A stretch of DNA of 64,000 nucleotides, from assembly GCA_014879445.1 (NCBI GenBank), contig JACSSC010000026.1, positions 2,033 through 66,032 on the forward strand. The letters are read 5' to 3'. The translations under genes were made by a program, and so were the position numbers. The notes under the pieces were generated by a model. It ran no database searches. It was not told where the DNA came from and saw only the letters and a list, made by a program, of their open reading frames with translations. This stretch comes from Candidatus Competibacteraceae bacterium. Its GTDB lineage: Bacteria; Bacteroidota; Bacteroidia; CAIKAF01. Shown here in pieces: positions 1-64,000 of the stretch; within the stretch, counting starts at the first letter, position 1, and each line of letters opens with the position of its first letter.

Positions 1-212
1 TTAGCTACAACAACATCCCAATTACTCCCGTTATGCACTTTGCCAATATGATAAATATTCCCTCCTGTCGTTTTCATATCAACCGAATACACAATTGTAC
101 TTGAAAATTCTGTTGATTCTTGTTTCCATGTTTGGGTAAACATGGTATGTTGAGAAAATGCAAAATTGAAAATCAATCCCAATGATACAATAAGCGAACT
201 TAAAACCTTCAT
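1..212 (-). CDS. Partial CDS (first ~70 codons; gene continues past the window start) encoding a signal-peptide protein of unknown function
   Basis: ATG at 212 on the minus strand. Translation MKVLSSLIVSLGLIFNFAFSQHTMFTQTWKQE... is a typical Sec signal peptide. The frame stays open to position 1. It is absent from the ORF track only because the window edge truncates it. Confidence 0.4.
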   Translation of the reverse strand, partial: MKVLSSLIVSLGLIFNFAFSQHTMFTQTWKQESTEFSSTIVYSVDMKTTGGNIYHIGKVHNGSNWDVVVA

Positions 213-414
213 GATAATTTGAATTTTTATTGCTCAAATTTCTAGCATATGGAATATCCAAAATGAAAAATGATATGAAAGAAGTTTAGAATGTTATAAA
301 AGGACAAAAAGATGTAACGAGCATTTCAAATGTCTTTAAAAAGCCCTGATTAGTTTTAAGTAATCTGAATTCTACAATTCAAATTTTCATGATAAATCAA
401 GTAATTATTGCCAC

Positions 415-1752
415 CTACAACAATTCATTCGCCACATTGGCCAATTCGCTTCTTTCACCTTTTTCGAGTGTAATATGAGCATGAATAGGATGGTGATGCA
501 TCCTATCAATTAAATAGCTAAGGCCATTACTTTGTGTATCAAGATACGGTGTGTCAATTTGATAAATGTCACCTGTAAAGATAATTTTAGTATTTTCTCC
601 GGCTCTGGTAATAATGGTTTTCACCTCGTGAGGTGTAAGATTTTGAGCTTCATCAACTATAAAAAAAATATTTGACAGAGAACGACCACGAATATAGGCA
701 AGTGGTGTAACAACAAGCTTTTCCGACTCAAGCATTTCTTGCACCTTCTTACCATCTTTATCTCTTTCCTCAAATGTATTTTGAATATATTTCAGGTTGT
801 CATATAACGGCTCCATATATGGGTTTAGTTTTGATTTAATGTCGCCAGGCAGATATCCGATATCTTTATTGCTAAGTGGCACAATAGGCCTGGCTAAATA
901 TATTTGTCTGAAATCACGACGTTGCTCCAGTGCGCCGGCAAGTGCAATCAGTGTTTTTCCTGTTCCTGCAACACCTTGTACTGTAACCAATTTTACATTC
1001 GGATTCATGATGGCATGAAAAGCAAATACTTGTTCTGCATTACGTGGTTTAATATTATATGCAGTACGTTTTTCCACCCTTTCTATCTTTCGTATGAAAG
1101 GGTTAAATGTGGCAAGAACTGAGGTTTTACTGTTTTTTAAAATAAAATAGTGGTTGGGAATAGGTGCTTCATCAAAAATCTCTTTCACTTCACAAAAACC
1201 CTCCTGATATATTTTTTCAATAATGTCATGATTTACACCTTCGATCGTACTTTTTCCTTTGTATAAATCATCAACATTTTTAACCTTTCCGGTTTCAAAA
1301 TCTTCTGCAAAAAGATTCAATGATTTAGCTTTAAGTCGGAGATTTACATCTTTGGTAACCAATATTACCTTCCGATCGTTATTTTCTTGCTGTAACCGTA
1401 TCGCTGCATTCAGTATTTTGTGATCAATTTTGTTATCACCAAAAACTTTTCTTGCATCCGGAGTACTATTTTCTTCCATAACTACACGAAAACGACCCAA
1501 GCCATTTCCGTTAAGCTGTATCCAGTCAGTGAGTGAGCGGCCTTCGGAATACCCGTCAATCACACGGATAAATTCTCTTGCTTCAAAATTTTTTGTATCA
1601 TTCCCTTTTTTAAAATTATCCAACTCTTCCAAAACGCTAATAGGAATAGCAACATCGTTTTCTGCAAAGCTTTCAAGAGCGGTATGATTGTATAAAATAA
1701 CGGAGGTGTCAAGGACAAAAATTTTGGGCTGTTGCTTTTTCTTTGGACTCAT
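415..1752 (-). CDS. PhoH-like ATPase with N-terminal PIN domain (YlaK/PhoH2-type)
   Basis: N-terminal PIN-like region (FVLDTSVIL...D residues), then Walker A GVAGTGKTLIALAG and a PhoH-type C-terminal domain. ATG at 1752. 445 aa. Confidence 0.85.
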   Translation of the reverse strand: MSPKKKQQPKIFVLDTSVILYNHTALESFAENDVAIPISVLEELDNFKKGNDTKNFEAREFIRVIDGYSEGRSLTDWIQLNGNGLGRFRVVMEENSTPDARKVFGDNKIDHKILNAAIRLQQENNDRKVILVTKDVNLRLKAKSLNLFAEDFETGKVKNVDDLYKGKSTIEGVNHDIIEKIYQEGFCEVKEIFDEAPIPNHYFILKNSKTSVLATFNPFIRKIERVEKRTAYNIKPRNAEQVFAFHAIMNPNVKLVTVQGVAGTGKTLIALAGALEQRRDFRQIYLARPIVPLSNKDIGYLPGDIKSKLNPYMEPLYDNLKYIQNTFEERDKDGKKVQEMLESEKLVVTPLAYIRGRSLSNIFFIVDEAQNLTPHEVKTIITRAGENTKIIFTGDIYQIDTPYLDTQSNGLSYLIDRMHHHPIHAHITLEKGERSELANVANELL

Positions 1753-1970
1753 GTGTTGAAATATTTAATAGTAAAATCAAATATGGGCATGAATAACGTG
1801 AATAAACATAAAGAATATAAATAACCTGAATGAAAGTTTTAAACCTATCCCCATACATAATTTATTCTTCTGTTTATCAGGTGCTTGAATTAATCACAAA
1901 TCCATATTGAAAACTTTTTCTACAATATGTATGGTTTGATTATTAAAAAAAAGAAATTTATCCTTTGATT

Positions 1971-2612
1971 ATGAATCAAGAAGAAATACGTAAACGAAAC
2001 CGTGAATTGCTGTCGCATTATTTTCCTGCTGGCACAAGCGAGATTGCATACGATTGGATACAGAAGTACAGATTTCGATTTCGAATTAGTAGAAGCAGGC
2101 AAACACGTTTTGGTGATTTTCAAGCATCCTTACGAGCGGATTTTCCACACAAAATATCGGTTAATCACGATCTAAACCCTTATGCATTTCTAATTACTTT
2201 TTTGCACGAAGTAGCACATCTGATTACCCATAACAAATACCGTGATAAAGTGCAGCCACACGGCCCTGAGTGGAAACAAGAATTTTCTGACTTATTACTT
2301 GTATTTATGAATAAGCAGGTTTTTCCTGAAGATATTGAGCAGGCGCTTAACAATACCATTCTTAACCCAAAAGCATCATCCTGCACCGATCACCAATTAT
2401 TTCGTGTATTAAAGAAATATGATCAAAAGCCGGTTGTGCACTTAGAAGAACTCCCGACAGATTCAATTTTTTCATTAGGCAAAAATGGAATTTACAAAAA
2501 AGGAATAAAGCGTAGAACTCGCTATTTGTGTCAACATATGGAGTCGAAAAAAACTTATCTAATCAGTGGTATTGCAGAAGTGCAAATTATCACTTCATCC
2601 ATTCCATTTTAG
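1971..2612 (+). CDS. SprT-like zinc metallopeptidase family protein
   Basis: HExxH motif in FLHEVAHLITH with an SprT-like surrounding pattern. The track start at 1965 is TTG; the first ATG is at 1971. Divergent from the PhoH-like gene. Confidence 0.65.
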   Translation: MNQEEIRKRNRELLSHYFPAGTSEIAYDWIQKYRFRFRISRSRQTRFGDFQASLRADFPHKISVNHDLNPYAFLITFLHEVAHLITHNKYRDKVQPHGPEWKQEFSDLLLVFMNKQVFPEDIEQALNNTILNPKASSCTDHQLFRVLKKYDQKPVVHLEELPTDSIFSLGKNGIYKKGIKRRTRYLCQHMESKKTYLISGIAEVQIITSSIPF

Positions 2613-2700
2613 ATTTTACAGAATAAGTTTTTCCTAACAATTATAATATCGTTTACGGGTATGCAAAGAAATTATCATCTTAGCAGTCAGATTAGCTATT

Positions 2701-4845
2701 ATGGGAAGAAATAAAAAAAAGGGTAATGTGCCCAACCGGATTGAGCAGGAAATTTTAGACATTTTAAAAGAAGATAGTCACATTTCGTTGAACTATAAGC
2801 AAATCGCTGCTCGCCTTAATATCAGCGACACAAAGGGTCGCAATCATGTTCAACAATGTCTTGTAAAACTTGAAGAACGAGGCCTAATTGATGAAGAAGA
2901 AACGGGCAAATACAAATTGCCCATTCATATCCAGTATATAGAAGGAAGAGTAGATATGTCGGGGTCAGGAAATGCTTATATCGTATGCGACTCCATTAAA
3001 GAAGATATATATGTTGTTTCGGGAAATCTAAAAAATGCATTGCATGGCGACAGGGTTAAAGTGTTTGTATATGCCCGAAAAAAAGGACAAAAATTTAAGG
3101 GCGAAGTAGTTGAAATTCTTGAACGTGCCAGAACTGAATTTGTGGGGACGCTGGAGGTTACGAATAAATTTGCATTTCTAAGCCCTGATAATGAAAAGAT
3201 GTTTCACGATATTTTCATACCGTTGAAAGATTTGAATGGAGGGAAAAATGGACAAAAAGCCATAGCCCGAATAAATGAATGGACTGAAAAATCAAAAAAT
3301 CCGGTAGGAGAGATCATCAAAGTATTAGGCAATCCAGGCGACAACGAAACTGAGATGCATGCTATCTTAGCTGAGTTTGGGCTTCCGATAGAATTTCCTG
3401 ATGAAGTGGAGGCCGTTGCCGAGCGTATCTCATTTGATGTGCTAGAAGATGAAATAAAAAAACGTCGCGATATGCGACAAGTGCCGACATTTACGATTGA
3501 TCCCGAGGATGCAAAAGATTTTGATGACGCCCTTTCAGTTTCGGTCCTTCCAAACGGCAATATTGAAGTAGGCGTTCACATCGCAGACGTTTCATACTAT
3601 GTACACGAAAACTCATTGCTTGACAATGAAGCATATCGCCGTGCCACTTCTGTTTATCTGGTTGATCGTGTAGTACCCATGTTGCCAGAAAAACTTTCTA
3701 ACGGAGTTTGCTCTCTTCGACCAAATGAAGATAAGCTTTGCTTCTCTGCAATTTTTGAGATGAATCATCAAGCAGAAGTAATACATTACTGGATAGGTCG
3801 TACAGTCATTCACTCCCAAAAACGTTTTAGTTATGAACAAGCACAAGAAGTGATTTTAACTAAAAAAGGAGACATGCAAGAACAAATAGCGATTCTAAAC
3901 CACTTGGCGGGAATACTTCGCAAAAAAAGATTTGAAAATGGTGCATTGCGTGTTGAACAAACAGAAGTAAAATTCAGGATAGACGAAAAGGGAAGACCAA
4001 CAGATGTATTTTTTAAAGAAAGTAAAGATGCCAATTGGCTCATTGAAGAATTTATGCTTTTGGCAAATAAACATGTAGCTATATTTATTGGATTAAAAGA
4101 CAAATCACAAAAAGAAATCAAGACCTTTGTGTACAGAATACACGACCAGCCAAAAGAAGAAAAGTTATCAGAGCTTAAAAGATTTGTTGCCAATTTTGGA
4201 TACAAGCTCGACCTCAATTCTCCCAAAACCATAAGCGCCAGCATCAATAAAATGCTAAGTGATGTAAAAGGCAAACCCGAGGCCGATATGATTGAAAATT
4301 TAACCATCCGCAGTATGGCCAAAGCCATTTACACAACCGACAATATTGGTCATTATGGGCTGTCGTTTGATTATTATACACACTTCACATCACCCATCCG
4401 AAGATATCCGGACGTGATGGCTCACCGGCTTTTACAACATTATATTGAGGGTGGCGCATCTGTTAAAAAAGAAGCACTTGATGCAAAATGCAAGCACTCC
4501 TCTGATATGGAAAAGCGTGCTGCTGAAGCAGAAAGAGCGTCTATCAAATACAAACAAGTTGAATATTTGTCGGAGCGCATTGGTAACCAATTCAAGGGCG
4601 TTATTACAGGAATCACCGAATGGGGGGTATATGTTGAAATTATTGAAAATAAATGTGAAGGTATGATTCGTCTGCGTGACCTAGAAGATGATTATTATTT
4701 TTTTGATGAACGAAATTATCAAATACGCGGCACCCGAACTGGGAACATATACCGACTAGGCGATAAAGTTATAATCCGGGTGAAACAAACCAATATAGAA
4801 AAACGTACCATTGACTTTGAAATGATTGGAATGACAGATGAATAA
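2701..4845 (+). CDS. rnr: Ribonuclease R (3'-5' exoribonuclease, RNB family, VacB)
   Basis: 714 aa. N-terminal HTH/cold-shock-like region, RNB catalytic core (DPEDAKDFDDALSV, LVDRVVPMLPE...) and a C-terminal S1 domain (GVITGITEWGVYVEI). Confidence 0.92.
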   Translation: MGRNKKKGNVPNRIEQEILDILKEDSHISLNYKQIAARLNISDTKGRNHVQQCLVKLEERGLIDEEETGKYKLPIHIQYIEGRVDMSGSGNAYIVCDSIKEDIYVVSGNLKNALHGDRVKVFVYARKKGQKFKGEVVEILERARTEFVGTLEVTNKFAFLSPDNEKMFHDIFIPLKDLNGGKNGQKAIARINEWTEKSKNPVGEIIKVLGNPGDNETEMHAILAEFGLPIEFPDEVEAVAERISFDVLEDEIKKRRDMRQVPTFTIDPEDAKDFDDALSVSVLPNGNIEVGVHIADVSYYVHENSLLDNEAYRRATSVYLVDRVVPMLPEKLSNGVCSLRPNEDKLCFSAIFEMNHQAEVIHYWIGRTVIHSQKRFSYEQAQEVILTKKGDMQEQIAILNHLAGILRKKRFENGALRVEQTEVKFRIDEKGRPTDVFFKESKDANWLIEEFMLLANKHVAIFIGLKDKSQKEIKTFVYRIHDQPKEEKLSELKRFVANFGYKLDLNSPKTISASINKMLSDVKGKPEADMIENLTIRSMAKAIYTTDNIGHYGLSFDYYTHFTSPIRRYPDVMAHRLLQHYIEGGASVKKEALDAKCKHSSDMEKRAAEAERASIKYKQVEYLSERIGNQFKGVITGITEWGVYVEIIENKCEGMIRLRDLEDDYYFFDERNYQIRGTRTGNIYRLGDKVIIRVKQTNIEKRTIDFEMIGMTDE

Positions 4846-5317
4846 TATGATAAAACACAAACTGCTATTTATATGCATCGTTTTGGGCTGGAGCTGTGGC
4901 TCGCCTGTAAAAAAGGAAAATGATAAAGACAAACAATTTGATTCTGAAACAGCTACACTATCCAACACCTATAATGTAGATACCGGACTGCATAACCGAA
5001 ATCAGGAATTACCCGAACCAGAAGGAAAAATTAAATCAACGGTAAACATTGCCAACACGCCTGTGTTTAAAGATCGAATAGCCACTCAAGATGATGTAAA
5101 AAATGGGCTTGCCATTTTCAGCATTGAAGGAAAAGGGAAGAAGCATACTCCGGCCAACATTAAGCTGCCGTTTTATGCTCTCATGACATATCAAAACGAA
5201 CAGGTAACAGCTATTATAGTTCAGGCAGAAGTACTAGATGGCGACACTTTGTATGGATATAAAAACGGAAAAGGAGTGATTGGCATGTGTACTTCATCCG
5301 AATTTTCGTTCAAATAA
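4838..5317 (+). CDS. Hypothetical lipoprotein
   Basis: Start overlaps the rnr stop by 8 nt. N-terminus MNNMIKHKLLFICIVLGWSCGS is a lipoprotein-type signal with Cys. No recognisable domain. Confidence 0.5.
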   Translation: MNNMIKHKLLFICIVLGWSCGSPVKKENDKDKQFDSETATLSNTYNVDTGLHNRNQELPEPEGKIKSTVNIANTPVFKDRIATQDDVKNGLAIFSIEGKGKKHTPANIKLPFYALMTYQNEQVTAIIVQAEVLDGDTLYGYKNGKGVIGMCTSSEFSFK

Positions 5318-5372
5318 GTTGTGTAATAAAAAAAAAAGATTATAAATTGCATACTTAATTAAACATTTTATT

Positions 5373-6419
5373 ATGAAAAAATCATTACTAACATTATTTG
5401 CATTGGGTATGGCTGTCGTAAGTTATTCTCAATTCACTATCGTAAGTGCTGATATGCCTAGTGTAGGTAATATCATCGTAAGACAATCAGACACACTCTC
5501 AGTATTTTTTCCCGGAGCTGCGGGTTCGGGTGTATTGTGGGATTTTACTGCGGCTATAGCGCATGAGCCAGAAACTACATTTGTGGTTGCTCCATCCACT
5601 ACGCCCTTTGCATCAGATTATCCAACATCCAATCTGGCATTTACAAGGGATAATAACAACTTTATGTTTCTTACTAATTCTCCTTCTGGTTTAACCGTGC
5701 AGGGTTTGGGTGGCAACTATATTACCGGAAACGATGTATTGGCTTTTAATCCAGAACTTACCATGTATGAGTTTCCGCTTGCATACAACGACAATATGAG
5801 TGACAACTATGCTGTTGAACTGGAAACCGATGGTTCGTCATTCGGTGTATATAAAATTAAATTCAAAAGGTCAGGCACAGTTGAAGATACAGTTGATGGA
5901 TACGGAACACTTAAAACTCCTTACGGCACATATGAAGCACTTCGGGTAAAAAGACACGAAGTGGCGATTGATTCTGTGTTCATCAAATATTTGAGTGATT
6001 TGGAGCCATGGTCGCTTTTTTATGATAGCAATGCCCCTATGATTACGTATTCTTGGCTCACTAAAGAAGAAAAATTGCCTACAGTAGAAATGACTATGAA
6101 TGCCACAGGTGATACTGCCGCCACATTTGTATTCTCAACTTCAATTGGTACTTTTTCAATCGAAGAAGAAAATTACACACAAGCCATTGTAGCACCCAAT
6201 CCGGCTAACGATTTAACTTCAATATATCTTCCATACTCTATAACGGTAGAAAAGACACAATTTCGCCTGACAGATATACATGGAAAAGTTGTACAAAGTC
6301 GCTTTGTAATGAGTGGGAACAGAATTGATGTGCACCTGGATGCATTGCCTTCAGGCGTTTATATTTACTATATTGAAGGCGGTCCGTTACCCATTACAGG
6401 CAAGCTGATTAAAAATTAA
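5373..6419 (+). CDS. Secreted protein with T9SS type-A C-terminal sorting domain (unknown function)
   Basis: Signal peptide MKKSLLTLFALGMAVVSYSQ. The C-terminal ~75 aa (VAPNPANDLTSIYLPY...GVYIYYIEG...KLIKN) match the Por_Secre_tail pattern. Confidence 0.75.
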   Translation: MKKSLLTLFALGMAVVSYSQFTIVSADMPSVGNIIVRQSDTLSVFFPGAAGSGVLWDFTAAIAHEPETTFVVAPSTTPFASDYPTSNLAFTRDNNNFMFLTNSPSGLTVQGLGGNYITGNDVLAFNPELTMYEFPLAYNDNMSDNYAVELETDGSSFGVYKIKFKRSGTVEDTVDGYGTLKTPYGTYEALRVKRHEVAIDSVFIKYLSDLEPWSLFYDSNAPMITYSWLTKEEKLPTVEMTMNATGDTAATFVFSTSIGTFSIEEENYTQAIVAPNPANDLTSIYLPYSITVEKTQFRLTDIHGKVVQSRFVMSGNRIDVHLDALPSGVYIYYIEGGPLPITGKLIKN

Positions 6420-6431
6420 AATCATAAAAAA

Positions 6432-6460
6432 ACAGCCGGACATGCCGGCTGTTTTTTTTT
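6432..6460 (+). terminator. Rho-independent terminator downstream of the 5373..6419 gene
   Basis: Perfect 8-bp stem acagccgg / ccggctgt with a 5-nt loop, followed by T9 (6452..6460). Sits 13 nt after the stop codon. Confidence 0.7.
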
Positions 6461-6598
6461 ATAATGTACATAATCTAAATTTTGATTAGCCCATATCCTA
6501 TTTATTGATGATTTGTTTTGTCGGAATAAAAAAGAAATCACTACCACATTCATCACTTCCAAAACTTCCCATTCTGGGTTCAGATTTTACACGCTCAA

Positions 6599-8242
6599 CT
6601 ACTGAAAAAAGCTCAGATGAAGTAAGAATTCCATCGTGTCCGCCCAACGAACGAAGCGCCTCCAATAATCTGGTGACGACTTCCCTTTATACCCATCTGG
6701 CACTTCTTCTTTGCCCCCGGATGTAAGAAAACGCCTCGTGATTTTTTTTAATTTCTTACTCATATATTCATCATGTTCCATCTGCTGATAGATATTGCTC
6801 CCAAAAGTTTCGTTACGATTTTGGCACAAACTAATCTGATTATTAAATGCGCCACCGAAACAGACATCAAATACAACAAAAATCTGTTTGGCAGGAATTT
6901 TATTTATCATTTTGCCAATCTTGCTAAATGGAATATATGAATGAAGATAAGGATCTGCGTTGGGAGATTTTGATTCTTTACATACTATATAGCCCTCGTC
7001 AAAATATGTATCATTGTAGTACCCATGCCCAGCAAAAAAAATAAATAATTGTGCATTGCTGTCTAGTGTTGATGCATAATTCATAATGTTACGATATATC
7101 GAATTAGCCGAACTATCAATTAGTATTTTAGTTTGAAACCCATATGAATCTCGCAACACATTGCCGATGCTAACAGCATCAAGAACCGGGTTTGAGAGTG
7201 TGCTCCAAACGCTTTTTGCATCATAATGATCCGTGGCAATAAGCAAAGCATGCTTCCCTGAAATAGTTTGTCTAATATTAGTATGCTGACTTACCATATC
7301 AGGCCCACGTGACAAATGCTGTATGTCAGGAACAATATAAAAAAGATCTTCATAAAAAGACTTTTCAGAAAAAAGCGTTGTATAAATTCCCGAAAACCTT
7401 TCTCCTTTTAATTCTTGGGTTAACAATTCCACATATACTCTTTGCGGGGTAGTAAAAACCTGCAATAAGTTTGTTGTTTGAGAAATAAAATACATCAGTG
7501 GACCATGTGGGATATTACCATATTGATCGAGCCCGATAGTTGAAGGCAATAAGAAAACGCGGTTTTTGCTTAATAATGAAGAAACCTGCATATTCGATCT
7601 CAAAACTTTTTTTACAAACAATTTTGGAAAATCTTTATTAAACCCTGACTCCGTTATAAAAAGCTGATTTCTTGCCTGAATCAACTCGAACAAATCCTTA
7701 ATTTCTTGAGTATTGATTGCATAGTTTTTTGAAGCGATTGCCCATCTTAATGAATCATTATAATCATCCTTGACAACACCCGAATGATTTATATCATAAG
7801 TTAAAAAATAATTTTCAGAGGGGTCGAATTTTGACTCTACCGAAACCCCAGCAAATGAGAAGATAAAATAATCTTCAGGCATAGCCAATTCAATCACATT
7901 ATTGATAGCGTTCAATATATTTTCTTTAGTTGCCTGCATCTCTGTTAGCAATTGTGCATGAAAAAAAACCGAATCGTTGTCAATTAGGTACGTGGGATTG
8001 TTTTTCCCGAATACAGTATTTGGATTAATTAAGTTAACCTTGTTTTGTTTAGCTATAGTTTGAATTAGAAGTTGGGCATCTGATATGCAGTTTCGAAATT
8101 CTCCGTAAAATCCATTTTGGTTTATGCCGACAGAGATAACAAATATCCTACCACGGGGAATAGTATCCACTCCACCATCAATTTGCTTTGCAAATATTAA
8201 ATGAGATAACAAGAGTAGTAAAAAAGTAAAATAATTTTTCAT
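6599..8242 (-). CDS. Secreted peptidase C14 (caspase-fold) protein with tandem caspase-like domains. The N-terminal copy lacks the catalytic His; the C-terminal copy keeps the His-Cys dyad.
   Basis: Signal peptide MKNYFTFLLLLLSHLIFA. Second domain: KHALLIATDHY...FIFFAGHGY (His codon at 7025..7027) and QIFVVFDVCFGG (Cys codon at 6860..6862). The first domain has the parallel pattern RIFVISVGINQ...YFIFSFAGVSV, with H replaced by V. Confidence 0.7.
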   Translation of the reverse strand: MKNYFTFLLLLLSHLIFAKQIDGGVDTIPRGRIFVISVGINQNGFYGEFRNCISDAQLLIQTIAKQNKVNLINPNTVFGKNNPTYLIDNDSVFFHAQLLTEMQATKENILNAINNVIELAMPEDYFIFSFAGVSVESKFDPSENYFLTYDINHSGVVKDDYNDSLRWAIASKNYAINTQEIKDLFELIQARNQLFITESGFNKDFPKLFVKKVLRSNMQVSSLLSKNRVFLLPSTIGLDQYGNIPHGPLMYFISQTTNLLQVFTTPQRVYVELLTQELKGERFSGIYTTLFSEKSFYEDLFYIVPDIQHLSRGPDMVSQHTNIRQTISGKHALLIATDHYDAKSVWSTLSNPVLDAVSIGNVLRDSYGFQTKILIDSSANSIYRNIMNYASTLDSNAQLFIFFAGHGYYNDTYFDEGYIVCKESKSPNADPYLHSYIPFSKIGKMINKIPAKQIFVVFDVCFGGAFNNQISLCQNRNETFGSNIYQQMEHDEYMSKKLKKITRRFLTSGGKEEVPDGYKGKSSPDYWRRFVRWADTMEFLLHLSFFQ

Positions 8243-8272
8243 ACAATTACAATATTGAACATGGGTTGTGTC

Positions 8273-9199
8273 CTATTTACTCATACTATTATCAGCTAAA
8301 AATTCTTCATACAACTTATGAATAATTCCATCCGAAAGACCTACTTTAGGAACAAAGATAGATTTGATATCGGCATTTTTGCATATGTGAAGATATATTT
8401 CGGCAGCCGGCACAATGACATCCGCTCTATCTGGATTTAAGCTATATTTTCTTATTCTTGAGGAAATAGATGTGTCTTTAAGTTTTTGATAAATGTCTTT
8501 CAATTGGCTTCGTGTAAATGGATTGCCTTCCGTTTCACCAGATAGTTTTTGTAATTTGATAATATTACCACCGCTTCCAATACCCATAATGTTGGGGTAT
8601 AATTCTTGCAACATCTGACATTGATATTTTAGGCGTTGCCATTCCTCTTTATCGATTTTATCATGTAACATCCGAACTGTGCCAATATTAAAGGACTCTG
8701 CATATCTCTTTTTTCCCTTGCTAAACAATGTAATTTCGGTACTTCCTCCACCCACATCAATATATAGATAGGCCCTGGAATGTGTCAATGCGTCGGCTAT
8801 ATGATTACTGTATATTAAATCCGCTTCCGTTTTACCATCAATAATAGCAATATCAATTCCTGATTGCTCTTTAATAGTGCGAATAATATCGCTTGCATTT
8901 TTGGCTTCACGCATAGCAGATGTTGCACATGCTCTATATCCTTTCACTTCATGAATTTCGATTAGATTACGAAATGCCAGCATTGCCTTTATCAGTTTAT
9001 CAATTTTGGCTTGCGAAACAATGCCATTCACAAATACATCTTCACCCAATCTGATTGGCACGCGGGTAAGCGCTACTTTTTTGAAAACCGAAATTCCCTC
9101 ATCATTATGATAAATATTATAAAACAGAAGACGAACAGCATTACTGCCAATATCTATTGCTGCAAATTTCACATATTCTGGGTCTTCAATCCATTCCAT
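8273..9199 (-). CDS. Ppx/GppA family phosphatase (exopolyphosphatase / guanosine pentaphosphate phosphohydrolase, short form)
   Basis: FAAIDIGSNAVRLL...YIDVGGGSTEITLF actin-like ATPase motifs of Ppx/GppA. The track start (9244) is TTG; an in-frame ATG at 9199 gives an MEWIEDPEY N-terminus. Confidence 0.8.
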   Translation of the reverse strand: MEWIEDPEYVKFAAIDIGSNAVRLLFYNIYHNDEGISVFKKVALTRVPIRLGEDVFVNGIVSQAKIDKLIKAMLAFRNLIEIHEVKGYRACATSAMREAKNASDIIRTIKEQSGIDIAIIDGKTEADLIYSNHIADALTHSRAYLYIDVGGGSTEITLFSKGKKRYAESFNIGTVRMLHDKIDKEEWQRLKYQCQMLQELYPNIMGIGSGGNIIKLQKLSGETEGNPFTRSQLKDIYQKLKDTSISSRIRKYSLNPDRADVIVPAAEIYLHICKNADIKSIFVPKVGLSDGIIHKLYEEFLADNSMSK

Positions 9200-10041
9200 T
9201 TTTGTTGATAATATTGTATTAATTGATTCATGGGATTTTTGCAAAAGTAGCCAACAGATATTTGCTGACTACACACTTTCCTCATTTCATTTTGAAAATA
9301 ATAAGCTACCGAACCGCTGAAATGTGCTGTATTGTGTAGAGGTGTCATGTTTTGATGTTGATAATATCTCAAATGACGGCTTATCAGCATTTGAAATGAA
9401 TGCATAATAGATTGCTGCATATCCGGATGCTGCCGATGTGTATGAATAAATGGTACAAAAGATGCCAAGTAGCGATTTGGAGATAATTCGCTATATACTT
9501 GTTGAATGATATCATCCATTGTGAGATGATATGTATCCCAGAATGCTTGTTGCAAATCTTTGGGCCATTCATTGCGCATATATGAAATTAAAAGTTGTTT
9601 GCCAAGCCATGAACCACTACCCTCATCGCCTAGGAGATATCCACCCGAGGGGGCAGAGGAAAGAATTTTTTGTCCATCCCATAAACATGACGCTGATCCT
9701 GTGCCAACAATAAAAATCAAGCTCTGTTGATTATTCGACAATGCATGAGCGACTGCCATGATATCGGGATAAACCTGTATGATAGAAGAAGGAAAGAAAT
9801 GAGATAAAACATCTTGCATAATTGGTGCAGAAGTAGTATTCACACCGGCACCGTAATAATGCACTTCATCGGGACATATTTTCAAAAAGTCCGCATCAAA
9901 AATCGGTGCAATGCGCCTATGAATATCGTCTTTCGACATTTGTATCGGATTGATTCCATCAGCATCTTTTGTAGAGATATAACCTGGGCTTAGGATAGCC
10001 CAGGTTGTTTTAGTTGAACCTGCATCTGCCAACAATATCAT
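9169..10041 (-). CDS. BadF/BadG/BcrA/BcrD-type ATPase (N-acetylglucosamine kinase family)
   Basis: N-terminal MILLADAGSTKTTWAIL and GTGSA motifs typical of COG2971 sugar kinases. The 3' end overlaps the ppx start by about 31 nt. Confidence 0.8.
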   Translation of the reverse strand: MILLADAGSTKTTWAILSPGYISTKDADGINPIQMSKDDIHRRIAPIFDADFLKICPDEVHYYGAGVNTTSAPIMQDVLSHFFPSSIIQVYPDIMAVAHALSNNQQSLIFIVGTGSASCLWDGQKILSSAPSGGYLLGDEGSGSWLGKQLLISYMRNEWPKDLQQAFWDTYHLTMDDIIQQVYSELSPNRYLASFVPFIHTHRQHPDMQQSIMHSFQMLISRHLRYYQHQNMTPLHNTAHFSGSVAYYFQNEMRKVCSQQISVGYFCKNPMNQLIQYYQQKWNGLKTQNM

Positions 10042-10146
10042 GGCTTAAAAATACGGGTTTCATTTCCTTACCAAGAAGAAAAACAGAGAATTTATTCAAA
10101 TCTTTTCACCATCCCTGTGATAAACAAGGAAAATTTATTCTCAAAA

Positions 10147-11148
10147 TCATTGTACAACCAGGCGAGCCGTATGCATAGTTATCCCTCTTTGCATGTGAAT
10201 AAAATAGATTCCTGATGGCCATGCCGTTAAATCTATTGTTTGGGTTGATGCCTGTGCACTAAACGACATTATTTCTCTTCCATCAGCAGAAAAAATCCTA
10301 ACAAACCCATCATCAATGCCTGATAAAATCACATGATTAGAGGAAGGATTAGGATACAAAGAAAACTCAGTATCAGTCACAAGATCGTTTATGCTCACTA
10401 AGCAAGGAGATTGACAAACCTGCACAGTGCCATGAATGGTACCCAGGTTCAAATCAACGGCATTAGAGCCAGACAAATCACACATATCAAGTGTTCCGGT
10501 AATAATCCCTAGATTTAAACTATTGCCATCAATGCAAATCTGTCCACCACCAAGAATCGTATCTGCATTGGTAAAATCAAGATTAACACGCATTGACCCT
10601 TCCATCTGCAAAACAGCATTCACGCCACTGATTAAGCTGTCACCATTGTAGAAATAATTTCGAATTACCAGTTCTTTAGAGGGGTCTGTAAGTTTAAAAG
10701 TGCCGGTGTTCCAGAAAGATTTTTCGATATAAACATTTCCTGTTGAGAGAAACCCACCGTTGAGAGTAACATTGCTAAACAAAGAATCTGCCTCAAAAGT
10801 GCCATGATTTGATACACGTCCACCAAATAAGGCAGTGCGCTTCACATTATAATACCCATTATTTTCGAGGATGGCCGACCCCCATACGGCAATAGCACGC
10901 ATTGGATTGTCGCCAATCAGTTTTCCTGTACTTGTGATAACTACTGCGCCTGAAGTGTAGCCAAAGTCAGTATCCAAAGTAATCTGGTGCTTAATGACAA
11001 TAGAATCACCGGGCAACGGAATACAAACACAATCCCAGATAAAAGGATTAAGGGCATTGCCATTGGCAACAGATTGTCTAACATTTTGGCTGAACACTGT
11101 TGCGGCAACAAGCATAAAACCTAAAAAAGCAAGTAAACGATTTTTCAT
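10147..11148 (-). CDS. Secreted protein with T9SS type-A C-terminal sorting domain (unknown function)
   Basis: Signal peptide MKNRLLAFLGFMLVAATVFSQ. C-terminus FSLYPNPSSNHVILSG...WPSGIYFIHM...RLVVQ is Por_Secre_tail-like. Confidence 0.7.
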   Translation of the reverse strand: MKNRLLAFLGFMLVAATVFSQNVRQSVANGNALNPFIWDCVCIPLPGDSIVIKHQITLDTDFGYTSGAVVITSTGKLIGDNPMRAIAVWGSAILENNGYYNVKRTALFGGRVSNHGTFEADSLFSNVTLNGGFLSTGNVYIEKSFWNTGTFKLTDPSKELVIRNYFYNGDSLISGVNAVLQMEGSMRVNLDFTNADTILGGGQICIDGNSLNLGIITGTLDMCDLSGSNAVDLNLGTIHGTVQVCQSPCLVSINDLVTDTEFSLYPNPSSNHVILSGIDDGFVRIFSADGREIMSFSAQASTQTIDLTAWPSGIYFIHMQRGITMHTARLVVQ

Positions 11149-11206
11149 AATTATTTATTAAAAATTGAGTATAAAGATATTTGTTTTAGAAATTAAAAAG
11201 AAAAAA

Positions 11207-11623
11207 CTATTCCAACATCTCGTAGTCATCGAAAGTGTCAGAATTTTCAGATTGTTTTGAGTCGGTGGGTGGTTTACGATGAACTTTGATTTCTGTTTTA
11301 AAGAGGGGCTCGGGTTTAAATTTAAGCAATTCGGCAATATCTACTTTCAATGCATGGGCAATTTCCATCAACGTATCAATGGTGAAATTATGTTTGCCAC
11401 TAAGCCATTTGCTGATTTCGGAAGGCGACTTACCCAAAATCGCTGCAAATTCAGATTTGCTTATGCCTTTATTTTTTAGAAAATTTTCGATGTTTTGGGC
11501 CAGGTTAAACTTTGTTTCAACCTGAACTTTCTCCACTTCCTTCATGCCTTCCAGCAAGGCCTTGAGTAAATTATCCCTAAACAAGGATTTTTTTGGTTGT
11601 TTGCTAAACATATCCGATTTCAC
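11207..11623 (-). CDS. XRE-family helix-turn-helix transcriptional regulator
   Basis: HTH_3-like segment ISKSEFAAILGKSPSEISKWLSGKHNFTIDTLMEIAHALKVDIAELL, with an acidic C-terminal tail. The track start is GTG at 11623; an alternative ATG lies at 11611. Confidence 0.7.
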   Translation of the reverse strand: MKSDMFSKQPKKSLFRDNLLKALLEGMKEVEKVQVETKFNLAQNIENFLKNKGISKSEFAAILGKSPSEISKWLSGKHNFTIDTLMEIAHALKVDIAELLKFKPEPLFKTEIKVHRKPPTDSKQSENSDTFDDYEMLE

Positions 11624-11658
11624 TATTCAATATTCAAAGTTAGCTAAAATCCTTTAAA

Positions 11659-12126
11659 TCATTTATCCTCGTTTTCTATTTGCCTAATCACTTCTGAAAT
11701 ATCATCATGCGAATACCCTTTTTGAAAAAGAAACATTCTAAGTTTATTTTTCTTTTCATAAGGATGAGCTGCTTTGATATTATCCCATTTTTTTGTTGCC
11801 AAATGATATAAAACATGGCGATAATTTTCATGTTCGATACTCTCTATGGCTTCTTTTATATAATCGGTATTAATAGCACGGCGCTTCAGCTCAATTTCAA
11901 TTTTTTTCTTTCCCCACTTTTTTAATGATGAACGGGCATGGGCATACATACGAGCAAATCGGCGATCGTCAACATAACCATCAGCAACCAACTTATTGGC
12001 GATTTCTTCAGCACGTATCTTATCAATTCCCGATTTTAGGCATTTTTCAATCACTTCCGAAAAACAGCGTTCGCGGTAAGCACACCATTTTGAAATTTTC
12101 TCATATCCATAATCTCTACTGCTCAT
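11659..12126 (-). CDS. recX: Recombination regulator RecX
   Basis: RecX-like pattern (DDRRFARMYAHARSSLKKWGKKKIEIELKRRAI), ~155 aa. ATG at 12126 overlaps the upstream gene's TGA (TGATG), which suggests translational coupling. Confidence 0.85.
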   Translation of the reverse strand: MSSRDYGYEKISKWCAYRERCFSEVIEKCLKSGIDKIRAEEIANKLVADGYVDDRRFARMYAHARSSLKKWGKKKIEIELKRRAINTDYIKEAIESIEHENYRHVLYHLATKKWDNIKAAHPYEKKNKLRMFLFQKGYSHDDISEVIRQIENEDK

Positions 12127-12572
12127 CAATTGTACACATATATCAATGCGCCGTCGAAACTAGTGCTGTATTGCTTAAGAGGATAAATGGCAGGGCCATC
12201 CACATTGCTTCCATTAATAAGATTAAATCGAGATCCACAACCTGACCCAGAGCAATCGTTATCCACGAGTAATAATCCGTTATCATCCACACTAACACGA
12301 CCACAGGGGTTCTCACTATCATACGGACAATGTCTTTCGTAGCAATTCACTTGATCAATAGAGGCCCTATACAATATTAATCCGCGTGATCCGCCATTCA
12401 AATATGCCCACCCTCCAACGGCCTGCAACGAAATAAATTGAGGTTCGAAAGTGCTTATTGTAACATTTATCGGCACATCAGGAATGTTGACCGGATACTG
12501 ATAGTTACAAGAAAACATAGAAGCCAAAACCAACATGAGAGAATAAATAGATACGCTCAGTTGCCATTTCAT
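12126..12572 (-). CDS. Hypothetical Cys-rich lipoprotein (148 aa) with Rieske box-2-like spacing
   Basis: N-terminus MKWQLSVSIYSLMLVLASMFSC is a lipoprotein signal. Motifs NCYERHCPY and DCSGSGCGSRFNLINGSNVDGP. Immediately upstream of recX and overlapping it by 1 nt. Confidence 0.5.
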   Translation of the reverse strand: MKWQLSVSIYSLMLVLASMFSCNYQYPVNIPDVPINVTISTFEPQFISLQAVGGWAYLNGGSRGLILYRASIDQVNCYERHCPYDSENPCGRVSVDDNGLLLVDNDCSGSGCGSRFNLINGSNVDGPAIYPLKQYSTSFDGALIYVYN

Positions 12573-12594
12573 TTTATACCTTTATACTGTGTTT

Positions 12595-14805
12595 ATGACA
12601 AAGATAACGAATTACACGGGCATTTGTGTATATCTTCTGCTGTTAACAGGGCAACATATCCCTATTTGGTCGCAACTATCCATACATCATGGGGTTACAC
12701 TACCTACACGCGATACTGTTCGGGCATTGATTATTTTTGCCGAAGTAGATTATATGGATGGGCCATGCCCCAAAGACCTTCCCGACGAATTTCAAGGACA
12801 ATGGACACGTCTGCCTGATGGTAGCAGAGGTCTGCCGGCAAATGCGGATATCTATTTAGATCCTATCATTTCTAACCAGCCCAAGGGTTATATTACAAGC
12901 TATTATTACGAAGCATCTTTTGGTCAATATGTACTCCTGGGCGATTATCTTCCTTTTGTGGTTCGTGTTCCCTGTCATCAGATTAAACAAGGGCTCAATC
13001 TTGAGCAAACCTTACGCATCATTGATCAGCGAGCTGATGGTCAACCTCTATCAACGGCTCATGGCATACCTCTCACTTCCTTTGATCTTTGGAGCGAAGC
13101 CCCCCCCGGCCATATCAAGCCCAAAATACCCGATGGAAAAATAGATTTGGTATATCTGATTTGGCGAAATAATCGATTCCTAAGTGGATATAATACATGG
13201 GACAATTCAGGATATGGCGTAACACAAGTCAAAGGTATTCCCTTTTGTGGTATGCAGGGCGTTAATAATGCAGCATCTTTCAACAACTCATGGGGTGATG
13301 AGCATGGGTTTCACATTACCATTGCCGAACATTTACATGCCATATTTGGAGGCAATCACTGGCATTCGGGCGGAGGAAGAGGTATTCATACTTTTTTGGC
13401 AATACCATACAATTATGGATTAACCGGGCAGCTCGAAGCTACTATGCAAGCCGTTTGCGGCTGGGATCGTTGGATGATGAAATGGAAAAATCCAAAAAAA
13501 AAATTCCTGATTTCTGTACTTGATTCTTCATTGATGGAAATAAATACAGAAGATTTTAATATAAAAACTCATCCAACAGGAGGAATGTTTTATTTACGCG
13601 ACCATGTTCAAACCGGCGATGCCATTCGTATTCGACTGCCATATTTCAATTGGGAAAAAGAAGGCGACATCAAAAACCAATATCTTTGGCTCGAATATAG
13701 AGATTTCGCCACCCGATTTGACCAGTACATGAAAACCGGTGAGGCAGAATGTAGCGATCATCATCCTGAATACCCTAATGGCACACCCGGATTATACGCA
13801 TACATTCAAGTTGGCAAGGATCAGCGAGAAGGTGAGCATATTTATCACGCCCGCCCCTCTCTTCCCAATGGATTAGCCAGTTGGCTTCTTCCCCTCACTG
13901 CTGAGGGCAATCATGACTTTCATTATCGGTATGACAAAATACCCGACCCTCTGCCCGGATGTGGCAGCTGGGGCAATAAAACGATTCCGGTTGAATTAGC
14001 AAAAAGTAAACCCAATCCATTCACAGGTCACTCCGACCTTTTTCGTATCACCGATTCCAATCAAGATGGGAAATTATATTCAGGCGACGATCTTCAGCCA
14101 GGGCTGGCAGATATGTGGGGTGATTCGGTTTGGTTTAATTATCATCGCAATGGAGATAAAGATGATGCCTTCTGTTTTAAAAATAAAAAAACCCGCCTTT
14201 CGATTAGTACCAATCCTGCGCCCGTTCCGGTTTACACCTATGCTACCGATTACGAATACAATCAATTTTATTTTACATCCGGTGCCCAGCAAAGTCGTTT
14301 TGAAAACCGCAGTATTGCGCTGAATGGGTTATCTATTGAAATCATAAGGGAAGATGATAACGGTCCGGTAGGCAAAGCTATATTGGTTCATATTAGATGG
14401 GATGATTATGTAGTCAATCAATCTGTACGATGGTGTGGCCATATTGAATTGCGTCCGCATGCATTTAATCCTGAGAAGCCCTCATTAATCTTAGAAAGAA
14501 ACAAAAGCATATTGCTTGACCGTAGCGAATCTCCGACTTATCACACAAACAAAGGGGTTAGTGATAGGGGGATATATTGGTTTTCTGACACTACTGTATT
14601 TGTCGGGCTTCCTGGTGCAAATATCCAACTACAAACAGGTGCAAGAATTGAATTAAAAAATGGAAGTCGGCTTGAACTTCGTGATGGAAGTCAACTGGAA
14701 ATGGGCAAAAAAAGTCGCATTATAATACATCGTGGCTCTGCACTGATACAACATACAGGCGCAAAAATCGTTAAAGCAAAAGGTGCAAAAATTATTTTCA
14801 AATAA
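12595..14805 (+). CDS. Large hypothetical secreted protein (737 aa)
   Basis: The track start (12589) is GTG; the first ATG is at 12595. N-terminal hydrophobic signal, His-rich segment GDEHGFHITIAEHLHAIFGGNHWHSGGG, EF-hand-like loop DSNQDGKLYSGDD, and C-terminal beta-strand-like repeats (GANIQLQTGARIELKNGSRLELRDGSQLEMG). No family recognised. Confidence 0.6.
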   Translation: MTKITNYTGICVYLLLLTGQHIPIWSQLSIHHGVTLPTRDTVRALIIFAEVDYMDGPCPKDLPDEFQGQWTRLPDGSRGLPANADIYLDPIISNQPKGYITSYYYEASFGQYVLLGDYLPFVVRVPCHQIKQGLNLEQTLRIIDQRADGQPLSTAHGIPLTSFDLWSEAPPGHIKPKIPDGKIDLVYLIWRNNRFLSGYNTWDNSGYGVTQVKGIPFCGMQGVNNAASFNNSWGDEHGFHITIAEHLHAIFGGNHWHSGGGRGIHTFLAIPYNYGLTGQLEATMQAVCGWDRWMMKWKNPKKKFLISVLDSSLMEINTEDFNIKTHPTGGMFYLRDHVQTGDAIRIRLPYFNWEKEGDIKNQYLWLEYRDFATRFDQYMKTGEAECSDHHPEYPNGTPGLYAYIQVGKDQREGEHIYHARPSLPNGLASWLLPLTAEGNHDFHYRYDKIPDPLPGCGSWGNKTIPVELAKSKPNPFTGHSDLFRITDSNQDGKLYSGDDLQPGLADMWGDSVWFNYHRNGDKDDAFCFKNKKTRLSISTNPAPVPVYTYATDYEYNQFYFTSGAQQSRFENRSIALNGLSIEIIREDDNGPVGKAILVHIRWDDYVVNQSVRWCGHIELRPHAFNPEKPSLILERNKSILLDRSESPTYHTNKGVSDRGIYWFSDTTVFVGLPGANIQLQTGARIELKNGSRLELRDGSQLEMGKKSRIIIHRGSALIQHTGAKIVKAKGAKIIFK

Positions 14806-15319
14806 TCACATTGTTGTTATAAGCTTCATACTTGCATGCCTTTGTGCAAGTGTGCAAAGCAACGTGCTATTTGCTCAAAAACGCAATCCCAAAATTGAGC
14901 GTACGACCGTAAAAGATGCTCCAGAAGAAACCAAGCACAATAAAAAAAACGTACGCCCTAAAAAAAGAAAAAAATTACAATCGCGTGACTTTATCAACCA
15001 CAAATACAGTATGCGAAAAAAAATGACGGCAAAAGAAAAAAGACAAGTTGATAAAATAGCCGGGGTGGATAGAAAAAAAGTGAGAAAAGAAAAAAAGAAA
15101 GAAAAGAAAACAGATAGGTATTTTAAAAAAGAAGAGCGAAAATTGCGTCGTAAACACATGCGATTGCAAGATCCTGACGTACGGAAAAGAATGCGAAAAA
15201 ACTTCCGTAAAACTAAAAAGGAGTTTATATCGCTTCAACAAAAAAAGAGAAAAAGCCCATTAAACAAAAAACCCGGAAAGCCCAAAAAACGCAAGCGACA
15301 TACGCTGCCTAAACCATAA
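14783..15319 (+). CDS. Hypothetical extremely basic (Lys/Arg-rich) low-complexity protein with a putative signal peptide
   Basis: GTG start at 14783, overlapping the previous stop. After MQKLFSNNHIVVISFILACLCASVQSNVLFAQ the protein is about 45% K/R. Strand is uncertain, because K-rich coding produces F/L-rich antisense ORFs. Confidence 0.4.
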   Translation: MQKLFSNNHIVVISFILACLCASVQSNVLFAQKRNPKIERTTVKDAPEETKHNKKNVRPKKRKKLQSRDFINHKYSMRKKMTAKEKRQVDKIAGVDRKKVRKEKKKEKKTDRYFKKEERKLRRKHMRLQDPDVRKRMRKNFRKTKKEFISLQQKKRKSPLNKKPGKPKKRKRHTLPKP

Positions 15320-15376
15320 AGCGCTACAACCGTTTTCTTTTTGTATTTTCGTTGCCTATTTGGAACGAACAATCTT

Positions 15377-16894
15377 ATGTCAAACGAACTTTCAGAACAA
15401 GAAATCATTCGCAGGCAGGGCCTGGAAGAATTAAGAAAGATGGGTATTAATCCCTATCCATCTGAACTTTTTCCGGTAAACGCATATGCGTCTCATATTA
15501 AATTATCATTTGACTCGCAGCCCGAGAATTTTGCTGAAGTATGTTTGGCCGGACGGCTAATGAGCAAACGCATAATGGGAAAGGCCTCTTTTGCAGAACT
15601 TAAAGACAGCAGTGGCCGCATACAATTATATATCAATCGTGATGAAATTTGCTCGGGTGATGACAAAGAATTGTATAATACAGTTTTCAAACGATTGCTC
15701 GATCTTGGTGATTATATTGGAGTAAAAGGGTATGTATTTAAAACCCAGGTAGGCGAAATTTCTGTACATGTTAAAGAGTTAATTGTTTTAGCTAAATCTT
15801 TGCGTCCGCTGCCCGTAGTAAAAACAGATGCCGACGGGAATATTTATGATGCATTTGCTGATCCCGAACTTCGCTTCCGCATGCGATATGTTGATCTTGT
15901 TGTAAATGACCATGTAAAAGATACATTTCTTAAGCGTAGTCGAATGATTCATTCCATTCGCGATTTTCTGAATGTACAAGGTGCTTTAGAAGTTGATACG
16001 CCGGTATTGCAGAGCATACCGGGAGGCGCTGCAGCCCGACCATTTATTACGCATCATAATGCGCTTGACATGCCATTATACCTTCGCATCGCCAATGAGC
16101 TTTACCTGAAACGACTCATTGTTGGCGGATTTGATTGGGTATATGAATTCAGTAGAAATTTCCGAAATGAAGGTATGGATCGTACTCATAATCCCGAATT
16201 TACAATTCTTGAATTTTATGTAGCATACAAAGATTATTATTGGATGATGGAGCAAACGGAACAAATGCTCGAAAAGGTTTGCATGGATGTAAATGGAACC
16301 ACCGAAATACCAAGTGGGACAGATACCCTCTCATTCAAAGCTCCTTTTCGCAGAATTTCTCTGTATGATGCCATTCAAGAACATACCGGTGTGGATGTAT
16401 CACAAATGAATGAAGACGCGCTTCGCAATCTTTGCAAAAAATTTCATATCGAAACTGATAATACAATGGGACGAGGCAAGCTCATTGATGAGTTGTTTAG
16501 TGAAACTTGCGAAAAGCATTTTATCCAACCTACATTTATTATTGATTATCCTATCGAAATGAGCCCGCTTACTAAAAAACACCGCCACAAAGAAGGATTG
16601 GTTGAACGATTTGAGTTGATGGTAAATGGCAAAGAAATAGCCAATGCATATTCGGAATTAAACGATCCGATAGACCAATACGAAAGATTTCTTGAACAGG
16701 TAAAGCTAATGGAGCGGGGTGATGATGAAGCCATGTTTATTGACCATGACTTCATCCGATCTATGGAATATGGTATGCCTCCCATGAGCGGAATAGGAAT
16801 CGGTATAGATCGCCTGGCCATGCTTATGACCAATCAATCAACCATACAGGAAGTTTTGTTCTTTCCACAAATGCGCCCCGAAAAGCCCGAATAA
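15377..16894 (+). CDS. lysS: Lysine--tRNA ligase (class II)
   Basis: N-terminal anticodon-binding OB fold and class II core motifs (FRNEGMDRTHNPEFT, GIGIGIDRLAMLMT). The track start at 15341 is TTG; ATG at 15377 gives MSNELSEQE. Confidence 0.93.
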   Translation: MSNELSEQEIIRRQGLEELRKMGINPYPSELFPVNAYASHIKLSFDSQPENFAEVCLAGRLMSKRIMGKASFAELKDSSGRIQLYINRDEICSGDDKELYNTVFKRLLDLGDYIGVKGYVFKTQVGEISVHVKELIVLAKSLRPLPVVKTDADGNIYDAFADPELRFRMRYVDLVVNDHVKDTFLKRSRMIHSIRDFLNVQGALEVDTPVLQSIPGGAAARPFITHHNALDMPLYLRIANELYLKRLIVGGFDWVYEFSRNFRNEGMDRTHNPEFTILEFYVAYKDYYWMMEQTEQMLEKVCMDVNGTTEIPSGTDTLSFKAPFRRISLYDAIQEHTGVDVSQMNEDALRNLCKKFHIETDNTMGRGKLIDELFSETCEKHFIQPTFIIDYPIEMSPLTKKHRHKEGLVERFELMVNGKEIANAYSELNDPIDQYERFLEQVKLMERGDDEAMFIDHDFIRSMEYGMPPMSGIGIGIDRLAMLMTNQSTIQEVLFFPQMRPEKPE

Positions 16895-16927
16895 ATTTGG
16901 ATGAAATTTCATTCATAGATAATAAGC

Positions 16928-17605
16928 ATGCAGATTGATATCATAAGTGTTCTGCCTGAAATGATGGAAAGCCCGCTTTCTCAATCCATCGTTCAACGAG
17001 CCCGACAGAAAGGTTTGGTTCAAATTAATCTGATTGGTCTTCGCGAATTTGGACTAGGTGCATATAAACAGCTTGACGATTATCCATATGGTGGCGGTGG
17101 TGGAATGGTTTTACGTGTTGAACCATTAGCAGCATGTATCGAACATTTGCTTCAACAACAAACCTATGATGAAATCATCTATCTCACTCCTGATGGCGAA
17201 CAACTCAATCAAAAAACAGTAAATTCATTAAGTACAAAAAATAATCTTCTGCTTATTTGCGGTCATTATAAAGGAATAGACCAAAGAATTCGCGACAAAT
17301 ATGTAACCTGCGAAATCAGCATCGGCGATTATGTGCTCAGTGGTGGCGAAATAGCTGCCTGTGTATTAGCCGACGCCATAGTGCGACTTATTCCTGGTGT
17401 GCTAAGTGATGAAATGTCGGCATTAAGTGATAGTTTTCAAGATGGATTGTTAGCACCACCTGTGTACACTCGTCCTGAAATTTGGGAAGGTCGTTCAGTG
17501 CCCGAAGTACTAATCAGCGGACACGAAAAACGCATTGCAGAATGGCGTTTAGAAGAATCCATTGCCAGAACACGCAAACGCAGACCCGACTTGCTCGACG
17601 AATAA
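16928..17605 (+). CDS. trmD: tRNA (guanine37-N1)-methyltransferase
   Basis: Hallmark TrmD motifs YPYGGGGGMV and IGDYVLSGGE. 225 aa. Confidence 0.92.
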   Translation: MQIDIISVLPEMMESPLSQSIVQRARQKGLVQINLIGLREFGLGAYKQLDDYPYGGGGGMVLRVEPLAACIEHLLQQQTYDEIIYLTPDGEQLNQKTVNSLSTKNNLLLICGHYKGIDQRIRDKYVTCEISIGDYVLSGGEIAACVLADAIVRLIPGVLSDEMSALSDSFQDGLLAPPVYTRPEIWEGRSVPEVLISGHEKRIAEWRLEESIARTRKRRPDLLDE

Positions 17606-17628
17606 AACGATCAGCGTTAACTCAAATT

Positions 17629-17660
17629 AAAAAGCCGTTTCAAAATAGAAACGGCTTTTT
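17629..17660. terminator. Bidirectional rho-independent terminator between trmD (+) and the convergent giant T9SS gene (-)
   Basis: 10-bp perfect stem aaagccgttt / aaacggcttt with an 8-nt loop, flanked by an A-run upstream and a T-run downstream. Confidence 0.7.
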
Positions 17661-17678
17661 AATATTAATTCTAAAAAG

Positions 17679-20600
17679 TTATTTAACCACAATGCGGGTA
17701 ATGGCATTATGCTTTCCGGCCACCACACGAACCAGATAAGTACCGGCTGCATATGAACTGAAATCAACATCTGCTACAAAATAAGCTTGATGTACGCCCA
17801 TATTACGCATCCAAATTACTTTGCCGGCAAGATCCATCACAGATACATATACTATTTCAGTTCCATCAAATGTAAATGAAATACGAGAAAACTCATCTGT
17901 TGGGTTAGGATATACCGTCAACAGCTCTTCTGACTCGCTTTCGATACCATTAAACTGAACATCAATTTCAACCGTTTGAGTAACCGTTGTTGTTCCACAA
18001 TCATTGGTAACGGTCAATGTAACTGTATAAATACCTTCATTGGCATAGATGTGTACCGGATTCATCTCCGTTGATGTATTGCTATCACCAAAATCCCAAA
18101 AATAACTAGTTGCATTGGTTGAAGTATTCGTAAAGGCAGCCGAGTAGAAGCTAACGGAAGACGTGAAACTACCAGAAGGATTAGGAAAATCCGTTACAAT
18201 TACTGTATCAATAGCTAGTCCGCAATTTGAAATTACCTGCACAAAATATGTGGCAGGAACCAATGCGGTAATAGATGGTGTATTTTGGAAGAATGGGCTC
18301 CAGTTGTAAGTTGATCCGGCAATTACAGGAGCAGCAATCAGAACAGAATCAGAAGGACATTTAATCAAATCCGGTCCGAGCGTAAAGCCCGCAACCGAAA
18401 CAAATTCATCAGCGCCAATATCAGGGGTAGATGCATGGCGAGGATCACCGTCAAAATCAACTGAAACGCCGGCTATAGGTGTTGCGGCACCATCCAACTC
18501 GGTACGACAAGTATGAAGATCTGATCCGTTGAAATTAGGATTTAAAGATAAAGAAGCAGCATCAAATCCGGTAGCATTTTGCCAGTCGGCTAATGTAGCA
18601 TAGGTTGTTGTACCTAATGCAACAACATCCGTTCCGGCAACAAACAAGTTGTTATGGTTTGAGTTGGAAATATAAAACGCTGATTCGGAAAGAATGGCCA
18701 ATCCTGCACCGGCATTCATTATATTGTTGTTGATAATATCAATACCATTTGAACTACCATTAAACAAACGCAAAGCGCCCGAAGAAGTTGAAGTGCTTGA
18801 TGAGTAGAGAGAATTAAATACAACCTGAGTATTGCTCACATCTTGCAATGCAATACATTCGCTATAGGTAGGATCAATATTGATTCCCATATACACCATA
18901 TTATTGGCTACTAAAGATGGATTTGAAGGGTTGGCATCTATATTTACCAAATTGATACCAAAACCACCTTGAATACCGCCAACATGATTGCCGGTAACAA
19001 CAGTTCCATCCATAACTTGTTCGAGGTCTATGTGAAAAATATTTCCAATTCCATTTGAGGCAGAAGACATTACTTGATTGTTTCTTATTTCCGGACGAAT
19101 TTGGTTAACCAAAACTATTCCGGCCTGATAATATTGAGATATCGTGTTGTTATAGATTTCCAAACCTGACTCCATTAATACATTGCTTTGGCCAAACAAC
19201 CAAATAGCTCTTGATCCGCCAAAGATTTGATTGTTGCGAATAATAAGGTTATTGTCGTTTCCATCAACAGAGTTGATCGTATGCTTGTTGGCATCTACGG
19301 CAGCAGCCATGGTGTCGCCCATCAGCACACAATTTTCAATGATGATATCCTCTGAACCATTTTTAAGAGAAACTACAGTTGAGAAAAATGCCATATTTTG
19401 CAATGTTATCTCGTTAAGGGTAACACGATCAGCACCATTAAAGCCCACCACAAAGTTATTCGCAGTAGAGAAAGGCATAAAATCAAAAGTTACGTCAGTA
19501 GCATTTTGTGTTTCAGATTGAATTGTCAATCGGTAATTGCCTGCGCCTACTTCAGGGAAGGTGGCGATTTCTACCTGTTCGGTATATGTGCCCGGACGAA
19601 CATTCAAAGTAACATCTCCACATATTCCACGCAGCTCAATCGCATCTATGGCATCATTAAGCGTCGCAAAATCTGGTATTGTGCCATACACGGTATATAT
19701 ACCACTCATAGCGTCATAAACCTGACGAGTAATGGTGTCGTTGCCATCGTATTCGTCAGGATTCCCATTGGGATTCTCTGTCCAGATTTTCACTATATCT
19801 CCATCATTAAAATTGAAATATCCCAAGTCAACTTGTGTCGTTTGGTTTGAAGTCAGCAGCCCAGTCCAGTTGTATGTCATTACTGTAGTATTATTCACAT
19901 TCACTACAATATCAGCGGATGTAAGATCATTAACACCAATGGTCGTCAACAGCACTTTAATCGTATCCTCTACTGAGCAAGAAAGCGAAGGCGAAACAGA
20001 AGGAGAGACGATGGTAGCTATACCGGCGTCATCATTGGGGAGAGGGCGAATATCAACCAAATAATCTTCAGTTTCGCCCCAAGTATAGGTGCCACAAGGA
20101 GTAACTGTAGAAGCACTTCCCGATTCTCTACAAACTACACGCATGCCTGTAACGCCCGTTAAAGCACCCGGCGGAATGGTAATATTACCCAAAACTGAGC
20201 TTTGAGTTAAGGCGCTGGCGGGTCCGCCCATCACCAATTCGGCTGGGTCAGCATAAACGCCATCCTGATTAAAATCAATATACACTTCAACATAGCGACT
20301 ATTAAAACCGGAATTTTCACAATCCCGTGTGCTGATAACTGATGGATAGGATTGAGTTTTGAAGAATGCCGGCACCGGCGTAAGGGTAGTAAAATTCTGA
20401 TATCCGGTACAAACACCAAAACTTTGATTTACAAAAGACCCGATACGTACTGTATCAATATATTCATCAGCAGTAGAAGTAGCATTGGATGCACAATAGC
20501 AATTATAGAATGGCGTAACCATAACCTGTAATGGAGCAGAAGAATCTGTTTGGGCGCTACATGTAGCCATTGCCCTAAAATAAGTACTAGCAGCTAAATT

Positions 20601-21428
20601 AGTACTATAAGTTGCGCTGGTTGCCCCGGGAATGTTTGTCCATGTAATCCCATCAGGCGAAGATTGCCATTGATAGGTTTGGCCTAATCCGCCAGTTCCT
20701 CCAGTAAGTGATAAATACAACATTTGAGAAGGGCAAACAGGATTAGCAGAAGCTGTCGTTACACCGGCTACAGGAGGAGCGGTACAAGGAAGAGCCGGCT
20801 CAACCGTAACAGACCCTGTAAAGTAACGTGGAGTAAGTGTTAATCCCGTACCTGATCCAGAATAACCTACATTAAACCCTGCAATTTGTTGAGTACCTAC
20901 CTTCAAATTTACACCTGCCCCAGAAAAAATATTATTATCTGGAGAAAGAGGAGACCCAGTTCCACTATATCTAACACTTCCCGGACCTTGATTTTCTAAG
21001 GCAAAACGATATTCTGTTGATGCTGGAATTGTGAAACTCAGGCCAACAAAATTAATCGGTGCAATTCCTGAAGCAATAGCTGGTGTTGGAGAAGATGTAG
21101 CAATCAAATTCCAGTTGCCACTTTCACAATTGGTCGTGGAATTAGATAATTCAGTAGCCGTATAAAAAAGACGCCAAACCGAATTATTATCAGCTGTAGT
21201 AAGATAGTTTCCTATTCCTGTGAGCAACATTGGAAAAGGATTAGTATTCTGTATAACAAAAGAAATTTGCCCTCCGGCACCTAGTGAGTTCGTTCCTGTA
21301 TATGGTGGGAAAGGACCTGTTGTAAGTGTTGTCTGTGCTATAGTTACAGATGTAAAAAGCATCATGGCCAGTGCCGATAGACACAAATTGCGTATGCTTT
21401 TATTGATTGTGTTGTAGATTCTATACAT
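17679..21428 (-). CDS. Giant secreted T9SS cargo protein (1249 aa): GEVED-like motif, right-handed beta-helix repeats, PKD domain, T9SS type-A C-terminal domain
   Basis: Signal peptide; CGTYTWGETEDY motif; beta-helix repeat region (NNNIMNAGAG...); PKD signature YFWDFGDSNTSTEMNPVHIYANEGIYTVTLTVTNDCG; C-terminal Por_Secre_tail (LLTVYPNPTDE...GTYLVRVVAG...RIVVK). Confidence 0.85.
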   Translation of the reverse strand: MYRIYNTINKSIRNLCLSALAMMLFTSVTIAQTTLTTGPFPPYTGTNSLGAGGQISFVIQNTNPFPMLLTGIGNYLTTADNNSVWRLFYTATELSNSTTNCESGNWNLIATSSPTPAIASGIAPINFVGLSFTIPASTEYRFALENQGPGSVRYSGTGSPLSPDNNIFSGAGVNLKVGTQQIAGFNVGYSGSGTGLTLTPRYFTGSVTVEPALPCTAPPVAGVTTASANPVCPSQMLYLSLTGGTGGLGQTYQWQSSPDGITWTNIPGATSATYSTNLAASTYFRAMATCSAQTDSSAPLQVMVTPFYNCYCASNATSTADEYIDTVRIGSFVNQSFGVCTGYQNFTTLTPVPAFFKTQSYPSVISTRDCENSGFNSRYVEVYIDFNQDGVYADPAELVMGGPASALTQSSVLGNITIPPGALTGVTGMRVVCRESGSASTVTPCGTYTWGETEDYLVDIRPLPNDDAGIATIVSPSVSPSLSCSVEDTIKVLLTTIGVNDLTSADIVVNVNNTTVMTYNWTGLLTSNQTTQVDLGYFNFNDGDIVKIWTENPNGNPDEYDGNDTITRQVYDAMSGIYTVYGTIPDFATLNDAIDAIELRGICGDVTLNVRPGTYTEQVEIATFPEVGAGNYRLTIQSETQNATDVTFDFMPFSTANNFVVGFNGADRVTLNEITLQNMAFFSTVVSLKNGSEDIIIENCVLMGDTMAAAVDANKHTINSVDGNDNNLIIRNNQIFGGSRAIWLFGQSNVLMESGLEIYNNTISQYYQAGIVLVNQIRPEIRNNQVMSSASNGIGNIFHIDLEQVMDGTVVTGNHVGGIQGGFGINLVNIDANPSNPSLVANNMVYMGINIDPTYSECIALQDVSNTQVVFNSLYSSSTSTSSGALRLFNGSSNGIDIINNNIMNAGAGLAILSESAFYISNSNHNNLFVAGTDVVALGTTTYATLADWQNATGFDAASLSLNPNFNGSDLHTCRTELDGAATPIAGVSVDFDGDPRHASTPDIGADEFVSVAGFTLGPDLIKCPSDSVLIAAPVIAGSTYNWSPFFQNTPSITALVPATYFVQVISNCGLAIDTVIVTDFPNPSGSFTSSVSFYSAAFTNTSTNATSYFWDFGDSNTSTEMNPVHIYANEGIYTVTLTVTNDCGTTTVTQTVEIDVQFNGIESESEELLTVYPNPTDEFSRISFTFDGTEIVYVSVMDLAGKVIWMRNMGVHQAYFVADVDFSSYAAGTYLVRVVAGKHNAITRIVVK

Positions 21429-21492
21429 ATTCTGAATATTAAGTTATTTAATGCAGGTTGTTAATCATACTGCCAATTTAATTTATTGAGAA

Positions 21493-24400
21493 TTATTTAA
21501 TAATAATACGTACTGTTCTTTGATAATCACCAGCCCGAACCTTCATCAAATAAGTTCCGGCAGCTTGTCCTGTAATATCCATCATGGTGCTCAATCCATT
21601 GGTTGCGCTTCCCATTACCGATTGATGTATCAATCGTCCTGACAAATCATAAATATCAATCCAAACCTGATTGCTCACAACAGGTGCTAAGGCAACTGCA
21701 AATAATCCTTCTGAAGGATTAGGATACACCTGAAGCTGCAATGCCTCTTCATCTTCTAGCCCCGCCACATTGGGATTAATCACAATTACTTGAGAAGTAA
21801 CAGATGAATCGCCACAGTCGCTGTAAGCTGTTAATGTTACAGTATATGTGCCATTGGTTGGGTAAATATGATTGGGATTTTCAACAGTTGATGTATTGCC
21901 ATCTCCAAAATCCCAAAAATATGATGTAGCTTGTGAGGAATTGTTGCTGAAAGCAGCAGTAAAGAAGTTTTGATTATATGTGAAAGTGGCTGAAGGTGTA
22001 GAATAATTGGCAACCACAATCGAGTCCACTGAAATACCGCAAGCATGTATAATCTGAACAATATATGTTCCTGGCTGAGTAGCATAAATACCCGGTGTAT
22101 TTTGGAAGTATGGGCTCCAATAATAGGATGCACTTTCGATTTGTTCGGCACCCAACCAAACACTATCTGACGGACATTTTATCAAATCAGCGCCAAGCGT
22201 AAAGTTGGCTGATGATAAAAATTCGTCAGCGCCGATATCTGGCGTTGAAGTATTGCGTGTATCCTGATCAAAGTCGTGAGTTACTCCGGCAACGGGGATA
22301 CCGGCATTATCAAGCTCCACACGACAGGTATGCAAATCAGCACCATTAAACATTGGATCAACAGATAAAGAATTCAGCTCTTTTCCTGTAGCTGTCTGAA
22401 GCGCCGACAAATCGGCCATATTGGTTCCTACCCTAACAAAATTAGCAGAAGAAGTAAAATAATTGTTATGATTAGCTATATCTAAATACAAGGCAGATTC
22501 GCTATTTAAAGCAAATCCACTTCCTGCATTTACAATATTATTATTAAGAAGCGTAATACCTGACGACTGTCCATTATATACTCGAATACCGGCAGCTGTA
22601 GCTGTGGTTGCACGTGTGTGAACAGAATTGAATACAATATTCACATTGGCACATTCCTGTACTGCAATACCATGGCTATTGGTTGGCGAACCGGTAGCTC
22701 CCATATATACAAAGTTGTTAGCAATCAAACTTGGAGAGCCGGGTTGGGCGTCCACATCCAATAGATTAATTCCAAAACCGCCTTGATCGCCGGAAATAAG
22801 ATTTCCGGTTACTTCAGCGCCATTCAATACATCCTCTAAACTAATGTGGAAAATATTAGTGTTTGTATTTGAAGAATGGGATTGAATATTATTTTGCTTG
22901 ATAGCTGGTCCTGTTTGGCGAAGACCCACAATCGCTGCCGCCCTATAACGGCGAAATGTGTTATAAGCAACCAACAAGCCCGATTCAACTTCGGTAACAC
23001 TTGGGCCTGCTAAATAAATACCATACGAGCCACCTATTATGATGTTATGCTCAATTCTAGTTCCATTGTCAAGCCCATCAACTGAGCCAATTGCTATTTT
23101 GTTGGTCGTAGTGGTGGTTGCCAAACTATCGCTATACACATTACAATATTGTACAGCAATATTATTGTTACCACCCAACAATCTAACTACTCCAGAAAAT
23201 GTTGTGGAAGTATTGGCTAAAGTAAGACGGTTCAGTATGATGTTTTGGGATTGATTAAATCCAAATACATAATTCAGAGCTGTCGAAGTGGCCATATATT
23301 CAAAACGCACATCACTGGCATTCAAAGATTCTGACTGAATAGTAACCGTATATGAGCCGGTAGATGGATAAGGACCAACCAGCACTTGCTCATTATAGGT
23401 GCCTGCACGTACATTAAAAAATACATCACCGCAAATACCACGCAACTCAAGTGCTTCAATGGCATCATTCATTGTAGCAAAGTCGGGAGTAGTACCATAT
23501 ACGGTATAAACACCATTAAGCGCATCATACCCGATTACACTCATGCTATCGTTGAAGGCAAATTCATCCGCAACACCATTCGGGTTAGTAACCCAAACCA
23601 AAACCGTATCGCCATCATTCAAGCTAACTGCTCCTAAATTAACAGTAGTAGTTTGCCCTGAGGTAATACTGCCGGCCCAATTGTATGATGTAATAGTTGT
23701 GCCATTTACCGAAACATGAATCGTAGCACTGGTAAGCGTTGCGGTGCCAATTGTTGTAAGTGATACTACAACAAAATCATCCACGCTACATCCTCCAGTA
23801 GGCGGGTTAGAAGGAGAAATAATTTCGGCAATACCTGCATCATTTGCCGGTTGTGGAGCAATATTTACCATATAATCTTCCGTCTCTCCCCAGGTATAAG
23901 TACCACAAGGCATAACTGAATTAGGGTCAGAGCTTTCGAGTAAAACTACACGCATGCGTGTAATACCGGTGCTAGCCGTAACAGGAATGTTAACCACACC
24001 CGTAAAATCTTCAGCCGGAGTGGATGCAGTGGTTGGGCCAAATGCAAATACGGCTTCCTGAGGCAAATCAAAAATACCATTTTGATTATAGTCAATAAAT
24101 ACTCTACCCACTCTTGTATAAGAGCCACCGCATGTGCCCGATCTTACCAAGATAGGGTAAGAAATACCCTGAAACATCACACCAACCGGAGAAGAAACAT
24201 TGGTATAAGTTTCACAAGCAGTTGGTGAAGAAATATTATCAATATTAGATATCTTAACCCTGTCTATCTTAGAATCAGCTGTACTGGTAGCATTTGAAGC
24301 GCAGTAGCAATTAAAAAATGGTTGAAGTGTTACATTCTCAATACTGGTTGTATCACTTTGAGCAGAGCAAGTAACTACTGCTCGGAAAAAGATGTTGGAA

Positions 24401-25215
24401 TTGATGGTCGCATTATAAGTTGAGTTTGTTGCGCCTGAGATGTCGGTAAAAGTAATACCATCAGGTGATGATTGCCACTGATACGTTTGGCCTGAACCCA
24501 TCGTACCTCCTGTAATTGACAGGGTTACATTTGTGCCCGGACAAACAGGATTAGCACTGGCAAGAGCCATGCCTGCGGTTGGGGGTGCCGTACAAGCCGA
24601 ACCCGAGATATAAGTGATTTGCATGGCAGGTCGGGTAAATCCGGGGCCACTTGTAAGTCCGGTTGTCATGCTACACCCAACTTGACCATCATCATACTGC
24701 CCTGCATAGGCATTAAATGCATAATCATCTGACTGCACGGTGCTGCTACCATTCCAAGATGCATTATCAAAACAAACCTCTACAACAATATTATCTGAGC
24801 CATTCCAAATAAAGCTAGTGGCGAATGTGTATGTATTCCATCCCAAAGTTGGAGCAGACACGGCTTGAGAAAAACAAGTTGTAGAAGTTGGCAAAACCCC
24901 ACCAGGGTGAGCGCCCAATGCCGTATGGCCCATCTTAATCGAAAATCCGTTTAGGGGGTCGCCACTTGAAGATGTTACATTAAATCCCAATGCAGTAATA
25001 TTGCTGCTGGGAGTAAGGCCGGCTGACGATAATTCTGATGCTAAAATAATATATTGCACCCTGCCATCCTCCCAAAGTGTACCATAAGGAGTAATGCCTG
25101 ATGAGCCGGTAGTAGATAATCCCGCTCCTATTTGAACGGTTTGCGATAAAGCCGAAACCGATAAAAGTATCGCCAATCCGATTGACATTGATAAACAACG
25201 TAAGATTTTATTCAT
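21493..25215 (-). CDS. Giant secreted T9SS cargo protein (1240 aa), paralog of 17679..21428 with the same domain order
   Basis: Shares blocks with the neighbour: TYQWQSSPDGITF, CGTYTWGETEDY, YTVYGTTPDFATMNDAIEALELRGICGDV, PKD YFWDFGDGNTSTVENPNHIY, and a C-terminal Por_Secre_tail (LQVYPNPSEG...GTYLMKVRAG...RIIIK). Confidence 0.85.
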   Translation of the reverse strand: MNKILRCLSMSIGLAILLSVSALSQTVQIGAGLSTTGSSGITPYGTLWEDGRVQYIILASELSSAGLTPSSNITALGFNVTSSSGDPLNGFSIKMGHTALGAHPGGVLPTSTTCFSQAVSAPTLGWNTYTFATSFIWNGSDNIVVEVCFDNASWNGSSTVQSDDYAFNAYAGQYDDGQVGCSMTTGLTSGPGFTRPAMQITYISGSACTAPPTAGMALASANPVCPGTNVTLSITGGTMGSGQTYQWQSSPDGITFTDISGATNSTYNATINSNIFFRAVVTCSAQSDTTSIENVTLQPFFNCYCASNATSTADSKIDRVKISNIDNISSPTACETYTNVSSPVGVMFQGISYPILVRSGTCGGSYTRVGRVFIDYNQNGIFDLPQEAVFAFGPTTASTPAEDFTGVVNIPVTASTGITRMRVVLLESSDPNSVMPCGTYTWGETEDYMVNIAPQPANDAGIAEIISPSNPPTGGCSVDDFVVVSLTTIGTATLTSATIHVSVNGTTITSYNWAGSITSGQTTTVNLGAVSLNDGDTVLVWVTNPNGVADEFAFNDSMSVIGYDALNGVYTVYGTTPDFATMNDAIEALELRGICGDVFFNVRAGTYNEQVLVGPYPSTGSYTVTIQSESLNASDVRFEYMATSTALNYVFGFNQSQNIILNRLTLANTSTTFSGVVRLLGGNNNIAVQYCNVYSDSLATTTTTNKIAIGSVDGLDNGTRIEHNIIIGGSYGIYLAGPSVTEVESGLLVAYNTFRRYRAAAIVGLRQTGPAIKQNNIQSHSSNTNTNIFHISLEDVLNGAEVTGNLISGDQGGFGINLLDVDAQPGSPSLIANNFVYMGATGSPTNSHGIAVQECANVNIVFNSVHTRATTATAAGIRVYNGQSSGITLLNNNIVNAGSGFALNSESALYLDIANHNNYFTSSANFVRVGTNMADLSALQTATGKELNSLSVDPMFNGADLHTCRVELDNAGIPVAGVTHDFDQDTRNTSTPDIGADEFLSSANFTLGADLIKCPSDSVWLGAEQIESASYYWSPYFQNTPGIYATQPGTYIVQIIHACGISVDSIVVANYSTPSATFTYNQNFFTAAFSNNSSQATSYFWDFGDGNTSTVENPNHIYPTNGTYTVTLTAYSDCGDSSVTSQVIVINPNVAGLEDEEALQLQVYPNPSEGLFAVALAPVVSNQVWIDIYDLSGRLIHQSVMGSATNGLSTMMDITGQAAGTYLMKVRAGDYQRTVRIIIK

Positions 25216-25430
25216 GGTTTAATTATTTTGCTTGAGTTACGAGATGTCAAAATTAGATAAGTTTAGTTAATATCGAATTGTTTTATCATAGATTTTTTGT
25301 TATTGTACTCAATTTTACTTCAATAAACCTGTATCTTTCAGAAATATCATATAACTATACGTCGTATGAAACCATTTTTATAAAAACATTGCACTTGTCA
25401 TCCCGCCCGAATGCATTACCTTTGTACAGT

Positions 25431-26216
25431 ATGTCGGGATATCATTCGATGCAATCGTCTTCTTTTCAAACCTTTCTACAAATGGTTTGGGCGCTTGCTT
25501 GGAAAAACATTAGGGTTAAATACAAAAACTCAATCTTAGGTTTGTTATGGTCGCTCATTAACCCATTGCTATTTTTGCTGATATTTTCGTATGTGTTCGG
25601 ACATGCCTTCCCTGATATCGAGAATTACACATTGTTCGCCCTTACCGGATTGGTTATATGGTCAATCTTTCCTTTAGCCACATCGCAAAGTGCGCAGTCG
25701 CTGATTGAAGGTGGCCCCATTTTGAAAGCTCTAGCTGTACCTCCCATTGTTTTTCCAATTTCATCCCTGCTTGCCTCTGCATTTCAATTTTTTTTCACGC
25801 TGATTCCATTTGCTGCTATCATGGCCATTCTTGGCTACCAACCTAGCATTCATTTAATTGCCATTGTGCCTTTATTGATATTTTTCTTTCTCTTCATTGC
25901 CGGACTTTCTTTAATTATATGCTCTGTTCATGTTTTTTTCAGAGATGTTGGATTGCTTTGGAACACCTTGTTGCCGGCTATATTTTATTTCACACCTATA
26001 GCATATCCCCCAACATTAATACCCGAACATATTCGATGGGCCATGCAACTAAATCCTGTTTATCATTTTATCTCTCCATTCAGAATGTTAATATACGAAA
26101 AGCATTGGCCGGCATTATCAGATTGGATTCTGCTCAGTACCACTGGTACACTTTTCTTTGTCGTGAGTATTTTTGTATTTCGGGCCTTACAAAAACATTT
26201 TATTTCGCATTATTAA
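25431..26216 (+). CDS. wzm: ABC-2 type polysaccharide exporter permease (Wzm/TagG/KpsM family)
   Basis: Six predicted TM segments and the ABC-2 signature region. The track start (25278) is TTG; ATG at 25431 gives a typical Wzm N-terminus (MSGYHSMQ...WALAWKNIRVKYKNSILGLLWSLINP). Confidence 0.8.
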   Translation: MSGYHSMQSSSFQTFLQMVWALAWKNIRVKYKNSILGLLWSLINPLLFLLIFSYVFGHAFPDIENYTLFALTGLVIWSIFPLATSQSAQSLIEGGPILKALAVPPIVFPISSLLASAFQFFFTLIPFAAIMAILGYQPSIHLIAIVPLLIFFFLFIAGLSLIICSVHVFFRDVGLLWNTLLPAIFYFTPIAYPPTLIPEHIRWAMQLNPVYHFISPFRMLIYEKHWPALSDWILLSTTGTLFFVVSIFVFRALQKHFISHY

Positions 26217-26217
26217 A

Positions 26218-26955
26218 ATGAGCAAGCCGGCAATACAAATTACAGATGTTTCATTCAGTTTTCGCGTTAGTGATTCAGGGATTAACTCACTTCGTGAATG
26301 GTTAATGCGTGGTAGTAGAGGTCTTTTTCCAGCCAAACCCGTATTGAAACATATCGATCTGCAAATAGAAAAAGGCAGTTGTTTTGCCATACTAGGTCGT
26401 AATGGCTCAGGAAAAAGCACATTATTGCGTGTCATTTCAGGCATTATTACACCCGATAATGGGAAAGTGGAGGTTCAGGGGCGAATTGCACCCGTGTTAT
26501 CATTAGGAGCCGGACTTGAGCCCGAATTGACAGGATATGACAATATACGGCTACTATGCACGTTGATGGGCTTCAGGCCAAAAGAAATTCGATTTTTTAT
26601 GCCTCAGATAGCACAGTTCTCCGAATTAAGCGAATCAGACCTGCGCATGCAAGTTAAAAGATATTCCACCGGCATGATGGCGCGACTCACGTTCTCAATT
26701 GCTGTTGCTTCGCAGCCCGATATCTTAATCATTGATGAGGTGCTGGCAGTAGGCGATGCAGGGTTTCAAGAAAAATGCTACCGTCGTATTCGCGAAATCA
26801 ATCAGCAAGGGGCCACCATAATTTTTGTTTCTCACAGCATTCATGATGTTCTCATGCTATGCAATCAAGCTTGTGTAATGAACGATGGCCGGATTACTTT
26901 TTTCGGCGATGTGAAAGATTCATGTGATATTTATACCCGGCAATTTCAAACCTGA
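26218..26955 (+). CDS. wzt: ABC polysaccharide exporter ATP-binding protein (Wzt/TagH/KpsT family) without a C-terminal carbohydrate-binding domain
   Basis: Walker A GRNGSGKST, signature YSTGMMARL and Walker B ILIIDE. 245 aa. ATG at 26218 immediately follows the wzm stop. Confidence 0.85.
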   Translation: MSKPAIQITDVSFSFRVSDSGINSLREWLMRGSRGLFPAKPVLKHIDLQIEKGSCFAILGRNGSGKSTLLRVISGIITPDNGKVEVQGRIAPVLSLGAGLEPELTGYDNIRLLCTLMGFRPKEIRFFMPQIAQFSELSESDLRMQVKRYSTGMMARLTFSIAVASQPDILIIDEVLAVGDAGFQEKCYRRIREINQQGATIIFVSHSIHDVLMLCNQACVMNDGRITFFGDVKDSCDIYTRQFQT

Positions 26956-26963
26956 ACAACTGC

Positions 26964-29900
26964 ATGAGCTCAAAATCTGTCCCCGACATATCAATTATCA
27001 TTCCCTGTTACAACGATGGCATTCACCTGCCCGAACTCATTAGCAGCATTCCTCCTTCCATTCCGGGAAGGGAAATAGAAATAGTAATTGTTGATGATGG
27101 ATCAACAGACGAGAGAACGCTTTCCATACTAAAAGAAATATCGGGTTTTGCTAAGGTAATATACCAAGCTAATACTGGCGTATCTTCGGCACGCAACAAC
27201 GGAATTCGAAATGCCACCGCCAACTATATTTTGCCGGTAGATGCAGACAACAAAATAACATCCGACCTGATAGACCAATCACTTTGTATTCTAAAAGAGA
27301 ACCCTGCGATTCATATTGTTTATACCGATGCTTATCTATTTGGTAGAGAATCAGGGATAAGAAATACAGGCGATTTTTGCATTCATAAACTTAAACAAGG
27401 AAATTACATAGATACATGTGCCGTGTATCGTCGTAATGTTTGGCTGGAGACAGGAGGTTATGATGAGGCGTTGAACCGCTATACATATGAAGATTGGGAG
27501 TTCTGGCTTCATGCAGCTTCCAAAGGATTTGGATTTTATTATCTCAAACAGCCCCTCTATTATTACCGAATTAAAAACGATACACGAAATGATGCAGGGC
27601 TCGATCCAGACAAAAGAACTTTTATAGTAAAGCACATTATAAAAAAGCATCATACGCTTTTTGAAGAAGATTTTCCTGACACAATAGCTGCCCTTCATGG
27701 CATTATAGCTCTTTGGGAAGGTCCTAATCAAACAAAGTGGGAAGAAGAAAAAAAATTAATACAACAGGCATGCGTTTCTCAGATCAATCAAGTGATTCTC
27801 CAATACGAATCAGAAATTAAAAAACTCGAAAAAGATTTTCAGCATAGAACGGAAGAAAACAAAAACCAATTTGAACTACAGTTAGCAGAAGAAAAAAAAT
27901 CGTCTCAAGAAAAAATCAAAAAAATTGAAGACGAAAACGACAAGCAACTCACTCGACTAACCCATGAATTAGAGTTTGAAAAAACAACAGCCACTAATCA
28001 ACAAATCGTTATAAGAAAATTTGAAGAGCGCATCAGAAGCATGGAAAGTACGCGAACATGGCGATTGCGAAGAGCGTATTACAAAATGCGTAATGTGCTA
28101 AAACAGCCAAAGCGCAAAAAATGGCGTATTCCCGGTTTGGGATGGATTAAAAAAATCATCTTTTTTACACTAGGAAAAGGGCGAATTATGACGAGAAGAT
28201 TATTTAAAAAAATCTTCAAAAGTATGTATCTATGGCTTGAAGAATTTCCTGTTCGCATTGTGCCTGTTAGCCAACTCCCCTATATGTCCATTCCATCTGA
28301 TCCATACGGGCAATGGCGACTTCTAAACGCACCACGTGAAGCTGAATTCAAACAATACAAACAAGCGATTGAAACTTTTTCACACAAACCACTTATTAGT
28401 ATTTTACTCCCTGTTTACAACACGCCCATTCATTTTCTCAAGGCCTGTATTAATTCTGTTGCAGGGCAATTATACGAAAATTGGGAACTCTGTATTGCCG
28501 ATGACGCCTCTACAAATCAAGAAGTACATAAAACGCTTAATGATTATGCCGAAAACGATTATCGCATCCGCGTAACATTTCGTGCCGAAAATGGCCATAT
28601 ATCAGAAAGCAGCAATACCGCACTAAATATGGCGAAGGGAGAATATGTGCTTCTGCTCGACCACGATGATGAATTATCGCATGATTGCCTTTATCATATA
28701 GTAGAACGCATAAATAAAGATGCCAACCTTGACCTAATATATTCTGACGAAGATAAAATAGATGAAAACGGATCACACAGCATGCCACATTTCAAGCCCC
28801 AGTGGTGTCCTGATAGTTTTATGTCTAGAAATTACATTGGCCATGTAGTAGTTTGCCGAACAAATTTGCTGAAAGAGATTGGAGGATTTAGAACAGGTTT
28901 TGAAGGCAGTCAGGATTACGATATGTTATTGCGATTTACAGAACGCACTCAACAGATCGGGCACATTCCAAAAATTTTATACCATTGGCGCATTCATGCT
29001 GCATCAACAGCCAGCTTGGAGGATGCCAAGCCATACGCATACGAAGCAGCAAGAAAAGCCCTGACAGAAGCATGTGAGCGACGCAACGAACCTGCCGAAG
29101 TGCGATTTATCTCCATACTTCGAGGATATTATGCGCCACGTTATCAAATCAAAGACAAACCTAAAGTTTCGATTATTATTCCGACTAAAGACCAAGCACA
29201 TATTCTCGAAACTGCCCTTCGGTCCATTTTTGAAACTAGTTCTTGGAAGAATTTTGAAGTCATAGTGGTTTCAAACAACAGTTCCGAAAAATCACTTTTT
29301 CAACTCCTCAACCTATATAGCCAGAACTATCCCGAGCAATTCAAGTGGTTTAGCTGTGATATTCCTTTCAATTTTTCGCGACTGGTGAATGAAGGTGTTA
29401 AGCAGGCAACCGGCGACTATCTTTTGCTGCTGAATAACGATATTGAAGTTGTAACCACCGATTGGCTCGAAGCTATGATAGAACAGGCGCAAAGAAAATC
29501 AATCGGTGCTGTTGGCGTAAAGCTTCTGTATTACAACGGAAACATACAACACGCCGGAGTAATAATAGGGTTGGGTGGTGTTGCCGGTCATGCCTTTGTT
29601 GGGCTTCACCGCGATGATCCGGGATATTTCAATTATCTGCAATGCATCAATAATTTCAGCGCAGTAACAGCCGCCTGCTTAATGGTAAGCAAAGAGAAAT
29701 TTATTCAAGTCGGCGGATTTGATGAGATGTTTGAAATCGAATTCAACGACGTGGATTTTTGCCTCCGACTTCACAATGCCGGATACAATAATGTGTACCT
29801 ACCACACGTTGAACTTTTCCATTATGAATCATTAACACGTGGGCATCCGCATCTTAGCAAAGAATCATACGACAGGCATGTTCGCGAACTCACCCTCTTT

Positions 29901-29990
29901 ACTTCGCGCTGGAAACACATTGTAGAAAACGATCCCTGCTACAGCCCCAATCTCACTCGTGGCAATCATGATTTTTCACTTGCCTTGTAA
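26964..29990 (+). CDS. Multidomain glycosyltransferase (1008 aa): GT2 domain, ~120-residue coiled coil, then two more GT2 domains
   Basis: Three GT2-A N-terminal signatures: ISIIIPCYNDG... (aa ~10), ISILLPVYNTP... (aa ~475), VSIIIPTKDQA... (aa ~730), each followed by DxD-type motifs (VDAD, DHDDE, NNDIE). Between domains 1 and 2 lies a heptad-rich, charged region (KKLEKDFQHRTEENKNQFELQLAEEKKSSQEKIKKIEDENDKQLTRLTHELEFEK). Confidence 0.85.
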   Translation: MSSKSVPDISIIIPCYNDGIHLPELISSIPPSIPGREIEIVIVDDGSTDERTLSILKEISGFAKVIYQANTGVSSARNNGIRNATANYILPVDADNKITSDLIDQSLCILKENPAIHIVYTDAYLFGRESGIRNTGDFCIHKLKQGNYIDTCAVYRRNVWLETGGYDEALNRYTYEDWEFWLHAASKGFGFYYLKQPLYYYRIKNDTRNDAGLDPDKRTFIVKHIIKKHHTLFEEDFPDTIAALHGIIALWEGPNQTKWEEEKKLIQQACVSQINQVILQYESEIKKLEKDFQHRTEENKNQFELQLAEEKKSSQEKIKKIEDENDKQLTRLTHELEFEKTTATNQQIVIRKFEERIRSMESTRTWRLRRAYYKMRNVLKQPKRKKWRIPGLGWIKKIIFFTLGKGRIMTRRLFKKIFKSMYLWLEEFPVRIVPVSQLPYMSIPSDPYGQWRLLNAPREAEFKQYKQAIETFSHKPLISILLPVYNTPIHFLKACINSVAGQLYENWELCIADDASTNQEVHKTLNDYAENDYRIRVTFRAENGHISESSNTALNMAKGEYVLLLDHDDELSHDCLYHIVERINKDANLDLIYSDEDKIDENGSHSMPHFKPQWCPDSFMSRNYIGHVVVCRTNLLKEIGGFRTGFEGSQDYDMLLRFTERTQQIGHIPKILYHWRIHAASTASLEDAKPYAYEAARKALTEACERRNEPAEVRFISILRGYYAPRYQIKDKPKVSIIIPTKDQAHILETALRSIFETSSWKNFEVIVVSNNSSEKSLFQLLNLYSQNYPEQFKWFSCDIPFNFSRLVNEGVKQATGDYLLLLNNDIEVVTTDWLEAMIEQAQRKSIGAVGVKLLYYNGNIQHAGVIIGLGGVAGHAFVGLHRDDPGYFNYLQCINNFSAVTAACLMVSKEKFIQVGGFDEMFEIEFNDVDFCLRLHNAGYNNVYLPHVELFHYESLTRGHPHLSKESYDRHVRELTLFTSRWKHIVENDPCYSPNLTRGNHDFSLAL

Positions 29991-29994
29991 CCTG

Positions 29995-30696
29995 TCAAAA
30001 AGCAGCTTCCATGCCTAGTTTTACAATGGGCATATCAGGATATCCATATGGGGTTCTGAATAATGGAGTAAAACGAACTGTAGTGACAGCTGCTATATGT
30101 GTCCACCCAAACTTAACATAGGCCTCGCCATAATTTGGCAGAGTATATGCAAGATTATGGGTGCGTGTCTGCTGAGATTCTCCACCAGGTAATTCTTCAT
30201 TATACACATGAAAAAATCGGATAGCCCAAACATGGTTCACGCCTGTTTCAATGTATATTCCATAACTACTTATTCGTTGTTTACCCAAATTAAAACGCAA
30301 AAAACCTCCACTAACAAAGCTCTGTAAATTAAACCATTCCGATTGGTGCAATATTGTGTCGGGCACTACTTTATGATAATCCTGCACCAAACGAAAAGTT
30401 TCGGTTGCGTATTGCAGTTTCACTCCGATATGAAACCATCTGGTAATTTTTCTTTTATAATCCAAGCCCAAGCGGAAATTCACACTATGACCCAAATGCA
30501 CGCGTGCACCATCGCTTTGAGGCCCCAATGCCCAATTGAGCTGCACGTACGGAAAGAGCATGTTAGGTGCATTTCGCCCCCATTTCTTCACACGTGGCGT
30601 ATAAGATACCGAATCTCTCCTGAAAATCATTCGTTGCGAAAAAGCGGAAAATGATATCAGAACTAATAATATTGTAATGAGGTTTTTCTTTATCAT
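29995..30696 (-). CDS. Hypothetical outer-membrane beta-barrel protein
   Basis: Signal peptide MIKKNLITILLVLISFSAFSQ, alternating amphipathic strands, and a C-terminal aromatic residue (...LGMEAAF). Overlaps the upstream S8 protease gene by 4 nt. Confidence 0.5.
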   Translation of the reverse strand: MIKKNLITILLVLISFSAFSQRMIFRRDSVSYTPRVKKWGRNAPNMLFPYVQLNWALGPQSDGARVHLGHSVNFRLGLDYKRKITRWFHIGVKLQYATETFRLVQDYHKVVPDTILHQSEWFNLQSFVSGGFLRFNLGKQRISSYGIYIETGVNHVWAIRFFHVYNEELPGGESQQTRTHNLAYTLPNYGEAYVKFGWTHIAAVTTVRFTPLFRTPYGYPDMPIVKLGMEAAF

Positions 30697-32297
30697 GGTA
30701 TCGTAATTTCAGCGGTATATCCACTCATGTGTAAACGAATGATATCTCCCGATTGAACAAATAAATGGTAAGAGTTTGATTTTTTTATTAAAGATAAATC
30801 ACGAGATAGTGTAAAATTTACCAAATGAGAATTCTCTATCTCTATCAAGCCATATGTCCGCAAAATACCCGATTGGGACTGCACATGAAAATATAGCAAA
30901 GGATTAACATCTGCTGAATGAACAAACAAGCTGTCAGGAAATATTAACAAGTCATCAGCAACAAGTTCTGTTTTGAAACACGGAAAAGGGCGAGGTAGTG
31001 CAAAAAATCTTGCTGCATGCGGAACGCCATAACCATGTGCATAATCAAAATAAGGATACAAATGCGAGGCCTGTTCAATGCGATTAATAATATCAATCGG
31101 TCGCAACGTATCGCCAAGTGCCTGCCATACACAAGCAGCAAGGCCTGCCACAAGTGGCGCCGCAAATGAAGTGCCTTCGGCTGCATATAAAGAAGAGCGT
31201 CCAAATACTGTTACCCATCCCGGGGCACAAACATTGGGCTTAAGACGGCCATCCGCAGTAGGCCCAACAGAACTATAAGACGTTTGAAAATCCGTTTCGG
31301 GCTCCACCGCTCCAACCGTCAGAATATTATCTGCATCAGCAGGAATTATCAATGACTTCCACATACCATTATACTCATTGCCGGCAGCATTCACCAACAA
31401 CATTCCCTTATCAGCGGCCATTGATGCCACACGGCTTAATCTCGATTGCCCATTTAACTCATGTCGTTCAAATCGAGGACTTGCATAGCCCAAAGAGCTG
31501 TTTACAATGTTTGCACCATGCATATCAGCCCATTCTAATGCTGCAATCCAACGATCTTCTTCCTTGCGATTTTCACTAAATACCGATTCGGTGCGTGCCA
31601 GCAGATAAGTAGCCCCTGTTGCAAGGCCGGTTTGTAAAGTATCATTCATACCTGCCAAACATGACAACACCATAGTGCCATGAGTAGCACCTCGATACAC
31701 ATGATTATCTTTTTTTATAAAATCCCAGGTTTTTTCGATACGATTATTTTGAAATAAGTGCGCAAAACCTGACGATTGGGGCACCCCCAAAAATCCTGCA
31801 TCAATGACACATATACGAACGCCTTTGCCTGTGTAATTTTGTTGTTGCAAAAAAGGAAGTCCAATTCTATTAAGCTGATGTTCAGAAAGCGCTTTCAACA
31901 ATGGTACCTTTCTTCCGGATGTAGTGCATATTGCAGTATATTCTTCATCATTTATTTTTTCAATTTGCATCACAAAAGGCAATGTTTTTAACTCTTCTAT
32001 TTGCTTTGCATCAGCATACACCTTAACAGCATTTAACCATCTGCTGCTATAACCCATCGAATCAACATAAAAAGAAACTTGCTGTAAATAGTTGGCACAT
32101 ACCGGATAATCGGAATAATCAAAATCAATGTGCATCAACTCTCTTCGCTGAATAGAATGCGCCGAAAAAAATGAAGAAAGTTGTACCTGAGATGTGTCTC
32201 CTTTGTCGGTCAAATAAACCCACCAAACATCCTGGGCGTACATGCCTGAATAGAAAAGCAAAAATACAATCAGAATAAAAAACCTCAAGACACTCAT
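30693..32297 (-). CDS. Subtilisin-like serine protease (peptidase S8)
   Basis: Asp-His-Ser catalytic triad motifs VRICVIDAGF, GATHGTMVLSCLAG and GTSFAAPLVAGLAAC. Signal peptide present. Confidence 0.85.
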   Translation of the reverse strand: MSVLRFFILIVFLLFYSGMYAQDVWWVYLTDKGDTSQVQLSSFFSAHSIQRRELMHIDFDYSDYPVCANYLQQVSFYVDSMGYSSRWLNAVKVYADAKQIEELKTLPFVMQIEKINDEEYTAICTTSGRKVPLLKALSEHQLNRIGLPFLQQQNYTGKGVRICVIDAGFLGVPQSSGFAHLFQNNRIEKTWDFIKKDNHVYRGATHGTMVLSCLAGMNDTLQTGLATGATYLLARTESVFSENRKEEDRWIAALEWADMHGANIVNSSLGYASPRFERHELNGQSRLSRVASMAADKGMLLVNAAGNEYNGMWKSLIIPADADNILTVGAVEPETDFQTSYSSVGPTADGRLKPNVCAPGWVTVFGRSSLYAAEGTSFAAPLVAGLAACVWQALGDTLRPIDIINRIEQASHLYPYFDYAHGYGVPHAARFFALPRPFPCFKTELVADDLLIFPDSLFVHSADVNPLLYFHVQSQSGILRTYGLIEIENSHLVNFTLSRDLSLIKKSNSYHLFVQSGDIIRLHMSGYTAEITIP

Positions 32298-32348
32298 GAT
32301 GCAATATTAAACAATAAAATATTTTAGCGATCATTTAAGGTAAAGAGT

Positions 32349-32702
32349 ATGTTGAGCAATGCATATATTTGCACTATGAAATGTCGGTATATTCTATCCG
32401 TGGGCATCTTTTTCATGTTTTCATGCAACTATTATTCCGTCAATACAGAAAATAATAATACTTCACACGTTAAAACAGGCAAAGTCATCTATCAAAATGA
32501 ATGTATGATGTGTCATGGCGAAAACGGAAAGAAAAGAGTTTTAGGTGCCGGTGATCTCAGCCAGTCCGTATTAACGATTAGCGAACGAATTGAAATCATA
32601 ACATACGGAAAAAAAAGCATGCCTTCATTTGAACAGCGATTGAAATCAGAACAAATTAGAGAAGTAGCAGAATATTTAGAATCACTGAAGCCACATGATT
32701 GA
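32349..32702 (+). CDS. Class I c-type cytochrome (mono-haem)
   Basis: CxxCH haem-binding motif CMMCHG and distal Met region (KKSMPSF). N-terminal signal/lipobox-like sequence. The stop overlaps the hflX start by 8 nt. Confidence 0.7.
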   Translation: MLSNAYICTMKCRYILSVGIFFMFSCNYYSVNTENNNTSHVKTGKVIYQNECMMCHGENGKKRVLGAGDLSQSVLTISERIEIITYGKKSMPSFEQRLKSEQIREVAEYLESLKPHD

Positions 32703-33906
32703 AATACAAAAAATAGCCGACCGTCCGATGCAATGTGTGCTGGTTGGCATAGCCAATACCAAACAACCGGAAGATAAACTAACTGAATATCTTGACGAAC
32801 TTTCATTTCTTGCCGAAACAGCCGGCATACAAGCAATAAGAAGGTTTACACAACGCCTCGACAAACCATTACCCGGTACATTTATAGGTAGTGGAAAACT
32901 AGAAGAGTTAAAACAATTTGTTGAGGATAATCAAATAGCATGTGTTATTTTTGATGACGAACTTTCGCCTGCCCAATTGCGCAATATAGATAACATTTTC
33001 AACCCCAAAGAACACGATAAAAAAGTTCGGGTTCTTGACCGCACAAATCTGATACTTGACATTTTTGCACAACGAGCACGCACGGCACATGCTCGTACAC
33101 AGGTTGATTTGGCCTATTACAAATATATGTTGCCACGATTAAAAGGGATGTGGACACACCTTGAACGACAGCGTGGAGGAACAGGCACAAGGGGCGGATC
33201 GGGCGAAAAAGAAATTGAAACCGACAGCCGTATTATTCGCGAACGCATTGCCCTGCTCACTGCCAAACTAAAAGAAATTGACAAACAGATGCTCACCCAA
33301 AGAAAAAATCGAGGGGAAATGGTACGTGTGGCTTTAGTTGGATACACCAATGCCGGCAAAAGCACGCTTATGAACATGCTAAGCAAAAGTGACGTGTTTG
33401 CCGAAGATAAACTGTTTGCCACCCTAGACACAACCGTACGAAAAGTAGTAATCGGGAACCTCCCTTTTCTTCTTAGTGACACCGTTGGGTTTATTCGAAA
33501 ATTACCTACCCAACTCATCGAATCTTTTAAATCAACCCTAGATGAACTTCGCGAATCTGATCTATTGCTGCATGTTGTAGATATTTCGCATCCCCAATTT
33601 ACAGACCACTATGCCGTAGTTAACCAAACTTTGGCCGAAATTAACGCTGCAGACAAGCCCACGATTGTTGTTTTCAATAAAGTTGATAATTATATCAATC
33701 CATCATTTGACCCTGACGATATGACCAACAAAAAGGAGCCCACACTTGACGACTGGAAAAAAACCTGGATGTCGAAACTTGGCGACGACTGCATTTTTAT
33801 CTCAGCCACCCAAAAAACCAATATGGAGGCCTTCAGGCAAAAAGTTTACGATCGGATTGCCGAAATTTACAAAATCAGATATCCATACCATCATTTTCTA
33901 TACTGA
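32695..33906 (+). CDS. hflX: GTPase HflX
   Basis: HflX N-terminal domain plus G-domain motifs G1 GYTNAGKST, G3 DTVGF and G4 NKVD. Confidence 0.9.
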   Translation: MIEIQKIADRPMQCVLVGIANTKQPEDKLTEYLDELSFLAETAGIQAIRRFTQRLDKPLPGTFIGSGKLEELKQFVEDNQIACVIFDDELSPAQLRNIDNIFNPKEHDKKVRVLDRTNLILDIFAQRARTAHARTQVDLAYYKYMLPRLKGMWTHLERQRGGTGTRGGSGEKEIETDSRIIRERIALLTAKLKEIDKQMLTQRKNRGEMVRVALVGYTNAGKSTLMNMLSKSDVFAEDKLFATLDTTVRKVVIGNLPFLLSDTVGFIRKLPTQLIESFKSTLDELRESDLLLHVVDISHPQFTDHYAVVNQTLAEINAADKPTIVVFNKVDNYINPSFDPDDMTNKKEPTLDDWKKTWMSKLGDDCIFISATQKTNMEAFRQKVYDRIAEIYKIRYPYHHFLY

Positions 33907-34080
33907 CAGGCCTTTCGAATCAAGCTTAATCCTCTATAAATCAGTTTCTATTGAAAAAATATAATAATTTTTTTTCACGGGTTTGGCAGATAGAAGATGA
34001 TTTCTATATTTTTGCAGCCCTAAAAAAGAAACTGTTTTAGAATTGTTGCGTACTAAACCAATTATTAAACCTAGAATATT

Positions 34081-34302
34081 ATGTACTGGACACTGGAACT
34101 TGCCTCGTATTTAGAAGACGCCCCTTGGCCCGCCACAAAAGACGAACTCATTGATTTCGCCCTGCGAAGTGGTGCACCTATGGAAGTAATCGAAAATTTA
34201 CAGGAGCTCGAAGACGAAAGCGAACCCTTTGAATCCATAGAAGACATTTGGCCTGATTATCCCACCAAAGACGACTTTTTCTTTAATGAAGATGAATACT
34301 GA
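34081..34302 (+). CDS. DUF2795-like small acidic protein
   Basis: 73 aa, MYWTLELASYLEDAPWPATKDELIDFALRSGAP..., matching the conserved small-protein family seen in Bacteroidota. Family name given from memory. Confidence 0.55.
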   Translation: MYWTLELASYLEDAPWPATKDELIDFALRSGAPMEVIENLQELEDESEPFESIEDIWPDYPTKDDFFFNEDEY

Positions 34303-34379
34303 TTTCAGGATTTTCATCTCATTTTCAGCTATCTGAGTTAACTTACTCAATACCGTTGTCCTATTTTCATCAAAAATGC

Positions 34380-34387
34380 TATTTTTG
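34380..34387 (+). promoter_or_regulatory. Candidate Bacteroidota sigma-A -7 box (TAttTTTG), with a TTG -33-like element 21 bp upstream, in front of the TatT/TRAP operon
   Basis: TATTTTTG at 34380..34387, 22 nt upstream of ATG 34410; TTG at 34356..34358. Matches the TAnnTTTG consensus. Confidence 0.3.
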
Positions 34388-34409
34388 TAGCAAACTAAAC
34401 ATTTCGTAC

Positions 34410-35222
34410 ATGAAAAATTTCATTATTGCATTGCTCATGGTTTCGTCATTGCAATCATTCTCACAAGGAAAGATTGATGAAATAAAATCATTGTTTGCTC
34501 AGCGCTCACAGGCCGACAAGCTCAATGAGTGTATTCGCATAGGTGAGGAAGAATTGAGCCGAGAAATAAATCGTGAAGTGGCCGTTTATGTTGCCCGAGC
34601 ATATTATTTCAAGGGCGAAACCGAAGCTGACAAGAATGCCAAATTAGAGATTTATCTCAAAGGCGTATCGGCCGGTGAAAAAGCGCTGAGTACAGTTCCC
34701 AGCTATAATGAGGCAATAAGCAAAACAAAAAAAGAAGAAGAAGCCATTAAATCAGTAGCAAAAGAAGACATCGAGGCCATGTACTGGATAGCAGCCAATC
34801 TGGCACGCTATGCCAAGTTTGCGCCATTTGGAAAAAAACTTTCTGTAAAAGGTCGTGTTCGCTATTTGTGGGACCATGTTTTGGCTGTTGATCCTGATTT
34901 TAATTATGGAGGCGTATATCGTTTCTTTGGTGGATATTTTTCTTTAGTGCCTAGCATTACAGGCGAACAAGACCCAACCAAGTCGAAAGAAATGTTTGAC
35001 AAAGGCGTTGCTTCTGCACCTCATTATCTCGAAACAAAAGTACTGTATGCTGAAGCATATTGCACACACGCCAAAATCAAAAACCGCGAATTATTTAACA
35101 AACTACTAGAAGAAGTATTGGCTGAAGACATTTCTAAATATCCCGATATATTTCCAGAAAACGATTCGGCACAAAAAAAAGCAAAAGACCTATTAGCGCA
35201 AGCAAACGAACTTTTTGAATAA
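34410..35222 (+). CDS. TatT-like TPR lipoprotein (TRAP transporter TatT component family)
   Basis: Signal peptide MKNFIIALLMVSSLQSFSQ, helical repeat-rich protein, positioned directly upstream of dctP/Q/M as in TPAT systems. ATG at 34410 chosen over the longer track ORF. Confidence 0.55.
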   Translation: MKNFIIALLMVSSLQSFSQGKIDEIKSLFAQRSQADKLNECIRIGEEELSREINREVAVYVARAYYFKGETEADKNAKLEIYLKGVSAGEKALSTVPSYNEAISKTKKEEEAIKSVAKEDIEAMYWIAANLARYAKFAPFGKKLSVKGRVRYLWDHVLAVDPDFNYGGVYRFFGGYFSLVPSITGEQDPTKSKEMFDKGVASAPHYLETKVLYAEAYCTHAKIKNRELFNKLLEEVLAEDISKYPDIFPENDSAQKKAKDLLAQANELFE

Positions 35223-35243
35223 TTGATGCTTAAAATAACCCGT

Positions 35244-36254
35244 ATGAAAAAAATTGTTGTTTCATTATGTGTCGGCTTGCTGTTTATTCTTCAGTCCGAA
35301 TCACAAACAAATTATAAATTTCGCTTTGGTAGTGTTATACCTCCCGACAGTCCTTGGGAAGAAGGCATCAATGAATATGTCAAAAAGGTAGAGAACAAAT
35401 CCGGCGGTCAGATTACTTTCAAAAAGTATTTGGGAGGTCAGTTAGGAGGTGAGGTGGAAATGATTAAAAGTATTGCCATGGGATCGCTTGACGGTGGGGC
35501 CTTTTCAACTGCTGCCCTCGCCGAAGCGCTCAATATACCAGAACTTGAAACACTCGAACTACCTTTTCTTTTTGAATCCGACAAAGAAGCTGATTATGTA
35601 ATGGATAATCTCTTTGATGTGATTGGAAAATATTTTGAAGACAAAGGCGTAATACTCATTATGTGGGGAACCAACGGTTGGCGAAGTTTTGGTGTTAAAA
35701 ACAAGCCCATTCAAGGCCCAAATGATCTAAAAGGGTTGAAAATGCGCTCTCAGGAATCAAGTGTGTATATCAACTTTTATAAGACCATGGGCTCAACGGC
35801 AGTGCCTTTAGCCATTCCAGATGTGCTGATGTCGCTAAAAACAGGTATGGTTGACGGATACGATCAAACTCCTATTTTTTCCTATTCTACCGGATGGATT
35901 AATAGCGTAAGTTATTTTTCTGTTACTCGACACATTTACCAGCCAGGAGCCATAGTGGTTTCAAAAAAATTCTACGACAAATTAGACGACAACCTCAAAC
36001 AAGCGCTAATAGTGAAATCTGAACGCGCTACCTTGCAAGCCAAATCACGCTCGTTGGTTCGAGCTGAAGACCAAGCAACACTTGAAGGATTTCCTGCGTT
36101 GGGCGTAAAAGTTAATACCCTTACTAAAGCCCAGCGCGACGAATTCAAAAAGGCCTCCGAACCTGTATATAAACAATTAGAATCAAAAGTCGGTTCGCAT
36201 ATCATCAAATTGGTTCGAAACAAAATCAAGGAGTATCAATCATCATCTAAGTAG
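35244..36254 (+). CDS. TRAP transporter substrate-binding protein (DctP family)
   Basis: Signal peptide MKKIVVSLCVGLLFILQS and DctP-family pattern. The track start is TTG at 35223; ATG at 35244. Confidence 0.8.
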   Translation: MKKIVVSLCVGLLFILQSESQTNYKFRFGSVIPPDSPWEEGINEYVKKVENKSGGQITFKKYLGGQLGGEVEMIKSIAMGSLDGGAFSTAALAEALNIPELETLELPFLFESDKEADYVMDNLFDVIGKYFEDKGVILIMWGTNGWRSFGVKNKPIQGPNDLKGLKMRSQESSVYINFYKTMGSTAVPLAIPDVLMSLKTGMVDGYDQTPIFSYSTGWINSVSYFSVTRHIYQPGAIVVSKKFYDKLDDNLKQALIVKSERATLQAKSRSLVRAEDQATLEGFPALGVKVNTLTKAQRDEFKKASEPVYKQLESKVGSHIIKLVRNKIKEYQSSSK

Positions 36255-36263
36255 TATTCGTTC

Positions 36264-36797
36264 ATGAAACTTACTACCGCTTATTTAAAAATCAATTCAG
36301 TTTTCGAAAAAGTTGAGAAAGTCATCGCTGTTCTACTCATTTTATCTATCGTTGTTGTCGTATTTGCGGGTACTGTTTCTCGGTACATATGGAACATCCC
36401 CATTTTTGGCATTGACCGTCTAGGCACATATCTGATGGTTTGGTTAGGTTTTGTGGGATTTCAGATTGCCACATCCAAGATCCGGCACATAGAAGTTGAA
36501 TTTGTAAAAGCCCGCGTAAAACCTGCCACCAAATACCTGCTCAATATCATATCAAGTTTTACTGCCGCCATCGTAATTTTTATTTTTGGAATACTGAGCT
36601 ACCGTTACACAAAAATCAGTTTTGAATTTAAAGATATTGATACAGTACTTAACTTGCCGATGTGGGTTGTGATTGCTATCATTCCCGTTAGCTTTTTCAT
36701 TTCATCCATTCGCTTTCTATTTATTGCATTGCTATGGAATGATATTAGAATGGGAAAACGCGTTGAAGCAGATATTATAAAAAAACAACTCCTCTGA
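36264..36797 (+). CDS. TRAP transporter small permease (DctQ family)
   Basis: 177 aa with four TM segments. Positioned between dctP and dctM, 2 nt before the dctM start. Confidence 0.75.
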   Translation: MKLTTAYLKINSVFEKVEKVIAVLLILSIVVVVFAGTVSRYIWNIPIFGIDRLGTYLMVWLGFVGFQIATSKIRHIEVEFVKARVKPATKYLLNIISSFTAAIVIFIFGILSYRYTKISFEFKDIDTVLNLPMWVVIAIIPVSFFISSIRFLFIALLWNDIRMGKRVEADIIKKQLL

Positions 36798-36799
36798 TT

Positions 36800-38077
36800 A
36801 TGGAAGTTGCATTGGTTTTATTCCTGTTAATTATACTGGTCGCTACCGGGTCTCAACTGTTTCTGCTTATTGGCGCAATCAGCTTGGCATTGTTTGCACT
36901 ACTTGGCGATGTAGAACTTTTTTCGGTTACCAAAGACATGTTTGATACTGTAAATAAGCCGGCGCTATTATCAATACCCCTTTATGTTTTTGCCGGCGCC
37001 GTTATGGCTAAAGGCGAAATTGCAAAGCGACTAATTGACCTAATGATAGCTATGTTTGGATGGATTAAAGGCGGGCTTGCTATTGGCGCTATCCTTGCCT
37101 GTGTGGTCTTTGCGGCCATCTCAGGATCTTCTCCTGTTACATTATTAGCCATTGGCTCAGTCATGTTTCCAGCTATGCTTTCACACGGATACCCTGAAAA
37201 ATTAGCCATAGGAAGCATTACTGCTTCGGGTTCACTTGGCATCATCATTCCGCCAAGTATTCCTATGATTATCTTTTCGATTATGACAGGAGCAGATGTA
37301 AATAAATTATTTATTGCAGGCATTGTGCCCGGCCTAATCACGGCTGCATTACTCATTGCATTAGCTCTTATTATTGCCCGTCGCTATCCATTGCAAACCA
37401 TCCCTTTCTCAATGCGTAATCTAGGTAAAAACTTCATCAACAGTATTCCCGCTTTGATAATGCCATTTCTTATTATTGGCGGTATTTATGGTGGCATATA
37501 TAATGTAACTGAAGCTGCATCTGTTGGCGCTGTTTATGCAATTCTTATAGAGCTGTTTTATTTTCGCAAATCAGGATGGAAAGATATTGCCAATACATTA
37601 TACGACTCCGTTGTAATCTTAGGCACCATTTTTATTATCATCGCGATGGCAGCTGTTTTTAACCGCTTTCTGATTCTTCAAGATGTGCCCTTTTGGTTAT
37701 TGGAAAACCTTTCAGGATGGGTAACTTCTCAAACTAAATTTCTAATTGTTTCGGTATGCATGCTTCTGATAGTAGGATTATTTATGGATGCAATTTCTGC
37801 CATACTGATTATGGCTCCATTGTTGTTGCCAATGGCCCGCATGTATGATGTAAATCTCATTCACTTTGGGATTGTCTTTACTTTAGCTCTCGAAATCGGA
37901 TATCTGACACCACCAGTAGGAATCAATCTTTTTGTTTCTTCAGGCGTATTTAACCGTCCTTTTGGAAAAGTAGTAGCCGCCACATTACCGTACATGCTTA
38001 TTATTTTCCTTTCGCTGGCTATTATCACTTTTGTACCCGAACTCATCCTATGGGTTGAAGGCAACAATGCAAACTAA
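36800..38077 (+). CDS. TRAP transporter large permease (DctM family)
   Basis: 425 aa polytopic membrane protein with a DctM-like pattern (…GIIIPPSIPMIIFS…, GINLFVSSGV). Confidence 0.85.
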   Translation: MEVALVLFLLIILVATGSQLFLLIGAISLALFALLGDVELFSVTKDMFDTVNKPALLSIPLYVFAGAVMAKGEIAKRLIDLMIAMFGWIKGGLAIGAILACVVFAAISGSSPVTLLAIGSVMFPAMLSHGYPEKLAIGSITASGSLGIIIPPSIPMIIFSIMTGADVNKLFIAGIVPGLITAALLIALALIIARRYPLQTIPFSMRNLGKNFINSIPALIMPFLIIGGIYGGIYNVTEAASVGAVYAILIELFYFRKSGWKDIANTLYDSVVILGTIFIIIAMAAVFNRFLILQDVPFWLLENLSGWVTSQTKFLIVSVCMLLIVGLFMDAISAILIMAPLLLPMARMYDVNLIHFGIVFTLALEIGYLTPPVGINLFVSSGVFNRPFGKVVAATLPYMLIIFLSLAIITFVPELILWVEGNNAN

Positions 38078-39618
38078 TCTAGATTTGCCAACAACTTTGT
38101 AATAGACGTTTTATCCCTTACTTCTGAAACCAACCGATCAATACTGATTCGTTCCTGCACCATAGAATCACGTTCACGCAATGTAACAGTATTGTCTTGC
38201 AGAGTGTCTTGATCAATGGTAATGCAAAATGGTGTGCCAATGGCATCTTGCCGGCGATAACGACGACCAATTGCATCCTTATCATCAAACTGACAATTCA
38301 CCTCTAATTTAAGTTTGTGATATACCTCCATGGCTTTTTCAGGCATGCCATCTTTTTTGACTAAAGGCAATACAGCCACCTTAACTGGTGCTAATTGAGC
38401 AGGAATGCGTAACAGGGTGCGTTCAGAACCATCAGGCAACTTTTCATCTGTATAAGATGCTGAAAGAACCGACATAAACATACGATCCAATCCAATGGCT
38501 GTCTCTACCACATACGGAATATAATTTTGATTCAGTTCGGCATCAAAATATTGTTGTTTACGACTGCTAAATTTTTCGTGTGCCTTGAGATCAAAATCTG
38601 TTCGACTGTGAATCCCTTCCATCTCTTTAAAACCCATAGGAAAATCAAACTCAATATCACATGCTGCATTAGCATAATGTGCTAATTTGATATGATCATG
38701 AAACCGATAACGGGCATCACCCATCCCCAAATTGCGATGCCATTTCATGCGAGTTGATTTCCAATACTCATACCATTCCATTTCGTCGCCGGGTCTAACA
38801 AAAAACTGCATTTCCATCTGCTCAAATTCACGCATGCGAAAAATAAACTGGCGGGCAATTATTTCATTTCGAAATGCTTTGCCGATTTGACAAATTCCGA
38901 ATGGAATTTTCATACGACCGGAGCGTTGCACATTAAGAAAATTGACGTAAGAACCCTGGGCGGTTTCAGGACGCAAATAAATGACACTTGATTCGCCGCT
39001 AACCGACCCCAATTCTGTAGCAAACATCAGATTAAATTGTCGCACATCCGTCCAATTACGAGTTCCTGAAACTGGATCTACAATCTCCAAATCCAAAATC
39101 AATTGTTTAACTGCCTGTAAATCGTTTTCTTCGAGCGCATTTTTCATTCTTGATTCAATCACTTCAATCTGTTTGCTGTATTCAACAACACGAGGATGTG
39201 TAGCAACAAACTGATTCATGTTAAAGTCATCACCAAAACGCTTGGCTGCCTTTTCTACTTCTTTATGAATTTTGGCACGCAACTTTTCGATATACTCCTC
39301 AATCAGCACATCGGCCCGATATCTTTTTTTAGAATCCTTATTATCAATAAGCGGATCATTAAAAGCATCAACGTGACCACTCGCTTTCCACACGGTAGGA
39401 TGCATAAATATCGCACTATCAATTCCCACAATATTGTCGTGCATACGCACCATAGCTTTCCACCAATACTCCTCAATATTGTTTTTCAACTCTTTTCCAT
39501 ACTGCCCATAATCATACGTAGCACTGAGCCCGTCATAAATTTCTGATGATGGAAAAATGAATCCATACTCTTTTGAGTGTGATATGATGTTCTTTAATAA
39601 GTCGTCGTGTGATGACAT
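38074..39618 (-). CDS. glyQS: Glycine--tRNA ligase (homodimeric class II form)
   Basis: 514 aa with a class II aaRS core and the typical GlyRS N-terminus ([30 protein letters not shown]). Confidence 0.92.
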
Positions 39619-39737
39619 GCCCTAAAATTTTGGCTTCAAAGATAGAAAATCAATGTATGAAAAAATCACTTTCAATCCATCCTCATCCACAGAATGTACA
39701 ACAAACTCAGATTGATTGTTACCTTTGCCTGTTCGTT

Positions 39738-41045
39738 ATGGGAAATATTGTAGCTATTGTAGGTCGCCCCAATGTGGGAAAATCAACCTTGTTCAACCGA
39801 ATTACGGAAACAAGAGATGCCATCGTTGATGAATTTAGCGGAGTTACACGCGACCGCCATTACGGAACCGGTGATTGGGGTGGTAAAACCTTTACGCTCA
39901 TTGATACCGGCGGCTATGTGAGCGGATCAAGCGATGTGTTTGAGCAGGAAATCCGAAAACAAGTACTGCTTGCCATTGATGAAGCCGACGTGATTTTGTT
40001 TGTAGCAGATACCACTACAGGCATTACTGATTACGACGAACAAGTAGCTGATTTGCTTCGCAAAACCCATAAGCCCGTTTTAGTAGTAGCCAATAAAGTA
40101 GATAATTTTGATAGAATTCCCGACACAGCCGTTTTTTATGCATTTGGGCTGCATGATGAGGTTTTTCCTGTCTGTTCAATTAGCGGTTCGGGTACCGGTG
40201 AGCTTCTTGACCGCATCGTAGAATTGCTCCCCAAAACATCTACAGAACCTCCTGAAAATATTCCTAAGATAGCCATTGTTGGTCGTCCTAACGTAGGCAA
40301 ATCATCACTCACAAATGCACTCCTCGGCGAAGAAAGAAACATCGTAACCCCCATTGCCGGAACTACACGCGATGCCATCTTCACCCGATTCAACTCTTTT
40401 GGTTTCGATTTTTATCTTATTGACACAGCAGGTTTGCGTAAAAAAACAAAAGTACACGAAGACCTGGAATTTTACTCTGTACTGCGAAGCATTCGAACCA
40501 TAGAAAGTAGCGATGTGTGCATACTTATGACAGACGCTACTGAAGATTTTGAAAGTCAGGACATGAATATTTTTCACCTGATAAAAAAAAATCATAAAGG
40601 ATGTGTTATTTTGGTAAACAAATGGGACCTTGTGCAAAAAGACCATAAAACCTCTGAGCACTATCAAAAAATCATTGAAAGAAAAATTGCTCCATTTACA
40701 GACGTTCCCATACTTTTTACATCAGTTCCCGAAAAACAACGCATCTTTAAAGCCCTTGAAACCACTCTTCGAGTTTATGAAAACCGTAAGAGGCGAATCC
40801 CTACACATCAACTTAATGAATTTATTTTGCCTATTATTGAAGAAACACCTCCACCGGCCATCAAAGGCAAATACATTAAAGTAAAATATGCCACCCAACT
40901 CCCGATTGCTTATCCGGCTTTTGTGTTTTTCTGTAATCTGCCACAATACGTCAAAGACCCTTATAAACGCTTTATTGAAAATAAAATCAGAAGCCATTAC
41001 GACTTTACAGGTGTGCCCATTGAAATTTTCTTCAGACAGAAATAA
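39738..41045 (+). CDS. der: Ribosome-associated GTPase Der (EngA), tandem G-domains plus KH-like domain
   Basis: Two G-domains ([12 protein letters not shown]... and [12 protein letters not shown]...). ATG at 39738 ([16 protein letters not shown]) chosen; the track start at 39609 is GTG and overlaps glyQS. Confidence 0.9.
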
Positions 41046-41077
41046 ACCATTTTCCTCTTTCTTTTATTTTATTCCTT

Positions 41078-41085
41078 TATATTTG
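41078..41085 (+). promoter_or_regulatory. Candidate -7 box TAtaTTTG upstream of pyrR
   Basis: TATATTTG at 41078..41085, 19 nt before the pyrR ATG. Matches the Bacteroidota TAnnTTTG consensus. Confidence 0.3.
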
Positions 41086-41104
41086 CATCAGCAAAAAACC
41101 CTTG

Positions 41105-41653
41105 ATGGATACAAAACTTTTGCTTGATAGCAGGCACTTTAACATTACCCTCGATCGCCTTTGCTATCAACTTATTGAGAACCATCATCAATTCGACCAT
41201 ACTGTTTTGATAGGCGTTCAGCCCCGCGGCATTTATCTTTCTGAACGAATTCATAAACGTCTAACAGAAATTATTGGGCGAAAAGATATTCGACATGGAA
41301 TATTAGATATTACATTTTTTCGCGATGATTTCAGACGAAGAGACGAGCCATTGGTGCCTAGCGCCACTCAAATTGATTTCATCATCGAAGAAAAAAATGT
41401 TGTGTTGATAGATGATGTACTGTATACTGGAAGAACCATCAGAGCTGCATTAGATGCCATTTTGGCTTTCGGCAGACCCCGCAATGTTGAATTACTGGTG
41501 CTGATAGATCGAAAATTCAGCAGGCAATTACCCGTACAGGCCGATTACATTGGCGCTACTGTTGATGCAATTACCAGTCAGAAAGTAAAAGTTGAATGGG
41601 CCGAACAAGAAGGGAAAGATCAAGTCATACTTTATACACCGGTTAAATCATAA
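41105..41653 (+). CDS. pyrR: Bifunctional pyrimidine operon regulator / uracil phosphoribosyltransferase PyrR
   Basis: PRTase motif VVLIDDVLYTGRTIRAAL and a PyrR-like N-terminus. ATG at 41105. Confidence 0.88.
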   Translation: MDTKLLLDSRHFNITLDRLCYQLIENHHQFDHTVLIGVQPRGIYLSERIHKRLTEIIGRKDIRHGILDITFFRDDFRRRDEPLVPSATQIDFIIEEKNVVLIDDVLYTGRTIRAALDAILAFGRPRNVELLVLIDRKFSRQLPVQADYIGATVDAITSQKVKVEWAEQEGKDQVILYTPVKS

Positions 41654-41655
41654 AC

Positions 41656-42606
41656 ATGGAAAGCTTAAGCACACGACATCTAACTGGCATAAAAAACCTA
41701 ACCCTTCAAGATGTTGAGCTTATTCTTTCAACTGCTCTTCAATTTAAAGAAATCATCAACCGCCCTATCAAAAAAGTGCCCTCGTTGCGTGATGTTACCG
41801 TTGCCAATCTTTTCTTCGAAAATTCTACACGTACCAAACTTTCCTTTGAGATAGCCGAAAAACGACTTTCTGCCGACATAATCAATTTCTCATCCTCTGG
41901 ATCTTCGGTTAGCAAGGGCGAAACTTTAGTTGACACCGCCAATAACATTTTGGCAATGAAGGTGGATATGATTGTGATGCGTCATCCCCATCCCGGTGCA
42001 GCAATTTTTCTTGCCAATCAGCTAAAAAAATATCCTAAAAGCGCTCACGCCCAAATCATCAATGCAGGAGATGGCACACACGAACATCCTACTCAAGCGC
42101 TGCTCGACGCATTCTCAATACAACAAAGCTGTGGAAGTATCACAGGGAAAAAAGTAGCTATTATAGGCGACATCATGCACTCCAGAGTTGCCCTATCTAA
42201 CATTTACTGCCTCCAAAAAATGGGTGCAGAAGTGTGTGTTTGTGGCCCACCCACACTCATTCCCAAACATATTTCATCGCTGGGTGTTGCCGTTTCACAC
42301 AACCTTATTGAAACCCTCCTTTGGTGCGACGTTGCCAATATGCTCCGCATACAATTCGAACGACAACAACTCAAATACTTCCCCTCTCTCAGAGAATACG
42401 CCTTACATTTCGGCCTTACTAAAAAGAAACTCGATACACTTAACAAGCCCATCACCATCATGCATCCCGGCCCCATCAACCGTGGTGTGGAAATTACAAG
42501 CGATGTAGCCGACTCCGGCCACTCTATCATTCTCGAACAGGTAGAAAACGGCGTGGCCGTCAGAATGGCTGTTTTATATCTGCTTGCAGGCAAACACCAG
42601 TCCTGA
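41656..42606 (+). CDS. pyrB: Aspartate carbamoyltransferase catalytic subunit
   Basis: STRTR motif (FFENSTRTKLSFE) and HPxQ (HEHPTQALLD) carbamoyl-phosphate binding motifs. 316 aa. Confidence 0.9.
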   Translation: MESLSTRHLTGIKNLTLQDVELILSTALQFKEIINRPIKKVPSLRDVTVANLFFENSTRTKLSFEIAEKRLSADIINFSSSGSSVSKGETLVDTANNILAMKVDMIVMRHPHPGAAIFLANQLKKYPKSAHAQIINAGDGTHEHPTQALLDAFSIQQSCGSITGKKVAIIGDIMHSRVALSNIYCLQKMGAEVCVCGPPTLIPKHISSLGVAVSHNLIETLLWCDVANMLRIQFERQQLKYFPSLREYALHFGLTKKKLDTLNKPITIMHPGPINRGVEITSDVADSGHSIILEQVENGVAVRMAVLYLLAGKHQS

Positions 42607-42685
42607 TTCCTTGTTATTAATATTTAACAATCAACTTCTTTTTTTGCACTGCAAATACTCATTACCTTTGAAAAAAAATACAACC

Positions 42686-43543
42686 ATGAAAAAACTAATG
42701 ATTTTACTTGCTCCTTTTATTTTGTTCTCTTGTGGCGGCGGCTCTCAAGCCAATACGGATCAAATGAAACGTGAGCTTGACAGCTTAAAAAATCTGCAGG
42801 CCGAATCATCAGCTGCCGTTGATACATACATCGGCGATTTGAACGAAATTTACGAATCGTTGGAAGAAGTAAAAAGAAAAGAAGGTGCCATTTCAAAATC
42901 CGCATCCATGAGTGGCGAAATTGCTGCTGACAAAAAAACCCTGATACAAGAAGACATCATGCTTATTGATCAAATGATGCAGGAAAACAGAGAAAAATTA
43001 GAATCGCTAAGAAAAAAAGTAAAGAAAAGCGACCAAAAAATGGTTGAATTGGAAAAACTCATTGCTACCCTGCAAAAACAAATCGAAGATAAAGACAAGG
43101 AAATTGCCGTACTTAAATTACAACTCGAAGGCCTGAATATTGAATTAGACAACCTGACCGCTTCATACGACAATTTGAGCAAAGAAAACGAAGACAACAA
43201 AGAGACCATCCTTAAACAAACAGAAGAACTGAATACCGTATATTTTGTTATGGGTACTTTTAAAGAACTGGTTGATAACAAAGTGTTGGATAAAGGGGGG
43301 GCGTTTTCTGTAAAAGCAGGAGCAAAACTTTCTGCCGACGTAAATCTCGATTACTTCACAAAAGGTGATTTGCGCAATCTCAAAGAAATTAAAACCGGTA
43401 ACCGGAAAATCACCATTAAATCTTCGCACCCATCTGGCTCATATAGCTTAGTGCCTTCTGAAGGAAAAATTGAAAAAATTGTAATTAATGATGCACAATC
43501 CTTTTGGAAAAACTCAAAATACTGTGTTATTCTATTCAATTAA
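42686..43543 (+). CDS. Hypothetical coiled-coil lipoprotein
   Basis: Lipoprotein signal MKKLMILLAPFILFSCGGGSQ (ATG at 42686), followed by a long heptad-rich charged region. Confidence 0.55.
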   Translation: MKKLMILLAPFILFSCGGGSQANTDQMKRELDSLKNLQAESSAAVDTYIGDLNEIYESLEEVKRKEGAISKSASMSGEIAADKKTLIQEDIMLIDQMMQENREKLESLRKKVKKSDQKMVELEKLIATLQKQIEDKDKEIAVLKLQLEGLNIELDNLTASYDNLSKENEDNKETILKQTEELNTVYFVMGTFKELVDNKVLDKGGAFSVKAGAKLSADVNLDYFTKGDLRNLKEIKTGNRKITIKSSHPSGSYSLVPSEGKIEKIVINDAQSFWKNSKYCVILFN

Positions 43544-43611
43544 TCCTTTTTAAGGCATATGGTAATATTCAGACAATGTGCTAATTGTTTTTGATAAAAA
43601 CTTCTTTATCC

Positions 43612-44751
43612 CTATCTAAGCTTCAATAAGTCGTAATACAAATTTTCGTATTGAGGCAAAATAGTATGAATATCAAAAAGGCCCGCTCTTTCTTTGGCAG
43701 CCCTACTACATCGAGCATGTAATAATGGGTCTTTAAGTAGAAGGATGGATTGACGTGCTAATGTTTCAAAATCGCCAATAGGGAAAAGGAATCCCGTTTC
43801 ACCATGTTTTTGCACTTCGGGCACTCCGCCCACATCTGAACTAATTACCGGAACGCCTGATGCCATGGCCTCCAACGCCGATACGCCAAAACTCTCTGCC
43901 TCAGAAGCCAACACAAATAAATCAGCACAGTGTAATATGTTTTCGGTTGATTTGAGTTTCCCCAAAAATAACACATCGTCTGCAACACCCAGCTCTGAAG
44001 CTAAATCTTCTACCGTCTGGCGGTCGGGCCCGTCGCCAATTAGAACCAAGCGCGACGACACCTGCTCTCGGATAATCGCAAAAGCACGAATAATATCAGG
44101 AATGCGTTTAACTGGACGGAAGTTTGAAACATGCATGATAATTTTTTCATCATTAGGGGCTGCAAATTTTCGAATACAATCCTGCTGCGAAGGGCGATAT
44201 AAAGCAACATCAATGAAATTGTAAATAACACGAATAGCTTTTGATACCTCAAAATGCTTATATGTATCCCGCTTCAAACTATCCGAAACAGCGGTCACTA
44301 TATCACAGTGATTGATGGAATAATTAATAACCGGCTTATATGAACTATCTTTCCCCACTAATGTAATATCGGTTCCGTGCAATGTGCAAACTAAAGGCAA
44401 CGACATCCCTTTATCGGCAAGAATATTTTTAGCCATGATAGCAGCCGAGGCGTGCGGAATGGCATAATGCACATGCAATAAATCCAACTTTTCGTGCAGG
44501 GCAACATTCACTATCTTGCTTGTTAGGGCCGTTTCATATGGATGATACTCAAAAAGAGGATATGCTGGGATGTTCACTTCATGATAAAACACATTCTGCA
44601 CAAACCTGTCTAACCTTACTGGCTGGCTATATGAAATAAAATGCACCTGATGTCCTTTTTTGGCAAGAGCCATACCCAATTCTGTCGCCACTACACCACT
44701 TCCCCCAAACGTAGGATAAAGAACGATGCCAATATTAAGAGATGCATTCAT
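43612..44751 (-). CDS. bshA: GT4 glycosyltransferase, BshA-like (N-acetyl-alpha-D-glucosaminyl L-malate synthase, bacillithiol biosynthesis)
   Basis: N-terminus IGIVLYPTFGGSGVVATELGMALAKKGHQVHFISYSQPVRL closely follows the BshA family N-terminal signature. C-terminal GT4 EX7E-like region. Confidence 0.65.
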   Translation of the reverse strand: MNASLNIGIVLYPTFGGSGVVATELGMALAKKGHQVHFISYSQPVRLDRFVQNVFYHEVNIPAYPLFEYHPYETALTSKIVNVALHEKLDLLHVHYAIPHASAAIMAKNILADKGMSLPLVCTLHGTDITLVGKDSSYKPVINYSINHCDIVTAVSDSLKRDTYKHFEVSKAIRVIYNFIDVALYRPSQQDCIRKFAAPNDEKIIMHVSNFRPVKRIPDIIRAFAIIREQVSSRLVLIGDGPDRQTVEDLASELGVADDVLFLGKLKSTENILHCADLFVLASEAESFGVSALEAMASGVPVISSDVGGVPEVQKHGETGFLFPIGDFETLARQSILLLKDPLLHARCSRAAKERAGLFDIHTILPQYENLYYDLLKLR

Positions 44752-44857
44752 GCTCTGAAAATTAATTAACGATAATCCAAACGACGAACTAAAGAAATGC
44801 GAAATTAAAGAAATGTATTACCTTTCGGTATTAATTTCAACATAAGAAATCAATTGC

Positions 44858-45520
44858 ATGGCAACATATGCCGAAGAAAATTATTTAAAAGCCATATTTA
44901 AATTGGGCGGCAAACACCAAAAACCCGTTTCAACAAATGCTTTAGCAGCAGAGATGAACACACGTGCATCTTCCGTTACTGACATGATGAAAAAACTGTC
45001 GGGAAAAAAATGGATTCGTTATAAAAAATATCAAGGAGCCACGCTTACAAAAAAAGGCAAACAAATAGCCCTATCAGTAGTTAGAAAACACCGACTTTGG
45101 GAAGTTTTTTTGGTTAATAAACTTCATTTTGCCTGGGACGAAATACACGAAATAGCAGAGCAATTAGAGCACATTCAATCAGAAACACTCATTCAGCGAC
45201 TCGATCAATTTTTAGGACATCCCAATCAAGATCCACACGGCGACCCCATTCCTGACAAAGACGGTAATATTTCTCCTGCTGATGGCGAAACGCTTAGCAA
45301 TTTAACGCCAGGTAATTATGCTTCGGTATTAAGTGTTTCTAATCACACTCCCGAATTTTTGAAATATATTGACAGTATCAAACTTACACCAGGTACTATA
45401 TTTAGAGTTATTAAACAATATGATTATGATTACAGCTTTGTGCTTGAAGTGCAAGGCAAAGAGCTTTTGCTTTCCGAACAAGTTGCCGAACAAATCATTG
45501 TTCAAAAACATTCAAAATAG
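44858..45520 (+). CDS. Metal-dependent transcriptional regulator, DtxR/MntR family, with C-terminal FeoA-like domain
   Basis: N-terminus MATYAEENYLKAIFKLGG is the DtxR-type HTH; a dimerisation/metal-binding domain and a C-terminal SH3-like FeoA domain follow. Confidence 0.8.
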   Translation: MATYAEENYLKAIFKLGGKHQKPVSTNALAAEMNTRASSVTDMMKKLSGKKWIRYKKYQGATLTKKGKQIALSVVRKHRLWEVFLVNKLHFAWDEIHEIAEQLEHIQSETLIQRLDQFLGHPNQDPHGDPIPDKDGNISPADGETLSNLTPGNYASVLSVSNHTPEFLKYIDSIKLTPGTIFRVIKQYDYDYSFVLEVQGKELLLSEQVAEQIIVQKHSK

Positions 45521-45597
45521 CCATATAGCTTAAATCTGACTGGAAATTACTTATGTTTTGAAGCAAAATTTATACCTTTGAAACAAGTAAAAAGAAT

Positions 45598-45858
45598 ATG
45601 TTTTTAACTCGCTTTTCATTATTTAAAACTGCCAGGCCTCGTAATTTCACATACAAGCCCATGTATTACAAGCCCGACGATGAGGGGACAGAAGGGCAAG
45701 AAAAATCGTCATACAAACCAGGCAACACCATTCGCAAGTACGCAGACGAAAAATGGGGTCGAGAAACATTTCATACTCGATACGAACAATCGCGCCGTAA
45801 AATATTTGTGTTATTAGCTGTCATTCTTCTCTCAGCACTCATTTGGTTCATGCTATAA
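45598..45858 (+). CDS. Hypothetical small protein with a C-terminal transmembrane anchor
   Basis: 86 aa ending in a single hydrophobic helix (IFVLLAVILLSALIWFML). Directly upstream of mutL. Confidence 0.4.
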   Translation: MFLTRFSLFKTARPRNFTYKPMYYKPDDEGTEGQEKSSYKPGNTIRKYADEKWGRETFHTRYEQSRRKIFVLLAVILLSALIWFML

Positions 45859-45929
45859 ACCTATTCGTATTTTTTGTTGTTGCGTTATAGCGTATGCACT
45901 AACTTTGTAGCAGAAAGAAGAATCCAAAC

Positions 45930-47735
45930 ATGGCCGATATTATACATATATTACCTGATTCAATTGCCAACCAAATAGCCGCCGGCGAGGTGATACAACG
46001 ACCGGCATCAGCCGTTAAAGAACTGATTGAAAATGCCGTTGATTCAGGTGCTACACGCATCATTGTTACTGTAAAAGACGGAGGAAAAAACTTTATTCAG
46101 GTTGCCGACAATGGCAAAGGAATGAGCGAAACAGATGCCCGCCTTTGTTTTGAACGACATGCCACATCAAAAATTAAACAAGCCGATGATTTGTTTGCGA
46201 TTCGCACTAAAGGGTTTAGAGGTGAAGCTCTGGCTTCCATTGCAGCCGTAGCAAAAGTTAACCTTAAAACTCGTAGGCCCGAAGATACAGTCGGGACACA
46301 AATCGAAATTGAAGCCAGTGAGCTTTTGATGCAAGAACCGTGCAGCACACCCTCAGGCACAGTGTTTACCGTAAAAAATCTATTCTACAACATCCCAGCT
46401 CGTCGCAAATTTCTCAAATCTGACACCGTCGAAATGCGACATATCCTCGACGAATTTCAACGTATTGCTTTAGCCCATCCAGAGATAGAAATGCAATTAT
46501 TCAATAATCAATCCAATGTATATCAACTTGAGTCCGGATCCTTTCGTCAGCGCATAGTGCAACTTATGGGTAATTCGTACAACAATCGACTTGTACCTGT
46601 AAACGAGCAAACCGAGCTAGTTGCCATTTCAGGATTTATTATTAAACCCGAATTTGCCAGGAAAACAAGAGGCGAACAATTTTATTTTGTAAACGACCGC
46701 TATATCAAAAGCACTTATCTGCACCATGCTGTTCAAAATGCTTTTGATGGGTTAATTTCATCCGATGCCTTTCCAGGTTACTTCATCAAGCTCGAAGTAC
46801 CTCCTGCACAACTGGATGTAAACATTCATCCTACTAAAACAGAAGTTAAGTTTGAAGATGAAAGATTTATTTATGCCATACTCCGCTCCAGCATACGCAA
46901 TGCCCTAGGGAAATACAACATTGCTCCTAGCTTAGATTTTGAAAATGAGCCGGCATTTACACCTCCGCTCAAAAAAAACATAACTGAAATCAAAATTCCA
47001 GGTGTAACACTTACGCCCGGATACAACCCTTTTTCGGAAAGGCCTCCACAGGGATTTAGCAGTTTGGGTAAAGACAAAACCACTACACCCGACTTAAACC
47101 AAATTGAGTACATACAGCATAAACAAGATACACATCCCAATCTCCAATTTCCTGTCGAACCCACAACGCTACCTTTTTTTCAATGGTCAAACCAATATGT
47201 TGTTTGTGCTAATGAGGAGGGCTTGTGGATAATTGATCAGCATCGTGCACATGAACGCATTCTATACGAACGCATCATTCATGCAATTGCACAAAACAAA
47301 GTAGTTTCGCAAATGGAACTCTTCCCGGAAACAGTAACACTAACACCGGCTGATTATGCTATCTTTACGGAGTTACAAAATGATTTTTCTGCGCTTGGTT
47401 TTAACATCGAACCATTTGGCACACAAACCATTCTCATACGTGGCATTCCGGCTGATGCCATAGGACAGCAACCCTCAACGATGATTGAAGAATTGATAGA
47501 GCATTTCAGACAATCTAACCAGTTTTCAGCATCCGAAAAACGTAATCAAATGGCCATGCATCTTGCTTCACGCATGGCCATTAAATCAGGCATCATACTT
47601 AACCGCAATGAAATATCACAGCTAATCAAGGATTTGTTTGAATGCGAAATGCCCTACGCTACACCTTCAGGCAAATCCATCATGATGCATATGTCGCCCT
47701 ATGAAGTAGATAAACAATTCTCAAAAAATAGATAA
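45930..47735 (+). CDS. mutL: DNA mismatch repair protein MutL
   Basis: GHKL ATPase N-terminus (IANQIAAGEVIQRPASAVKELIENAVDSGAT) and a MutL C-terminal dimerisation domain. Confidence 0.93.
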   Translation: MADIIHILPDSIANQIAAGEVIQRPASAVKELIENAVDSGATRIIVTVKDGGKNFIQVADNGKGMSETDARLCFERHATSKIKQADDLFAIRTKGFRGEALASIAAVAKVNLKTRRPEDTVGTQIEIEASELLMQEPCSTPSGTVFTVKNLFYNIPARRKFLKSDTVEMRHILDEFQRIALAHPEIEMQLFNNQSNVYQLESGSFRQRIVQLMGNSYNNRLVPVNEQTELVAISGFIIKPEFARKTRGEQFYFVNDRYIKSTYLHHAVQNAFDGLISSDAFPGYFIKLEVPPAQLDVNIHPTKTEVKFEDERFIYAILRSSIRNALGKYNIAPSLDFENEPAFTPPLKKNITEIKIPGVTLTPGYNPFSERPPQGFSSLGKDKTTTPDLNQIEYIQHKQDTHPNLQFPVEPTTLPFFQWSNQYVVCANEEGLWIIDQHRAHERILYERIIHAIAQNKVVSQMELFPETVTLTPADYAIFTELQNDFSALGFNIEPFGTQTILIRGIPADAIGQQPSTMIEELIEHFRQSNQFSASEKRNQMAMHLASRMAIKSGIILNRNEISQLIKDLFECEMPYATPSGKSIMMHMSPYEVDKQFSKNR

Positions 47736-47736
47736 A

Positions 47737-48408
47737 ATGAGTTATTTCAGACCTTCCGGATTCTCCTCCCTGCCCCCTGTTGTAAAAAATTTGCTAATCA
47801 TAAACGGCTTGATTTTCTTATTCCTCTTTGCCGGAACAGAAATTCGTATATGGATGATGAAATATTTGGCACTATGGATGCCAGGTTCCGATTTTTTTAT
47901 CCCTACGCAATATGTTACCTATCAGTTTATGCACTCATTTGCTGGGCCCTTTCATTTGTTGTTTAATATGTTTGCTCTTTGGATGTTTGGTACCATGATT
48001 GAAAATATTTGGGGTGCTCGTCGATTTTTAACTTATTATTTGCTTTGTGGAATTGGCGCCGGCCTTACACAAACATTAGCCCAGCTTATTGCCATGCACG
48101 AATTCATCGGCATATATCCATGGGCTGAAATAGCAAAAGCCATACCGCCAACAGTAGGCGCCTCGGGTTCTATTTATGGCCTTTTAGTGGCATATGCCTT
48201 TCTTTTTCCTGATGCCCGGATTTATATCTATTTTCTTATTCCCATGAAAGCAAAATATTTTGTCATCCTGCTCATCGCCATTTCTCTCTTCTCTGGATTA
48301 GGTGGAAGCCCTGGTGATAATGTTGCTCATTTTGCACACCTTGGCGGGGCACTCACCGGTATTTTGCTTATATTTGGCAAACGACTATTTAAACGGCGAC
48401 GCTATTAA
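47737..48408 (+). CDS. Rhomboid family intramembrane serine protease
   Basis: GxSG motif (GASGSIYGLL) and catalytic His context (AHFAHLGGALTG) in a six-TM protein. Starts 2 nt after the mutL stop. Confidence 0.8.
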   Translation: MSYFRPSGFSSLPPVVKNLLIINGLIFLFLFAGTEIRIWMMKYLALWMPGSDFFIPTQYVTYQFMHSFAGPFHLLFNMFALWMFGTMIENIWGARRFLTYYLLCGIGAGLTQTLAQLIAMHEFIGIYPWAEIAKAIPPTVGASGSIYGLLVAYAFLFPDARIYIYFLIPMKAKYFVILLIAISLFSGLGGSPGDNVAHFAHLGGALTGILLIFGKRLFKRRRY

Positions 48409-48409
48409 G

Positions 48410-49321
48410 ATGAAACGGAACGAATCAATAGATATGCGAAGAGCATTTATGGGGGGCAATCCATTGCATCAACTCATTGCAATGCTTGTAAGCGTATTTT
48501 TTCTTCTGCAATTTGCACGTTTGGTGGTTTATCTCGCCTCCGGATCTTCGCCTGATTACATGATGGGTTTTCAATCTGCTATGCTTTGGATGGGAACTCC
48601 TCTTTCATTTCCCGATTTCTTTATCAAATCCTATACACTACTCACAGGCATTTTTGTTCATCTGCAAATTTTGCCATTGATTTTTAACCTCCTTTCTCTC
48701 TATATTTTTGGAAGAATCTTCATCGAGTTTTTAGGTCGCAAACGATTATTGCCCCTCTTTCTCTATGCAGGCATATTTGCCACATTTGCTACGGTATTGA
48801 TTTGGCAAATCCCATACTTGCAAATTAATCACAGCCACACCATGATTACCGGATCCTCTGCCTCCATACTAGGCATCATGGCTGCCACAACGGTATTGTA
48901 TCCTAACCTGCCACTAAATCTGGTATTTTTAGGCCCTGTTCGACTTAAATACATTGCCCTGTTTTATGTTTCAATCCATGCGCTTTTGCATACCCCTGAC
49001 ATGCAATGGGCTGGATATGCCACTCATATTCTGGGAATTTTGTTTGGATTATCTTATGCCATTTTATTTAAAAAAGGATTTGACCTTACTTCGGGCTGGG
49101 TGCGAATCAACGATCAGGTTTTTGGAAAAAAAGTTCGGGTTCGAGCTAAAATGAAAGTTTACCAAAATAAACGCCCTCTTTCAGACGACCAATATAATAG
49201 CATCAAACGGGAAAGGGAGGCCACTTTAGATGAAATTTTAGACAAAATCAATGCATCAGGTATTCAAAGTTTAACACAAGTCGAAAAAGAATTGCTTAAC
49301 AGATATAGCCGCGAAAATTAG
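48410..49321 (+). CDS. Rhomboid family protein with C-terminal soluble extension (second, tandem copy)
   Basis: GSSASILGIMAA (Gly-x-Ser) and YATHILGILFG (His) in TM helices. ATG at 48410 directly follows the first rhomboid's stop; the longer track ORF starts inside the upstream gene. Confidence 0.7.
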   Translation: MKRNESIDMRRAFMGGNPLHQLIAMLVSVFFLLQFARLVVYLASGSSPDYMMGFQSAMLWMGTPLSFPDFFIKSYTLLTGIFVHLQILPLIFNLLSLYIFGRIFIEFLGRKRLLPLFLYAGIFATFATVLIWQIPYLQINHSHTMITGSSASILGIMAATTVLYPNLPLNLVFLGPVRLKYIALFYVSIHALLHTPDMQWAGYATHILGILFGLSYAILFKKGFDLTSGWVRINDQVFGKKVRVRAKMKVYQNKRPLSDDQYNSIKREREATLDEILDKINASGIQSLTQVEKELLNRYSREN

Positions 49322-50085
49322 CCCAATCTATAAGTATGAAGCTGCATACACGCTCCATCAAAGGTTGCATAAGTTTGATATCGAATCCAATCGCCTAAAT
49401 TGATATACGTACTTCCCTTGATTTCAATATTAATTGGTAAATGACGATGCCCAAATACCATGTAATCATAATGTGTAGTTGCTAAAACCGATTGACAATA
49501 TTGCACCAACCATTCCTTATCATCACCTAAATATGATTGATTAGCATCAAAATTGGCTTTTCTACTTTGCCTGCTTAGATATTGAGCTATACCAAAAGCC
49601 AAATTGGGATGCAGTCGGGCATAACACCATTGAAAAAATGAATTTCTAAAAATTCGCTTGATAATTTTATAGCTATAATCACCTGGTCCTAATCCATCAC
49701 CGTGTGATATATACACTTTCTTCCCATCCCATATTCTTACCTGTGGCTGATGATGCACAATGATGCCAATTTCCTGTTCAAGATAACCAAACATCCACAT
49801 ATCATGATTGCCGGTATGCAAATGCACCTGAATACCATTGTCGGTAAGCTGAGCCAATGACGCCAACAAACGAATAAACCCTTTGGGTGCCACGTGGCGA
49901 TATTCAAACCAAAAATCAAAAACATCACCAACCAAATGTAATTCAAGCGCATCTTGTTTAATAGTGTGTATCCATGACACTATAATATCTTCTCTCAACC
50001 TGCTTTGCCTGTAATCAGGTATGCCAAGATGAAAGTCGCTGGCAAAATATATGCGCTTCCCGTTCAGGATCGCATTCTGCATCAT
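49318..50085 (-). CDS. lpxH: UDP-2,3-diacylglucosamine diphosphatase (LpxH, calcineurin-like phosphoesterase)
   Basis: Metallophosphoesterase motifs SDFHLG, GDVFDFW and GNHD in LpxH-like order. Its ATG overlaps the upstream TlpA-like gene's TAA (TAATG). Confidence 0.75.
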   Translation of the reverse strand: MMQNAILNGKRIYFASDFHLGIPDYRQSRLREDIIVSWIHTIKQDALELHLVGDVFDFWFEYRHVAPKGFIRLLASLAQLTDNGIQVHLHTGNHDMWMFGYLEQEIGIIVHHQPQVRIWDGKKVYISHGDGLGPGDYSYKIIKRIFRNSFFQWCYARLHPNLAFGIAQYLSRQSRKANFDANQSYLGDDKEWLVQYCQSVLATTHYDYMVFGHRHLPINIEIKGSTYINLGDWIRYQTYATFDGACMQLHTYRLG

Positions 50086-51227
50086 TACATGGGTTTGGAA
50101 TTAAGCAACGCATTCAACTTAGCATCAAGTGAGCTACCGGTAAGATTTTTTGCAATAATCGTTCCATCGGGGCCAACCAAAAAGTTGAAAGGAATATACT
50201 GCACATCGTAAAGTTTGGCAGGCGCTGCATTCCAATATTGCAAGTCGCTTCCGTGCGCCCAAGTGAGTTTGTCATCCGCAATGGCTTGCACCCAGGCCTC
50301 CTTGTTTTGGTCTAAACTTACACCAAAAATTTCGAAGTTTTTTCCCTTGTACTTCTTATACAATTCTACCAGTTCAGGATTCTGCATACGACAAGGCCTG
50401 CACCATGATGCCCAAAAATCAATCAAAACATATTTGCCTTTAAATTGGCTTAGTCCAATGGGATTGCCATCTGGTGTTGTAACTGAAAAATCAGGAGCCG
50501 ATGTGCCAGGTGCTAATCGTGTGGATTTATCTACAATGGTAACAAAATTGTTTACAAAAACATTATCCGGAAATTTTGATCCCAACAATTGGGCTGTTTC
50601 ATTAAATAGGTCAGGATTGTCTTCAGGTTTTAACATGGCAACAGCTTGCAAACTAATGAATTTGCCCTTGTGTAATTCTGCAAATTCTTTCATTTTATGG
50701 GCCTGATTTACTTGGATTTCAACCAACAACTGATTCGCTGCCTTTTCATTAAAATTGTCTGGGTCTTGCTGATAGGCGGCATTCAAAGAATCGAGACGCA
50801 ACTGCCCCTCCATCATAATATGATTGATCTCTTGCAATAAATTGGTTTCTTCACTTCCCTCTACTTGATATGTCGAACTACACTCAGGATACTTTGCTGT
50901 AATCTTTAATATTTCAGTTGAATCTGTTACCAGTACCATGATATTTGAACTGGGTGCTACATTGCTATTGGGTTTAATTTTTCCAACCCGCAACTGATAA
51001 AAGGTTTTGCCTGCCGCTTTTTTATAAAGCGCAAAACTTCCATCCTTGCCAATTTTTGCACTATCAATTATCGTTGCTTTATTGGGCTCCAACAATTCAA
51101 AATAAATGGTTTCGCCGGCACCCCCCTCAATTTGACCGGTTATCACCGGGTTGCCTTTAGGGCGTGAACATCCCGCCACTATCATCAAAACCCATATCAC
51201 TACATATATTTTCTTCATTCTTTTCAT
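50085..51227 (-). CDS. TlpA-like thiol:disulfide oxidoreductase lipoprotein (thioredoxin fold, with N-terminal domain of unknown function)
   Basis: Signal/lipobox MKKIYVVIWVLMIVAGCS, and a C-terminal thioredoxin domain with WCRPC (CxxC) in YVLIDFWASWCRPCR. Confidence 0.8.
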   Translation of the reverse strand: MKRMKKIYVVIWVLMIVAGCSRPKGNPVITGQIEGGAGETIYFELLEPNKATIIDSAKIGKDGSFALYKKAAGKTFYQLRVGKIKPNSNVAPSSNIMVLVTDSTEILKITAKYPECSSTYQVEGSEETNLLQEINHIMMEGQLRLDSLNAAYQQDPDNFNEKAANQLLVEIQVNQAHKMKEFAELHKGKFISLQAVAMLKPEDNPDLFNETAQLLGSKFPDNVFVNNFVTIVDKSTRLAPGTSAPDFSVTTPDGNPIGLSQFKGKYVLIDFWASWCRPCRMQNPELVELYKKYKGKNFEIFGVSLDQNKEAWVQAIADDKLTWAHGSDLQYWNAAPAKLYDVQYIPFNFLVGPDGTIIAKNLTGSSLDAKLNALLNSKPM

Positions 51228-51256
51228 AGTTTCTACACATTAATATCCGCCTAATA

Positions 51257-51276
51257 TTGTAACCGGATGGTTACAA
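51257..51276. promoter_or_regulatory. Perfect inverted repeat TTGTAACC-N4-GGTTACAA in the divergent intergenic region upstream of mutA/mutB
   Basis: 8-bp arms with a 4-bp spacer (ggat), read directly at 51257..51276. Lies about 30 bp from the TlpA-like start and about 250 bp upstream of mutA. Confidence 0.3.
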
Positions 51277-51527
51277 AGATAAAAGATTTCTGTATGCAAA
51301 TCTCATCTTATATAGGTTTCAGCTTAATTTCAACCTTCTGACAATGCGTTATATGCGATTTATCAGAATTTCGTTTCCAAGTCATAACAAAATTCTCTTC
51401 ATATTTTTTATCCTACAAATCAGCTCTCATATCAACCAAGTCGGCATTGAAACATTTATATGATATCAACATGGGAATATACCCGATAATCAGCCATTAT
51501 TGTAACTTTGTGTCTTACCATATAGAT

Positions 51528-52967
51528 ATGGATACTATTTTTTCTGATTTTGAAGTTCCCCAACCAACACAGTGGTGGGAAGATGTAAAAAAAAGCTTAG
51601 GTACTGAGGATTCCGTGTCTTCACTTATTACTCATACGCCCGAAGATATTGATATACAACCCATCTACACACAAAAACAAGCACAACAGGACGCTACCAT
51701 ACCCTCTAATTTATCTCAGGCATTAATATTTCAACCCGTATATGCCGACAATGCCATTGCTGCAAATCAAACCCTGCTGGATGCCTTATCACAAGGAGCC
51801 AACTCAGCTTGGATTACCGGCTCTACTTTACCCGATATAGACGACTGGCAACAACTTATGCAACGGGTTTCGCTTGATACCTTTGCCCCAGCATTTGATA
51901 TGGGAGAATCAAATCCTTCTTTACTTTTTCAGCTTATCAATCATTACCAACAAGTGGGCATTGACGAAAACAAACGTGCCGGATCCGTTTGGTTTTCCCC
52001 TCTTTCAACCGCTTTAGCAACAGGCCACATTGATTATCCACGACTCTCCTCCGAATCATTTTATCGCTCAATCTTCGACGAAACCCAAACACATCTCTCT
52101 GGATATCGAATCATTCACGCTTTACCTTTCCGACTCCGCGAAGCAGGAGGAAATGCTGTGCAGGAAATTGCATTGGGCTTGTCTGAGTTGGCAGCTTATC
52201 TCGACTGGTTTACTGACTGGGGATATACTCCTCAATCCATCGTTTCGCGGATGCAACTAGTGTTCGGTATCGGCTCCGACTATTTTATGGAAATTGCCAA
52301 AATTAGAGCAGGTCGGGTCTTATTATCACGCCTCGTTCAGGCATGGGATGATGCTGCCGGAAATATTCCTGTCTTTTCTCTTTCCTTACTCCGAAACAAG
52401 TCCATGTTTGATATTCACACCAATATTCTTCGTAGTGCTAACGAAGCACTATCAGCCATGATTGGCGGATGTGATGCCCTCTGTATCAGACCCTATAATG
52501 AAACACAAAAAATTCCCGACGATCATGCACTGCGCTTGTCTCGCAATATTCCGCTTCTGCTCCGACATGAGGCATACGCTGATTTTGTTACTGACCCTGC
52601 TGCCGGATCATTTTATCTTAACGAACTAACTGAACAACTTATAGAAAAAAGCTGGAAGCTATTTTTAGACATCGAATCCGTCGGCGGATACGAACAAGCC
52701 ATGACAACTGGAAAGATACAAAGCATAATTAGTGCTAACGACAAAAAAGAAAAAGAGGCCTTTCAGAAAGGACAAAAAATAGTTGTAGGTACCAATAAAT
52801 ATCCCATTAAAGACGAAATCATTGATCCCAACACAACGCCTATTTCTACTAATATTTTTGTGCATAGCTCAACTGATTTTGAACCCCTCAAACCCGAAAG
52901 GTTAAGCCAAAAACTCGACGAATTGCGTGTACAAAAACAAATCTCCCACAACGAAAAAAATGCATAA
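51528..52967 (+). CDS. mutA: Methylmalonyl-CoA mutase small (beta) subunit
   Basis: Mutase TIM-barrel-like domain without the DxHxxG B12 motif, immediately upstream of the large subunit. ATG at 51528 (MDTIFSDFEVPQPTQWWEDVKK) preferred to the longer track ORF. Confidence 0.8.
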   Translation: MDTIFSDFEVPQPTQWWEDVKKSLGTEDSVSSLITHTPEDIDIQPIYTQKQAQQDATIPSNLSQALIFQPVYADNAIAANQTLLDALSQGANSAWITGSTLPDIDDWQQLMQRVSLDTFAPAFDMGESNPSLLFQLINHYQQVGIDENKRAGSVWFSPLSTALATGHIDYPRLSSESFYRSIFDETQTHLSGYRIIHALPFRLREAGGNAVQEIALGLSELAAYLDWFTDWGYTPQSIVSRMQLVFGIGSDYFMEIAKIRAGRVLLSRLVQAWDDAAGNIPVFSLSLLRNKSMFDIHTNILRSANEALSAMIGGCDALCIRPYNETQKIPDDHALRLSRNIPLLLRHEAYADFVTDPAAGSFYLNELTEQLIEKSWKLFLDIESVGGYEQAMTTGKIQSIISANDKKEKEAFQKGQKIVVGTNKYPIKDEIIDPNTTPISTNIFVHSSTDFEPLKPERLSQKLDELRVQKQISHNEKNA

Positions 52968-52970
52968 ATT

Positions 52971-55085
52971 ATGAAGCCCGATTTTCATAAAATAAAGCTC
53001 CATACTCATTCATCTCATAAGCCGACAACATTACATACTAAAATTTCATCTGAAGGCATTGAAATAAAAAATCAATATACTCGCCAAGATTTACAAGGCA
53101 TGCATCACTTGCCTTACCTGTCGGGAATACCTCCATTTGTTCGCGGCCCCTATCATACTATGTATGTACGAAAACCCTGGACCATCCGACAATATGCCGG
53201 ATTTAGCACAGCCGAAGAATCCAATGCCTTTTATCGTAGAAATTTGGCTGCCGGACAAAAAGGATTATCTGTGGCTTTCGACCTGCCCACACACCGTGGC
53301 TACGACTCTGACCATCCACGCGTTTCGGGCGACGTAGGGAAAGCTGGCGTTGCCATAGATACTGTGGAGGACATGAAACGACTTTTTGATGAAATTCCCC
53401 TCGACCAAATGTCCGTATCCATGACCATGAACGGCGCTGTTATCCCCATCATGGCTTTTTATATTGTTGCTGCCGAAGAACAAGGTGTGTCGCCTGAAAA
53501 ACTCAACGGCACAATCCAAAACGATATTCTCAAAGAATTTATGGTGCGCAATACCTATATCTATCCACCCTCTCCCTCCATGCGTATCATTGCCGACATC
53601 TTCGCCTACACCTCACGCCATATGCCCAAATTCAACTCAATCAGCATTTCAGGTTATCATATGCACGAAGCCGGCGCACCTGCCGATATCGAGTTGGCTT
53701 ATACTTTGGCCGACGGCCTGGAATATATCCGAACTGGACTTAGAGCCGGCTTGTCAATTGATGCTTTCGCTCCTCGTCTTTCCTTCTTCTTTGCTACCGG
53801 CATGAACCATTTTATGGAAATCGCCAAACTGCGTGCAGCACGATACATTTGGGCCTCTTTGATCAAATCTTTTCAACCCACAGATGTCCGCTCTCTTATG
53901 TTACGCACTCATTGCCAAACCTCTGGATATAGTTTGACCGAACAAGACCCCTTCAATAATGTTACCCGAACTTATGTTGAAGCCATGGCAGCTGTTCTTG
54001 GTGGCACTCAATCATTACATACTAATTCGCTTGATGAAGCCATTGCCCTGCCTACCGATTTTTCTGCCCGCATTGCACGCAACACACAACTTGTTATTGC
54101 AGAAGAAACAGGCGTAACTCGTACTGTGGACCCATGGGCCGGCTCCTTTTATGTTGAACATCTTACCGGCAAACTCATTGAAAAAACATACGAGCATATA
54201 CGCGAAATTGAAGCACTCGGAGGTATGGCTAAAGCCATTGAAAACGGACTCCCAAAACTCCGAATTGAAGAAGCTGCTGCACGCAAACAAGCCCGTATCG
54301 ATGCCGGATTGGAAAAAATATTGGGTGTTAATGTGTATCAAACACACAATGAACCAAAAATTGATTTGCTGGAAGTTGATAATGAAAAAGTGCGTCGTCA
54401 GCAAATAACACAAATACTTCAGGTTAAAGAAAAACGTAGCCCTGAACGTGTACAAAAAGCCCTGGAAACTTTAACAAACGCATGTAGCGACAACCAGCTA
54501 AACCTACTTGAAGCCGCCATAATTGCTGCCAGAGAACGTGCCACTTTAGGCGAAATTAGCGATGCCATGGAAAAGGTTTTTGGCAGATATAAGGCGCAAA
54601 TTCAAACCATTTCTGGTGTATATTCAAACGAAATTCGTATGGATAATTCTTTTGCAAAAGCTATTCAACTCAGCCAAACATTTGCCGAAAAAAAAGGCCG
54701 CCGACCTCGGCTGCTCGTTGCCAAAATGGGCCAAGACGGACATGATCGTGGCGCTAAAGTCATTGCTACTGCTTTTGCCGATATCGGCTTTGATGTAGAT
54801 GTGGGTCCGCTTTTTCAAACCCCCGATGAAGTAGCTCTTATGGCTATTGAAAACGATGTGCATGTCGTTGGCATATCTTCTTTGGCTGCCGGTCATAAAA
54901 CATTAGTTCCTCAACTCATTGATGCACTCCGAAAAAAAGGTCGCGATGATATCCTGGTGATTGTTGGCGGTGTAATCCCTCAGCAAGATTATCCTTTTCT
55001 TTTTAATCACGGCGTTGCTGCCGTTTTTGGCCCCGGCACACATATCCCTTCTGCCGCTATGCAAGTCATAAAACTGCTTCTTTAA
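52971..55085 (+). CDS. mutB: Methylmalonyl-CoA mutase large (alpha) subunit, adenosylcobalamin-dependent
   Basis: Conserved N-terminal substrate-binding barrel ([59 protein letters not shown]) and a C-terminal B12-binding domain with DxHxxG ([11 protein letters not shown]). Confidence 0.93.
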
Positions 55086-55367
55086 AAAAATTTTGCTTTG
55101 CCTCTCTCTAAATGGAAAATACTGAATTATAAAAACAATATATCTCTTTCGATAAAAAAATCACGCTTCCTCATAATAAATAAACGCAAATGTTTTTGGG
55201 CGTGCCCCTTCGGGTCAGGCTATCCGCTACAAGTCCTCGCTACGCTGTGGGCTTTTCGCTCCTATCCTTCACGCAACTTCAATGACAAGTTCTGCCAACT
55301 TGCCTTCATTCATGTCTTTTCTGTTAACAGGAAATTTGTCAATATTGAAAATTAACCATGCGCTTGT

Positions 55368-56762
55368 CTATTGAAAAATAATCTTACCTGATTGTATGCC
55401 TTCTGCTTGGTTTCTAATTTGATAAAAATAAACGCCTTTGGCAAACCCCCTCAAATCAATATTTGTCAGTTCACCATCTAATTCTTTATAAAAAATCAAC
55501 ACGCCCTGCATGTTATACAAAAGAACAACACTCCCTTGCGTATATGATTTGATAGAAAAAATACCATTGCTCGGATTGGGATAAAAATTCGCACTGTTCT
55601 CTAAATCAAATTCGGAAACAGATAAAATAGCACAAATGCCCGACACTTGTATAGGTGTAGATCTGTCAACTGTTGTCGCATCAGCCAATTGTCCTTTATC
55701 ATTGCGACCACAAGCCCAAACAGTCCCGTCATTTTTCAAAAAAAGCGAATGATTATCTCCTGCTGCAATATCAACAATCTGATTTAAAGAGCTTATTAGT
55801 ACAGGTGATGATTTATCTATCATTGTGCCATCACCCAATTGCCCCTCGCTATTAAAACCACATGAATACACCGTGCCGTCATTTTTTAGATACAAAGAAA
55901 ACTCTGAACCTGCACAAATGGCTATAATATTATTTACTGTATTCACTTGCACGGGTGTTAGTTTGTTTAATGTTGTTCCGTCGCCAAGCTGCCCGTCACT
56001 ATTTAGGCCACATGCCCATACCGTGCCATCATTTTTTAAAAATAATGAATGGAATCCGTCTTTAGAGGCATCTATTGCAATAATGGAGTTTAACGAAGTA
56101 ATCTGTGTAGGAATATGTTTGTTAACCGTTGTTCCATCGCCAAGCTGCCCACTGAGATTGTATCCGCAAGCCCAAACAGATCCATCACTTCTTAAGAAAA
56201 GCGAATGGGCATCCCCTGCAGAAATAGCAATGATTCCACTAAGTGATTGAATTTGAAATGGTGTTGATTGGGCTATAATCGTACCATCTCCTAGCTGCCC
56301 ATCATCGTTATGACCACAGGCCCAAACAGTACTGTCGCTTTTCAAAAACAAGGTGTGACTTTGTCCTGCCGCAATGTCAATTACATCGCTAATGTTAACT
56401 TGAATGAGATTGGGCTGATGAGCAGTTGTCCCATTGCCTAATTCACCATCTCCATTATTGCCACACGCCCAAACGGTACCATCATTTTTTAAATAAATGG
56501 AGTGCGAACTTGCTGCATACACGGCTTTAATGTTGGTTAACGAAACGGCAACAGGATTTGGGTGTGCAGTGAAATCTGATGTACCATTTCCATGCTGCCC
56601 AAAAAGATTTGAACCGCTAATCATCGGCGTACTGTTGCTGCATAGAAAAATGGAGTGATTTGCTCCAGCTGCTATCGATTGTGCATTGACAAACGATGAA
56701 ATAACTGCATTGAGAAATAGTGAAAAACTGATTACTGAAATACTGCTAATTCTTGTTTTCAT
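55368..56762 (-). CDS. Secreted RCC1-repeat (seven-bladed beta-propeller) protein with T9SS type-A C-terminal domain
   Basis: Seven repeats of the form HSLFLKNDGTVWACGxNxDGQLGDGTT. Signal peptide. C-terminal Por_Secre_tail (NFYPNPSNGIFSIKS...GVYFYQIRN...KIIFQ). Confidence 0.8.
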   Translation of the reverse strand: MKTRISSISVISFSLFLNAVISSFVNAQSIAAGANHSIFLCSNSTPMISGSNLFGQHGNGTSDFTAHPNPVAVSLTNIKAVYAASSHSIYLKNDGTVWACGNNGDGELGNGTTAHQPNLIQVNISDVIDIAAGQSHTLFLKSDSTVWACGHNDDGQLGDGTIIAQSTPFQIQSLSGIIAISAGDAHSLFLRSDGSVWACGYNLSGQLGDGTTVNKHIPTQITSLNSIIAIDASKDGFHSLFLKNDGTVWACGLNSDGQLGDGTTLNKLTPVQVNTVNNIIAICAGSEFSLYLKNDGTVYSCGFNSEGQLGDGTMIDKSSPVLISSLNQIVDIAAGDNHSLFLKNDGTVWACGRNDKGQLADATTVDRSTPIQVSGICAILSVSEFDLENSANFYPNPSNGIFSIKSYTQGSVVLLYNMQGVLIFYKELDGELTNIDLRGFAKGVYFYQIRNQAEGIQSGKIIFQ

Positions 56763-56891
56763 TTTGATTTATGTTGAAATTAATTTATACGATATATGTT
56801 ATTCGTTTATATGAAATCATATTGAATGGCTTCATAAAATATCCCATTTATATAGATTATTATGTATAAAATAATAATACACCAAGTCAAT

Positions 56892-58961
56892 TTATGGGCA
56901 TTTAATAAATCTCTTAGATATTCCTTCCCCATTGATATCCAGTATTTGAATAAGATAAATCCCGGTTTCTAAATGACCGGTTTCTATAATAAAATCTGTG
57001 CCAGAAAATTTTTTAGAAAAAATCAATTTGCCTGATGTGTTATAAATGAAAACTTCCCCGTTAAATGATTCAGGTAATTGAGATATGTTAAGAATATGAC
57101 TTGTGGGATTGGGATAAATAGAAATTTGATAAGCAGAAATTTCCTCTATAACCAATGTTACCAATGATGAGTCAAAATAAAACTCTGAAGTATTTCCCAA
57201 CAAATCCGTAGCAGTAGCCGTAACCTTATCTGTGGGCAAAAGGCCTGCACAATCGAAAGACCAGTTGCCAAATGCATCTACTGATGTGAATCCGAGAAAT
57301 TCCTTCCCCTGTGCATTTTCAGATTTAAAAATCTCAACTTTAATACCCGCCGGGCCGCCACTCAGCGCAAAATCCATAATTCCTGAAATGGTTGTAACGC
57401 CCGAAATCGTATTATAAGAAACATTTTGTATTTCAGGGTAATTGAGCAAATCGTTGGGGCCTGTGTCAAAATCACCCGTATCGTTTAATGTTACACCGGC
57501 AGGGTACAAGTCAATTCCTATACCACCATTCCCGAAAATCGAATTTTCAGTAAATGAGTTATAGCGCTCCGCAGCCGTCATAACAGTAATTCCACTCCCG
57601 CCATTAAATGCAATAATGTTGCCCTCTCCAGGCCTTCCTACTAAGTTGTATCGAGGGCCTTCTCCCAAACGAACACCGTCAAAGCCATTGCCAATAGGGA
57701 AAACCCCGCTAATGTCTGTGCCAATTTTATTGCGCACCATCACATTATTATCAGTGCCCAAAAGATGCAACACTATACCATTTTGCAGATTGCCCGAAAT
57801 AACATTGCCATCAATAAAATGATTAAAGCTGGGCCCGTCAACTACTATGCCGTTGGCATTGGGCAGGGCTGTTGTTCCTGCAGCATTGGTGCCAATAAGA
57901 TTGCCTATAACACTGTCGCGCTGTGTGCCGGGATTGTAAAGAAAAACACCATAACCGGAATTGCCGGAAAGCAGGTTGCCTGCTCCCGACTGGTAACCCC
58001 CTAGCATATTATTGCTTGCCCCATCGTCAAACAGCACGCCGTATGTATTAGGAATAGAAATATTGCCTGTAATATCAGTTCCTACATAATTACCAATGAT
58101 TAAATTGTAATCACAACCTGCGCCAAAAACCGGTATCCCATATGCTATATTCCCGGAAACATAATTGCGATCTGCAACGGAATATCCGCCAACCGTATTA
58201 TACTTTGATGTGCCCTCTATGCTTATACCATCGTAGTTGCGTACAGCCGCATCACCCGTTCGATTTATACCTACATAATTACCCTTGATGATGTTATTGT
58301 TCGAATTTGCTATGCGAATGCCAACATGGTTATTGCCGGAAACAATGTTGCGATCAGATAATGTACTGCCTCCAATTGTGTTGCTGTGTGCAACCATGAT
58401 TTCAATGCCGTTGATGTTGCTTAACGTGTCAGTAGCATTATAATTACAACCTATATAATTACCTACTATGAAATTGTTGAAACAGCTACTGCCTGTAACT
58501 GAAATGCCAATCGTAAATCTGCCAATGATAAATCCCCTCACTGTAACATTGTTTACATTATAAAGATGAAAAGCAAAATCAGAACCGGGTTGATAATTCC
58601 CATCAAGCATGATTTCCGGTCCGTATGGATTGGTATCTCCTTGATTAGCCGATTGGGTTGTGCCATCTATAACCAAGTTGCTCCGCATAATAATGGGTAA
58701 CGTGGATGATGGTGTTATTTTCCAAACGCCCTGTGAGGTAATATAATTGGCATCACTTGTCGGAATATTAAACACAATGATATGGCTACCAGGCGTTATG
58801 TTAGCGTCAGTTATTGCCTTGCGTAATGAGCCACTTCCACTATCGTTCGTATTCGTTACGGTATAGGTTGCTGCTTTTGCAACTAAAGAAAATAAACTAA
58901 ATATGGTAAACCATAAAATTAATTTTGATAGATTCATTGCTTTGTTTGATACCGAATTCAT
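56892..58961 (-). CDS. Secreted choice-of-anchor-Q-like / right-handed parallel beta-helix repeat protein with T9SS C-terminal domain (689 aa)
   Basis: N-terminal ATYTVTNTNDSGSGSLRKAI motif after the signal peptide, many GNxIGxN beta-helix repeats, a DTGDFDTGPNDLLNYPEI segment, and a C-terminal Por_Secre_tail (ISIYPNPTSHILNI...GIYLIQILD...). Confidence 0.8.
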   Translation of the reverse strand: MNSVSNKAMNLSKLILWFTIFSLFSLVAKAATYTVTNTNDSGSGSLRKAITDANITPGSHIIVFNIPTSDANYITSQGVWKITPSSTLPIIMRSNLVIDGTTQSANQGDTNPYGPEIMLDGNYQPGSDFAFHLYNVNNVTVRGFIIGRFTIGISVTGSSCFNNFIVGNYIGCNYNATDTLSNINGIEIMVAHSNTIGGSTLSDRNIVSGNNHVGIRIANSNNNIIKGNYVGINRTGDAAVRNYDGISIEGTSKYNTVGGYSVADRNYVSGNIAYGIPVFGAGCDYNLIIGNYVGTDITGNISIPNTYGVLFDDGASNNMLGGYQSGAGNLLSGNSGYGVFLYNPGTQRDSVIGNLIGTNAAGTTALPNANGIVVDGPSFNHFIDGNVISGNLQNGIVLHLLGTDNNVMVRNKIGTDISGVFPIGNGFDGVRLGEGPRYNLVGRPGEGNIIAFNGGSGITVMTAAERYNSFTENSIFGNGGIGIDLYPAGVTLNDTGDFDTGPNDLLNYPEIQNVSYNTISGVTTISGIMDFALSGGPAGIKVEIFKSENAQGKEFLGFTSVDAFGNWSFDCAGLLPTDKVTATATDLLGNTSEFYFDSSLVTLVIEEISAYQISIYPNPTSHILNISQLPESFNGEVFIYNTSGKLIFSKKFSGTDFIIETGHLETGIYLIQILDINGEGISKRFIKCP

Positions 58962-58970
58962 TGCTAATTT

Positions 58971-59068
58971 TTTCTGCTTTACTAAGGTAATAAGGTACGT
59001 TTCGTGTTTTATTTCTACTTTACTAAGGTAATAAGGTACGTTTCGTGTTTTATTTCTACTTTACTAAG
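58971..59068. repeat. Tandem direct repeat, 41-bp unit x ~2.3 copies, in the intergenic region between the two beta-helix paralogs
   Basis: Unit ctttactaaggtaataaggtacgtttcgtgttttatttcta at 58977..59017 and 59018..59058 (identical), with a partial third copy at 59059..59068. It begins about 10-16 nt upstream of the start codon of the 56892..58961 gene. Confidence 0.85.
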
Positions 59069-59259
59069 ATATGTTGCTGTGTTTATTCGTACGCTTTGCT
59101 TCTTGATTTTATCTGATTTTAATTCCCTACTGCTCTATATAAATCATTGTTGCCGATTTATCCGTCATTTCAAACCTTATTACCTTCGTAAACGCAATAC
59201 TTCAATTTCTTTCTTTTCCTTATTAGCTTATTTCATCTCTCCTACACCTCAAAATCAAT

Positions 59260-62200
59260 TTATCTCATCATTACAATTTTCTTTCTGGCAATCAACCCTT
59301 CTTGGTCTGATAATGTAATCATGTAAAACCCAACAGCTAGCTGCGATAGGTTGTATAGCAGGACATGATCTCCAGAAGAGAAAATTTTGTTCTCCAATTG
59401 TGTGATCAGTTTTCCATCAAGCGAAAATATTTGTATGCAAATTTGTTTTTCTTGGTCAATAGAGAACTCCATTTTAATTTGATCGGATGCGGGATTGGGA
59501 TAAACTTTGAAAACATCATTAAGAAATTTTTCTTCAACCGAAATAACCATCCCAAAATTGGCAGCAAACTCCGAGGTATTGCCCATGATGTCGGTTGCAG
59601 TGGCAGTAATTTCATCGCCGGCATTTGCACCTGTACCCATGAAAGTCCATTCGCCCGAACTTCCTGAAAAAGTATGCCCGAGATATGTTATTGCGCCACC
59701 ATGATTAAACATGTTTGCAGCATCAGATTTAAAAAGCTCAATACGGATGCCGGCAGGCCCACCATATGAGTTACAATCTATGACACCGGTAATGAAGATA
59801 CCATTATTTGCAGTATCGTTTGTGGCGCTCATTATTACAGGATAATTCATGCCCTCATTGGGTCCGCCATCTGCATCTCCTCCATCATTGGCATTCACCC
59901 CAAAAGGTTCAAGGTCAATATCCATGATACCGTTGGCAAAAATGCGGTTGGCCGAAATGGTATTAAACAATGTTCCGTTGCCGGCCACCACAACACCCGC
60001 TGTATCGTTATATGCTATGATGTTTCCTTTGTCGGGCATACCGATTTGGTTGTGAGTAGCGTTAAGCGTTATAACCACACCGGCTCGGCGATTAGGCAAT
60101 GGCGTGATACTATCGGCTGCAACGCCTATCATATTGCTAAAAACTTGATTGCTATCACTGCTTTCGTAAATGATAATACCTATTTCGAGATTGCCACTAA
60201 TAAGGTTTTTCTCCACAAGATTGCTGCTTGGATTAGAAGCAAAGCCAATCCCATGTTTATTAGGGATAGCTGTAGTTCCGTTCACATCAGTGCCTATGTA
60301 ATTACCAATAATCTGATTGAAAGAAGTTCCTACATCAGCCAATTCAATTCCTGCAAAAACATTCCCTGAAATGATGTTTCTGTCGGTAGGGGTTGTGCCT
60401 CCAATGGTATTGTATTTGGTTCCCCCACCAAAAATAAAACCGATTTGATTGGGTACAGCGGCAGTACCAGAGGCATTAGTACCAATCCTGTTACCTTTCA
60501 GTTCGTTGTAATTGGAGCCGGTAGTAACGATAAACATCCCATAGGCCATGTTTCCTGAAAGCACATTATTAATAAAAGGATTATGATGAGAGCCCCCATC
60601 CACACAAATGCCCGTGGCGTTGGGCAGAGGGTTGTTGCCCGTAACGTCCACGCCGATATAATTGCCAATCGTATAATTATAAGATGAATTGCCGTAAATA
60701 TCATGACCATAAATGCGATTGCCGGAAATGATGTTACGCTCGCCAGCGGTATAGCCGCCCGCTATGTTGTGCTTTGACCCAGTATTAAACATCAGTCCGT
60801 TGGCCTGAATAAGCGTATCGTTGGCATATTTGAAAGCATTCATGCCGGTAATATCAGGGCCTATATAATTTCCGATGACAATATTACTGTCAGATGCTTC
60901 CACTATTAAACCCATTTCTATGTTTCCGGAAATAATGTTGCGCTCACCTGCTGTTGTTCCGCCAACCGTATTTTTGTTTGCGTTGCTTTTGATATAAATG
61001 CCTGTATGATTACTTAGCGATACTGTGCCTGAAGCATTTGTTCCTATCAGGTTTCCTTTGATGGTGTTCATTCGCGTGCCTGAGTATGTCAGCACCATGC
61101 CGGCCAAAGTATTTCCCGAAATCACGTTCCCCTCGCCTGCAGCACCACCGCCAATAGCGTTTTGCGAACCCCCACTAATTAGGATGCCATTTGCATTAGG
61201 TATGCTATCGCTGCCGGTAATGTTGGTGCCGATATAATTCCCTTTGATGCTGTTGTTTTTAACATCTGCCCCCAGCATGGCAATGCCTGCATCAATGTTT
61301 CCTGATATGATATTGCGCTCACCTGCTGTGGTACCACCGATGGTGTTGCCAGGGCTTTCGTTGATGGCTATGCCATAATAGTTTGAAATCGTATCGCTGC
61401 GCAACAAGCCATTGGCATTGATGCCAATATAATTTCCTTTGATACTGTTACCTGTAGAAAGATAAGAATTGATAGCGATACCGGCATAGCTATTTCCGCC
61501 AATGATATTGCGAAACGTGGCGCTGTTTCCACCAATGATATTGTTAGCAGATGAATCAATAGCAATACCATAATAATTAGAAATAGCGAACATCGCAGTA
61601 CGGTCGGTGCCAATTTTATTTCCACGTATGATATTATTGTTGGATTTGCGGAGGCCGATACCCGTTGTAATATTGCCTGACAAAATATTATCGCGAATGG
61701 TATTATTGCTTGCATCTAATATGGCGATACCTATATCATTTGCATCGGCCAATGTAGCATTATAGTTCACCCCGATATAGCAATCCGAAACCGTGCAACT
61801 ACCGTTGGGATAAGTAAGAAACTTAGTGATGGTAACAGCATAAAGAAAACCGTTGATGATAAAACCATTCAACGACCCGCCCGATAAAGGAAATGCAAAA
61901 CAATACGTATGACCGGCGGTACTTCTGACACGAATTTCAGGTCCAAATGGGTTGGTATTGCCTTGATTTATTGTTTGAGTAGAGCCGTCAATTGAAACAG
62001 AAATGCTGTTGATGGTAGGCAAAAGTGTAGAAAGAGTAATGGTGAAAACACCTGTTACTGCATCATAGTTGGGATCGCTTGTAGGAATATTAAACACGAT
62101 ATTATCTGCTTGCATGGGATTAACATTCACTTGATTAATGGCTTCGCGTAAAGAGCCGGGGCCACTATCGTTGGTATGCGTTACTGTAAAGGTAGCAGCA

Positions 62201-62271
62201 TTGTTTGTATGATAATATAAAACTGCTGAAACGAAAAATATCGCATGCAAAACGAGCCGTTGGTTTTTCAT
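59260..62271 (-). CDS. Secreted choice-of-anchor-Q-like / beta-helix repeat protein with T9SS C-terminal domain (1003 aa), paralog of 56892..58961
   Basis: N-terminal ATFTVTHTNDSGPGSLREAI motif, a long array of GNxIGxN parallel beta-helix repeats, NDGGDADGGPNEGMNYPVI, and a C-terminal Por_Secre_tail (FKVYPNPASDQIKM...GFYMITLSD...KIVMMR). Confidence 0.8.
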   Translation of the reverse strand: MKNQRLVLHAIFFVSAVLYYHTNNAATFTVTHTNDSGPGSLREAINQVNVNPMQADNIVFNIPTSDPNYDAVTGVFTITLSTLLPTINSISVSIDGSTQTINQGNTNPFGPEIRVRSTAGHTYCFAFPLSGGSLNGFIINGFLYAVTITKFLTYPNGSCTVSDCYIGVNYNATLADANDIGIAILDASNNTIRDNILSGNITTGIGLRKSNNNIIRGNKIGTDRTAMFAISNYYGIAIDSSANNIIGGNSATFRNIIGGNSYAGIAINSYLSTGNSIKGNYIGINANGLLRSDTISNYYGIAINESPGNTIGGTTAGERNIISGNIDAGIAMLGADVKNNSIKGNYIGTNITGSDSIPNANGILISGGSQNAIGGGAAGEGNVISGNTLAGMVLTYSGTRMNTIKGNLIGTNASGTVSLSNHTGIYIKSNANKNTVGGTTAGERNIISGNIEMGLIVEASDSNIVIGNYIGPDITGMNAFKYANDTLIQANGLMFNTGSKHNIAGGYTAGERNIISGNRIYGHDIYGNSSYNYTIGNYIGVDVTGNNPLPNATGICVDGGSHHNPFINNVLSGNMAYGMFIVTTGSNYNELKGNRIGTNASGTAAVPNQIGFIFGGGTKYNTIGGTTPTDRNIISGNVFAGIELADVGTSFNQIIGNYIGTDVNGTTAIPNKHGIGFASNPSSNLVEKNLISGNLEIGIIIYESSDSNQVFSNMIGVAADSITPLPNRRAGVVITLNATHNQIGMPDKGNIIAYNDTAGVVVAGNGTLFNTISANRIFANGIMDIDLEPFGVNANDGGDADGGPNEGMNYPVIMSATNDTANNGIFITGVIDCNSYGGPAGIRIELFKSDAANMFNHGGAITYLGHTFSGSSGEWTFMGTGANAGDEITATATDIMGNTSEFAANFGMVISVEEKFLNDVFKVYPNPASDQIKMEFSIDQEKQICIQIFSLDGKLITQLENKIFSSGDHVLLYNLSQLAVGFYMITLSDQEGLIARKKIVMMR

Positions 62272-62461
62272 ATTTCAATTAAAATAAAAATTTAAATATA
62301 CTCAATTTTTATGTTTCGGAAAAAAAATTTGTTAATGGTGATTTTTATTCTGCTCATTTTAATTATTTGTGTTTTTTGGCTGTTATTAACCAACTATGCC
62401 CGATGATGATGCAGCATTTTATCATGCTGCTGTCTTATCCTGAATGTCTTTTTGCCCATCC

Positions 62462-62508
62462 AAAAAAAAGCCGAAATAATTGAATTATTCCGGCTCCTTG
62501 TTTTTTTT
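62462..62508. terminator. Hairpin flanked by A8 and T8 runs; likely a terminator for the minus-strand gene ending at 62522, and possibly bidirectional
   Basis: 12-bp stem gccgaaataatt / aattattccggc with one mismatch and a 1-nt loop, at 62470..62494. A8 lies at 62462..62469 (reads as T8 on the minus strand) and T8 at 62501..62508. Confidence 0.55.
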
Positions 62509-62521
62509 ACTGAAAGGGGTG

Positions 62522-64000
62522 TTAATCCACTTTAATCATGCGTTTTGTTTCCACAATTTTTCCGTCCACCACCAAGCTATAATTGTATAAGCCGCTGCTG
62601 AGATCGTCGGCATATACTATCATACGGCCATGACCGGTTTCGCGTATATCAGTCATTTGGATAACCTGTCCTAAATTGTTGGTAAAGATGAGTTGGGCGC
62701 GTTGTATCCGTTCGGGCAAATACCAGCTAATGGTGGTTTGTTCTTTGAAAGGGTTGGGCGCATTTTGGTTGAGTACTATCATGTCGTCGTTGCGCAGGGT
62801 AACTTCCATTGTATATTCGTGTTGAATATAAGGCTGGGCGTTGTTGTTGACCGGTGTTTGCATGGGTTGCGCCTGATTACAGCAGTTGGTTATCATCCCT
62901 GTAAGTAGTTGCAATTGTTGTTGCATGGATTGCATGAGTGAATCCTGCTGGACAATTTTTTGCTGCTGCTCCTGAAATGCTTCAATCAGCAGAGGAATGA
63001 TTTCTATATAGTTGACACTTTTTACAGTTGTCGCCGCATGAATTACCTGTCCCAGCGAATCGTACACCGGAGCAACCCGGGTATTTTGTACCAGTTGAGG
63101 AAAAACCTGTTCTACCTGTTGTGCTATCAGCCCATAATGACTACCGGCACTAAGGTTTAGTTGTGGTACAGCAGCGTTGCTGTACTCAAATGAGATGGGT
63201 TGCAGTTGTTGTAATTGCTGAGATACATTATTCAGCGATTGAACATTGGTTTTAATCACTGCATCAGAAGGATTTGTGAAAGTACCGGTTACATGTACAT
63301 CTCCTTGAAACCAACCGGCATAGCTAAAACCGGAGTCAATGGGTGCTTCGGCATAAATACCGTATTGAGTAGCACCGGTAACGGCATTGCTTGTAAATTT
63401 TCCTGCATAGTAAGTACTGGAAGTTGACAAACCACTGGCACTCCCTTCAATACCGGTAGTGGTACTACTACCGTTCGAACCACTAAAAAATCCGCCTCGT
63501 GTATGAAAACCGTTGCTGGCAGTTCCATATACACCGATATTATAACTCATGTTTGCATTTGCACTCGCCTGAAAAAAACCACCATAATTGATATTACTAT
63601 TGGTAGGGTTCCCGGTATTTGCCAGGCCCATCACACCGTAATTTACTACCCCTCCGTCTGATGAAAAGTATCCACCGATATGCTTGTTTTTGTTTTCTGG
63701 CAGATCAACCCCATCCGCCATACCTGCTACACCAATATAATAATAAGGACCCTCTAATATAGGCGAAGCAGAAGAATTTCTCCCTAAAACACCGACTGTA
63801 TGATAGGCAACCGGTTGCCCGGGATTTTCCCATACGCTGAGCCGAGCCGGTAATTGAGCAACAGAGCTGGGATACCCGATGCCCACCGAATTGATGCCTT
63901 GCTGTGTAGGGTGTTGGCCTAAGAAATAAACATTATTGTCCATCATGGGAATTTCGCGGTTGTTGAGCAACTGGGCTGGATTGCCTGCTGCATTGATATC
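62522..64000 (-). CDS. Partial CDS (N-terminus beyond window end): secreted protein with a phage tail-fibre-like Gly-rich region, an intramolecular-chaperone (peptidase S74-like) domain and a T9SS C-terminal domain
   Basis: The frame is open from 64000, and the track's M at 63970 is a TTG. Gly/Ser-rich beta-rich middle region. Segment SDAVIKTNVQSL...ISFEYSNAAVPQLNLSAGSHYGLIAQQVEQVFPQLV resembles the tail-spike/endosialidase chaperone signature. C-terminal Por_Secre_tail (NAPNPFKEQTTISWYLP...GLYNYSLVVDG...KVD). Confidence 0.7.
   Translation of the reverse strand, partial: DINAAGNPAQLLNNREIPMMDNNVYFLGQHPTQQGINSVGIGYPSSVAQLPARLSVWENPGQPVAYHTVGVLGRNSSASPILEGPYYYIGVAGMADGVDLPENKNKHIGGYFSSDGGVVNYGVMGLANTGNPTNSNINYGGFFQASANANMSYNIGVYGTASNGFHTRGGFFSGSNGSSTTTGIEGSASGLSTSSTYYAGKFTSNAVTGATQYGIYAEAPIDSGFSYAGWFQGDVHVTGTFTNPSDAVIKTNVQSLNNVSQQLQQLQPISFEYSNAAVPQLNLSAGSHYGLIAQQVEQVFPQLVQNTRVAPVYDSLGQVIHAATTVKSVNYIEIIPLLIEAFQEQQQKIVQQDSLMQSMQQQLQLLTGMITNCCNQAQPMQTPVNNNAQPYIQHEYTMEVTLRNDDMIVLNQNAPNPFKEQTTISWYLPERIQRAQLIFTNNLGQVIQMTDIRETGHGRMIVYADDLSSGLYNYSLVVDGKIVETKRMIKVD

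Follow-up and report, generated by a model that had tools for sequence, protein, structure and literature searches.

A probable inactivated copy of a conserved Bacteroidota gene coding for a pseudo-caspase and a C14 protease domain behind a predicted signal peptide

Two homologous caspase-fold halves in one reading frame

The stretch of DNA analysed here (64,000 nucleotides, called the window) carries on its reverse strand a gene for a protein with two caspase-like halves behind a signal-like N-terminus (Table 1). Its neighbours in the window encode RNase R, Ppx/GppA and T9SS cargo proteins, with a Por_Secre_tail domain in both flanking T9SS cargo genes, and Rfam and tRNA scans of the entire window gave no matches. 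The hairpin between the convergent genes is probably a bidirectional terminator.

Table 1. Features of the two-domain caspase-like gene and of the sequence beyond its 3' end
Feature	Position in the window	Strand	Remark
Open reading frame	6599..8242	-	547 codons plus stop; frameshift-truncated copy of a gene of ~584 codons
Predicted Sec (type I) signal peptide MKNYFTFLLLLLSHLIFA, residues 1-18	8189..8242	-	hydrophobicity heuristic; without lipobox Cys
N-terminal pseudo-caspase (caspase-hemoglobinase fold), residues ~29-305	7328..8158	-	
V133 at the catalytic His position	codon 7844..7846	-	
G200 at the catalytic Cys position	codon 7643..7645	-	
Variable interdomain linker, predicted disordered, residues 306-329	7256..7327	-	pLDDT of the equivalent stretch of P0002
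Linker R312-G313	7304..7309	-	conserved in the family alignment
C14 protease domain, in-frame part, residues 330-524	6671..7255	-	Pfam PF00656; MALT1 and Yca1 alignments
Catalytic H406 (FIFFAGHGY)	codon 7025..7027	-	
Catalytic C461 (FDVCFGG)	codon 6860..6862	-	
Junction of the 10-nt deletion	6671..6672	-	ATTTGCTCTA present in L001 and L002 but not here
Out-of-frame tail, residues 525-547 (DYWRRFVRWADTMEFLLHLSFFQ), and stop	6599..6670	-	non-native sequence
Remnant of the original frame: final 57 caspase-domain residues and original stop	6498..6671	-	translation
G+C-rich hairpin with T and A runs, between convergent genes	6426..6458	.	just past the original stop

An earlier sequence-only reading of this DNA had described the 547-aa product as two homologous caspase-like halves, with a His-Cys dyad in the second and Val in place of the catalytic His in the first. 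The length of the frame and both catalytic codons are as that reading gave them, and comparison of the N-half and C-half profiles by hhalign confirmed the homology of the halves (probability 98.3%, E 9.3e-14, 186 columns), far above chance. The C-half matches Pfam PF00656 over residues 330-475 (60.6 bits, E 2.3e-16; cut-off 21.4), and its FFAGHGY motif aligns with YYAGHGY of MALT1 and HYSGHGG of Yca1, which places the dyad where it had been proposed; C461 is positioned by Pfam, NCBIfam and PADLOC matches that span the Cys. H406, C461, D355 and D459 are invariant in 83 of 83 relatives and D516 is present in 79 of them. D355 aligns with the Asp of the MALT1 VDV motif, and we take D355, D459 and D516 to be candidate acidic residues of the S1 pocket. 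MALT1 is matched by the profile of the active half (E 8e-7) and is also the top PDB match in a Foldseek search with the full-length AF2 model of an intact orthologue, P0002 (E 2e-10); a single-sequence phmmer search of P0002 against PDB sequences gave marginal MALT1 matches (E 0.16), so that profiles were needed. The best Foldseek matches are single-domain, neither separase nor Csx29 being returned from the PDB as a two-domain template, and at a pTM of 0.52 the P0002 model gives no confident prediction of the mutual placement of the two domains and leaves a pseudo-dimer interface unsupported.

The caspase fold proposed for the N-half was borne out by its profile, which matched solved clan CD structures in the PDB, namely Yca1, AtMC4, GSU0716 and TbMCA2 (E 1.5e-5 to 5e-4). 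In the match to Yca1, a yeast metacaspase (E 1.5e-5), V133 falls on the His of GHG, as the earlier substitution of Val for His implied; the Cys position is lost as well (G200), leaving the window N-half without the dyad. Across the 83 representatives the His position is occupied by F, V, Y, I, M or L, and the Cys position is Gly in 67. The acidic residues D55, E198 and D239 are kept in the window N-half; D55 and E/D198 are each found in 83 of 83 representatives, and position 239 is D or E, its equivalence to the third pocket residue D516 being uncertain because hhalign places D239 three residues away. Isolated N-halves matched Pfam C14 in 4 of 11 cases (best E 7e-11), and the window's own N-half taken alone did not, which would suit a chance or compositional likeness of an unrelated domain; the hhalign E value and the PDB profile matches rule this out, and we give it virtually no weight. 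The two halves are homologous caspase folds, of which only the first has lost the dyad.

Loss of the C-terminal end through a frameshift

Comparison with contig L001 (99.5% identical) and with the orthologue L002 (55% identical) shows that 10 nt (ATTTGCTCTA) have been lost from the window between 6672 and 6671, and this deletion puts residues 525-547 (DYWRRFVRWADTMEFLLHLSFFQ) out of frame. The true C-terminus (RLLEALRSLGGHDGILTSSELFSVVERVKSEPRMGSFGSDECGSDFFFIPTKQIINK, followed by the stop), which comprises the final 57 residues, can still be read in the other frame and is now translatable only through a frameshift. On the Pfam C14 profile of 233 positions the window match ends at 141-144, compared with 193 for the repaired protein and 195-205 for intact relatives. 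The earlier description of the C-half as an intact caspase domain thus stands for the Pfam C14 match with its His-Cys dyad and fails for the end of the domain, which the window C-half has lost to the frameshift. Comparison of sequences shows a 547-aa product that differs from the native protein and whose C-terminal domain is incomplete. In the AF2 model of P0002 the lost tail includes core helices and strands; the protease fold would thereby be short of two helices and its terminal beta-strands, and the window product is most likely inactive, though conceivably the truncated protein keeps some function.

Further lesions surround this one in closely related DNA. Over 13.6 kb of 99.5%-identical sequence there are only two indels, both at the 3' end of the gene. 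The assemblies L084 and L085 carry the same 10-nt deletion together with CAA>TAA at codon 219 (a Q219 stop) and five further changes, all non-synonymous, and two sister strains have lesions of their own, an independent 11-nt deletion with G407E adjoining the catalytic His in one (P0031) and a 2-nt frameshift in the other (P0035). The 90% cluster contains 542-aa and 547-aa alleles and fragments, and no allele of ~584 aa among the 15 members listed out of 18; the widespread 542-aa allele could mean that truncation is tolerated and not merely recent. Programmed frameshifting was considered and rejected, as no slippery heptamer is present at the junction and opposite shifts would be required (-1 for the 10-nt deletion and +1 for the 11-nt deletion).

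The gene might instead be functional as written, either because the deletion is an assembly error or because a shorter C-terminus is tolerated, and the deposition of the 547-aa sequence as protein MBE2246487.1, the occurrence of the 542-aa and 547-aa alleles in many independent assemblies and an otherwise open reading frame are all compatible with this. However, the sharing of the 10-nt deletion with the independent assemblies L084 and L085 means that it is no one-off error, and assembly error was rejected on the recurrence of the same deletions. Moreover, a tail of 53-73 residues after the SPF motif, with near-invariant residues, is kept in all 40 other species loci, it lies within the Pfam domain and contributes core elements to the model, and the sister strains add the stop codon, more frameshifts and G407E. 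We therefore regard a gene functional as written as quite unlikely; the window gene is probably a decaying pseudogene, and in annotation this copy should be flagged as frameshifted and not listed as a 547-aa 'caspase family protein'.

A predicted exported family in Bacteroidota

The N-half profile retrieved 171 representatives at E < 1e-30, most of them 545-600 aa long with two stretches, and two-domain loci occur in about 40 Bacteroidota species genomes. The sequence-only reading had proposed to look for the tandem architecture in related genomes, where it proves to be conserved, with a hydrophobic residue or Gly at the dyad positions of the N-half and His and Cys at those of the C-half; relatives of the patterns 'HG+HC' and 'HC+HC' also occur. 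Intact genes are present in the cultured Pedobacter frigiditerrae, Salinimicrobium soli, Flaviaesturariibacter aridisoli and Fibrella musci, and in longer relatives Pfam revealed no further informative domain, a sensor included. As far as sequence can tell, a pseudo-caspase followed by an active C14 domain behind a signal-like N-terminus is conserved in many Bacteroidota. In intact members the two domains are joined by a linker of about 25 residues, with pLDDT below 50 in the model of P0002, in which the Arg (R312) is kept in 79 of 83 representatives and the Gly (G313) in 77 of 83.

The N-terminus of the window protein (MKNYFTFLLLLLSHLIFA, then KQ) has, by a hydrophobicity heuristic, the basic n-region, hydrophobic core (Kyte-Doolittle 2.6 over 11 residues) and A-x-A-like end that the earlier description of a signal peptide implied, and inspection of this N-terminus found no lipobox Cys. 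The same heuristic detects a comparable N-terminus in 71 of the 83 family representatives, only 2 being lipobox-like, and neither the window protein, its repaired version nor the relatives gave a Pfam match to the Por_Secre_tail T9SS sorting domain. Intact family members are therefore predicted to be Sec-exported and, having neither a lipobox nor a T9SS C-terminal domain, most likely periplasmic. The sequence-only reading had set such a location apart from that of the cytoplasmic caspase-like effectors of defence systems; prokaryotic caspase homologues, however, very commonly begin with a signal or transmembrane segment, this being among their most frequent architectures (PMC3501461), so that export is not unusual here.

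Proposed function and its alternatives

We favour, with reasonable confidence, the interpretation that the window gene is a recently inactivated copy from a conserved, uncharacterised Bacteroidota family with an exported pseudo-caspase and C14 protease. In intact members a signal peptide would be followed by a dead caspase-fold domain, then by a disordered Arg-Gly linker and finally by a metacaspase/paracaspase-like C14 cysteine protease. Metacaspases, orthocaspases and MALT1 cleave after Arg/Lys, and MALT1 is Arg-specific and activated by dimerisation; by analogy, the active domain of the family may cleave after Arg/Lys, and the linker Arg-Gly could serve as an autoprocessing site or as a tethered pseudo-substrate. 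The dead domain may retain a pocket for basic residues (D55, which is invariant, with E/D198 and D/E239) and would probably act as a built-in non-catalytic partner, in the form of a pseudo-dimer scaffold or a substrate exosite, much as pseudo-protease domains do in separase and Csx29 or as cFLIP does with caspase-8.

Two other roles have to be weighed against this proposal. An anti-phage or abortive-infection effector, comparable to the caspase-like proteases found in type IV Thoeris, CBASS-CHAT or Craspase, is suggested by a weak generic match to the PADLOC 'caspase' profile (47 bits, covering 3-126 of its 453 positions) and a likewise weak match to NCBIfam caspase_w_EACC1 (48.9 bits against a cut-off of 140). 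PADLOC-type effectors of this kind have a conserved partner or sensor gene and a cytoplasmic location. In the present family, however, most members have the signal-like N-terminus, the longer relatives contain no sensor domain, the window neighbours are those named above, and a survey of 41 loci revealed no conserved partner or operon gene and no neighbour common to more than 7 of the 41. A defence effector is accordingly very improbable. A serious but lesser possibility than the proposal above is that the dead domain is a large pro-domain, an intramolecular chaperone or inhibitor that would be discarded after cleavage at the linker Arg-Gly following export, with no lasting role as partner or exosite. 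The conserved Arg-Gly within a disordered linker and the faster evolution of the N-domain (mean pairwise identity 26% versus 37% for the C-domain) are consistent with such a pro-domain, and many secreted proteases of clan CD (gingipains, C11) carry pro-domains. Against it, the acidic pocket residues D55 and E/D198, kept throughout the 83 representatives, would be needless in a mere pro-domain, and no C14 pro-domain is known to be itself a caspase fold. On balance these observations do little to separate the pro-domain role from that of a built-in partner.

A bolder extension of the built-in partner proposal, which we rate as unlikely, is that the family forms a periplasmic single-chain 'caspase heterodimer' in which the Arg/Lys pocket of the dead domain still works and the lesions in one species were selected. 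The pocket would bind substrates as an exosite, or would take up Arg312 once autocleavage at Arg-Gly had made it a C-terminus, and this would switch on the adjoining active domain; the 10-nt and 11-nt deletions, the stop, the 2-nt frameshift and G407E would on this view be the outcome of selection in that lineage against an active protease and not of drift. If true, this would be an independently evolved bacterial counterpart of cFLIP/caspase-8 or separase regulation, outside the cytoplasm.

Prokaryotic caspase homologues are numerous, and very few have a known substrate or regulation. The family defined here is widespread and predicted to be exported, a dead caspase-fold domain and an Arg-Gly linker always stand ahead of its active domain, and it yields two concrete hypotheses, autoprocessing at Arg-Gly and dependence of activity on the acidic pocket of the dead domain. 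It would carry the theme of a pseudo-protease with an active protease, represented by separase, Csx29 and cFLIP, into the C14 branch and the cell envelope.

Among known proteins, MALT1 is the best structural and sequence match of the active half and shares its xxVDx, AGHGY and DxC pattern, but it is eukaryotic and cytoplasmic and has death and Ig domains without a pseudo-caspase in cis. Orthocaspases and prokaryotic metacaspase-like proteins (C14B; MaOC1; GSU0716, 3bij) resemble the C-half in Pfam C14, in the GHG and DxC motifs and in candidate acidic pocket residues, which would predict Arg/Lys specificity, and an N-terminal signal or transmembrane segment is common there too (PMC3501461). 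Surveys of these proteins make no mention of a divergent dead caspase-fold domain ahead of an active one (PMC3501461, PMC6426788). Bacterial pseudo-orthocaspases have a substituted dyad and a conserved acidic specificity pocket; they are stand-alone, typically with His>Tyr and Cys>Ser, and are found mainly in Alphaproteobacteria and Cyanobacteria and seldom in Bacteroidetes, at 10 of 1078 (PMC6426788). In the present family, by contrast, the dead domain is not a stand-alone p20 but is fused to an active one and typically has a hydrophobic residue or Gly at the dyad (Val and Gly in the window), Tyr being found at the His position in 12 of 83 representatives and Ser at the Cys position in 2 of 83.

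A pseudo-caspase and an active caspase in cis (separase, Csx29) and signal peptides on prokaryotic caspase homologues are already known. The sequence-only reading had regarded the cis arrangement as not known to be described in bacteria and had likened it to eukaryotic pairs such as cFLIP with caspase-8, and both views need revision. Csx29 (TPR-CHAT) contains a pseudo-protease CHAT1 and an active CHAT2 and resembles separases (PMC10028731), so that separase is the closer analogy, cFLIP and caspase-8 pairing in trans; searching the literature for bacterial proteins with tandem or double caspase domains brought up nothing else of relevance. Pfam CHAT (PF12770) had no match in the window protein and one sub-threshold match (16 bits) in a relative, and for the interdomain arrangement the P0002 model offers a pTM of 0.52 and top Foldseek matches that are single-domain. 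The family has in common with separase and Csx29 that a pseudo-caspase domain precedes an active one in the same chain; but both of these are cytoplasmic members of the CHAT/C50 branch, with TPR or helical regulatory regions and control by partners (securin, Cas7-11), whereas the present family is predicted to be exported, belongs to the C14 branch and is encoded by a stand-alone gene.

Two homologous halves behind a signal-like N-terminus

The open reading frame encoding the tandem caspase-like protein is real and 547 codons long, and the sequence-only reading had placed its His and Cys codons correctly (CAT for H406 in LFIFFAGHGYY and TGT for C461 in VVFDVCFGG). Pfam Peptidase_C14 is matched at residues 330-475 (60.6 bits against a gathering threshold of 21.4, E 2.3e-16). 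The N-terminal stretch MKNYFTFLLLLLSHLIFA, followed by KQ, carries Lys at position 2, a hydrophobic core (mean Kyte-Doolittle 2.6) and an A-x-A-like end, and contains no Cys; it is predicted to be a type I Sec signal peptide, in which such features are expected.

The halves were cut from an alignment of the window protein with ten full-length relatives. Their profiles matched in hhalign over 186 columns (probability 98.3%, E 9.3e-14), which bears out the earlier proposal that they are homologous, a conclusion that is solid; FSFAGVSV was superposed on FFAGHGYY (V133 opposite H406) and FITESGFN on VFDVCFGG (G200 opposite C461). An HMM of the N-half only matched the solved metacaspase Yca1 (E 1.5e-5) as well as AtMC4, GSU0716 and TbMCA2 (each E <=5e-4), and against metacaspases the Val column aligned with the His in HYSGHGG. 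Pfam C14 was matched by 4 of 11 N-halves alone (best E 7.3e-11), with no match to it from the window's own N-half alone. The second-half His aligns with the GHG of MALT1 and Yca1, whose aligned residues we take, from general knowledge of those enzymes, to be catalytic. Thus, the first half does have a caspase/hemoglobinase fold, and the GHG alignment puts the second-half His at the catalytic position, as proposed; neither outcome that would have overturned the proposal was seen. A table without heading among these homology results lists Metacaspase-4 (18.2), Metacaspase-9 (17.9), GSU0716 (17.6), MALT1 (17.3), Yca1 (17.0), Caspase-8 (15.0) and cFLIP (12.3).

Coordinates of the features discussed (window unless a locus is named)
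Feature	Position	Strand
Caspase-like ORF	6599..8242	-
H406 codon	7025..7027	
C461 codon	6860..6862	
10-nt deletion in the window copy	between 6672 and 6671	
11 nt absent from L001	6638..6628	
Segment holding both deletions	6628..6672; L001 7560..7620	
Native C-terminus, other frame	6671..6498	
Hairpin, probable terminator	6426..6458	
ORF with T9SS sorting domain	5373..6419	+
ORF with T9SS sorting domain	10147..11148	-
Ppx/GppA ORF	8273..9244	-
ORF upstream of Ppx/GppA	9169..10041	-
Leucine-rich-repeat gene	L002 7363..7965; L003 4815..5417	

Probable decay of the gene within one species

The C-terminal caspase domain had been described as intact, which is wrong for the window copy. The final 23 residues of the ORF, DYWRRFVRWADTMEFLLHLSFFQ, have no counterpart in relatives, all of which run on after the SSP motif as F-A-x-x-L-E-A-L...G-I-L-T...G-S-D-F-x-F. 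DNA alignment with L001 (a sister contig, 99.5% identical) and L002 (an intact orthologue locus, 55% identical) revealed that 10 nt (ATTTGCTCTA) are missing from the window, which frameshifts the end of the domain; the native C-terminus, RLLEALRSLGGHDGILTSSELFSVVERVKSEPRMGSFGSDECGSDFFFIPTKQIINK and a stop, is readable in another frame and ends just short of a strong hairpin, a probable terminator. With the three missing residues restored and the reading continued, the end of the Pfam C14 match moves along the 233-position profile from 144 to 193; the segment that is lost includes, in the structure predicted for the intact orthologue, a pair of helices and the fold's final beta-strands. The truncated product in this genome is most likely non-functional.

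L001 keeps these 10 nt, lacks another 11 nt about 34 nt downstream, and is frameshifted too. The two contigs differ over a 13.6 kb alignment by 45 substitutions and 2 indels; the two deletions are the sole indels, each throws the 3' part of the caspase gene out of frame, and no obvious repeat or microhomology that could account for a hotspot was found in the segment. Among the 15 listed of the 18 members of the 90%-identity cluster, the 542-aa allele (11-nt deletion) occurs on many independent contigs, the 547-aa allele (with the 10-nt deletion) has the same sequence as NCBI MBE2246487.1, the others are fragments, and no allele of about 584 aa appears. Sister strains have further lesions: L084 and L085 combine the 10-nt deletion with CAA>TAA in codon 219 and another five changes, each of them non-synonymous, P0035 has a 2-nt frameshift after V220, and P0031 joins the 11-nt deletion with G407E, adjoining the catalytic His. 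In contrast, the frame is open in 40 of 40 loci from other species, with a tail of 53-73 residues past the SPF motif. An assembly slip was rejected in favour of gene decay, since each of the two deletions is found again in separate assemblies. Most simply read, these lesions and the open frame elsewhere mean repeated, recent inactivation confined to this one species, and the window copy is probably a pseudogene.

Conservation, distribution and genomic setting

A search of 1.84 billion representative proteins with the N-half profile gave 25,117 matches at E <=1e-3, that is, the C14 superfamily; the 171 below E 1e-30 were for the most part 545-600 aa long and aligned in two stretches, and their dyad columns recurrently read 'hydrophobic/Gly + His/Cys'. 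Conservation was counted over 83 two-domain representatives with pairwise identity <50%, in window numbering. D355, G405, H406, G407, D459, C461, S523 and P524 of the C-domain are present in all 83, and D516 in 79. The N-domain retains D55 (83/83) and G132 (82/83), has F, V, Y, I, M or L at the His position (133) and mostly G at the Cys position (200; G 67, C 9), and is acidic at positions 198 (E 65, D 18) and 239 (D 42, E 39). The linker is variable apart from R312 (79/83) and G313 (77/83), and the equivalent stretch in the predicted model has pLDDT <50. The N-domain averages 26% pairwise identity and the C-domain 37%; of the 83 proteins, 71 have a hydrophobic N-terminus and 2 a lipobox-like one. 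Nine dead domains, among them those of P0010, P0106, P0132, P0133, P0143, P0147 and P0157, kept Cys and lost His, so the dyad residues were not lost together.

Scanning one genome per species, we found about 40 two-domain loci among 80 returned, all in Bacteroidota or close allies except for one MAG labelled Methylophilus. Carriers include Chitinophagaceae, Pedobacter, Crocinitomicaceae (the closest, at 47% identity), Flavobacteriales, Fibrella, Salinimicrobium and Balneolaceae. Relatives of 700-1150 aa showed no informative extra Pfam domain. Many from Chitinophagaceae and Pedobacter are long, 830-1150 aa (L004-L013, L015-L019, L021-L024, L033, L037, L048; P0039-P0057), the L loci measuring about 870-1170 aa from the first Met, as upper bounds; the N-half profile detects in long forms a third partial match to the caspase-like domain, lying nearer the N-terminus and often with His at the His column, and their N-terminal extension has no other Pfam domain. 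Giant proteins of 1500-2300 aa (P0122, P0128, P0145, P0154, P0161, P0163, P0164, P0172, P0179, P0180, P0182) carry the same pair near the C-terminus, the N-type domain having His ('HG+HC'), and in P0182 both dyads are complete ('HC+HC'). Both kinds of giant may be intermediates in first-domain degeneration.

No neighbour gene is common to more than 7 of 41 loci, and the window neighbours are RNase R, two T9SS cargo proteins, a Ppx/GppA phosphatase and one unassigned ORF; the caspase gene thus stands by itself, outside a defence context. PADLOC returned a weak generic caspase match only. In the genome of the closest intact orthologue, a gene for a 200-aa leucine-rich-repeat protein lies on the caspase strand and ends 36 nt before the caspase gene begins; it is missing in the window and in the other loci. 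The Ppx/GppA ORF (TTG start, 323 aa; 308 aa from a later start in the sister-contig gene calls) overlaps its upstream ORF by 76 nt, and these two and the caspase gene, which follows after 30 nt, may be transcribed as a single unit, in this species alone. The whole window (1..64000) has no tRNA or tmRNA, and no Rfam family reaches its gathering threshold there. Both flanking T9SS ORFs end in a sorting domain (Por_Secre_tail), G+C is about 33-44% per 2-kb window, mostly near 40%, and the closest relatives of the caspase are all Bacteroidota, whereas MBE2246487.1 was deposited from a 'Candidatus Competibacteraceae bacterium' MAG (Gammaproteobacteria); the contig may therefore be mis-binned.

Possible mechanism and relation to known systems

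The sequence evidence shows a protein that looks exported, with a dead caspase fold, a linker holding a conserved Arg-Gly, and a C14 domain that looks active. The C-domain pattern xxVLDA, AGHGY and DVC is that of MALT1 and metacaspases, in which its two Asp form the lining of the S1 pocket and make the enzymes specific for Arg/Lys; by this analogy, the active domain would cleave after basic residues. The linker Arg-Gly is near-invariant, lies in a stretch predicted to be disordered and immediately precedes such a protease, which makes it the obvious candidate for an autoprocessing site or a tethered pseudo-substrate. The dead domain has lost both catalytic residues and keeps the metacaspase-like C-x-x-D-A (C52, D55), together with an acidic residue at the second position ahead of the former Cys. 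It may retain the ability to bind a basic side chain, which would fit a substrate exosite or docking site. It may also stand in, within the same chain, for the second half of a caspase-type dimer; the full-length model has pTM 0.52, and its best structural matches are single-domain. That it is a plain pro-domain or inhibitor is a live alternative to these roles.

The sequence-only reading was largely right on the ORF, the codons and the homology. The arrangement has a precedent in bacteria, and the signal peptide is nothing unusual. A pseudo-caspase followed by an active caspase domain in cis has already been described in separase and in Csx29/TPR-CHAT, a bacterial CRISPR-associated protease, and an N-terminal transmembrane helix or signal peptide with a caspase domain was a common architecture in a 2012 survey of prokaryotic caspase homologues, where a second, dead caspase domain goes unmentioned (PMC3501461). 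Pseudo-orthocaspases that stand alone and conserve the acidic pocket are known, though rare in Bacteroidetes (PMC6426788). We found no description of the tandem family in the searchable literature, whose limited coverage makes this weak evidence of novelty. The family shares a design principle with separase and Csx29; unlike them, it belongs to the C14 branch, looks exported and stands alone in the genome, and the window protein has no CHAT Pfam match. This leaves an uncharacterised family, well defined and widespread, that varies the architecture of bacterial caspase homologues.

Follow-up and report, generated by a model that had tools for sequence, protein, structure and literature searches.

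A conserved lipoprotein/polybasic-protein gene pair and an inserted peptidase-like gene as a possible envelope module in Bacteroidota

The 64,000-nt stretch of Bacteroidota DNA analysed here (the window; contig JACSSC010000026.1) contains a block of three genes for uncharacterised proteins, each with a predicted export signal. We read this block as an old, conserved pair of envelope genes, encoding an acidic lipoprotein and a polybasic protein, to which a protease gene has been recruited in one lineage. Our confidence in this reading, and in the envelope module that it implies, falls a little short of even. Three sizeable families of 'hypothetical' Bacteroidota proteins, which lie outside all curated models, gain a fold or family description. 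No long-standing open question is touched, so the analysis is useful for annotation and for the hypotheses that it raises, not for any surprise, and nothing in it is spectacular.

Layout of the locus

The gene encoding the 148-residue acidic lipoprotein (12126..12572, minus strand) is followed by a recX-like gene (11659..12126, minus strand), recognised by its Pfam matches to RecX_HTH2 (1.5e-13) and RecX_HTH3 (5.8e-11). The two are joined by a TGATG overlap, in which the lipoprotein-gene stop codon TGA (12128..12126) and the recX ATG (12126..12124) have one base in common. On the plus strand, the large gene (12595..14805; ATG at 12595, alternative GTG at 12589) encodes a predicted secreted protein of 736 residues. 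Exactly 22 nt (12573..12594), read from the sequence, separate its ATG from that of the lipoprotein gene. The polybasic protein gene (14783..15319, plus strand; 178 residues) has a GTG start, and its first 23 nt lie within the end of the large gene. The three open reading frames, the recX overlap, the 22-nt spacer and the overlap of the large and basic genes had all been described in a first-pass annotation and are confirmed in the sequence; the 737 residues given there for the large protein are one too many, this being the number of codons including the stop.

The coupling to recX pointed out in that annotation is real as an overlap, but a recX gene next to that of the lipoprotein is restricted to close relatives (L001-L003, L056 and L057), and the linkage therefore says nothing about function.

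Conservation of gene linkage

All homologues come from uncultured genomes or metagenomes, where they are labelled 'hypothetical'. The three genes occur together in at least 17 species-level metagenome-assembled genome (MAG) loci and on three metagenome contigs. The trio proposed earlier as a unit thus does recur in relatives, but what is widely conserved is the divergent lipoprotein/basic pair, in which the large gene is a lineage-specific insert. The lipoprotein and basic genes are divergent neighbours in 62 of 73 assessable metagenome loci, their adjacency holds down to 37% lipoprotein identity, and most such pairs lack a peptidase gene. The large gene is directly followed by a basic homologue in 29 of 50 loci. 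Nearly all of the gaps fall between -46 and +66 nt (mostly 0, -1, -4, -11, -23 or -46), and the two genes are still neighbours at 42% identity, with stop and start codons overlapping. The lipoprotein and large genes are divergent in 20-22 loci. In about 20 of the 50 loci, neither partner adjoins the large gene, and gatB and an ABC transporter are found there instead. The large gene is located between the members of the pair only in a minority lineage, where it is tightly coupled to the basic gene. Chance does not explain the arrangement, as each of the three genes has many homologues in which the adjacency is kept.

It may still be that the three genes have no functional tie, and that they encode unrelated exported proteins in a conserved stretch of chromosome whose tight spacing reflects compact genomes; we consider this unlikely. 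Each gene is found without the other two, the flanking genes are housekeeping genes that vary by lineage, and the recX linkage is clearly recent. In addition, the pair is embedded in a long syntenic block, flanked at one end by a gene for a 1,240-aa TonB-dependent-type barrel and at the other by ahcY, ACPS and PcrB, so that some of the adjacency may stem from inheritance of gene order and not from function; in many genomes, a small membrane protein gene and then the barrel gene follow the pair. However, both adjacencies persist to the low identities given above, in one case through overlapping codons, and the basic gene keeps either partner after rearrangements have taken away the other, as in L010-L017 and L024, where it stays beside the large gene without the lipoprotein gene.

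Family searches

A search of Pfam and NCBIfam with all three proteins gave nothing better than E = 0.006, far under the curated cut-offs, and the best E value across the three in a PDB sequence search was 0.069. A PADLOC search for known anti-phage defence proteins gave zero matches at E <= 0.01. The C-terminal sorting domain of the type IX secretion system (T9SS; Por_Secre_tail, TIGR04183) is absent from all three proteins in the Pfam and NCBIfam searches. Such domains occur in other genes of the window.

The first-pass annotation recognised no family in any of the three proteins. This stands insofar as no curated threshold is reached, but structure prediction, which it had proposed as a check, gives two of the three a known fold (Rieske for the lipoprotein, M6/InhA-like for the large protein), so these two are not fold-orphans. 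It had also named two outcomes that would count against an undescribed function, namely assignment to well-known families and failure of the trio to recur elsewhere. Because no such assignment turned up for any of the three proteins and the trio does recur, neither came about.

A Rieske-fold lipoprotein without cluster ligands

Homologues of the lipoprotein number 28 in a single-sequence search and at least 769 clusters in a profile search. The protein has six cysteines (positions 22, 77, 82, 90, 107 and 112), the first of which is identified as the lipoprotein cysteine because a hydrophobic leader precedes it and because it is kept in 193 of 194 homologues. As expected of an SPase II substrate, the signal peptide ends in a lipobox with an invariant cysteine (codons 12507..12572, minus strand), and lipidation is predicted. 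The mature protein has a pI of 4.3, and the median among homologues is 4.9.

The AF2 model (pLDDT 83) has a Rieske fold. In a Foldseek search against the PDB, the best match is 9rk4_A (E 3e-4, TMt 0.69), and the top 50 matches are all Rieske-fold proteins, including Rieske proteins, Rieske-type ferredoxins, oxygenase subunits and cluster-less NirD-type proteins. The fold is that of the kuste4569 soluble domain (9rk4), the Chlorobaculum protein (8hn2) and the carbazole dioxygenase ferredoxin (2de7), with target TM scores up to 0.69, and the C-terminal half also aligns with Rieske proteins by profile, including G-x-x-F and the 'P-L-K-Q-Y' strand. No Pfam Rieske model is listed at E <= 1 for the lipoprotein, and the homologue clusters lack precomputed Pfam domains.

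The canonical 2Fe-2S ligands of Rieske proteins, C-x-H ... C-x-x-H, are replaced in this family by [D/E]-R-H ... D-x-C-C. Box 1 (E79-R80-H81-C82; codons 12327..12338, minus strand) is strongly conserved among the 194 sequences, with Asp or Glu at position 79 in all 194, R80 in 192, H81 in 193 and C82 in 190. Box 2 (D104..F116, DNDCSGSGCGSRF; codons 12225..12263, minus strand) reads D104-x-C-C112 or D104-N-D-C-S-G-S-G-C112, with D104 kept in 192 of 194 sequences, and the family profile aligns D-D-C-C-G with C-P-C-H-G of 8hn2. The box 1 cysteine has thus become Glu or Asp, the box 2 cysteine Asp104 and the box 2 histidine Cys112, which leaves H81 as the sole equivalent of a ligand, one of four. 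Positions 82 and 112 change jointly (C/C in 190 sequences, T/S in three, T/D in one), and this joint loss fits a disulfide. The pattern is consistent with cysteines that behave as disulfides and not as cluster ligands. It further differs from Rieske proteins in being a lipoprotein, of about 125 mature residues, and in lacking redox partner genes nearby.

NirD, the cytoplasmic small subunit of nitrite reductase, likewise has a Rieske fold without a 2Fe-2S cluster, and NirD structures (2jo6, 3c0d, 4aiv) are among the weaker Foldseek matches. Unlike NirD, however, the lipoprotein has an export signal and a polybasic-protein partner, as well as its own invariant D/E-R-H, D104 and S114. JGI pipelines label homologues 'nitrite reductase/ring-hydroxylating ferredoxin subunit'. 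As the cluster ligands are absent, this is probably an over-annotation at the level of fold, and a likely case of mis-annotation.

A conserved family of polybasic secreted proteins

With a match at 6.7e-21 to the family HMM (A4), the basic protein falls into a conserved group of small secreted proteins that are likewise polybasic. A signal peptide is predicted at residues 1-31 with cleavage at A|Q, after which 43.5% of the residues are Lys or Arg and the net charge is about +48. The family signature, K-R-H-x-x-I-Q-x-K-x-T-R-K-R-M-K-K, derives from alignment A4 and the sequences of 67 further loci, and corresponds to RKHMRLQDPDVRKRMRK in the window (codons 15149..15199, plus strand). The L003 homologue has an ATG at the position equivalent to the GTG start, with an identical 23-nt overlap. 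In both the large and the basic protein, Gln follows the predicted cleavage site, in line with the Q-rule of Bacteroidetes (PMC5837995). Some homologues of the basic protein carry a lipobox instead. A net charge of +20 to +48 is unusual for an exported protein and counts against the export reading.

A strongly cationic secreted protein raises the thought of an antimicrobial or toxin-like peptide, which the acidic lipoprotein would neutralise or give immunity to and which the peptidase would mature. About half of the family does end in an amphipathic motif (EFFLKRWF), the median pI of the partner is low, and some lineages have a protease gene coupled to that of the basic protein. However, the pair occupies one syntenic core-genome position across many lineages, whereas bacteriocin loci are usually patchy and mobile, and there are no transporter or immunity-type genes nearby, no PADLOC match and no GC anomaly. 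We regard this explanation as very improbable.

A remodelled M6/InhA-like peptidase

The predicted structure of the large protein is that of a distant relative of the thuringilysin-like (M6/InhA) metallopeptidases. It consists of a signal peptide (residues 1-26, cleavage S|Q), a thuringilysin-like core with the fold of an InhA-like catalytic domain, beta-rich middle domains and, from about residue 600, a C-terminal beta-helix with regular 8-residue strand spacing (14392..14802, plus strand), which is not part of InhA. Identity to Bacillus anthracis InhA2 (PDB 4yu5/4yu6) and Vibrio PrtV is 10-16%. Homologues number at least 193 by single-sequence search and at least 1,226 clusters (50% identity) by profile search; the family that they form with the large protein is unnamed. 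The M6 models PF05547 (Peptidase_M6) and TIGR03296 do not match the window protein at E <= 1, and the curated M6 models match none of 50 members of its subfamily. Relatives that retain HExxH do give sub-threshold matches, five of eight to TIGR03296 (E 2.5e-5 to 5e-3, 17-24 bits, cut-off 110.8) and one of ten to PF05547 (E 2.7e-3, 17.4 bits, cut-off 22). These matches provide a transitive sequence link between the large protein and the M6 family.

The zinc-site region is remodelled. The thuringilysin motif is HExxHxxGxxD, with Asp as the third ligand (PMC12237041). The wider family instead has HExxHxxxGGNNxH, with the third His 13 residues past the first. In the window, A-E-H-L-H-A-I-F-G-G-N-H-W-H (residues 244-257, with H265 beyond it; codons 13324..13389, plus strand) lies on and just past the active-site helix, and its subfamily has AExxH where other relatives have HExxH. 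There is also a resemblance to the metzincin motif HExxHxxG/NxxH/D, but the spacing differs and the first His of the subfamily is gone. In metzincins, a Met-turn beneath the zinc comes after this motif, and Met295 in 'DRWMMxW', which hardly varies in the family, is a candidate for it. Among 255 aligned relatives, E245, H248 and H257 are invariant (255 of 255); 74 have His at position 244, giving the canonical HExxH, and 120 have Ala there. The 74 carry the full motif HE[FY]xHxxxGGNN[FW]H. H265, 21 residues downstream of position 244, is present in 150 of 179 sequences without H244 and in three of 74 with it, so the two are almost mutually exclusive. Active zincins combine a catalytic Glu with three metal ligands, and here it appears that the third or fourth ligand switches between His244 and His265.

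The loss of the first zinc His could instead have ended catalysis and left a pseudo-peptidase, whose metzincin-like scaffold and beta-helix stalk would serve for binding or adhesion at the surface or in the periplasm. Ala244 is found in the window protein as well as in the relatives counted above, 29 relatives without H244 lack His265 as well, the C-terminal domain resembles the beta-helices of adhesins and autotransporters, and longer relatives have added lectin-like Laminin_G_3 and GEVED domains. However, dead enzymes typically lose the catalytic Glu and their motif drifts, whereas here Glu245 and two His are invariant, and the near-exclusive swap looks like compensation that would keep a three-ligand site. 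This alternative seems to us rather unlikely, and less probable than an absence of any functional tie. The H244/H265 exclusivity is a testable case of ligand migration that bears on the annotation of peptidase motifs that look dead.

Karilysin and mirolysin of Tannerella are T9SS-secreted, metzincin-like peptidases of Bacteroidota, from the MMP-like and pappalysin-like families. The large protein is, by prediction, a secreted zinc peptidase of the same phylum, and its longer paralogues (P0149, P0161, P0177 and P0288) share the T9SS sorting domain, but the catalytic families differ, and the window protein has an altered motif and no sorting domain.

Proposed role of the gene block

If the block is an envelope module, the Sec pathway would take all three proteins out of the cytoplasm. 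The pair would consist of an acidic lipoprotein, on the outer face or in the periplasm, and a small, extremely basic exported protein that is probably helical, with divergent transcription of their genes driven from the very short stretch between them. In the lipoprotein, the iron-sulfur site would be replaced by an Asp/Glu-His-Asp constellation stapled with two disulfides, and the protein might act as a membrane-anchored partner of the basic protein. In the lineage of the window, a secreted zinc-metallopeptidase-like gene would have been placed between the two and translationally coupled to the basic gene. Its putative metal site would comprise Glu245 as the catalytic base and His248, His257 and His265, the last replacing the lost first His of HExxH. 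Peptidase and basic protein would be made together and might act on one another or on a common target in the envelope. The polybasic protein might, for instance, tether the enzyme at anionic envelope surfaces, or be processed by it there.

A more specific proposal is distinctly more doubtful, though we rate it above each of the alternatives. It holds that this is an undescribed envelope module of Flavobacteriales-like Bacteroidota. At its core would be the divergent pair. One member would be a Rieske-fold lipoprotein that lacks the cluster and carries an invariant Asp/Glu-Arg-His...Asp site, and the other a protein of about 75 residues and a net charge of about +20, exported under the Q-rule. 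In one lineage, a thuringilysin-like peptidase would have joined this core, with a zinc ligand that has shifted out of the HExxH helix into a loop farther along the chain. The pair is a target for envelope biology in uncultured aquatic and wastewater Flavobacteriales.

The divergent promoter region

The first-pass annotation suggested overlapping divergent promoters and shared regulation. The overlap is plausible given a perfect Bacteroidota -7 box, TATCTTTG (12606->12599, minus strand), within codons 2-4 of the large gene (12599..12606). Near the locus, TAnnTTTG is matched by this candidate sigma-A box for the lipoprotein gene alone; the density in the window is 0.63 per kb per strand. As the Bacteroidota -7 box is positioned at -12..-5 (PMC9723704), the lipoprotein transcript is predicted, and only predicted, to start at about 12594, with a 22-nt leader. 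The corresponding box is TATATTTG in L001 and TATCTTTG in L003. On the plus strand, the near-consensus box TACCTTTA (12577..12584; seven of eight positions) is also present in L001, with TATCTTTC in L003; it is a weak candidate for the promoter of the large gene, whose leader would then be very short. The gap between start codons is short in relatives too, at about 13 to 110 nt, or the reading frames overlap. If anything, the predicted geometry would favour mutually exclusive promoters over shared regulation.

Organization of the recX-lysS locus

The three genes lie in a compact divergent arrangement between recX and lysS. The 148-aa lipoprotein gene (12126..12572, minus strand, ATG at 12572) is directly upstream of a recX-like gene on the same strand (11659..12126; Pfam RecX_HTH2, 1.5e-13, and RecX_HTH3, 5.8e-11). 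On the plus strand, a 736-aa ORF, here called the large gene (12595..14805, ATG at 12595), is followed by a 178-aa basic ORF with a GTG start (14783..15319), and lysS comes next. The first-pass annotation had described a TGATG overlap between the lipoprotein gene and recX, a head-to-head spacing of about 22 bp, and an overlap between the large and basic ORFs. The ORF map and the raw sequence agree on each: one base is common to the lipoprotein TGA and the recX ATG, 22 nt separate the two ATG codons, and 23 nt are shared by the large and basic ORFs. The sole structural correction is the length of the large protein, given as 737 aa; its signal peptide stands. The GTG start of the basic gene is supported by its homologue in L003, a related locus, which has an ATG at the aligned position and an identical 23-nt overlap.

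At the level of sequence families, the earlier view that none of the three proteins belongs to a recognised family holds. The best Pfam or NCBIfam match has E 0.006 and 15 bits, against a cut-off of 479; PADLOC returns none of the three at E <= 0.01; PDB sequence searches give nothing below E = 0.069; and PDB profile searches yield no significant sequence-family assignment. There is no second member of any of the three families within the window, and an Rfam search of the whole window at gathering thresholds detects no RNA element.

Conservation of the gene linkage

Loci around the large gene were compared in 52 GTDB species-representative loci, all from MAGs of Flavobacteriales, 'Bacteroidia' or Bacteroidota. 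A basic homologue is found directly downstream of the large gene in 29 of 50 loci, and the gaps between them, mostly 0, -1, -4, -11, -23 or -46 nt, have the pattern of translational coupling. The lipoprotein gene is divergently upstream of the large gene in 20-22 loci. The trio singled out in the first pass does recur elsewhere: in the co-occurrence search, all three genes are present together in at least 17 loci of the large-gene set. More distant orthologues of the large gene (38-40% identity) have neither partner, and are followed instead by gatB and an ABC transporter.

L053-L055 lack an adjacent large gene, and there the lipoprotein gene is directly head-to-head with a basic-family gene. 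A metagenome scan with the lipoprotein profile was positive in 527 stretches. Eighty loci were retrieved from these; together with L053-L055, 83 were evaluated, and 78 have a lipoprotein ORF and at least ~350 nt upstream. Approximately 73 are assessable, as at least 5 of 12 'other' loci are too short or have overlapping calls. A divergently adjacent basic-family gene is present in 62 of these ~73 (HMM E 1e-6 to 1e-21), and in three metagenome loci (L057, L058 and L065) the large gene lies between the two. The 12 remaining loci include three with only ~390-440 nt upstream and two in which the basic gene overlaps the called lipoprotein ORF.

The basic gene thus appears to be the hub of the linkage, staying with the large gene where the lipoprotein gene has moved away (L010-L017 and L024), and with the lipoprotein gene where the large gene is absent. 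These counts suggest that the lipoprotein/basic pair is an ancient unit into which the large gene was inserted, in lasting tight coupling with the basic gene. Alternatively, the linkage may reflect nothing more than conserved gene order among functionally unrelated genes. The partnerless distant orthologues of the large gene speak for this reading and the persistence of the basic gene with one neighbour or the other against it; it is the less likely one, if still to be taken seriously.

Two further ideas were considered and rejected. The first, a functional link to recX, was dropped since recX is found next to the lipoprotein gene solely in L001-L003 and two metagenome contigs, L056 and L057, all relatives at >=67% identity, and ahcY takes that position elsewhere. 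A recent horizontal insertion of the large gene was discounted, there being no GC anomaly.

A gene encoding a 1,240-aa CarboxypepD_reg/Plug/TonB-dependent-type barrel comes after the basic gene on the same strand in 23-24 loci, sometimes preceded by one for a 145-aa single-pass membrane protein; ahcY, ACPS and PcrB come after the lipoprotein gene. Neither the barrel gene nor the 145-aa protein gene was found in the window, and lysS follows the basic gene there, which places a rearrangement breakpoint immediately after the basic gene. The 145-aa protein is encoded between the basic and barrel genes in L002 (8872-9318), L003 (8901-9335), L009, L019, L020, L025, L026 and L028. An N-terminal transmembrane helix (MEDFSTIIYIVFIIL...) is followed by a middle region that is acidic and variable, and then by a conserved C-terminal W-x-x-A-I-[IV]-x-S-E-[IV]-L-x-[RK]-P motif; NCBIfam gives no match. 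This protein may represent an additional component of the module.

The large protein

The large protein, which has an M6/InhA (thuringilysin)-like fold and a C-terminal beta-helix, belongs to a sizeable family. A word-seeded search detects at least 193 homologues, all from uncultured Bacteroidota, called 'hypothetical' and without Pfam domains. When 1.84 billion representatives are scanned with the HMM, 1,226 clusters match at E<=1e-3, of which 500 reach E<=1e-30. A Pfam search of 50 relatives gave nothing significant. A sub-threshold connection to M6 peptidases appears among relatives bearing an HExxH motif: five of eight match the M6 domain TIGR03296 in NCBIfam (E 2.5e-5 to 5e-3), and one of ten matches Peptidase_M6 in Pfam (E 2.7e-3). 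These matches provide a transitive sequence link to M6, in agreement with the fold result.

Motif statistics were drawn from 255 family members aligned to the family HMM. In the helix spanning residues 237-250, E245 and H248 are invariant; further along come G252, N254 and H257, the last of them also invariant. The complete motif HE[FY]xHxxxGGNN[FW]H occurs in 74 relatives; it corresponds to a canonical HExxH with a downstream His, and recalls the metzincin motif HExxHxxG/NxxH/D (PMC12237041), although the spacing is longer. Position 244 is an Ala in the window protein as well as in 119 others. His244 and His265 are nearly mutually exclusive: 71 members have H244 only, 150 have H265 only, three have both and 29 have neither. 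Such a swap can be read as a migrated zinc ligand in a preserved site, unlike the pattern of a decayed one. The Ala244 members, the beta-helix and the relatives that lack both histidines would favour a pseudo-peptidase or an adhesin; set beside the near-exclusive swap, that idea is unlikely. The large protein represents a new branch, still without a name, within a known peptidase fold, and its motif variant is unusual.

In relatives of greater length (900-2,500 aa), T9SS C-terminal sorting domains, Laminin_G_3, GEVED, dockerin or extra beta-helix domains are also present, so that an extracellular location is typical of the family. The window protein carries no sorting domain; its signal peptide is predicted to be cleaved in front of a Gln (S26|Q27). 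In L047 (CAZXFT010000001.1), up to four tandem copies or fragments of the family, one of 1,319 aa, are present on a single contig, which suggests that the family has expanded locally in certain genomes. Bifidobacteriaceae in the title of this record is probably the result of misbinning or mislabelling.

The lipoprotein

The lipoprotein does have a recognisable fold, a point on which the first-pass annotation needs amending. Its AlphaFold model, built with 24 homologues, has a pLDDT of 83, and the Foldseek list consists throughout of Rieske iron-sulfur proteins and Rieske-type ferredoxins, the best being 9rk4_A (E 3e-4, TM 0.69 on target). When the C-terminal half of the family profile is aligned to the Chlorobaculum Rieske protein 8hn2, D-D-C-C-G falls opposite the cluster box C-P-C-H-G. 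Rieske proteins use C-x-H...C-x-x-H as ligands, but the lipoprotein counterpart is [D/E]79-R80-H81...D104-x-C-C112, in which one ligand is retained; on these grounds a true Rieske Fe-S protein is ruled out. Some homologues carry JGI labels, 'nitrite reductase/ring-hydroxylating ferredoxin subunit' or 'Rieske Fe-S protein', that are probably fold-level over-annotations.

The family comprises 769 clusters in a profile search. Cys22, after the hydrophobic leader, is kept in 193 of 194 non-identical homologues. Near-invariant positions include D/E at 79 (194/194), R80, H81, C90, D104 and S114. C82 and C112 are lost jointly (C/C in 190 homologues, T/S in three and T/D in one), a pattern that a disulfide pair would be expected to show. 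The mature protein is acidic, with a pI of 4.3 in the window and a family median of 4.9. From model and alignment, the conclusion is that this is a predicted Rieske-fold lipoprotein without a 2Fe-2S cluster, a variant of a known fold carrying a conserved carboxylate/His site.

The basic protein

The basic gene encodes a member of an uncharacterised small family; none of 19 members searched against curated families matched. The idea of a low-complexity artefact ORF is rejected, as the gene belongs to a conserved family whose signal peptide and signature motif recur across more than 90 loci. The signal peptide ends in A/S/G|Q (a few members have a lipobox instead), and the Bacteroidetes Q-rule predicts Gln after signal-peptide cleavage (PMC5837995). 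The mature part typically comprises ~75 residues and 37% K+R, and its net charge has a median near +20; the window protein is longer, with 147 mature residues and a charge of +48. The signature is K-R-H-x-x-I-Q-x-K-x-T-R-K-R-M-K-K, and about half of the members have an EFFLKRWF-like C-terminal end. The strong purine/A bias across 14700..15300 (AT skew up to +0.44; GC 0.355 versus 0.397 for the window) is due to Lys codons (AAA/AAG).

Some genomes have two adjacent basic-family genes (L005, 9430-9741 and 9750-10031; L064, 3236-3517 and 3519-4850), and one of the two L064 copies is a 443-aa ORF. Such cases imply that duplication of the basic module, or its fusion to a larger protein, can occur.

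A possible envelope module

Tentatively, the best explanation is an envelope module in which a Rieske-fold lipoprotein is partnered by an exported polybasic protein; in this lineage the module would have recruited a thuringilysin-like metallopeptidase that has a beta-helix and a metal site with a migrated ligand. This peptidase and the basic protein would be co-translated, and the peptidase would act with the basic protein or on it. Genes, folds, motif statistics and linkage are direct observations; export, metal binding, catalysis and interactions are inferences. The high positive charge of the basic protein and the acidity of the lipoprotein would also suit a cationic toxin with an immunity lipoprotein, but this is very improbable. 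No new kind of system is present here. The pairing, being conserved, and the ligand swap give useful leads that can be tested.

The control region

A generic sigma-70 and terminator scan of the window performed no better than on shuffled sequence, and the Bacteroidota sigma-A -7 consensus TAnnTTTG was used in place of the sigma-70 scan. The single perfect box near the locus, TATCTTTG (12606->12599, minus strand), falls within codons 2-4 of the large gene. The density of such boxes in the window is 0.63 per kb per strand, and one would occur 20-60 nt upstream of a start by chance in ~2.5% of cases. In Flavobacterium psychrophilum, the box has been mapped at -12..-5, with a median leader of 24 nt (PMC9723704). 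With this placement, the lipoprotein transcript is predicted to start at ~12594, giving a 22-nt leader, near that median. L001 retains the box as TATATTTG and L003 as TATCTTTG, despite its position within coding sequence. For the large gene, a 7/8 box, TACCTTTA (12577-12584), could serve as the promoter element, leaving a ~6-nt leader. If both boxes are real, each would lie in the transcribed leader of the other promoter, predicting competition and not the simple shared regulation suggested at first.

Directly downstream of recX, a gene on the minus strand (11207..11623) encodes a 138-aa Cro/C1-type helix-turn-helix protein (HTH_3, 1.5e-13). Its counterpart in L001, the closest relative, shares 86% identity with it, and other related loci lack the gene. 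The protein could be a local regulator.

Other genes in the window

A 547-aa caspase-domain protein is encoded at 6599..8242 on the minus strand, with Peptidase_C14 (E 2.3e-16) in its C-terminal half and no assignment for its N-terminal 330 residues. Two tandem paralogous T9SS cargo genes on the minus strand (17679..21428 and 21493..25215) encode proteins of ~1,240 aa, each with GEVED, PKD and Por_Secre_tail domains. Along with a 333-aa T9SS-tailed protein (10147..11148), they show that the organism uses a type IX secretion system.

Follow-up and report, generated by a model that had tools for sequence, protein, structure and literature searches.

Predicted T9SS cargo paralogs in tandem with different N-terminal modules on a shared chassis in a Flavobacteriales-like genome

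We analyzed two adjacent genes, A and B, in a 64,000-nucleotide stretch of DNA (the window) and found them to be same-strand tandem paralogs of a Bacteroidota (Flavobacteriales-like) family of modular surface or secreted proteins. The explanation that we favor, and hold to be probable, is that they are ancient tandem duplicates which carry different N-terminal modules (tips) on a shared chassis and are exported through type IX secretion (the T9SS) as adhesin-like binding proteins. Both proteins are already deposited in GenBank as uncharacterised T9SS proteins.

The gene pair and its surroundings

The open reading frames of A and B lay exactly where a sequence-only reading of the window had placed them (Table 1). 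BLASTP aligned the two proteins over 1089 aa with 49% identity and 66% positives (E = 0), from about A166/B168 through both C-termini. The GEVED, PKD and T9SS sorting domains were recovered in both, in agreement with the shared domain order proposed earlier. The four peptide blocks that had been quoted as common to the pair were all present and identical or nearly so, except that the PKD block has two variable residues from NTST to NP and not one. Parts of the central region were diverged as described, with A-B identity dropping to 33-45%. B and A are probably co-transcribed, since the spacer between them lacks a terminator-like site and orthologous pairs are also closely spaced (35-58 nt).

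The strong bidirectional terminator said to border the pair was found after gene A; its 16-bp stem folded at -22.7 kcal/mol (z = -7.9), and 0 of 200 shuffles folded as well. At the other end, the region between gene B and a divergent ABC-2 permease gene contained, on the minus strand, TTGACA-17-AATAAT (25250..25222), with 11 of 12 sigma-70 matches, a match to the consensus only, from which Bacteroidota promoters differ. The divergent glycan locus proposed for this side is present but limited to three genes, which encode the ABC-2 permease, an ABC ATPase and a triple-GT2 protein. Beyond it we noted a 233-aa ORF without a Pfam match, an S8 protease, HflX and a TRAP transporter.

Table 1. Coordinates of genes, domains and intergenic features in the window
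Feature	Position	Strand	Details
Bidirectional intrinsic terminator, trmD (+) / gene A (-)	17626..17663	.	AAAAAGCCGTTTC-loop-GAAACGGCTTTTT, 16-bp stem
Gene A	17679..21428	-	1249 aa; the downstream copy; same sequence as GenBank MBE2246498.1
T9SS type-A sorting domain of A	17682..17948	-	aa ~1161-1249; TIGR04183 42.1 bits, PF18962 35.6 bits
PKD domain of A	17949..18173	-	aa ~1086-1160; PF18911, 68.4 bits
Small conserved domain of A	18174..18398	-	aa 1011-1085; from family alignment
Central ~440-aa core of A	18399..19712	-	aa 573-1010; ends DLHTC...PDIGADEF
Linker domain of A	19713..20048	-	aa 461-572; conserved 'NDAGI..I.SP' start in family alignment
GEVED-containing domain of A	20049..20513	-	aa 306-460; PF20009 at aa 379-458, 64.9 bits
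Ig-like 'YQWQSSPDG' domain of A	20514..20789	-	aa 214-305; family-invariant Y252, Q253, W254, Q255, S257
A-type N-terminal module	20790..21338	-	aa 31-213; predicted PHR/CBM-like beta-sandwich, no Pfam model
B-A intergenic spacer	21429..21492	-	64 nt
Gene B	21493..25215	-	1240 aa; the upstream copy; same sequence as GenBank MBE2246499.1
T9SS type-A sorting domain of B	21496..21729	-	aa ~1163-1240; TIGR04183 39 bits, PF18962 39.4 bits
PKD domain of B	21781..22002	-	aa ~1072-1145; PF18911, 62 bits
GEVED-containing domain of B	23860..24321	-	aa ~299-452; PF20009, 67.3 bits
B-type N-terminal module	24598..25143	-	aa 25-206; predicted beta-sandwich, no Pfam model
Gene B / ABC-2 permease divergent intergenic region	25216..25277	.	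sigma-70-like promoter match

The shared chassis and its predicted export

The chassis of about 1040 aa consists, in order, of the Ig-like YQWQ domain, the GEVED domain, the linker, the ~440-aa core, the small domain, the PKD domain and a type-A T9SS CTD. Each domain is present once per protein, and neither A nor B has tandemly repeated stalk domains. The Pfam annotation proposed earlier was recovered, with GEVED, PKD_4/PKD and Por_Secre_tail above the gathering cut-offs in both proteins (24.4 bits for PF20009 and 27 bits for PF18911), and GETEDY, which fits the GE[VT]EDY motif of GEVED, was present in both. Searched as isolated segments at E <= 10, the Ig-like region, the linker, the central core and the small domain of A had no Pfam match. 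More remote homologs retrieved with A have PF19081/PF13895, which suggests an Ig-like fold for the YQWQ domain of A. In PDB sequence and profile searches with A and B, the matches were confined to the PKD domain and the CTD, apart from a single weak match of the Ig-like region to a tail protein. The PKD domains matched that of ColH at an E of about 1e-17 (9e-18 for A), and the CTD matched the solved T9SS CTDs 8glk_D, 8glj_D and 8qb1_A in the profile search.

The central core of A is probably a right-handed beta-helix, as judged from a family alignment in which an invariant Asn recurs every 23-30 aa (N761, 784, 814, 842/3, 872, 900/1 and 926/7). A PF13229 match was found at 7.4e-8 in one of the 15 aligned family members, and the relatives P0040, P0058, P0065 and P0085 carry precomputed PF13229/PF05048 matches. 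In A and B themselves, the beta-helix Pfam models found no match even at E <= 10. A crude PbH1 regular expression was not enriched over shuffles, and when the family profile was compared by hhalign with the window's Pfam-positive beta-helix T9SS protein, only the CTD aligned.

A combination of beta-helix, CBM, PKD and CTD also fits secreted polysaccharide-degrading enzymes, and A and B might be lyases, hydrolases or esterases with a catalytic beta-helix and with N-terminal CBMs for two substrates. We consider this unlikely. The core matched no solved structure in sequence and profile searches of the PDB and no Pfam catalytic family, and its invariant residues are mostly those of the structural Asn ladder. 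Moreover, SusC/D genes of the PUL type and other CAZyme neighbours were absent from this locus and from the orthologous ones, and GEVED is tied to adhesins.

The claim that A and B are T9SS cargo was supported by a type-A CTD above the curated cut-offs in both (23 bits for TIGR04183 and 27 bits for PF18962). By inspection, Sec signal peptides are present at the start of both proteins, as MYRIYNTINKSIRNLCLSALAMMLFTSVTIA/Q in A and MNKILRCLSMSIGLAILLSVSALS/Q in B; in each, the n-region is basic, the core is hydrophobic and residue +1 is Q. The JGI gene calls for A and B start at later start codons. Indirect support for a T9SS in this genome comes from the four CTD proteins found within the 64-kb window and from relatives among Flavobacteriales, Crocinitomicaceae and Fluviicola. 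Among the window ORFs scanned, a subset of all, none encoded T9SS machinery (GldK-N/PorK-N, SprA/Sov, PorU or PorV). According to the reviewed T9SS mechanism, which involves the CTD, a sortase and A-LPS (PMC5445135), A and B would be exported by Sec into the periplasm and directed through the T9SS by the CTD, which a PorU-type sortase would then cut off, with anchoring of the protein to anionic LPS or its release. The N-terminal module would end up distal to the cell where, carried by a rigid stalk, it would serve as a lectin-like binding tip. For A and B, this secretion route, surface display and a binding function are what we infer from their sequences as most likely.

The CTD families of A and B are those of Porphyromonas gingivalis CTD proteins such as the gingipains. 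As opposed to the gingipains, the passenger of A and B is not a protease and has no characterised homolog, and export is here predicted. The GEVED domain, on the other hand, is shared with the CshA-type fibrillar adhesins of Streptococcus gordonii; it is an adhesin-associated domain of families built through domain shuffling (Barringer et al. 2023, PMC10952558). In CshA as in A/B, a putative binding module at the N-terminus lies distal to an anchor signal at the C-terminus, and both families diversify through domain shuffling. Unlike CshA, A and B bear a Gram-negative T9SS signal instead of a cell-wall anchor, and their center is a probable beta-helix rather than a long tandem-repeat stalk. 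The region ahead of GEVED in A and B had no match to the Pfam models compared, which did not include the CshA NR2 model.

Age of the duplication and exchange between the copies

The B-then-A tandem was found next to recX in three other Flavobacteriales-like genomes (L001, L002 and L086, whose spacers are those given above), while the outgroup L087 had one copy only, indicating that the duplication is old. The window and L086 share a neighbouring 738-aa gene, at 67% identity.

The sequence-only reading had taken the tandem, same-strand arrangement and the identical peptide blocks as possible signs of ongoing gene conversion, giving mosaic alleles and surface antigen or adhesin variation. We found this highly improbable. 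Synonymous sites were saturated throughout: at identical residues, the codon identity between A and B was 0.439, against 0.435 expected from codon usage, and third-position identity was 0.377. The longest identical nucleotide run was 17 nt (mean of 18.3 nt in codon-usage simulations, P = 0.73), and the maximum local synonymous identity was no higher than in the same simulations (P = 0.89). At the DNA level the pair thus showed an old divergence without mosaic blocks, the very outcome that the earlier reading had named as contrary to it. The shared peptide blocks proved to be family-wide invariant columns, which indicates constraint and not recent exchange. In per-domain trees, A and B grouped with their own orthologs and none supported the two as sisters; the split into an A-clade and a B-clade had 86-100% bootstrap in the well-resolved GEVED, C-terminal beta-helix half and PKD trees. 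The Ig-like and linker trees lacked resolution, and the A-B identities there (0.58 and 0.54, respectively) were similar to the B-ortholog identities (0.57 and 0.47). This similarity speaks for exchange, and a very old one may have occurred in these two domains.

Population variants gave no sign of variation of the proposed kind either. In metagenomes, 14 variants of A differed at 15 scattered sites and 13 variants of B at nine; these 27 variants were all more than 99% identical, and the full-length ones all kept one length with isolated substitutions only. A minor allele with the residue of the paralog occurred at three of the 15 sites in A and four of the nine in B; all were isolated sites and therefore not evidence of conversion tracts. 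Neisseria pilE/pilS and Borrelia vlsE are loci of antigenic variation by gene conversion. Their likeness to A and B is limited to adjacent paralogous genes for surface proteins, and shared nucleotide tracts, silent cassettes and population hypervariability are all absent from the pair. Ongoing gene conversion or hypervariability has no detectable role in A and B.

The N-terminal tip modules

The first ~205-213 aa of A and B did not align, in agreement with the earlier description of this region as strongly different. They are, however, not diverged copies of one domain as that description implied; as far as sequence can tell, the tips belong to two unrelated module families, and a comparison of the A-tip profile with the B-tip profile by hhalign gave a probability of 0.1%. 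The proposed duplication followed by diversification therefore holds for the tandem duplication itself and for the concentration of differences in the N-terminal, probably ligand-binding part, but not for the origin of the N-termini.

In structure predictions of the two N-terminal modules, both tips are modelled as PHR/CBM-like beta-sandwiches that resemble phage tail-spike tips. Their top structural neighbours were common to both (3no8, 3gbw, 9euf, 9d93, 4ci7, 9jwb and 8h2i) and include PHR domains (3no8, 3gbw) and distal domains of phage tail-spike or baseplate proteins (Bxb1 gp29, 9d93; the phi812 DUF4815 protein, 9euf); the predicted fold is also that of CBM6/32/35 modules. The tips differ from these phage, PHR and CBM modules in sequence, with 5-19% identity to them and 5-14% to the structural neighbours. 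Neither had a match in Pfam (isolated segments, E <= 10), NCBIfam, PHROGs or PDB sequences, and neither is a member of any CBM or PHR sequence family defined in Pfam or NCBIfam. Since the beta-sandwich fold is generic, occurring in CBMs, PHR domains and capsid or tail proteins, it does not identify the ligand.

Used alone as queries in word-indexed homolog searches, the tips brought up just two and four proteins. We therefore rely on local jackhmmer searches of the fetched proteins and loci and, for the B-type tip, on an exhaustive profile search, in which its family comprised at least 9,000 cluster representatives at 50% clustering. B-type modules often occurred in 2-8 copies in giant proteins of 1-6.5 kaa. 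The tip of B was 49% identical to the tips of P0037, P0040 and P0041, whose chassis were only 36-38% identical to that of B. Conversely, the chassis orthologs of B (P0010, P0011 and L086up) had a different 'QCPFPG' tip, and the closest chassis relatives of A (P0002 and P0004) had an extra GEVED domain in the tip position. As read from these alignments, tips have been exchanged for other modules at orthologous loci of related genomes, and specificity would thus change by rare domain replacement. The junction of such replacements would be expected immediately upstream of the conserved 'C.APP.AG' with which the Ig-like domain begins.

The similar size of the two tips, their predicted beta-sandwich folds and their common structural neighbours could also be explained if both N-termini were one ancestral domain that extreme diversifying selection had driven past recognition. 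We regard this as improbable. Each tip has relatives that are 41-58% identical on distant chassis lineages, such relatives occur in unrelated architectures, some of them at internal positions or in several copies, and both module types are found together in three proteins. In addition, the orthologous positions hold clearly unrelated modules, namely the extra GEVED domain, a proprotein-convertase P-domain and the 'QCPFPG' type. Replacement of the tip on a shared chassis thus remains our preferred reading. Going further, it is conceivable, though we suggest it tentatively and with some doubt, that the tip modules are interchangeable receptor-binding tips on T9SS cargo and that the recX-linked loci retarget by whole-tip swaps, in the manner of phage tail-fibre tips.

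The pair is real but fairly ordinary and reveals no new mechanism. It illustrates that structural constraint alone can keep peptide blocks identical between tandem paralogs, so that such blocks should not be taken as a sign of gene conversion. The A-type and B-type tips are two sizeable domain families without Pfam models, which we flag for curation, and the loci provide a clean case of tip-module replacement at orthologous positions. T9SS cargo shapes how environmental Bacteroidota stick to particles and feed on them, and most such proteins are unannotated.

Architecture and setting of the gene pair

The window carries two adjacent same-strand genes, A and B, and their description as tandem paralogs was confirmed. 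BLASTP aligned the two proteins from residue ~166/168 to the C-termini (1089 aa, 49% identity, 66% positives, E = 0), and gave no alignment for residues 1 to ~205-213. The peptide blocks cited in the sequence-only reading were all found in both proteins and its domain calls were largely right, since GEVED (PF20009), PKD (PF18911, PF00801) and the T9SS type-A sorting domain (PF18962, TIGR04183) scored above curated cut-offs in A and B alike. We refer to the N-terminal ~180 aa as the tip and to the conserved remainder as the chassis. The definition of GEVED derives from CshA, a fibrillar adhesin of streptococci, and the domain accompanies ligand-binding domains in adhesins built by domain shuffling (PMC10952558). 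The ~440-aa core of the chassis is, judging from its sequence, probably a right-handed beta-helix; it has an invariant Asn every 23-30 residues, a single protein in the 15-member family alignment matched PF13229 (7.4e-8) and several homologs have precomputed PF13229/PF05048 matches. The cores of A and B themselves gave no beta-helix match in Pfam, PDB sequence/profile searches, hhalign or a PbH1 regex.

Sequences identical to A and B are present in GenBank as MBE2246498.1 and MBE2246499.1, respectively, both labelled 'T9SS type A sorting domain-containing protein'. A and B are new, uncharacterised members of a modular T9SS cargo that is itself already known. In the JGI gene calls, A begins at Met22 (window position 21365, 1228 aa) and B at Met10 (25188, 1231 aa); the longer starts look more plausible, and the n-region of the resulting signal peptides would be basic. 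The GenBank source of both proteins is a 'Candidatus Competibacteraceae bacterium' MAG, i.e. Gammaproteobacteria. The contig has ~40% G+C, four T9SS CTD proteins and Flavobacteriales-like relatives, and is probably mis-binned.

Features of the window, with strand and product
Feature	Position	Strand	Product
Caspase-domain protein	6599..8242	-	547 aa
738-aa protein	12589..14805	+	738 aa
178-aa protein	14783..15319	+	178 aa
Terminator hairpin	17626..17663		
Gene A	17679..21428	-	1249 aa
Gene B (upstream of A)	21493..25215	-	1240 aa
B-type module	24598..25143	-	
T9SS cargo, second pair	56892..58961	-	689 aa
T9SS cargo, second pair	59260..62271	-	1003 aa
Peptidase_S74 protein	62522..63970	-	482 aa

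The terminator proposed downstream of A is a perfect hairpin (-22.7 kcal/mol, z = -7.9). Co-transcription of A and B is suggested by their 64-nt spacer, which has no terminator, and by the short spacing kept in orthologous pairs. The divergent glycan locus said to flank the pair is indeed present upstream of B, but is limited to three genes (an ABC-2 permease, an ABC ATPase and a 1008-aa triple-GT2 protein); past it lie a 233-aa ORF with no Pfam match, an S8 protease, HflX, a TRAP transporter and other housekeeping genes. Elsewhere in the window, a second adjacent same-strand T9SS cargo pair encodes two proteins that match NosD and Por_Secre_tail, the larger also Beta_helix; its kinship with A and B is limited to the CTD, and it adjoins a gene whose product contains a Peptidase_S74 (endosialidase chaperone) domain. 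The caspase (Peptidase_C14) domain of the 547-aa protein lies in its C-terminal half, and the N-terminal ~330 aa showed no recognisable feature. Neither the 738-aa nor the 178-aa protein matches Pfam. Genes sized like the former also occur near an orthologous tandem pair (locus L001), and the 738-aa protein looks like a conserved neighbour of the tandem locus.

Test for recent exchange between A and B

The blocks of identity had been read as a mosaic, possibly due to gene conversion that would generate antigenic variation. In a codon alignment of the homologous part, nucleotide identity was 56% and third-position identity 37.7%. Identical residues used the same codon in 43.9% of cases, relative to 43.5% predicted from codon usage alone, and within four 'identical' peptide blocks matching codons numbered 6/12, 6/12, 10/25 and 10/16. 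We then redrew the codons of B from A/B codon usage with the B protein sequence held fixed. The longest identical run was 17 nt as compared to a simulated mean of 18.3 nt (P = 0.73), and the maximum local synonymous identity was 0.60 as compared to 0.63 (P = 0.89). The identical blocks fall on invariant columns of the 15-member family alignment (Y252-Q-W-Q, G451-E-T-E-x-Y, G601/C603/V606, W1111-x-F-G-D and P1124/H1126), indicating structural or functional constraint. Full-length variants from independent assemblies in the 90% clusters (14 for A, 13 for B) were all equal in length and had no hypervariable segment; the variant positions, 15 in A and 9 in B, were isolated and spread along the protein. 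Three assemblies had the same nucleotide sequence across A as the window. Recent exchange does not account for the similarity, and at the available resolution (synonymous sites, longest run 17 nt) gene conversion is refuted, as is antigenic variation, since the variants differ at isolated positions only.

An ancient duplication with replaced N-terminal modules

In a chassis-only tree of retrieved homologs (P-numbers), A grouped with P0002, P0004 and P0006 and B with P0010 and P0011. Per-domain trees of GEVED, the C-terminal half of the core and PKD separated the two clades with 86-100% bootstrap; resolution was lacking only for the Ig-like and linker domains, both of them short, and no domain tree supported A and B as sisters. 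A tandem of this kind, with the B-clade gene first, the A-clade gene second and a 35-58-nt spacer, lies beside recX in three other assemblies: L001 (GCA_026418175.1), L002 (JGI 3300044614) and L086 (GCA_053496315.1). The outgroup P0007 is single-copy beside recX (L087). The window pair adjoins trmD/lysS, not recX, but the nearby 738-aa gene is 67% identical to its L086 counterpart, so that the locus is orthologous, though locally rearranged. The duplication is ancient and the tandem locus conserved. Farther same-strand arrays of the ~440-aa core (two in L004, three in Adhaeribacter soli L081) indicate that tandem amplification of the core family recurs across Bacteroidota. The A-clade ortholog of GCA_026418175.1 (L001, 13568..17288) is broken up into an ORF of 771 aa, a ~479-aa core-matching ORF and an 83-aa CTD gene, and is either a pseudogene or the product of frameshift errors in the assembly.

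The N-termini, taken earlier for strongly diverged copies, are different modules: profile-profile comparison gave the A-tip and B-tip families a probability of 0.1%. When the regions that precede the conserved 'C.APP.AG' motif were clustered by BLAST, the family divided into at least seven tip types. The A tip also occurs in P0006, P0012, P0025 and P0030, and the B tip in P0037, P0040, P0041 and the upstream gene of L002 (58% identical); between B and P0037 the tip is 49% identical and the chassis only 38%. The B chassis orthologs P0010, P0011 and L086up have a 'QCPFPG...' tip, P0002 and P0004, the nearest chassis relatives of A, an extra GEVED domain in that position, and P0007 a proprotein-convertase P-domain. 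The B-clade gene of L002 (6262..9942) keeps a B-type tip, yet its GEVED is only 35% identical to that of B and groups with P0013 at 100% bootstrap, which indicates a further, internal domain replacement. What is actually mosaic is the domain make-up: on rare occasions whole domains have been replaced in different lineages, and the N-termini of A and B differ through such module replacement at a conserved tandem locus of ancient duplication.

Tip folds and likely function

Neither tip type matched Pfam, NCBIfam or PHROGs. AlphaFold2 models from family alignments were confident for both the A-type (pLDDT 84.9, pTM 0.85) and the B-type tip (pLDDT 80.5, pTM 0.82), and both are predicted beta-sandwiches. 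The models resembled PHR domains (3no8, 3gbw, 3hwj) and two phage proteins, the tail spike gp29 of mycobacteriophage Bxb1 (9d93) and a baseplate protein of staphylococcal phage phi812 (9euf). They also resembled the structure of the cysteine protease Cwp84 (4ci7), of which a lectin-like domain is part, acetylxylan esterase CBMs (7tog, 9kqz), and CBM6/32/35 modules. Foldseek against BFVD returned phage proteins, several named tail or collagen-repeat proteins; the best match was uncharacterised (E 1.5e-8, TMq 0.77). Among the proteins and loci fetched, the A-type module was N-terminal in 46/46, the B-type N-terminal in 33 and internal in 6, and three proteins had both. An exhaustive profile search with the B-type module found 9007 cluster representatives at E<=1e-3 (1509 at E <= 1e-30), often with 2-8 copies in proteins of 1-6.5 kaa. 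No Pfam family covered it in ten proteins tested (nine plus B), and it could be curated as a new family. As a modest side result, both tip modules are without family models and one is very widespread.

In the T9SS pathway, a signal peptide leads to the periplasm and a CTD to passage through the T9SS, whereupon a PorU-type sortase cuts off the CTD and the cargo either becomes anchored to anionic LPS or is released (PMC5445135). For A and B, the signal peptide would bring the protein to the periplasm, the CTD would steer it through the T9SS and a PorU-type sortase would take the CTD off; the protein would then be fixed to anionic LPS or set free, and its lectin-like N-terminal module would sit at the far end of a rigid stalk of several domains. 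The chief alternative, less likely but plausible, is that the proteins are secreted enzymes that act on polysaccharides and have a CBM at the N-terminus. The geometry of T9SS export favours, by analogy, surface-displayed, adhesin-like binding proteins, in which A and B would recognise different ligands through their unrelated tips.

Follow-up and report, generated by a model that had tools for sequence, protein, structure and literature searches.

How does a cell set the length of an exported glycan when the exporter is missing the domain that would ordinarily recognise a completed chain end? This question is raised by a locus in which a permease gene (wzm), an ATPase gene (wzt) and a gene for a single 1008-aa glycosyltransferase follow one another, and which we analysed within a 64-kb stretch of DNA, here called the window. 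The three ORFs are co-directional and separated by spacers of 1 and 8 nt (Table 1), so that the tight spacing given by the original prediction was correct but its gaps of 2 and 9 nt were not. The start of wzm is ambiguous: gene callers placed it on identical metagenome contigs at TTG 25395 (273 aa) or ATG 25449 (255 aa), and ATG 25431 is the start taken previously. The promoter of the unit presumably lies in the divergent intergenic region upstream. The order wzm-wzt-glycosyltransferase is kept in 10 of the 12 lineages that have the GT2-coil-GT2-GT2 architecture, often with overlapping stops and starts, and the spacing of 0-8 nt persists across homologs of 37-75% identity and into Campylobacterota. 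The locus is a genuine three-gene unit in an uncultured Flavobacteriales bacterium, and it most likely makes a sugar polymer inside the cell and then exports it.

Table 1. Features of the wzm-wzt-glycosyltransferase locus, with nucleotide positions in the window and residues of the 1008-aa protein.
Feature	Residues	Position	Strand	Basis or remark
Divergent intergenic region		25216..25430	.	between minus-strand T9SS cargo gene and wzm
wzm, ABC-2 type permease, glycan/teichoic-acid class exporter, 261 aa		25431..26216	+	PF01061
wzt, ATPase subunit, 245 aa, nucleotide-binding domain only		26218..26955	+	PF00005, without PF14524
1008-aa glycosyltransferase: GT2, coil, amphipathic segment, GT2, GT2		26964..29990	+	
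GT2 domain 1, candidate chain-terminating (capping) glycosyltransferase	1-235	26964..27668	+	role by position
Helical heptad-rich spacer, predicted coiled coil	237-378	27672..28097	+	AF2 helices, heptad score
Cationic amphipathic segment, predicted peripheral membrane anchor, net charge +13	380-428	28101..28247	+	
GT2 domain 2, putative first polymerase module, DXDD D566/D568/D569	474-720	28383..29123	+	homology
GT2 domain 3, putative second polymerase module, NXD N824/D826	733-1008	29160..29987	+	homology

Both exporter subunits are of the glycan export type. Wzm matched PF01061 (ABC2_membrane) in Pfam at 3e-19, and its only sequence matches in the PDB were TarG (2e-16), TagG (4e-14) and the Wzm proteins of M. 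tuberculosis (1e-13) and A. aeolicus (2e-12). Wzt matched PF00005 at 4.5e-20, and its best solved relatives were A. aeolicus Wzt (1e-51), TarH/TagH (about 1e-45) and M. tuberculosis RfbE (5e-41), with the next class at 1e-29. There is a negligible probability that the pump is instead a drug or teichoic-acid exporter whose function has nothing to do with the glycosyltransferase and which lies beside it only by coincidence. In NCBIfam, Wzt scores best against TagH (2.9e-52) and almost as well against galactan Wzt (1e-49), which would fit such a pump; all of these matches fall far under the curated cut-offs. However, TagGH and Wzm/Wzt form one mechanistic class whose members both export polyprenol-linked glycopolymers. 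The scores of drug and nodulation-type ATPases are much weaker (1e-31 or worse), and the conserved synteny effectively refutes an unrelated pump. Exporter class and gene order together thus uphold the view of the locus as an ABC-transporter-dependent glycan module.

What sets the locus apart is the absence from this pump of the module by which a completed chain end is usually recognised. As had been predicted, Wzt is short: its alignment with the 404-aa A. aeolicus protein covers residues 36-226 of the latter, it extends 0 aa past the nucleotide-binding domain at its C-terminus, and Pfam found no Wzt_C domain (PF14524) in it. In all nine Flavobacteriales lineages where wzt is adjacent, its product has no carbohydrate-binding module (CBM). 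Because the module is absent, export cannot depend on cap reading. All characterised terminated systems have a Wzt CBM (Kelly et al. 2024).

The three GT2 domains of GT-A fold that had been assigned to the 1008-aa protein are well supported. Pfam matched PF00535 at 1e-67 over three separate stretches, AlphaFold2 (AF2) modelled three high-confidence GT-A domains, and Foldseek matched the protein to the two-GT-A polymerases K4CP (2.6e-24) and PmHS2. The nucleotide-binding, DXD-type and acid/base motifs are invariant in all three domains among 25 homologs (37-75% identity), and all three domains are predicted to be catalytically competent; no NCBIfam equivalog cut-off was reached.

The three domains are not alike in kind: the second and third are a conserved, very widespread polymerase pair, present in at least 598 genome stretches from many phyla. 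The motifs D566-H-D568-D569 and N824-N-D826 are invariant in the 25 homologs, as are D513-D514 and D651-x-D653 in domain 2 and N771 and D929-x-D931 in domain 3. Domain 2 matched the K4CP A2 domain at 1e-26, and over 572 aa (8e-173) residues 439-1008 share 48% identity with an enterococcal EpaO-like dual-GT2 protein of 715 aa (L054). Domain 1 and the coil constitute a separable module, which also occurs as a protein of its own (P0105) in a wzm/wzt locus, in a WbdD-like arrangement. Among the 25 homologs, D45, D93-x-D95 and D177 of domain 1 are invariant and E176 is kept in 90% or more; the domain was modelled with a pLDDT above 90, matches PDB entry 6p61 (1e-16, TMt 0.88) and shares 40-50% identity with many ordinary GT2 enzymes that occur as stand-alone proteins in Bacteroidota.

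Support for the heptad-rich coiled coil between domain 1 and domains 2 and 3, which had also been predicted, is less rigorous. AF2 placed helices at residues 237-252, 254-308, 316-361 and 364-378, residues 253-378 contain no proline or glycine except G253/P254 and consist to 49% of E, K, Q, R or D, and the matching region of any homolog contains at most one proline. A crude heptad score gave 0.45-0.65 for the spacer versus 0.42 at the 95th percentile of shuffles. Among the 25 homologs, the variable spacer segment ranges from 47 to 143 aa and differs in sequence, while the flanking domains stay conserved. The conserved motif E-x-R-I-x(3)-E-x-T-x-T-W-R-L-R closes the spacer (residues 237-378). 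The amphipathic segment that follows is kept in Flavobacteriales homologs and absent from cyanobacterial ones. The hydrophobic moment of the whole protein peaks at residues 411-428 (0.66), and transmembrane hydrophobicity is reached nowhere along the 1008 residues. The proximal end of the coil is thus predicted to carry a membrane-association element followed by the dual GT2 module.

Because modifying enzymes precede the coil on the same GT2 pair in sister proteins, the N-terminal GT2 is best read as a candidate terminator. At this position, each followed by a heptad-rich spacer, these proteins have a methyltransferase (L020, L064), a sulfotransferase (L026) or a pyruvyltransferase (L021), which are modifiers and not repeat-unit enzymes. 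The original prediction had found no terminator in the locus; this no longer holds if the catalytically intact N-terminal GT2, which occupies the terminator position, acts as the capping enzyme. A relative in Sulfurovum (L027) has the same GT2-coil-GT2-GT2 order and adjoins Wzz-like and weakly WaaL-like genes; no methyltransferase or kinase gene is found near its glycosyltransferase gene.

The fusion of polymerase and ruler in one chain, to which the original prediction drew attention, already occurs in WbbB of K. pneumoniae O12 and ORF6 of K. pneumoniae O7, and the general design is known from these two and from enterococcal EpaN/EpaO. WbbB (K. pneumoniae / Raoultella terrigena O12) starts with a terminating glycosyltransferase, continues with a coiled-coil ruler in its centre and ends with two polymerising modules, and its product is exported by Wzm/Wzt (PMC11231755). 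The order of elements in the window protein is identical, but the WbbB modules belong to GT99, GT102 and GT103 rather than GT2, and we detected no sequence similarity. Moreover, the Wzt CBM of the WbbB system reads a terminal beta-Kdo, whereas the window Wzt has no CBM, and the terminator activity of WbbB is proven, whereas domain 1 is only positioned alike.

In layout and motif type, rather than by direct sequence alignment, the protein also resembles ORF6 of the ABC-transporter-dependent O7 system, in which a coil is followed by a GT2 with DXDD and a GT2 with NXD (N1230/D1232 in module 2 of ORF6). The O7 rhamnan polymerase with this motif pair, ORF6-C, has been characterised in vitro (PMC11231755). 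In contrast to the window protein, ORF6 starts with a methyltransferase-kinase module, and O7 needs an extra ribofuranosyltransferase and has a Wzt of the CBM class (Kelly et al. 2024).

The enterococcal loci, called Epa-like from gene order and domain content only, share with the window the order wzm, wzt, large multidomain glycosyltransferase (EpaL/EpaM/EpaN/EpaO in Enterococcus faecalis), and besides the EpaO-like protein mentioned above an EpaN-like protein shows 35% identity. EpaN is the proposed terminator, and EpaO the proposed polymerase, of the rhamnan backbone of EPA. Unlike in the window, the enterococcal terminator (a methyltransferase and GT2 pair) and polymerase are two proteins, EpaM has Wzt_C, and the product is attached to Gram-positive peptidoglycan. 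In E. coli O9a, the coiled-coil protein WbdD, whose terminator is distal and whose anchor is membrane-proximal, recruits the dual-glycosyltransferase polymerase WbdA, and the stand-alone P0105 mirrors this split arrangement; however, WbdD is a kinase-methyltransferase, WbdA is a GT4 enzyme, polymerase and ruler are separate chains, and the O9a Wzt has a CBM.

We consider it an even chance that the locus is a self-contained core for the ABC-dependent synthesis and export of a lipid-linked glycan in which domain 1 is the terminator. In related genomes the pathway appears to resemble O-antigen assembly and to employ a ligase. The 1008-aa enzyme would be held on the cytoplasmic face of the inner membrane through its cationic amphipathic segment, where, judging by homology, the two C-terminal GT2 modules would alternate in polymerising the repeat on an undecaprenyl-diphosphate-linked primer whose synthesis is encoded elsewhere in the genome. 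The similarity to EpaO and ORF6-C makes an alpha-1,2/alpha-1,3 L-rhamnan a plausible product, with dTDP-rhamnose as donor, an assignment to which we give slightly less than even weight. The helix of about 125 residues, which would measure about 16-19 nm if fully extended, may hold the N-terminal GT2 off the membrane. When the growing chain extends as far as this domain, the domain may add a non-repeat terminal sugar and so stop extension, much as the N-terminal Kdo transferase does in WbbB. Wzm/Wzt would then export the chain, with termination and export uncoupled or with the cap read in some other way. It is rather unlikely that the same holds across Flavobacteriales, with a coiled-coil ruler and a GT2 capping enzyme setting length for an exporter without a cap-reading module, and perhaps also for sulfo- and pyruvyltransferase fusions in Nostoc. 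If it does, termination and the export checkpoint, which are always paired in characterised systems, would be separable, and a plain GT2 would serve as terminator.

Alternatively, domain 1 might be a third biosynthetic glycosyltransferase, acting as a primer adaptor or on the repeat unit or a side branch, while the helix only scaffolds or oligomerises the enzyme. Chain length would then be set by the ratio of polymerase to transporter, with extension and export obligatorily coupled as in K. pneumoniae O2a, whose Wzt is likewise a nucleotide-binding domain only (about 245 aa) and whose WbbM is likewise a dual-glycosyltransferase polymerase. We regard this as possible but hold it tentatively. 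The CBM-less Wzt found throughout the Flavobacteriales clade is the defining feature of this terminator-free mechanism, and, set against the module present in every characterised terminated system, it also counts against a terminating domain 1. So does the closeness of domain 1 to ordinary stand-alone GT2 enzymes. AF2 breaks the helix at residues 309-315 (pLDDT 45-65), and the coil may thus be either extended or folded back as a hairpin, which would bring domain 1 back to the membrane. The window has no WbbL-type adaptor gene next to the unit, which leaves the adaptor role otherwise vacant. On the other hand, the methyl-, sulfo- and pyruvyltransferases at the domain-1 position of the sister proteins cannot be backbone enzymes, the Sulfurovum relative of identical architecture has a Wzt with Wzt_C (2.9e-15), and two GT4 genes in other relatives are well placed as adaptors. 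O2a itself lacks a terminator as well as a ruler-type coil that bears a distal catalytic module, and no such long coil has been reported for the described polymerases of this type; the locus shares the CBM-less Wzt with O2a, but its coil with a distal catalytic module lies outside that design.

The supply of precursors was surveyed by a Pfam scan of 47 ORFs, comprising all non-nested ORFs of at least 150 aa in the window except one (156 aa, 11659-12129). No sugar-nucleotide, initiating transferase or ligase genes were found among them, which bears out the absence of adjacent sugar-nucleotide and initiating-transferase genes noted earlier. No rml genes were found in the window or in the flanks examined; the genome is incomplete. 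This lack of rml, primer and ligase genes in the window is a further observation against the reading of the locus as a self-contained core with a terminating domain 1.

Divergently upstream of wzm are two cargo genes whose products have GEVED, PKD and CTD domains, a placement that had raised the possibility of a glycan made for cell-surface or T9SS-anchored material. Such a product, anchoring or decorating T9SS cargo in analogy to A-LPS, is very improbable. CTD and CHU_C cargo and PorP/SprF likewise flank the locus in a relative of 59% identity (L005), and another (L011) has one CTD gene nearby, but the neighbouring cargo proteins of the window and L005 are not orthologous. Because Por_Secre_tail occurs in 7 of the approximately 47 large ORFs of the window, the adjacency is likely to be due to chance, and CTD neighbours are absent in L006, L008, L010, L012-L014, L016 and L027. 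The neighbours that are conserved in relatives are of another kind. In five Flavobacteriales relatives (L012-L014, L016, L018), a gene for a WaaL-like ligase (Wzy_C scores of 6e-18 and 1.5e-13 in the two that were scanned) and two GT4 genes lie divergently upstream, and an MBOAT/AlgX pair is also among the conserved neighbours, so that the pathway looks O-antigen-like.

The wzm-wzt-tri-GT2 module was confirmed as an observation, and its interpretation is partly supported. As originally predicted, the three ORFs are co-directional and tightly packed, although the spacers measure 1 nt (wzm/wzt) and 8 nt (wzt/GT gene) and not 2 and 9 nt. The start of wzm is ambiguous: gene callers placed it at TTG 25395 (273 aa) or ATG 25449 (255 aa) on identical metagenome contigs, and the original prediction used ATG 25431. 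Upstream, the three-gene unit is bounded by the divergent gene of a 1240-aa T9SS cargo protein.

Features of the module and its surroundings in the window
Feature	Coordinates	Strand	Description
wzm	25431-26216	+	ABC-2 permease, ABC2_membrane match
wzt	26218-26955	+	ATPase, ABC_tran match, no Wzt_C
GT gene	26964-29990	+	1008 aa, three GT2 stretches (Pfam)
Two tandem paralogous T9SS cargo genes	17679-21428, 21493-25215	-	~1240 aa each; GEVED, PKD, Por_Secre_tail domains; divergent from wzm
Other Por_Secre_tail genes	5373-6419, 10147-11148, 55368-56762, 56892-58961, 59260-62271		
233-aa protein	29995-30696	-	Signal peptide, no Pfam match, C-terminal aromatic residue; convergent, ends 4 nt past GT stop
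S8 subtilase gene	30693-32297	-	End overlaps 233-aa ORF by 4 nt
GT4 gene	43612-44751		Isolated, generic, 35 bits
hflX	32695-33906		Corresponds to 15732-18482 in L004, a locus of the same species
ORF, 738 aa	12589-14805	+	No Pfam match; upstream of lysS
ORF, 178 aa	14783-15319	+	No Pfam match; upstream of lysS
Peptidase_C14 protein	6599-8242	-	Caspase-like domain, 547 aa
Peptidase_S74 protein	62522-63970	-	Endosialidase or tail-fibre chaperone domain; window edge

Because of the structure matches of its ATPase and permease, we assigned the exporter to the class of pumps for polyprenol-linked glycopolymers, of which it is a version lacking the cap-reading carbohydrate-binding module (CBM). Among solved structures, the ATPase matched Aquifex (A. 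aeolicus) Wzt first (1e-51), aligned to the nucleotide-binding part alone of the 404-aa chain, then TarH/TagH (~1e-45) and M. tuberculosis RfbE (5e-41), with the following class at 1e-29; the permease matched TarG, TagG and Wzm only. In Pfam, the permease scored 3e-19 against ABC2_membrane and the ATPase 4.5e-20 against ABC_tran, and no Wzt_C domain was found in the Wzt of the window, which agrees with the short, CBM-less protein that had been anticipated. A drug-type or otherwise unrelated exporter was rejected on these matches and on conserved synteny, and the reading of the locus as an ABC-dependent glycan module is borne out by the exporter class and the kept gene order.

The three separate GT2 domains claimed for the 1008-aa protein were recovered by Pfam (1e-67), by AlphaFold2 run on a 25-sequence alignment (three GT-A domains, pLDDT mostly >90) and by Foldseek, whose best matches were the two-GT-A polymerases K4CP (2.6e-24) and PmHS2 and which superposed domain 1 on a Leptospira GT2 (TMt 0.88). 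Among 25 full-length homologs of 37-75% identity, the invariant residues are D45, D93-x-D95 and D177 in domain 1 (with E176 in at least 90%), D513-D514, D566-x-D568-D569 and D651-x-D653 in domain 2, and N771, N824-x-D826 and D929-x-D931 in domain 3. Because these catalytic signatures are invariant, all three domains look active; the protein is a predicted peripheral-membrane enzyme whose three GT2 sites are intact. No NCBIfam equivalog cut-off was reached by the whole protein or by any single domain, and therefore neither donor nor linkage could be assigned. A search with domain 1 plus the coil returned hundreds of stand-alone Bacteroidota GT2 proteins of ~275 aa, two of whose contexts (L093 and L094) were generic and gave no functional clue.

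The heptad-rich coil proposed between domains 1 and 2 agrees with the AlphaFold2 helices at residues 237-252, 254-308, 316-361 and 364-378 (with a break at 309-315) and with a segment, 253-378, that is free of proline and glycine save G253/P254 at its start and is about half charged or glutamine; its heptad score exceeded that of shuffled sequence, although this score is crude. Because the helical segment is anywhere between 47 and 143 residues long among homologs and its sequence is barely conserved between two conserved flanks, it appears to act like a spacer. Between domains 1 and 2 there is also a conserved motif around E-x-T-x-T-W-R-L-R, and the 50-residue segment at 380-428 has a net charge of +13 and an amphipathic moment that no other part of the protein surpasses; its hydrophobicity stays below transmembrane grade.

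We surveyed 92 loci of relatives by phmmer with Pfam spot checks. About 30 full-length homologs were found, mostly in Flavobacteriales MAGs, and of 12 lineages, 10 have wzm-wzt directly upstream of the GT2-coil-GT2-GT2 gene, with stop and start codons that frequently overlap. In Myxococcus xanthus, WbgA belongs to a wzm-wzt-wbgA operon. Wherever a Flavobacteriales lineage has an adjacent wzt (9/9), the encoded Wzt ends 0-16 aa past the ATPase domain. The Sulfurovum relative (L027) has a Wzt of 443 aa with Wzt_C (2.9e-15), accompanied in the locus by Wzz-like and weakly WaaL-like genes, a PglF-like dehydratase and more GTs, with no methyltransferase or kinase.

In five Flavobacteriales relatives (L012, L013, L014, L016, L018), genes for a WaaL-like ligase and two GT4 enzymes lie upstream in divergent orientation; the two WaaL-like proteins that were scanned matched Wzy_C at 6e-18 and 1.5e-13. 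In 11 lineages (L006, L008, L010, L012, L013, L014, L016, L018, L019, L023, L032), one or two AlgX-like SGNH proteins are encoded downstream of the GT gene or of dual-GT2 relatives, accompanied in all but L014 (10/11) by an MBOAT, which points to O-acetylation of the exported glycan in the periplasm. The AlgX/MBOAT pair is absent from the window, from its closest relative L005 and from L011; the window and L005 also lack the WaaL-like and GT4 partners and have T9SS cargo genes at that place. Searching the window for homologs of the MBOAT/AlgX, WaaL and GT4 partners returned nothing save the generic GT4 gene, and among the 47 Pfam-scanned ORFs of the 64 kb there are no sugar-nucleotide, initiating transferase or ligase genes, as the original prediction had noted of the module's neighbours for the first two.

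The C-terminal GT2 pair occurs very widely (at least 598 genomic matches, distributed over cyanobacteria, Firmicutes, Proteobacteria, Verrucomicrobia and CPR) and is recognised by sequence as a homolog of EpaO/ORF6-C type polymerases. Domains 2 and 3 share 48% identity over 572 residues with a 715-aa dual-GT2 protein of Enterococcus loci, in which the order is Wzm, Wzt with Wzt_C, a 1085-aa methyltransferase-GT2-GT2 protein and the dual GT2. These loci, which we call Epa-like by gene order and domains, match the published EpaL-M-N-O layout, where EpaN is the proposed terminator with an O-methyl cap and EpaO the proposed rhamnose polymerase. The DXDD and NXD pair of domains 2 and 3 is the one published for O7 ORF6-C.

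Kelly et al. 2024 (PMC11231755) distinguish three arrangements, including O12 WbbB, a single chain of terminating GT, coiled-coil ruler and two polymerase GTs, and the split O9a WbdD/WbdA; according to them, Wzt bears a CBM in every system with a terminator, and the CBM-less O2a transporter couples extension to export with no terminator. The order of elements in the window protein is like that of WbbB, but PDB searches by sequence and fold returned generic GT-A and two-domain polymerases only, with no WbbB or WbdD match. The locus shares a CBM-less transporter with O2a, in whose design a coil with a distal catalytic module has no part. A ruler-type polymerase is a reasonable idea, but the fused design, as WbbB illustrates, is already known, and the original prediction, which noted no adjacent terminator kinase or methyltransferase, overlooked domain 1 as a candidate terminator.

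Through a heptad-rich spacer, the C-terminal pair is fused to differing N-terminal modules: a methyltransferase in L020 and L064, where Wzt has a C-terminal extension of 176-261 aa (CBM-sized by length), and a GT2 in proteins whose Wzt lacks the CBM in Flavobacteriales and has it in Sulfurovum. In two Nostoc MAGs, the module is a pyruvyltransferase (L021) or a sulfotransferase (L026) and Wzt is short (244-246 aa) and CBM-less; in both, too, a terminator-like module is combined with a transporter that has no cap-reading part. A protein of domain 1 and coil that lacks the polymerase pair is known as well (P0105 in L092, a locus with wzm, short wzt and other GTs).

We propose that domains 2 and 3 would assemble the repeat on a lipid-linked primer synthesised elsewhere, possibly from dTDP-L-rhamnose, a donor to which we give somewhat less than an even chance. 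Domain 1, at the far end of the ~125-residue helix, would cap the chain when it has grown to a sufficient length, and Wzm/Wzt would export it without reading the cap. Because relatives carry WaaL-like genes, a ligase elsewhere in the genome may then attach the chain. The missing CBM favours the main rival reading, in which domain 1 is an adaptor, makes a branch or is a third enzyme of the repeat unit, the coil is only a scaffold and chain length is set as in O2a; we regard this rival as less likely than a terminator. Modifier enzymes occupy the domain-1 position in sister proteins and the Sulfurovum Wzt has a CBM, both of which favour a terminator.

Chain-length control in ABC-dependent glycans is known from few enterobacterial prototypes, in which ruler, terminator and cap-reading module always occur together. 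The window locus and its relatives combine a ruler-type architecture with a transporter unable to read the cap and place an ordinary GT2 where the terminator would be. What is new is that in Bacteroidota a GT2 stands in the terminator position of an EpaO-type polymerase, and that a ruler-type protein is consistently paired with an exporter lacking the CBM. If domain 1 truly caps chains, this would demonstrate termination without an export checkpoint, and exporter plus a single polymerase/ruler/terminator protein would form a compact three-gene cassette open to testing or to reuse in glycoengineering; otherwise, the coil serves as a scaffold, a role not previously described for it. Either way, the module gives initial access to the synthesis of surface glycans in an uncultured lineage of Flavobacteriales.

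A link of the module to T9SS was rejected: Por_Secre_tail genes are abundant in the 64-kb window (seven), adjacency is not conserved among relatives, and the suggested glycan for T9SS-anchored material is supported by nothing other than a proximity for which chance accounts. Almost all of the remaining window is housekeeping genes (LysRS, TrmD, HflX, TRAP transporter, GlyRS, EngA, MutL, methylmalonyl-CoA mutase) or T9SS cargo, and a tRNA scan of the window found no tRNA genes. The 233-aa protein next to the module, possibly an outer-membrane beta-barrel, is not conserved there in other lineages. The contig recurs at 100% protein identity in several metagenome assemblies, and the closest named genomes are Flavobacteriales MAGs, Salibacteraceae and Vicingaceae among them. 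In one assembly (ERZ27309503, L004), an rve-family integrase (IS element) cuts the hflX GTPase gene into two fragments; hflX is intact in the others, and the interruption is a population-level insertion variant. A second Peptidase_S74 protein lies in L092 (4970-7066), flanked by a GT4 gene on one side and by the wzm/wzt pair on the other.
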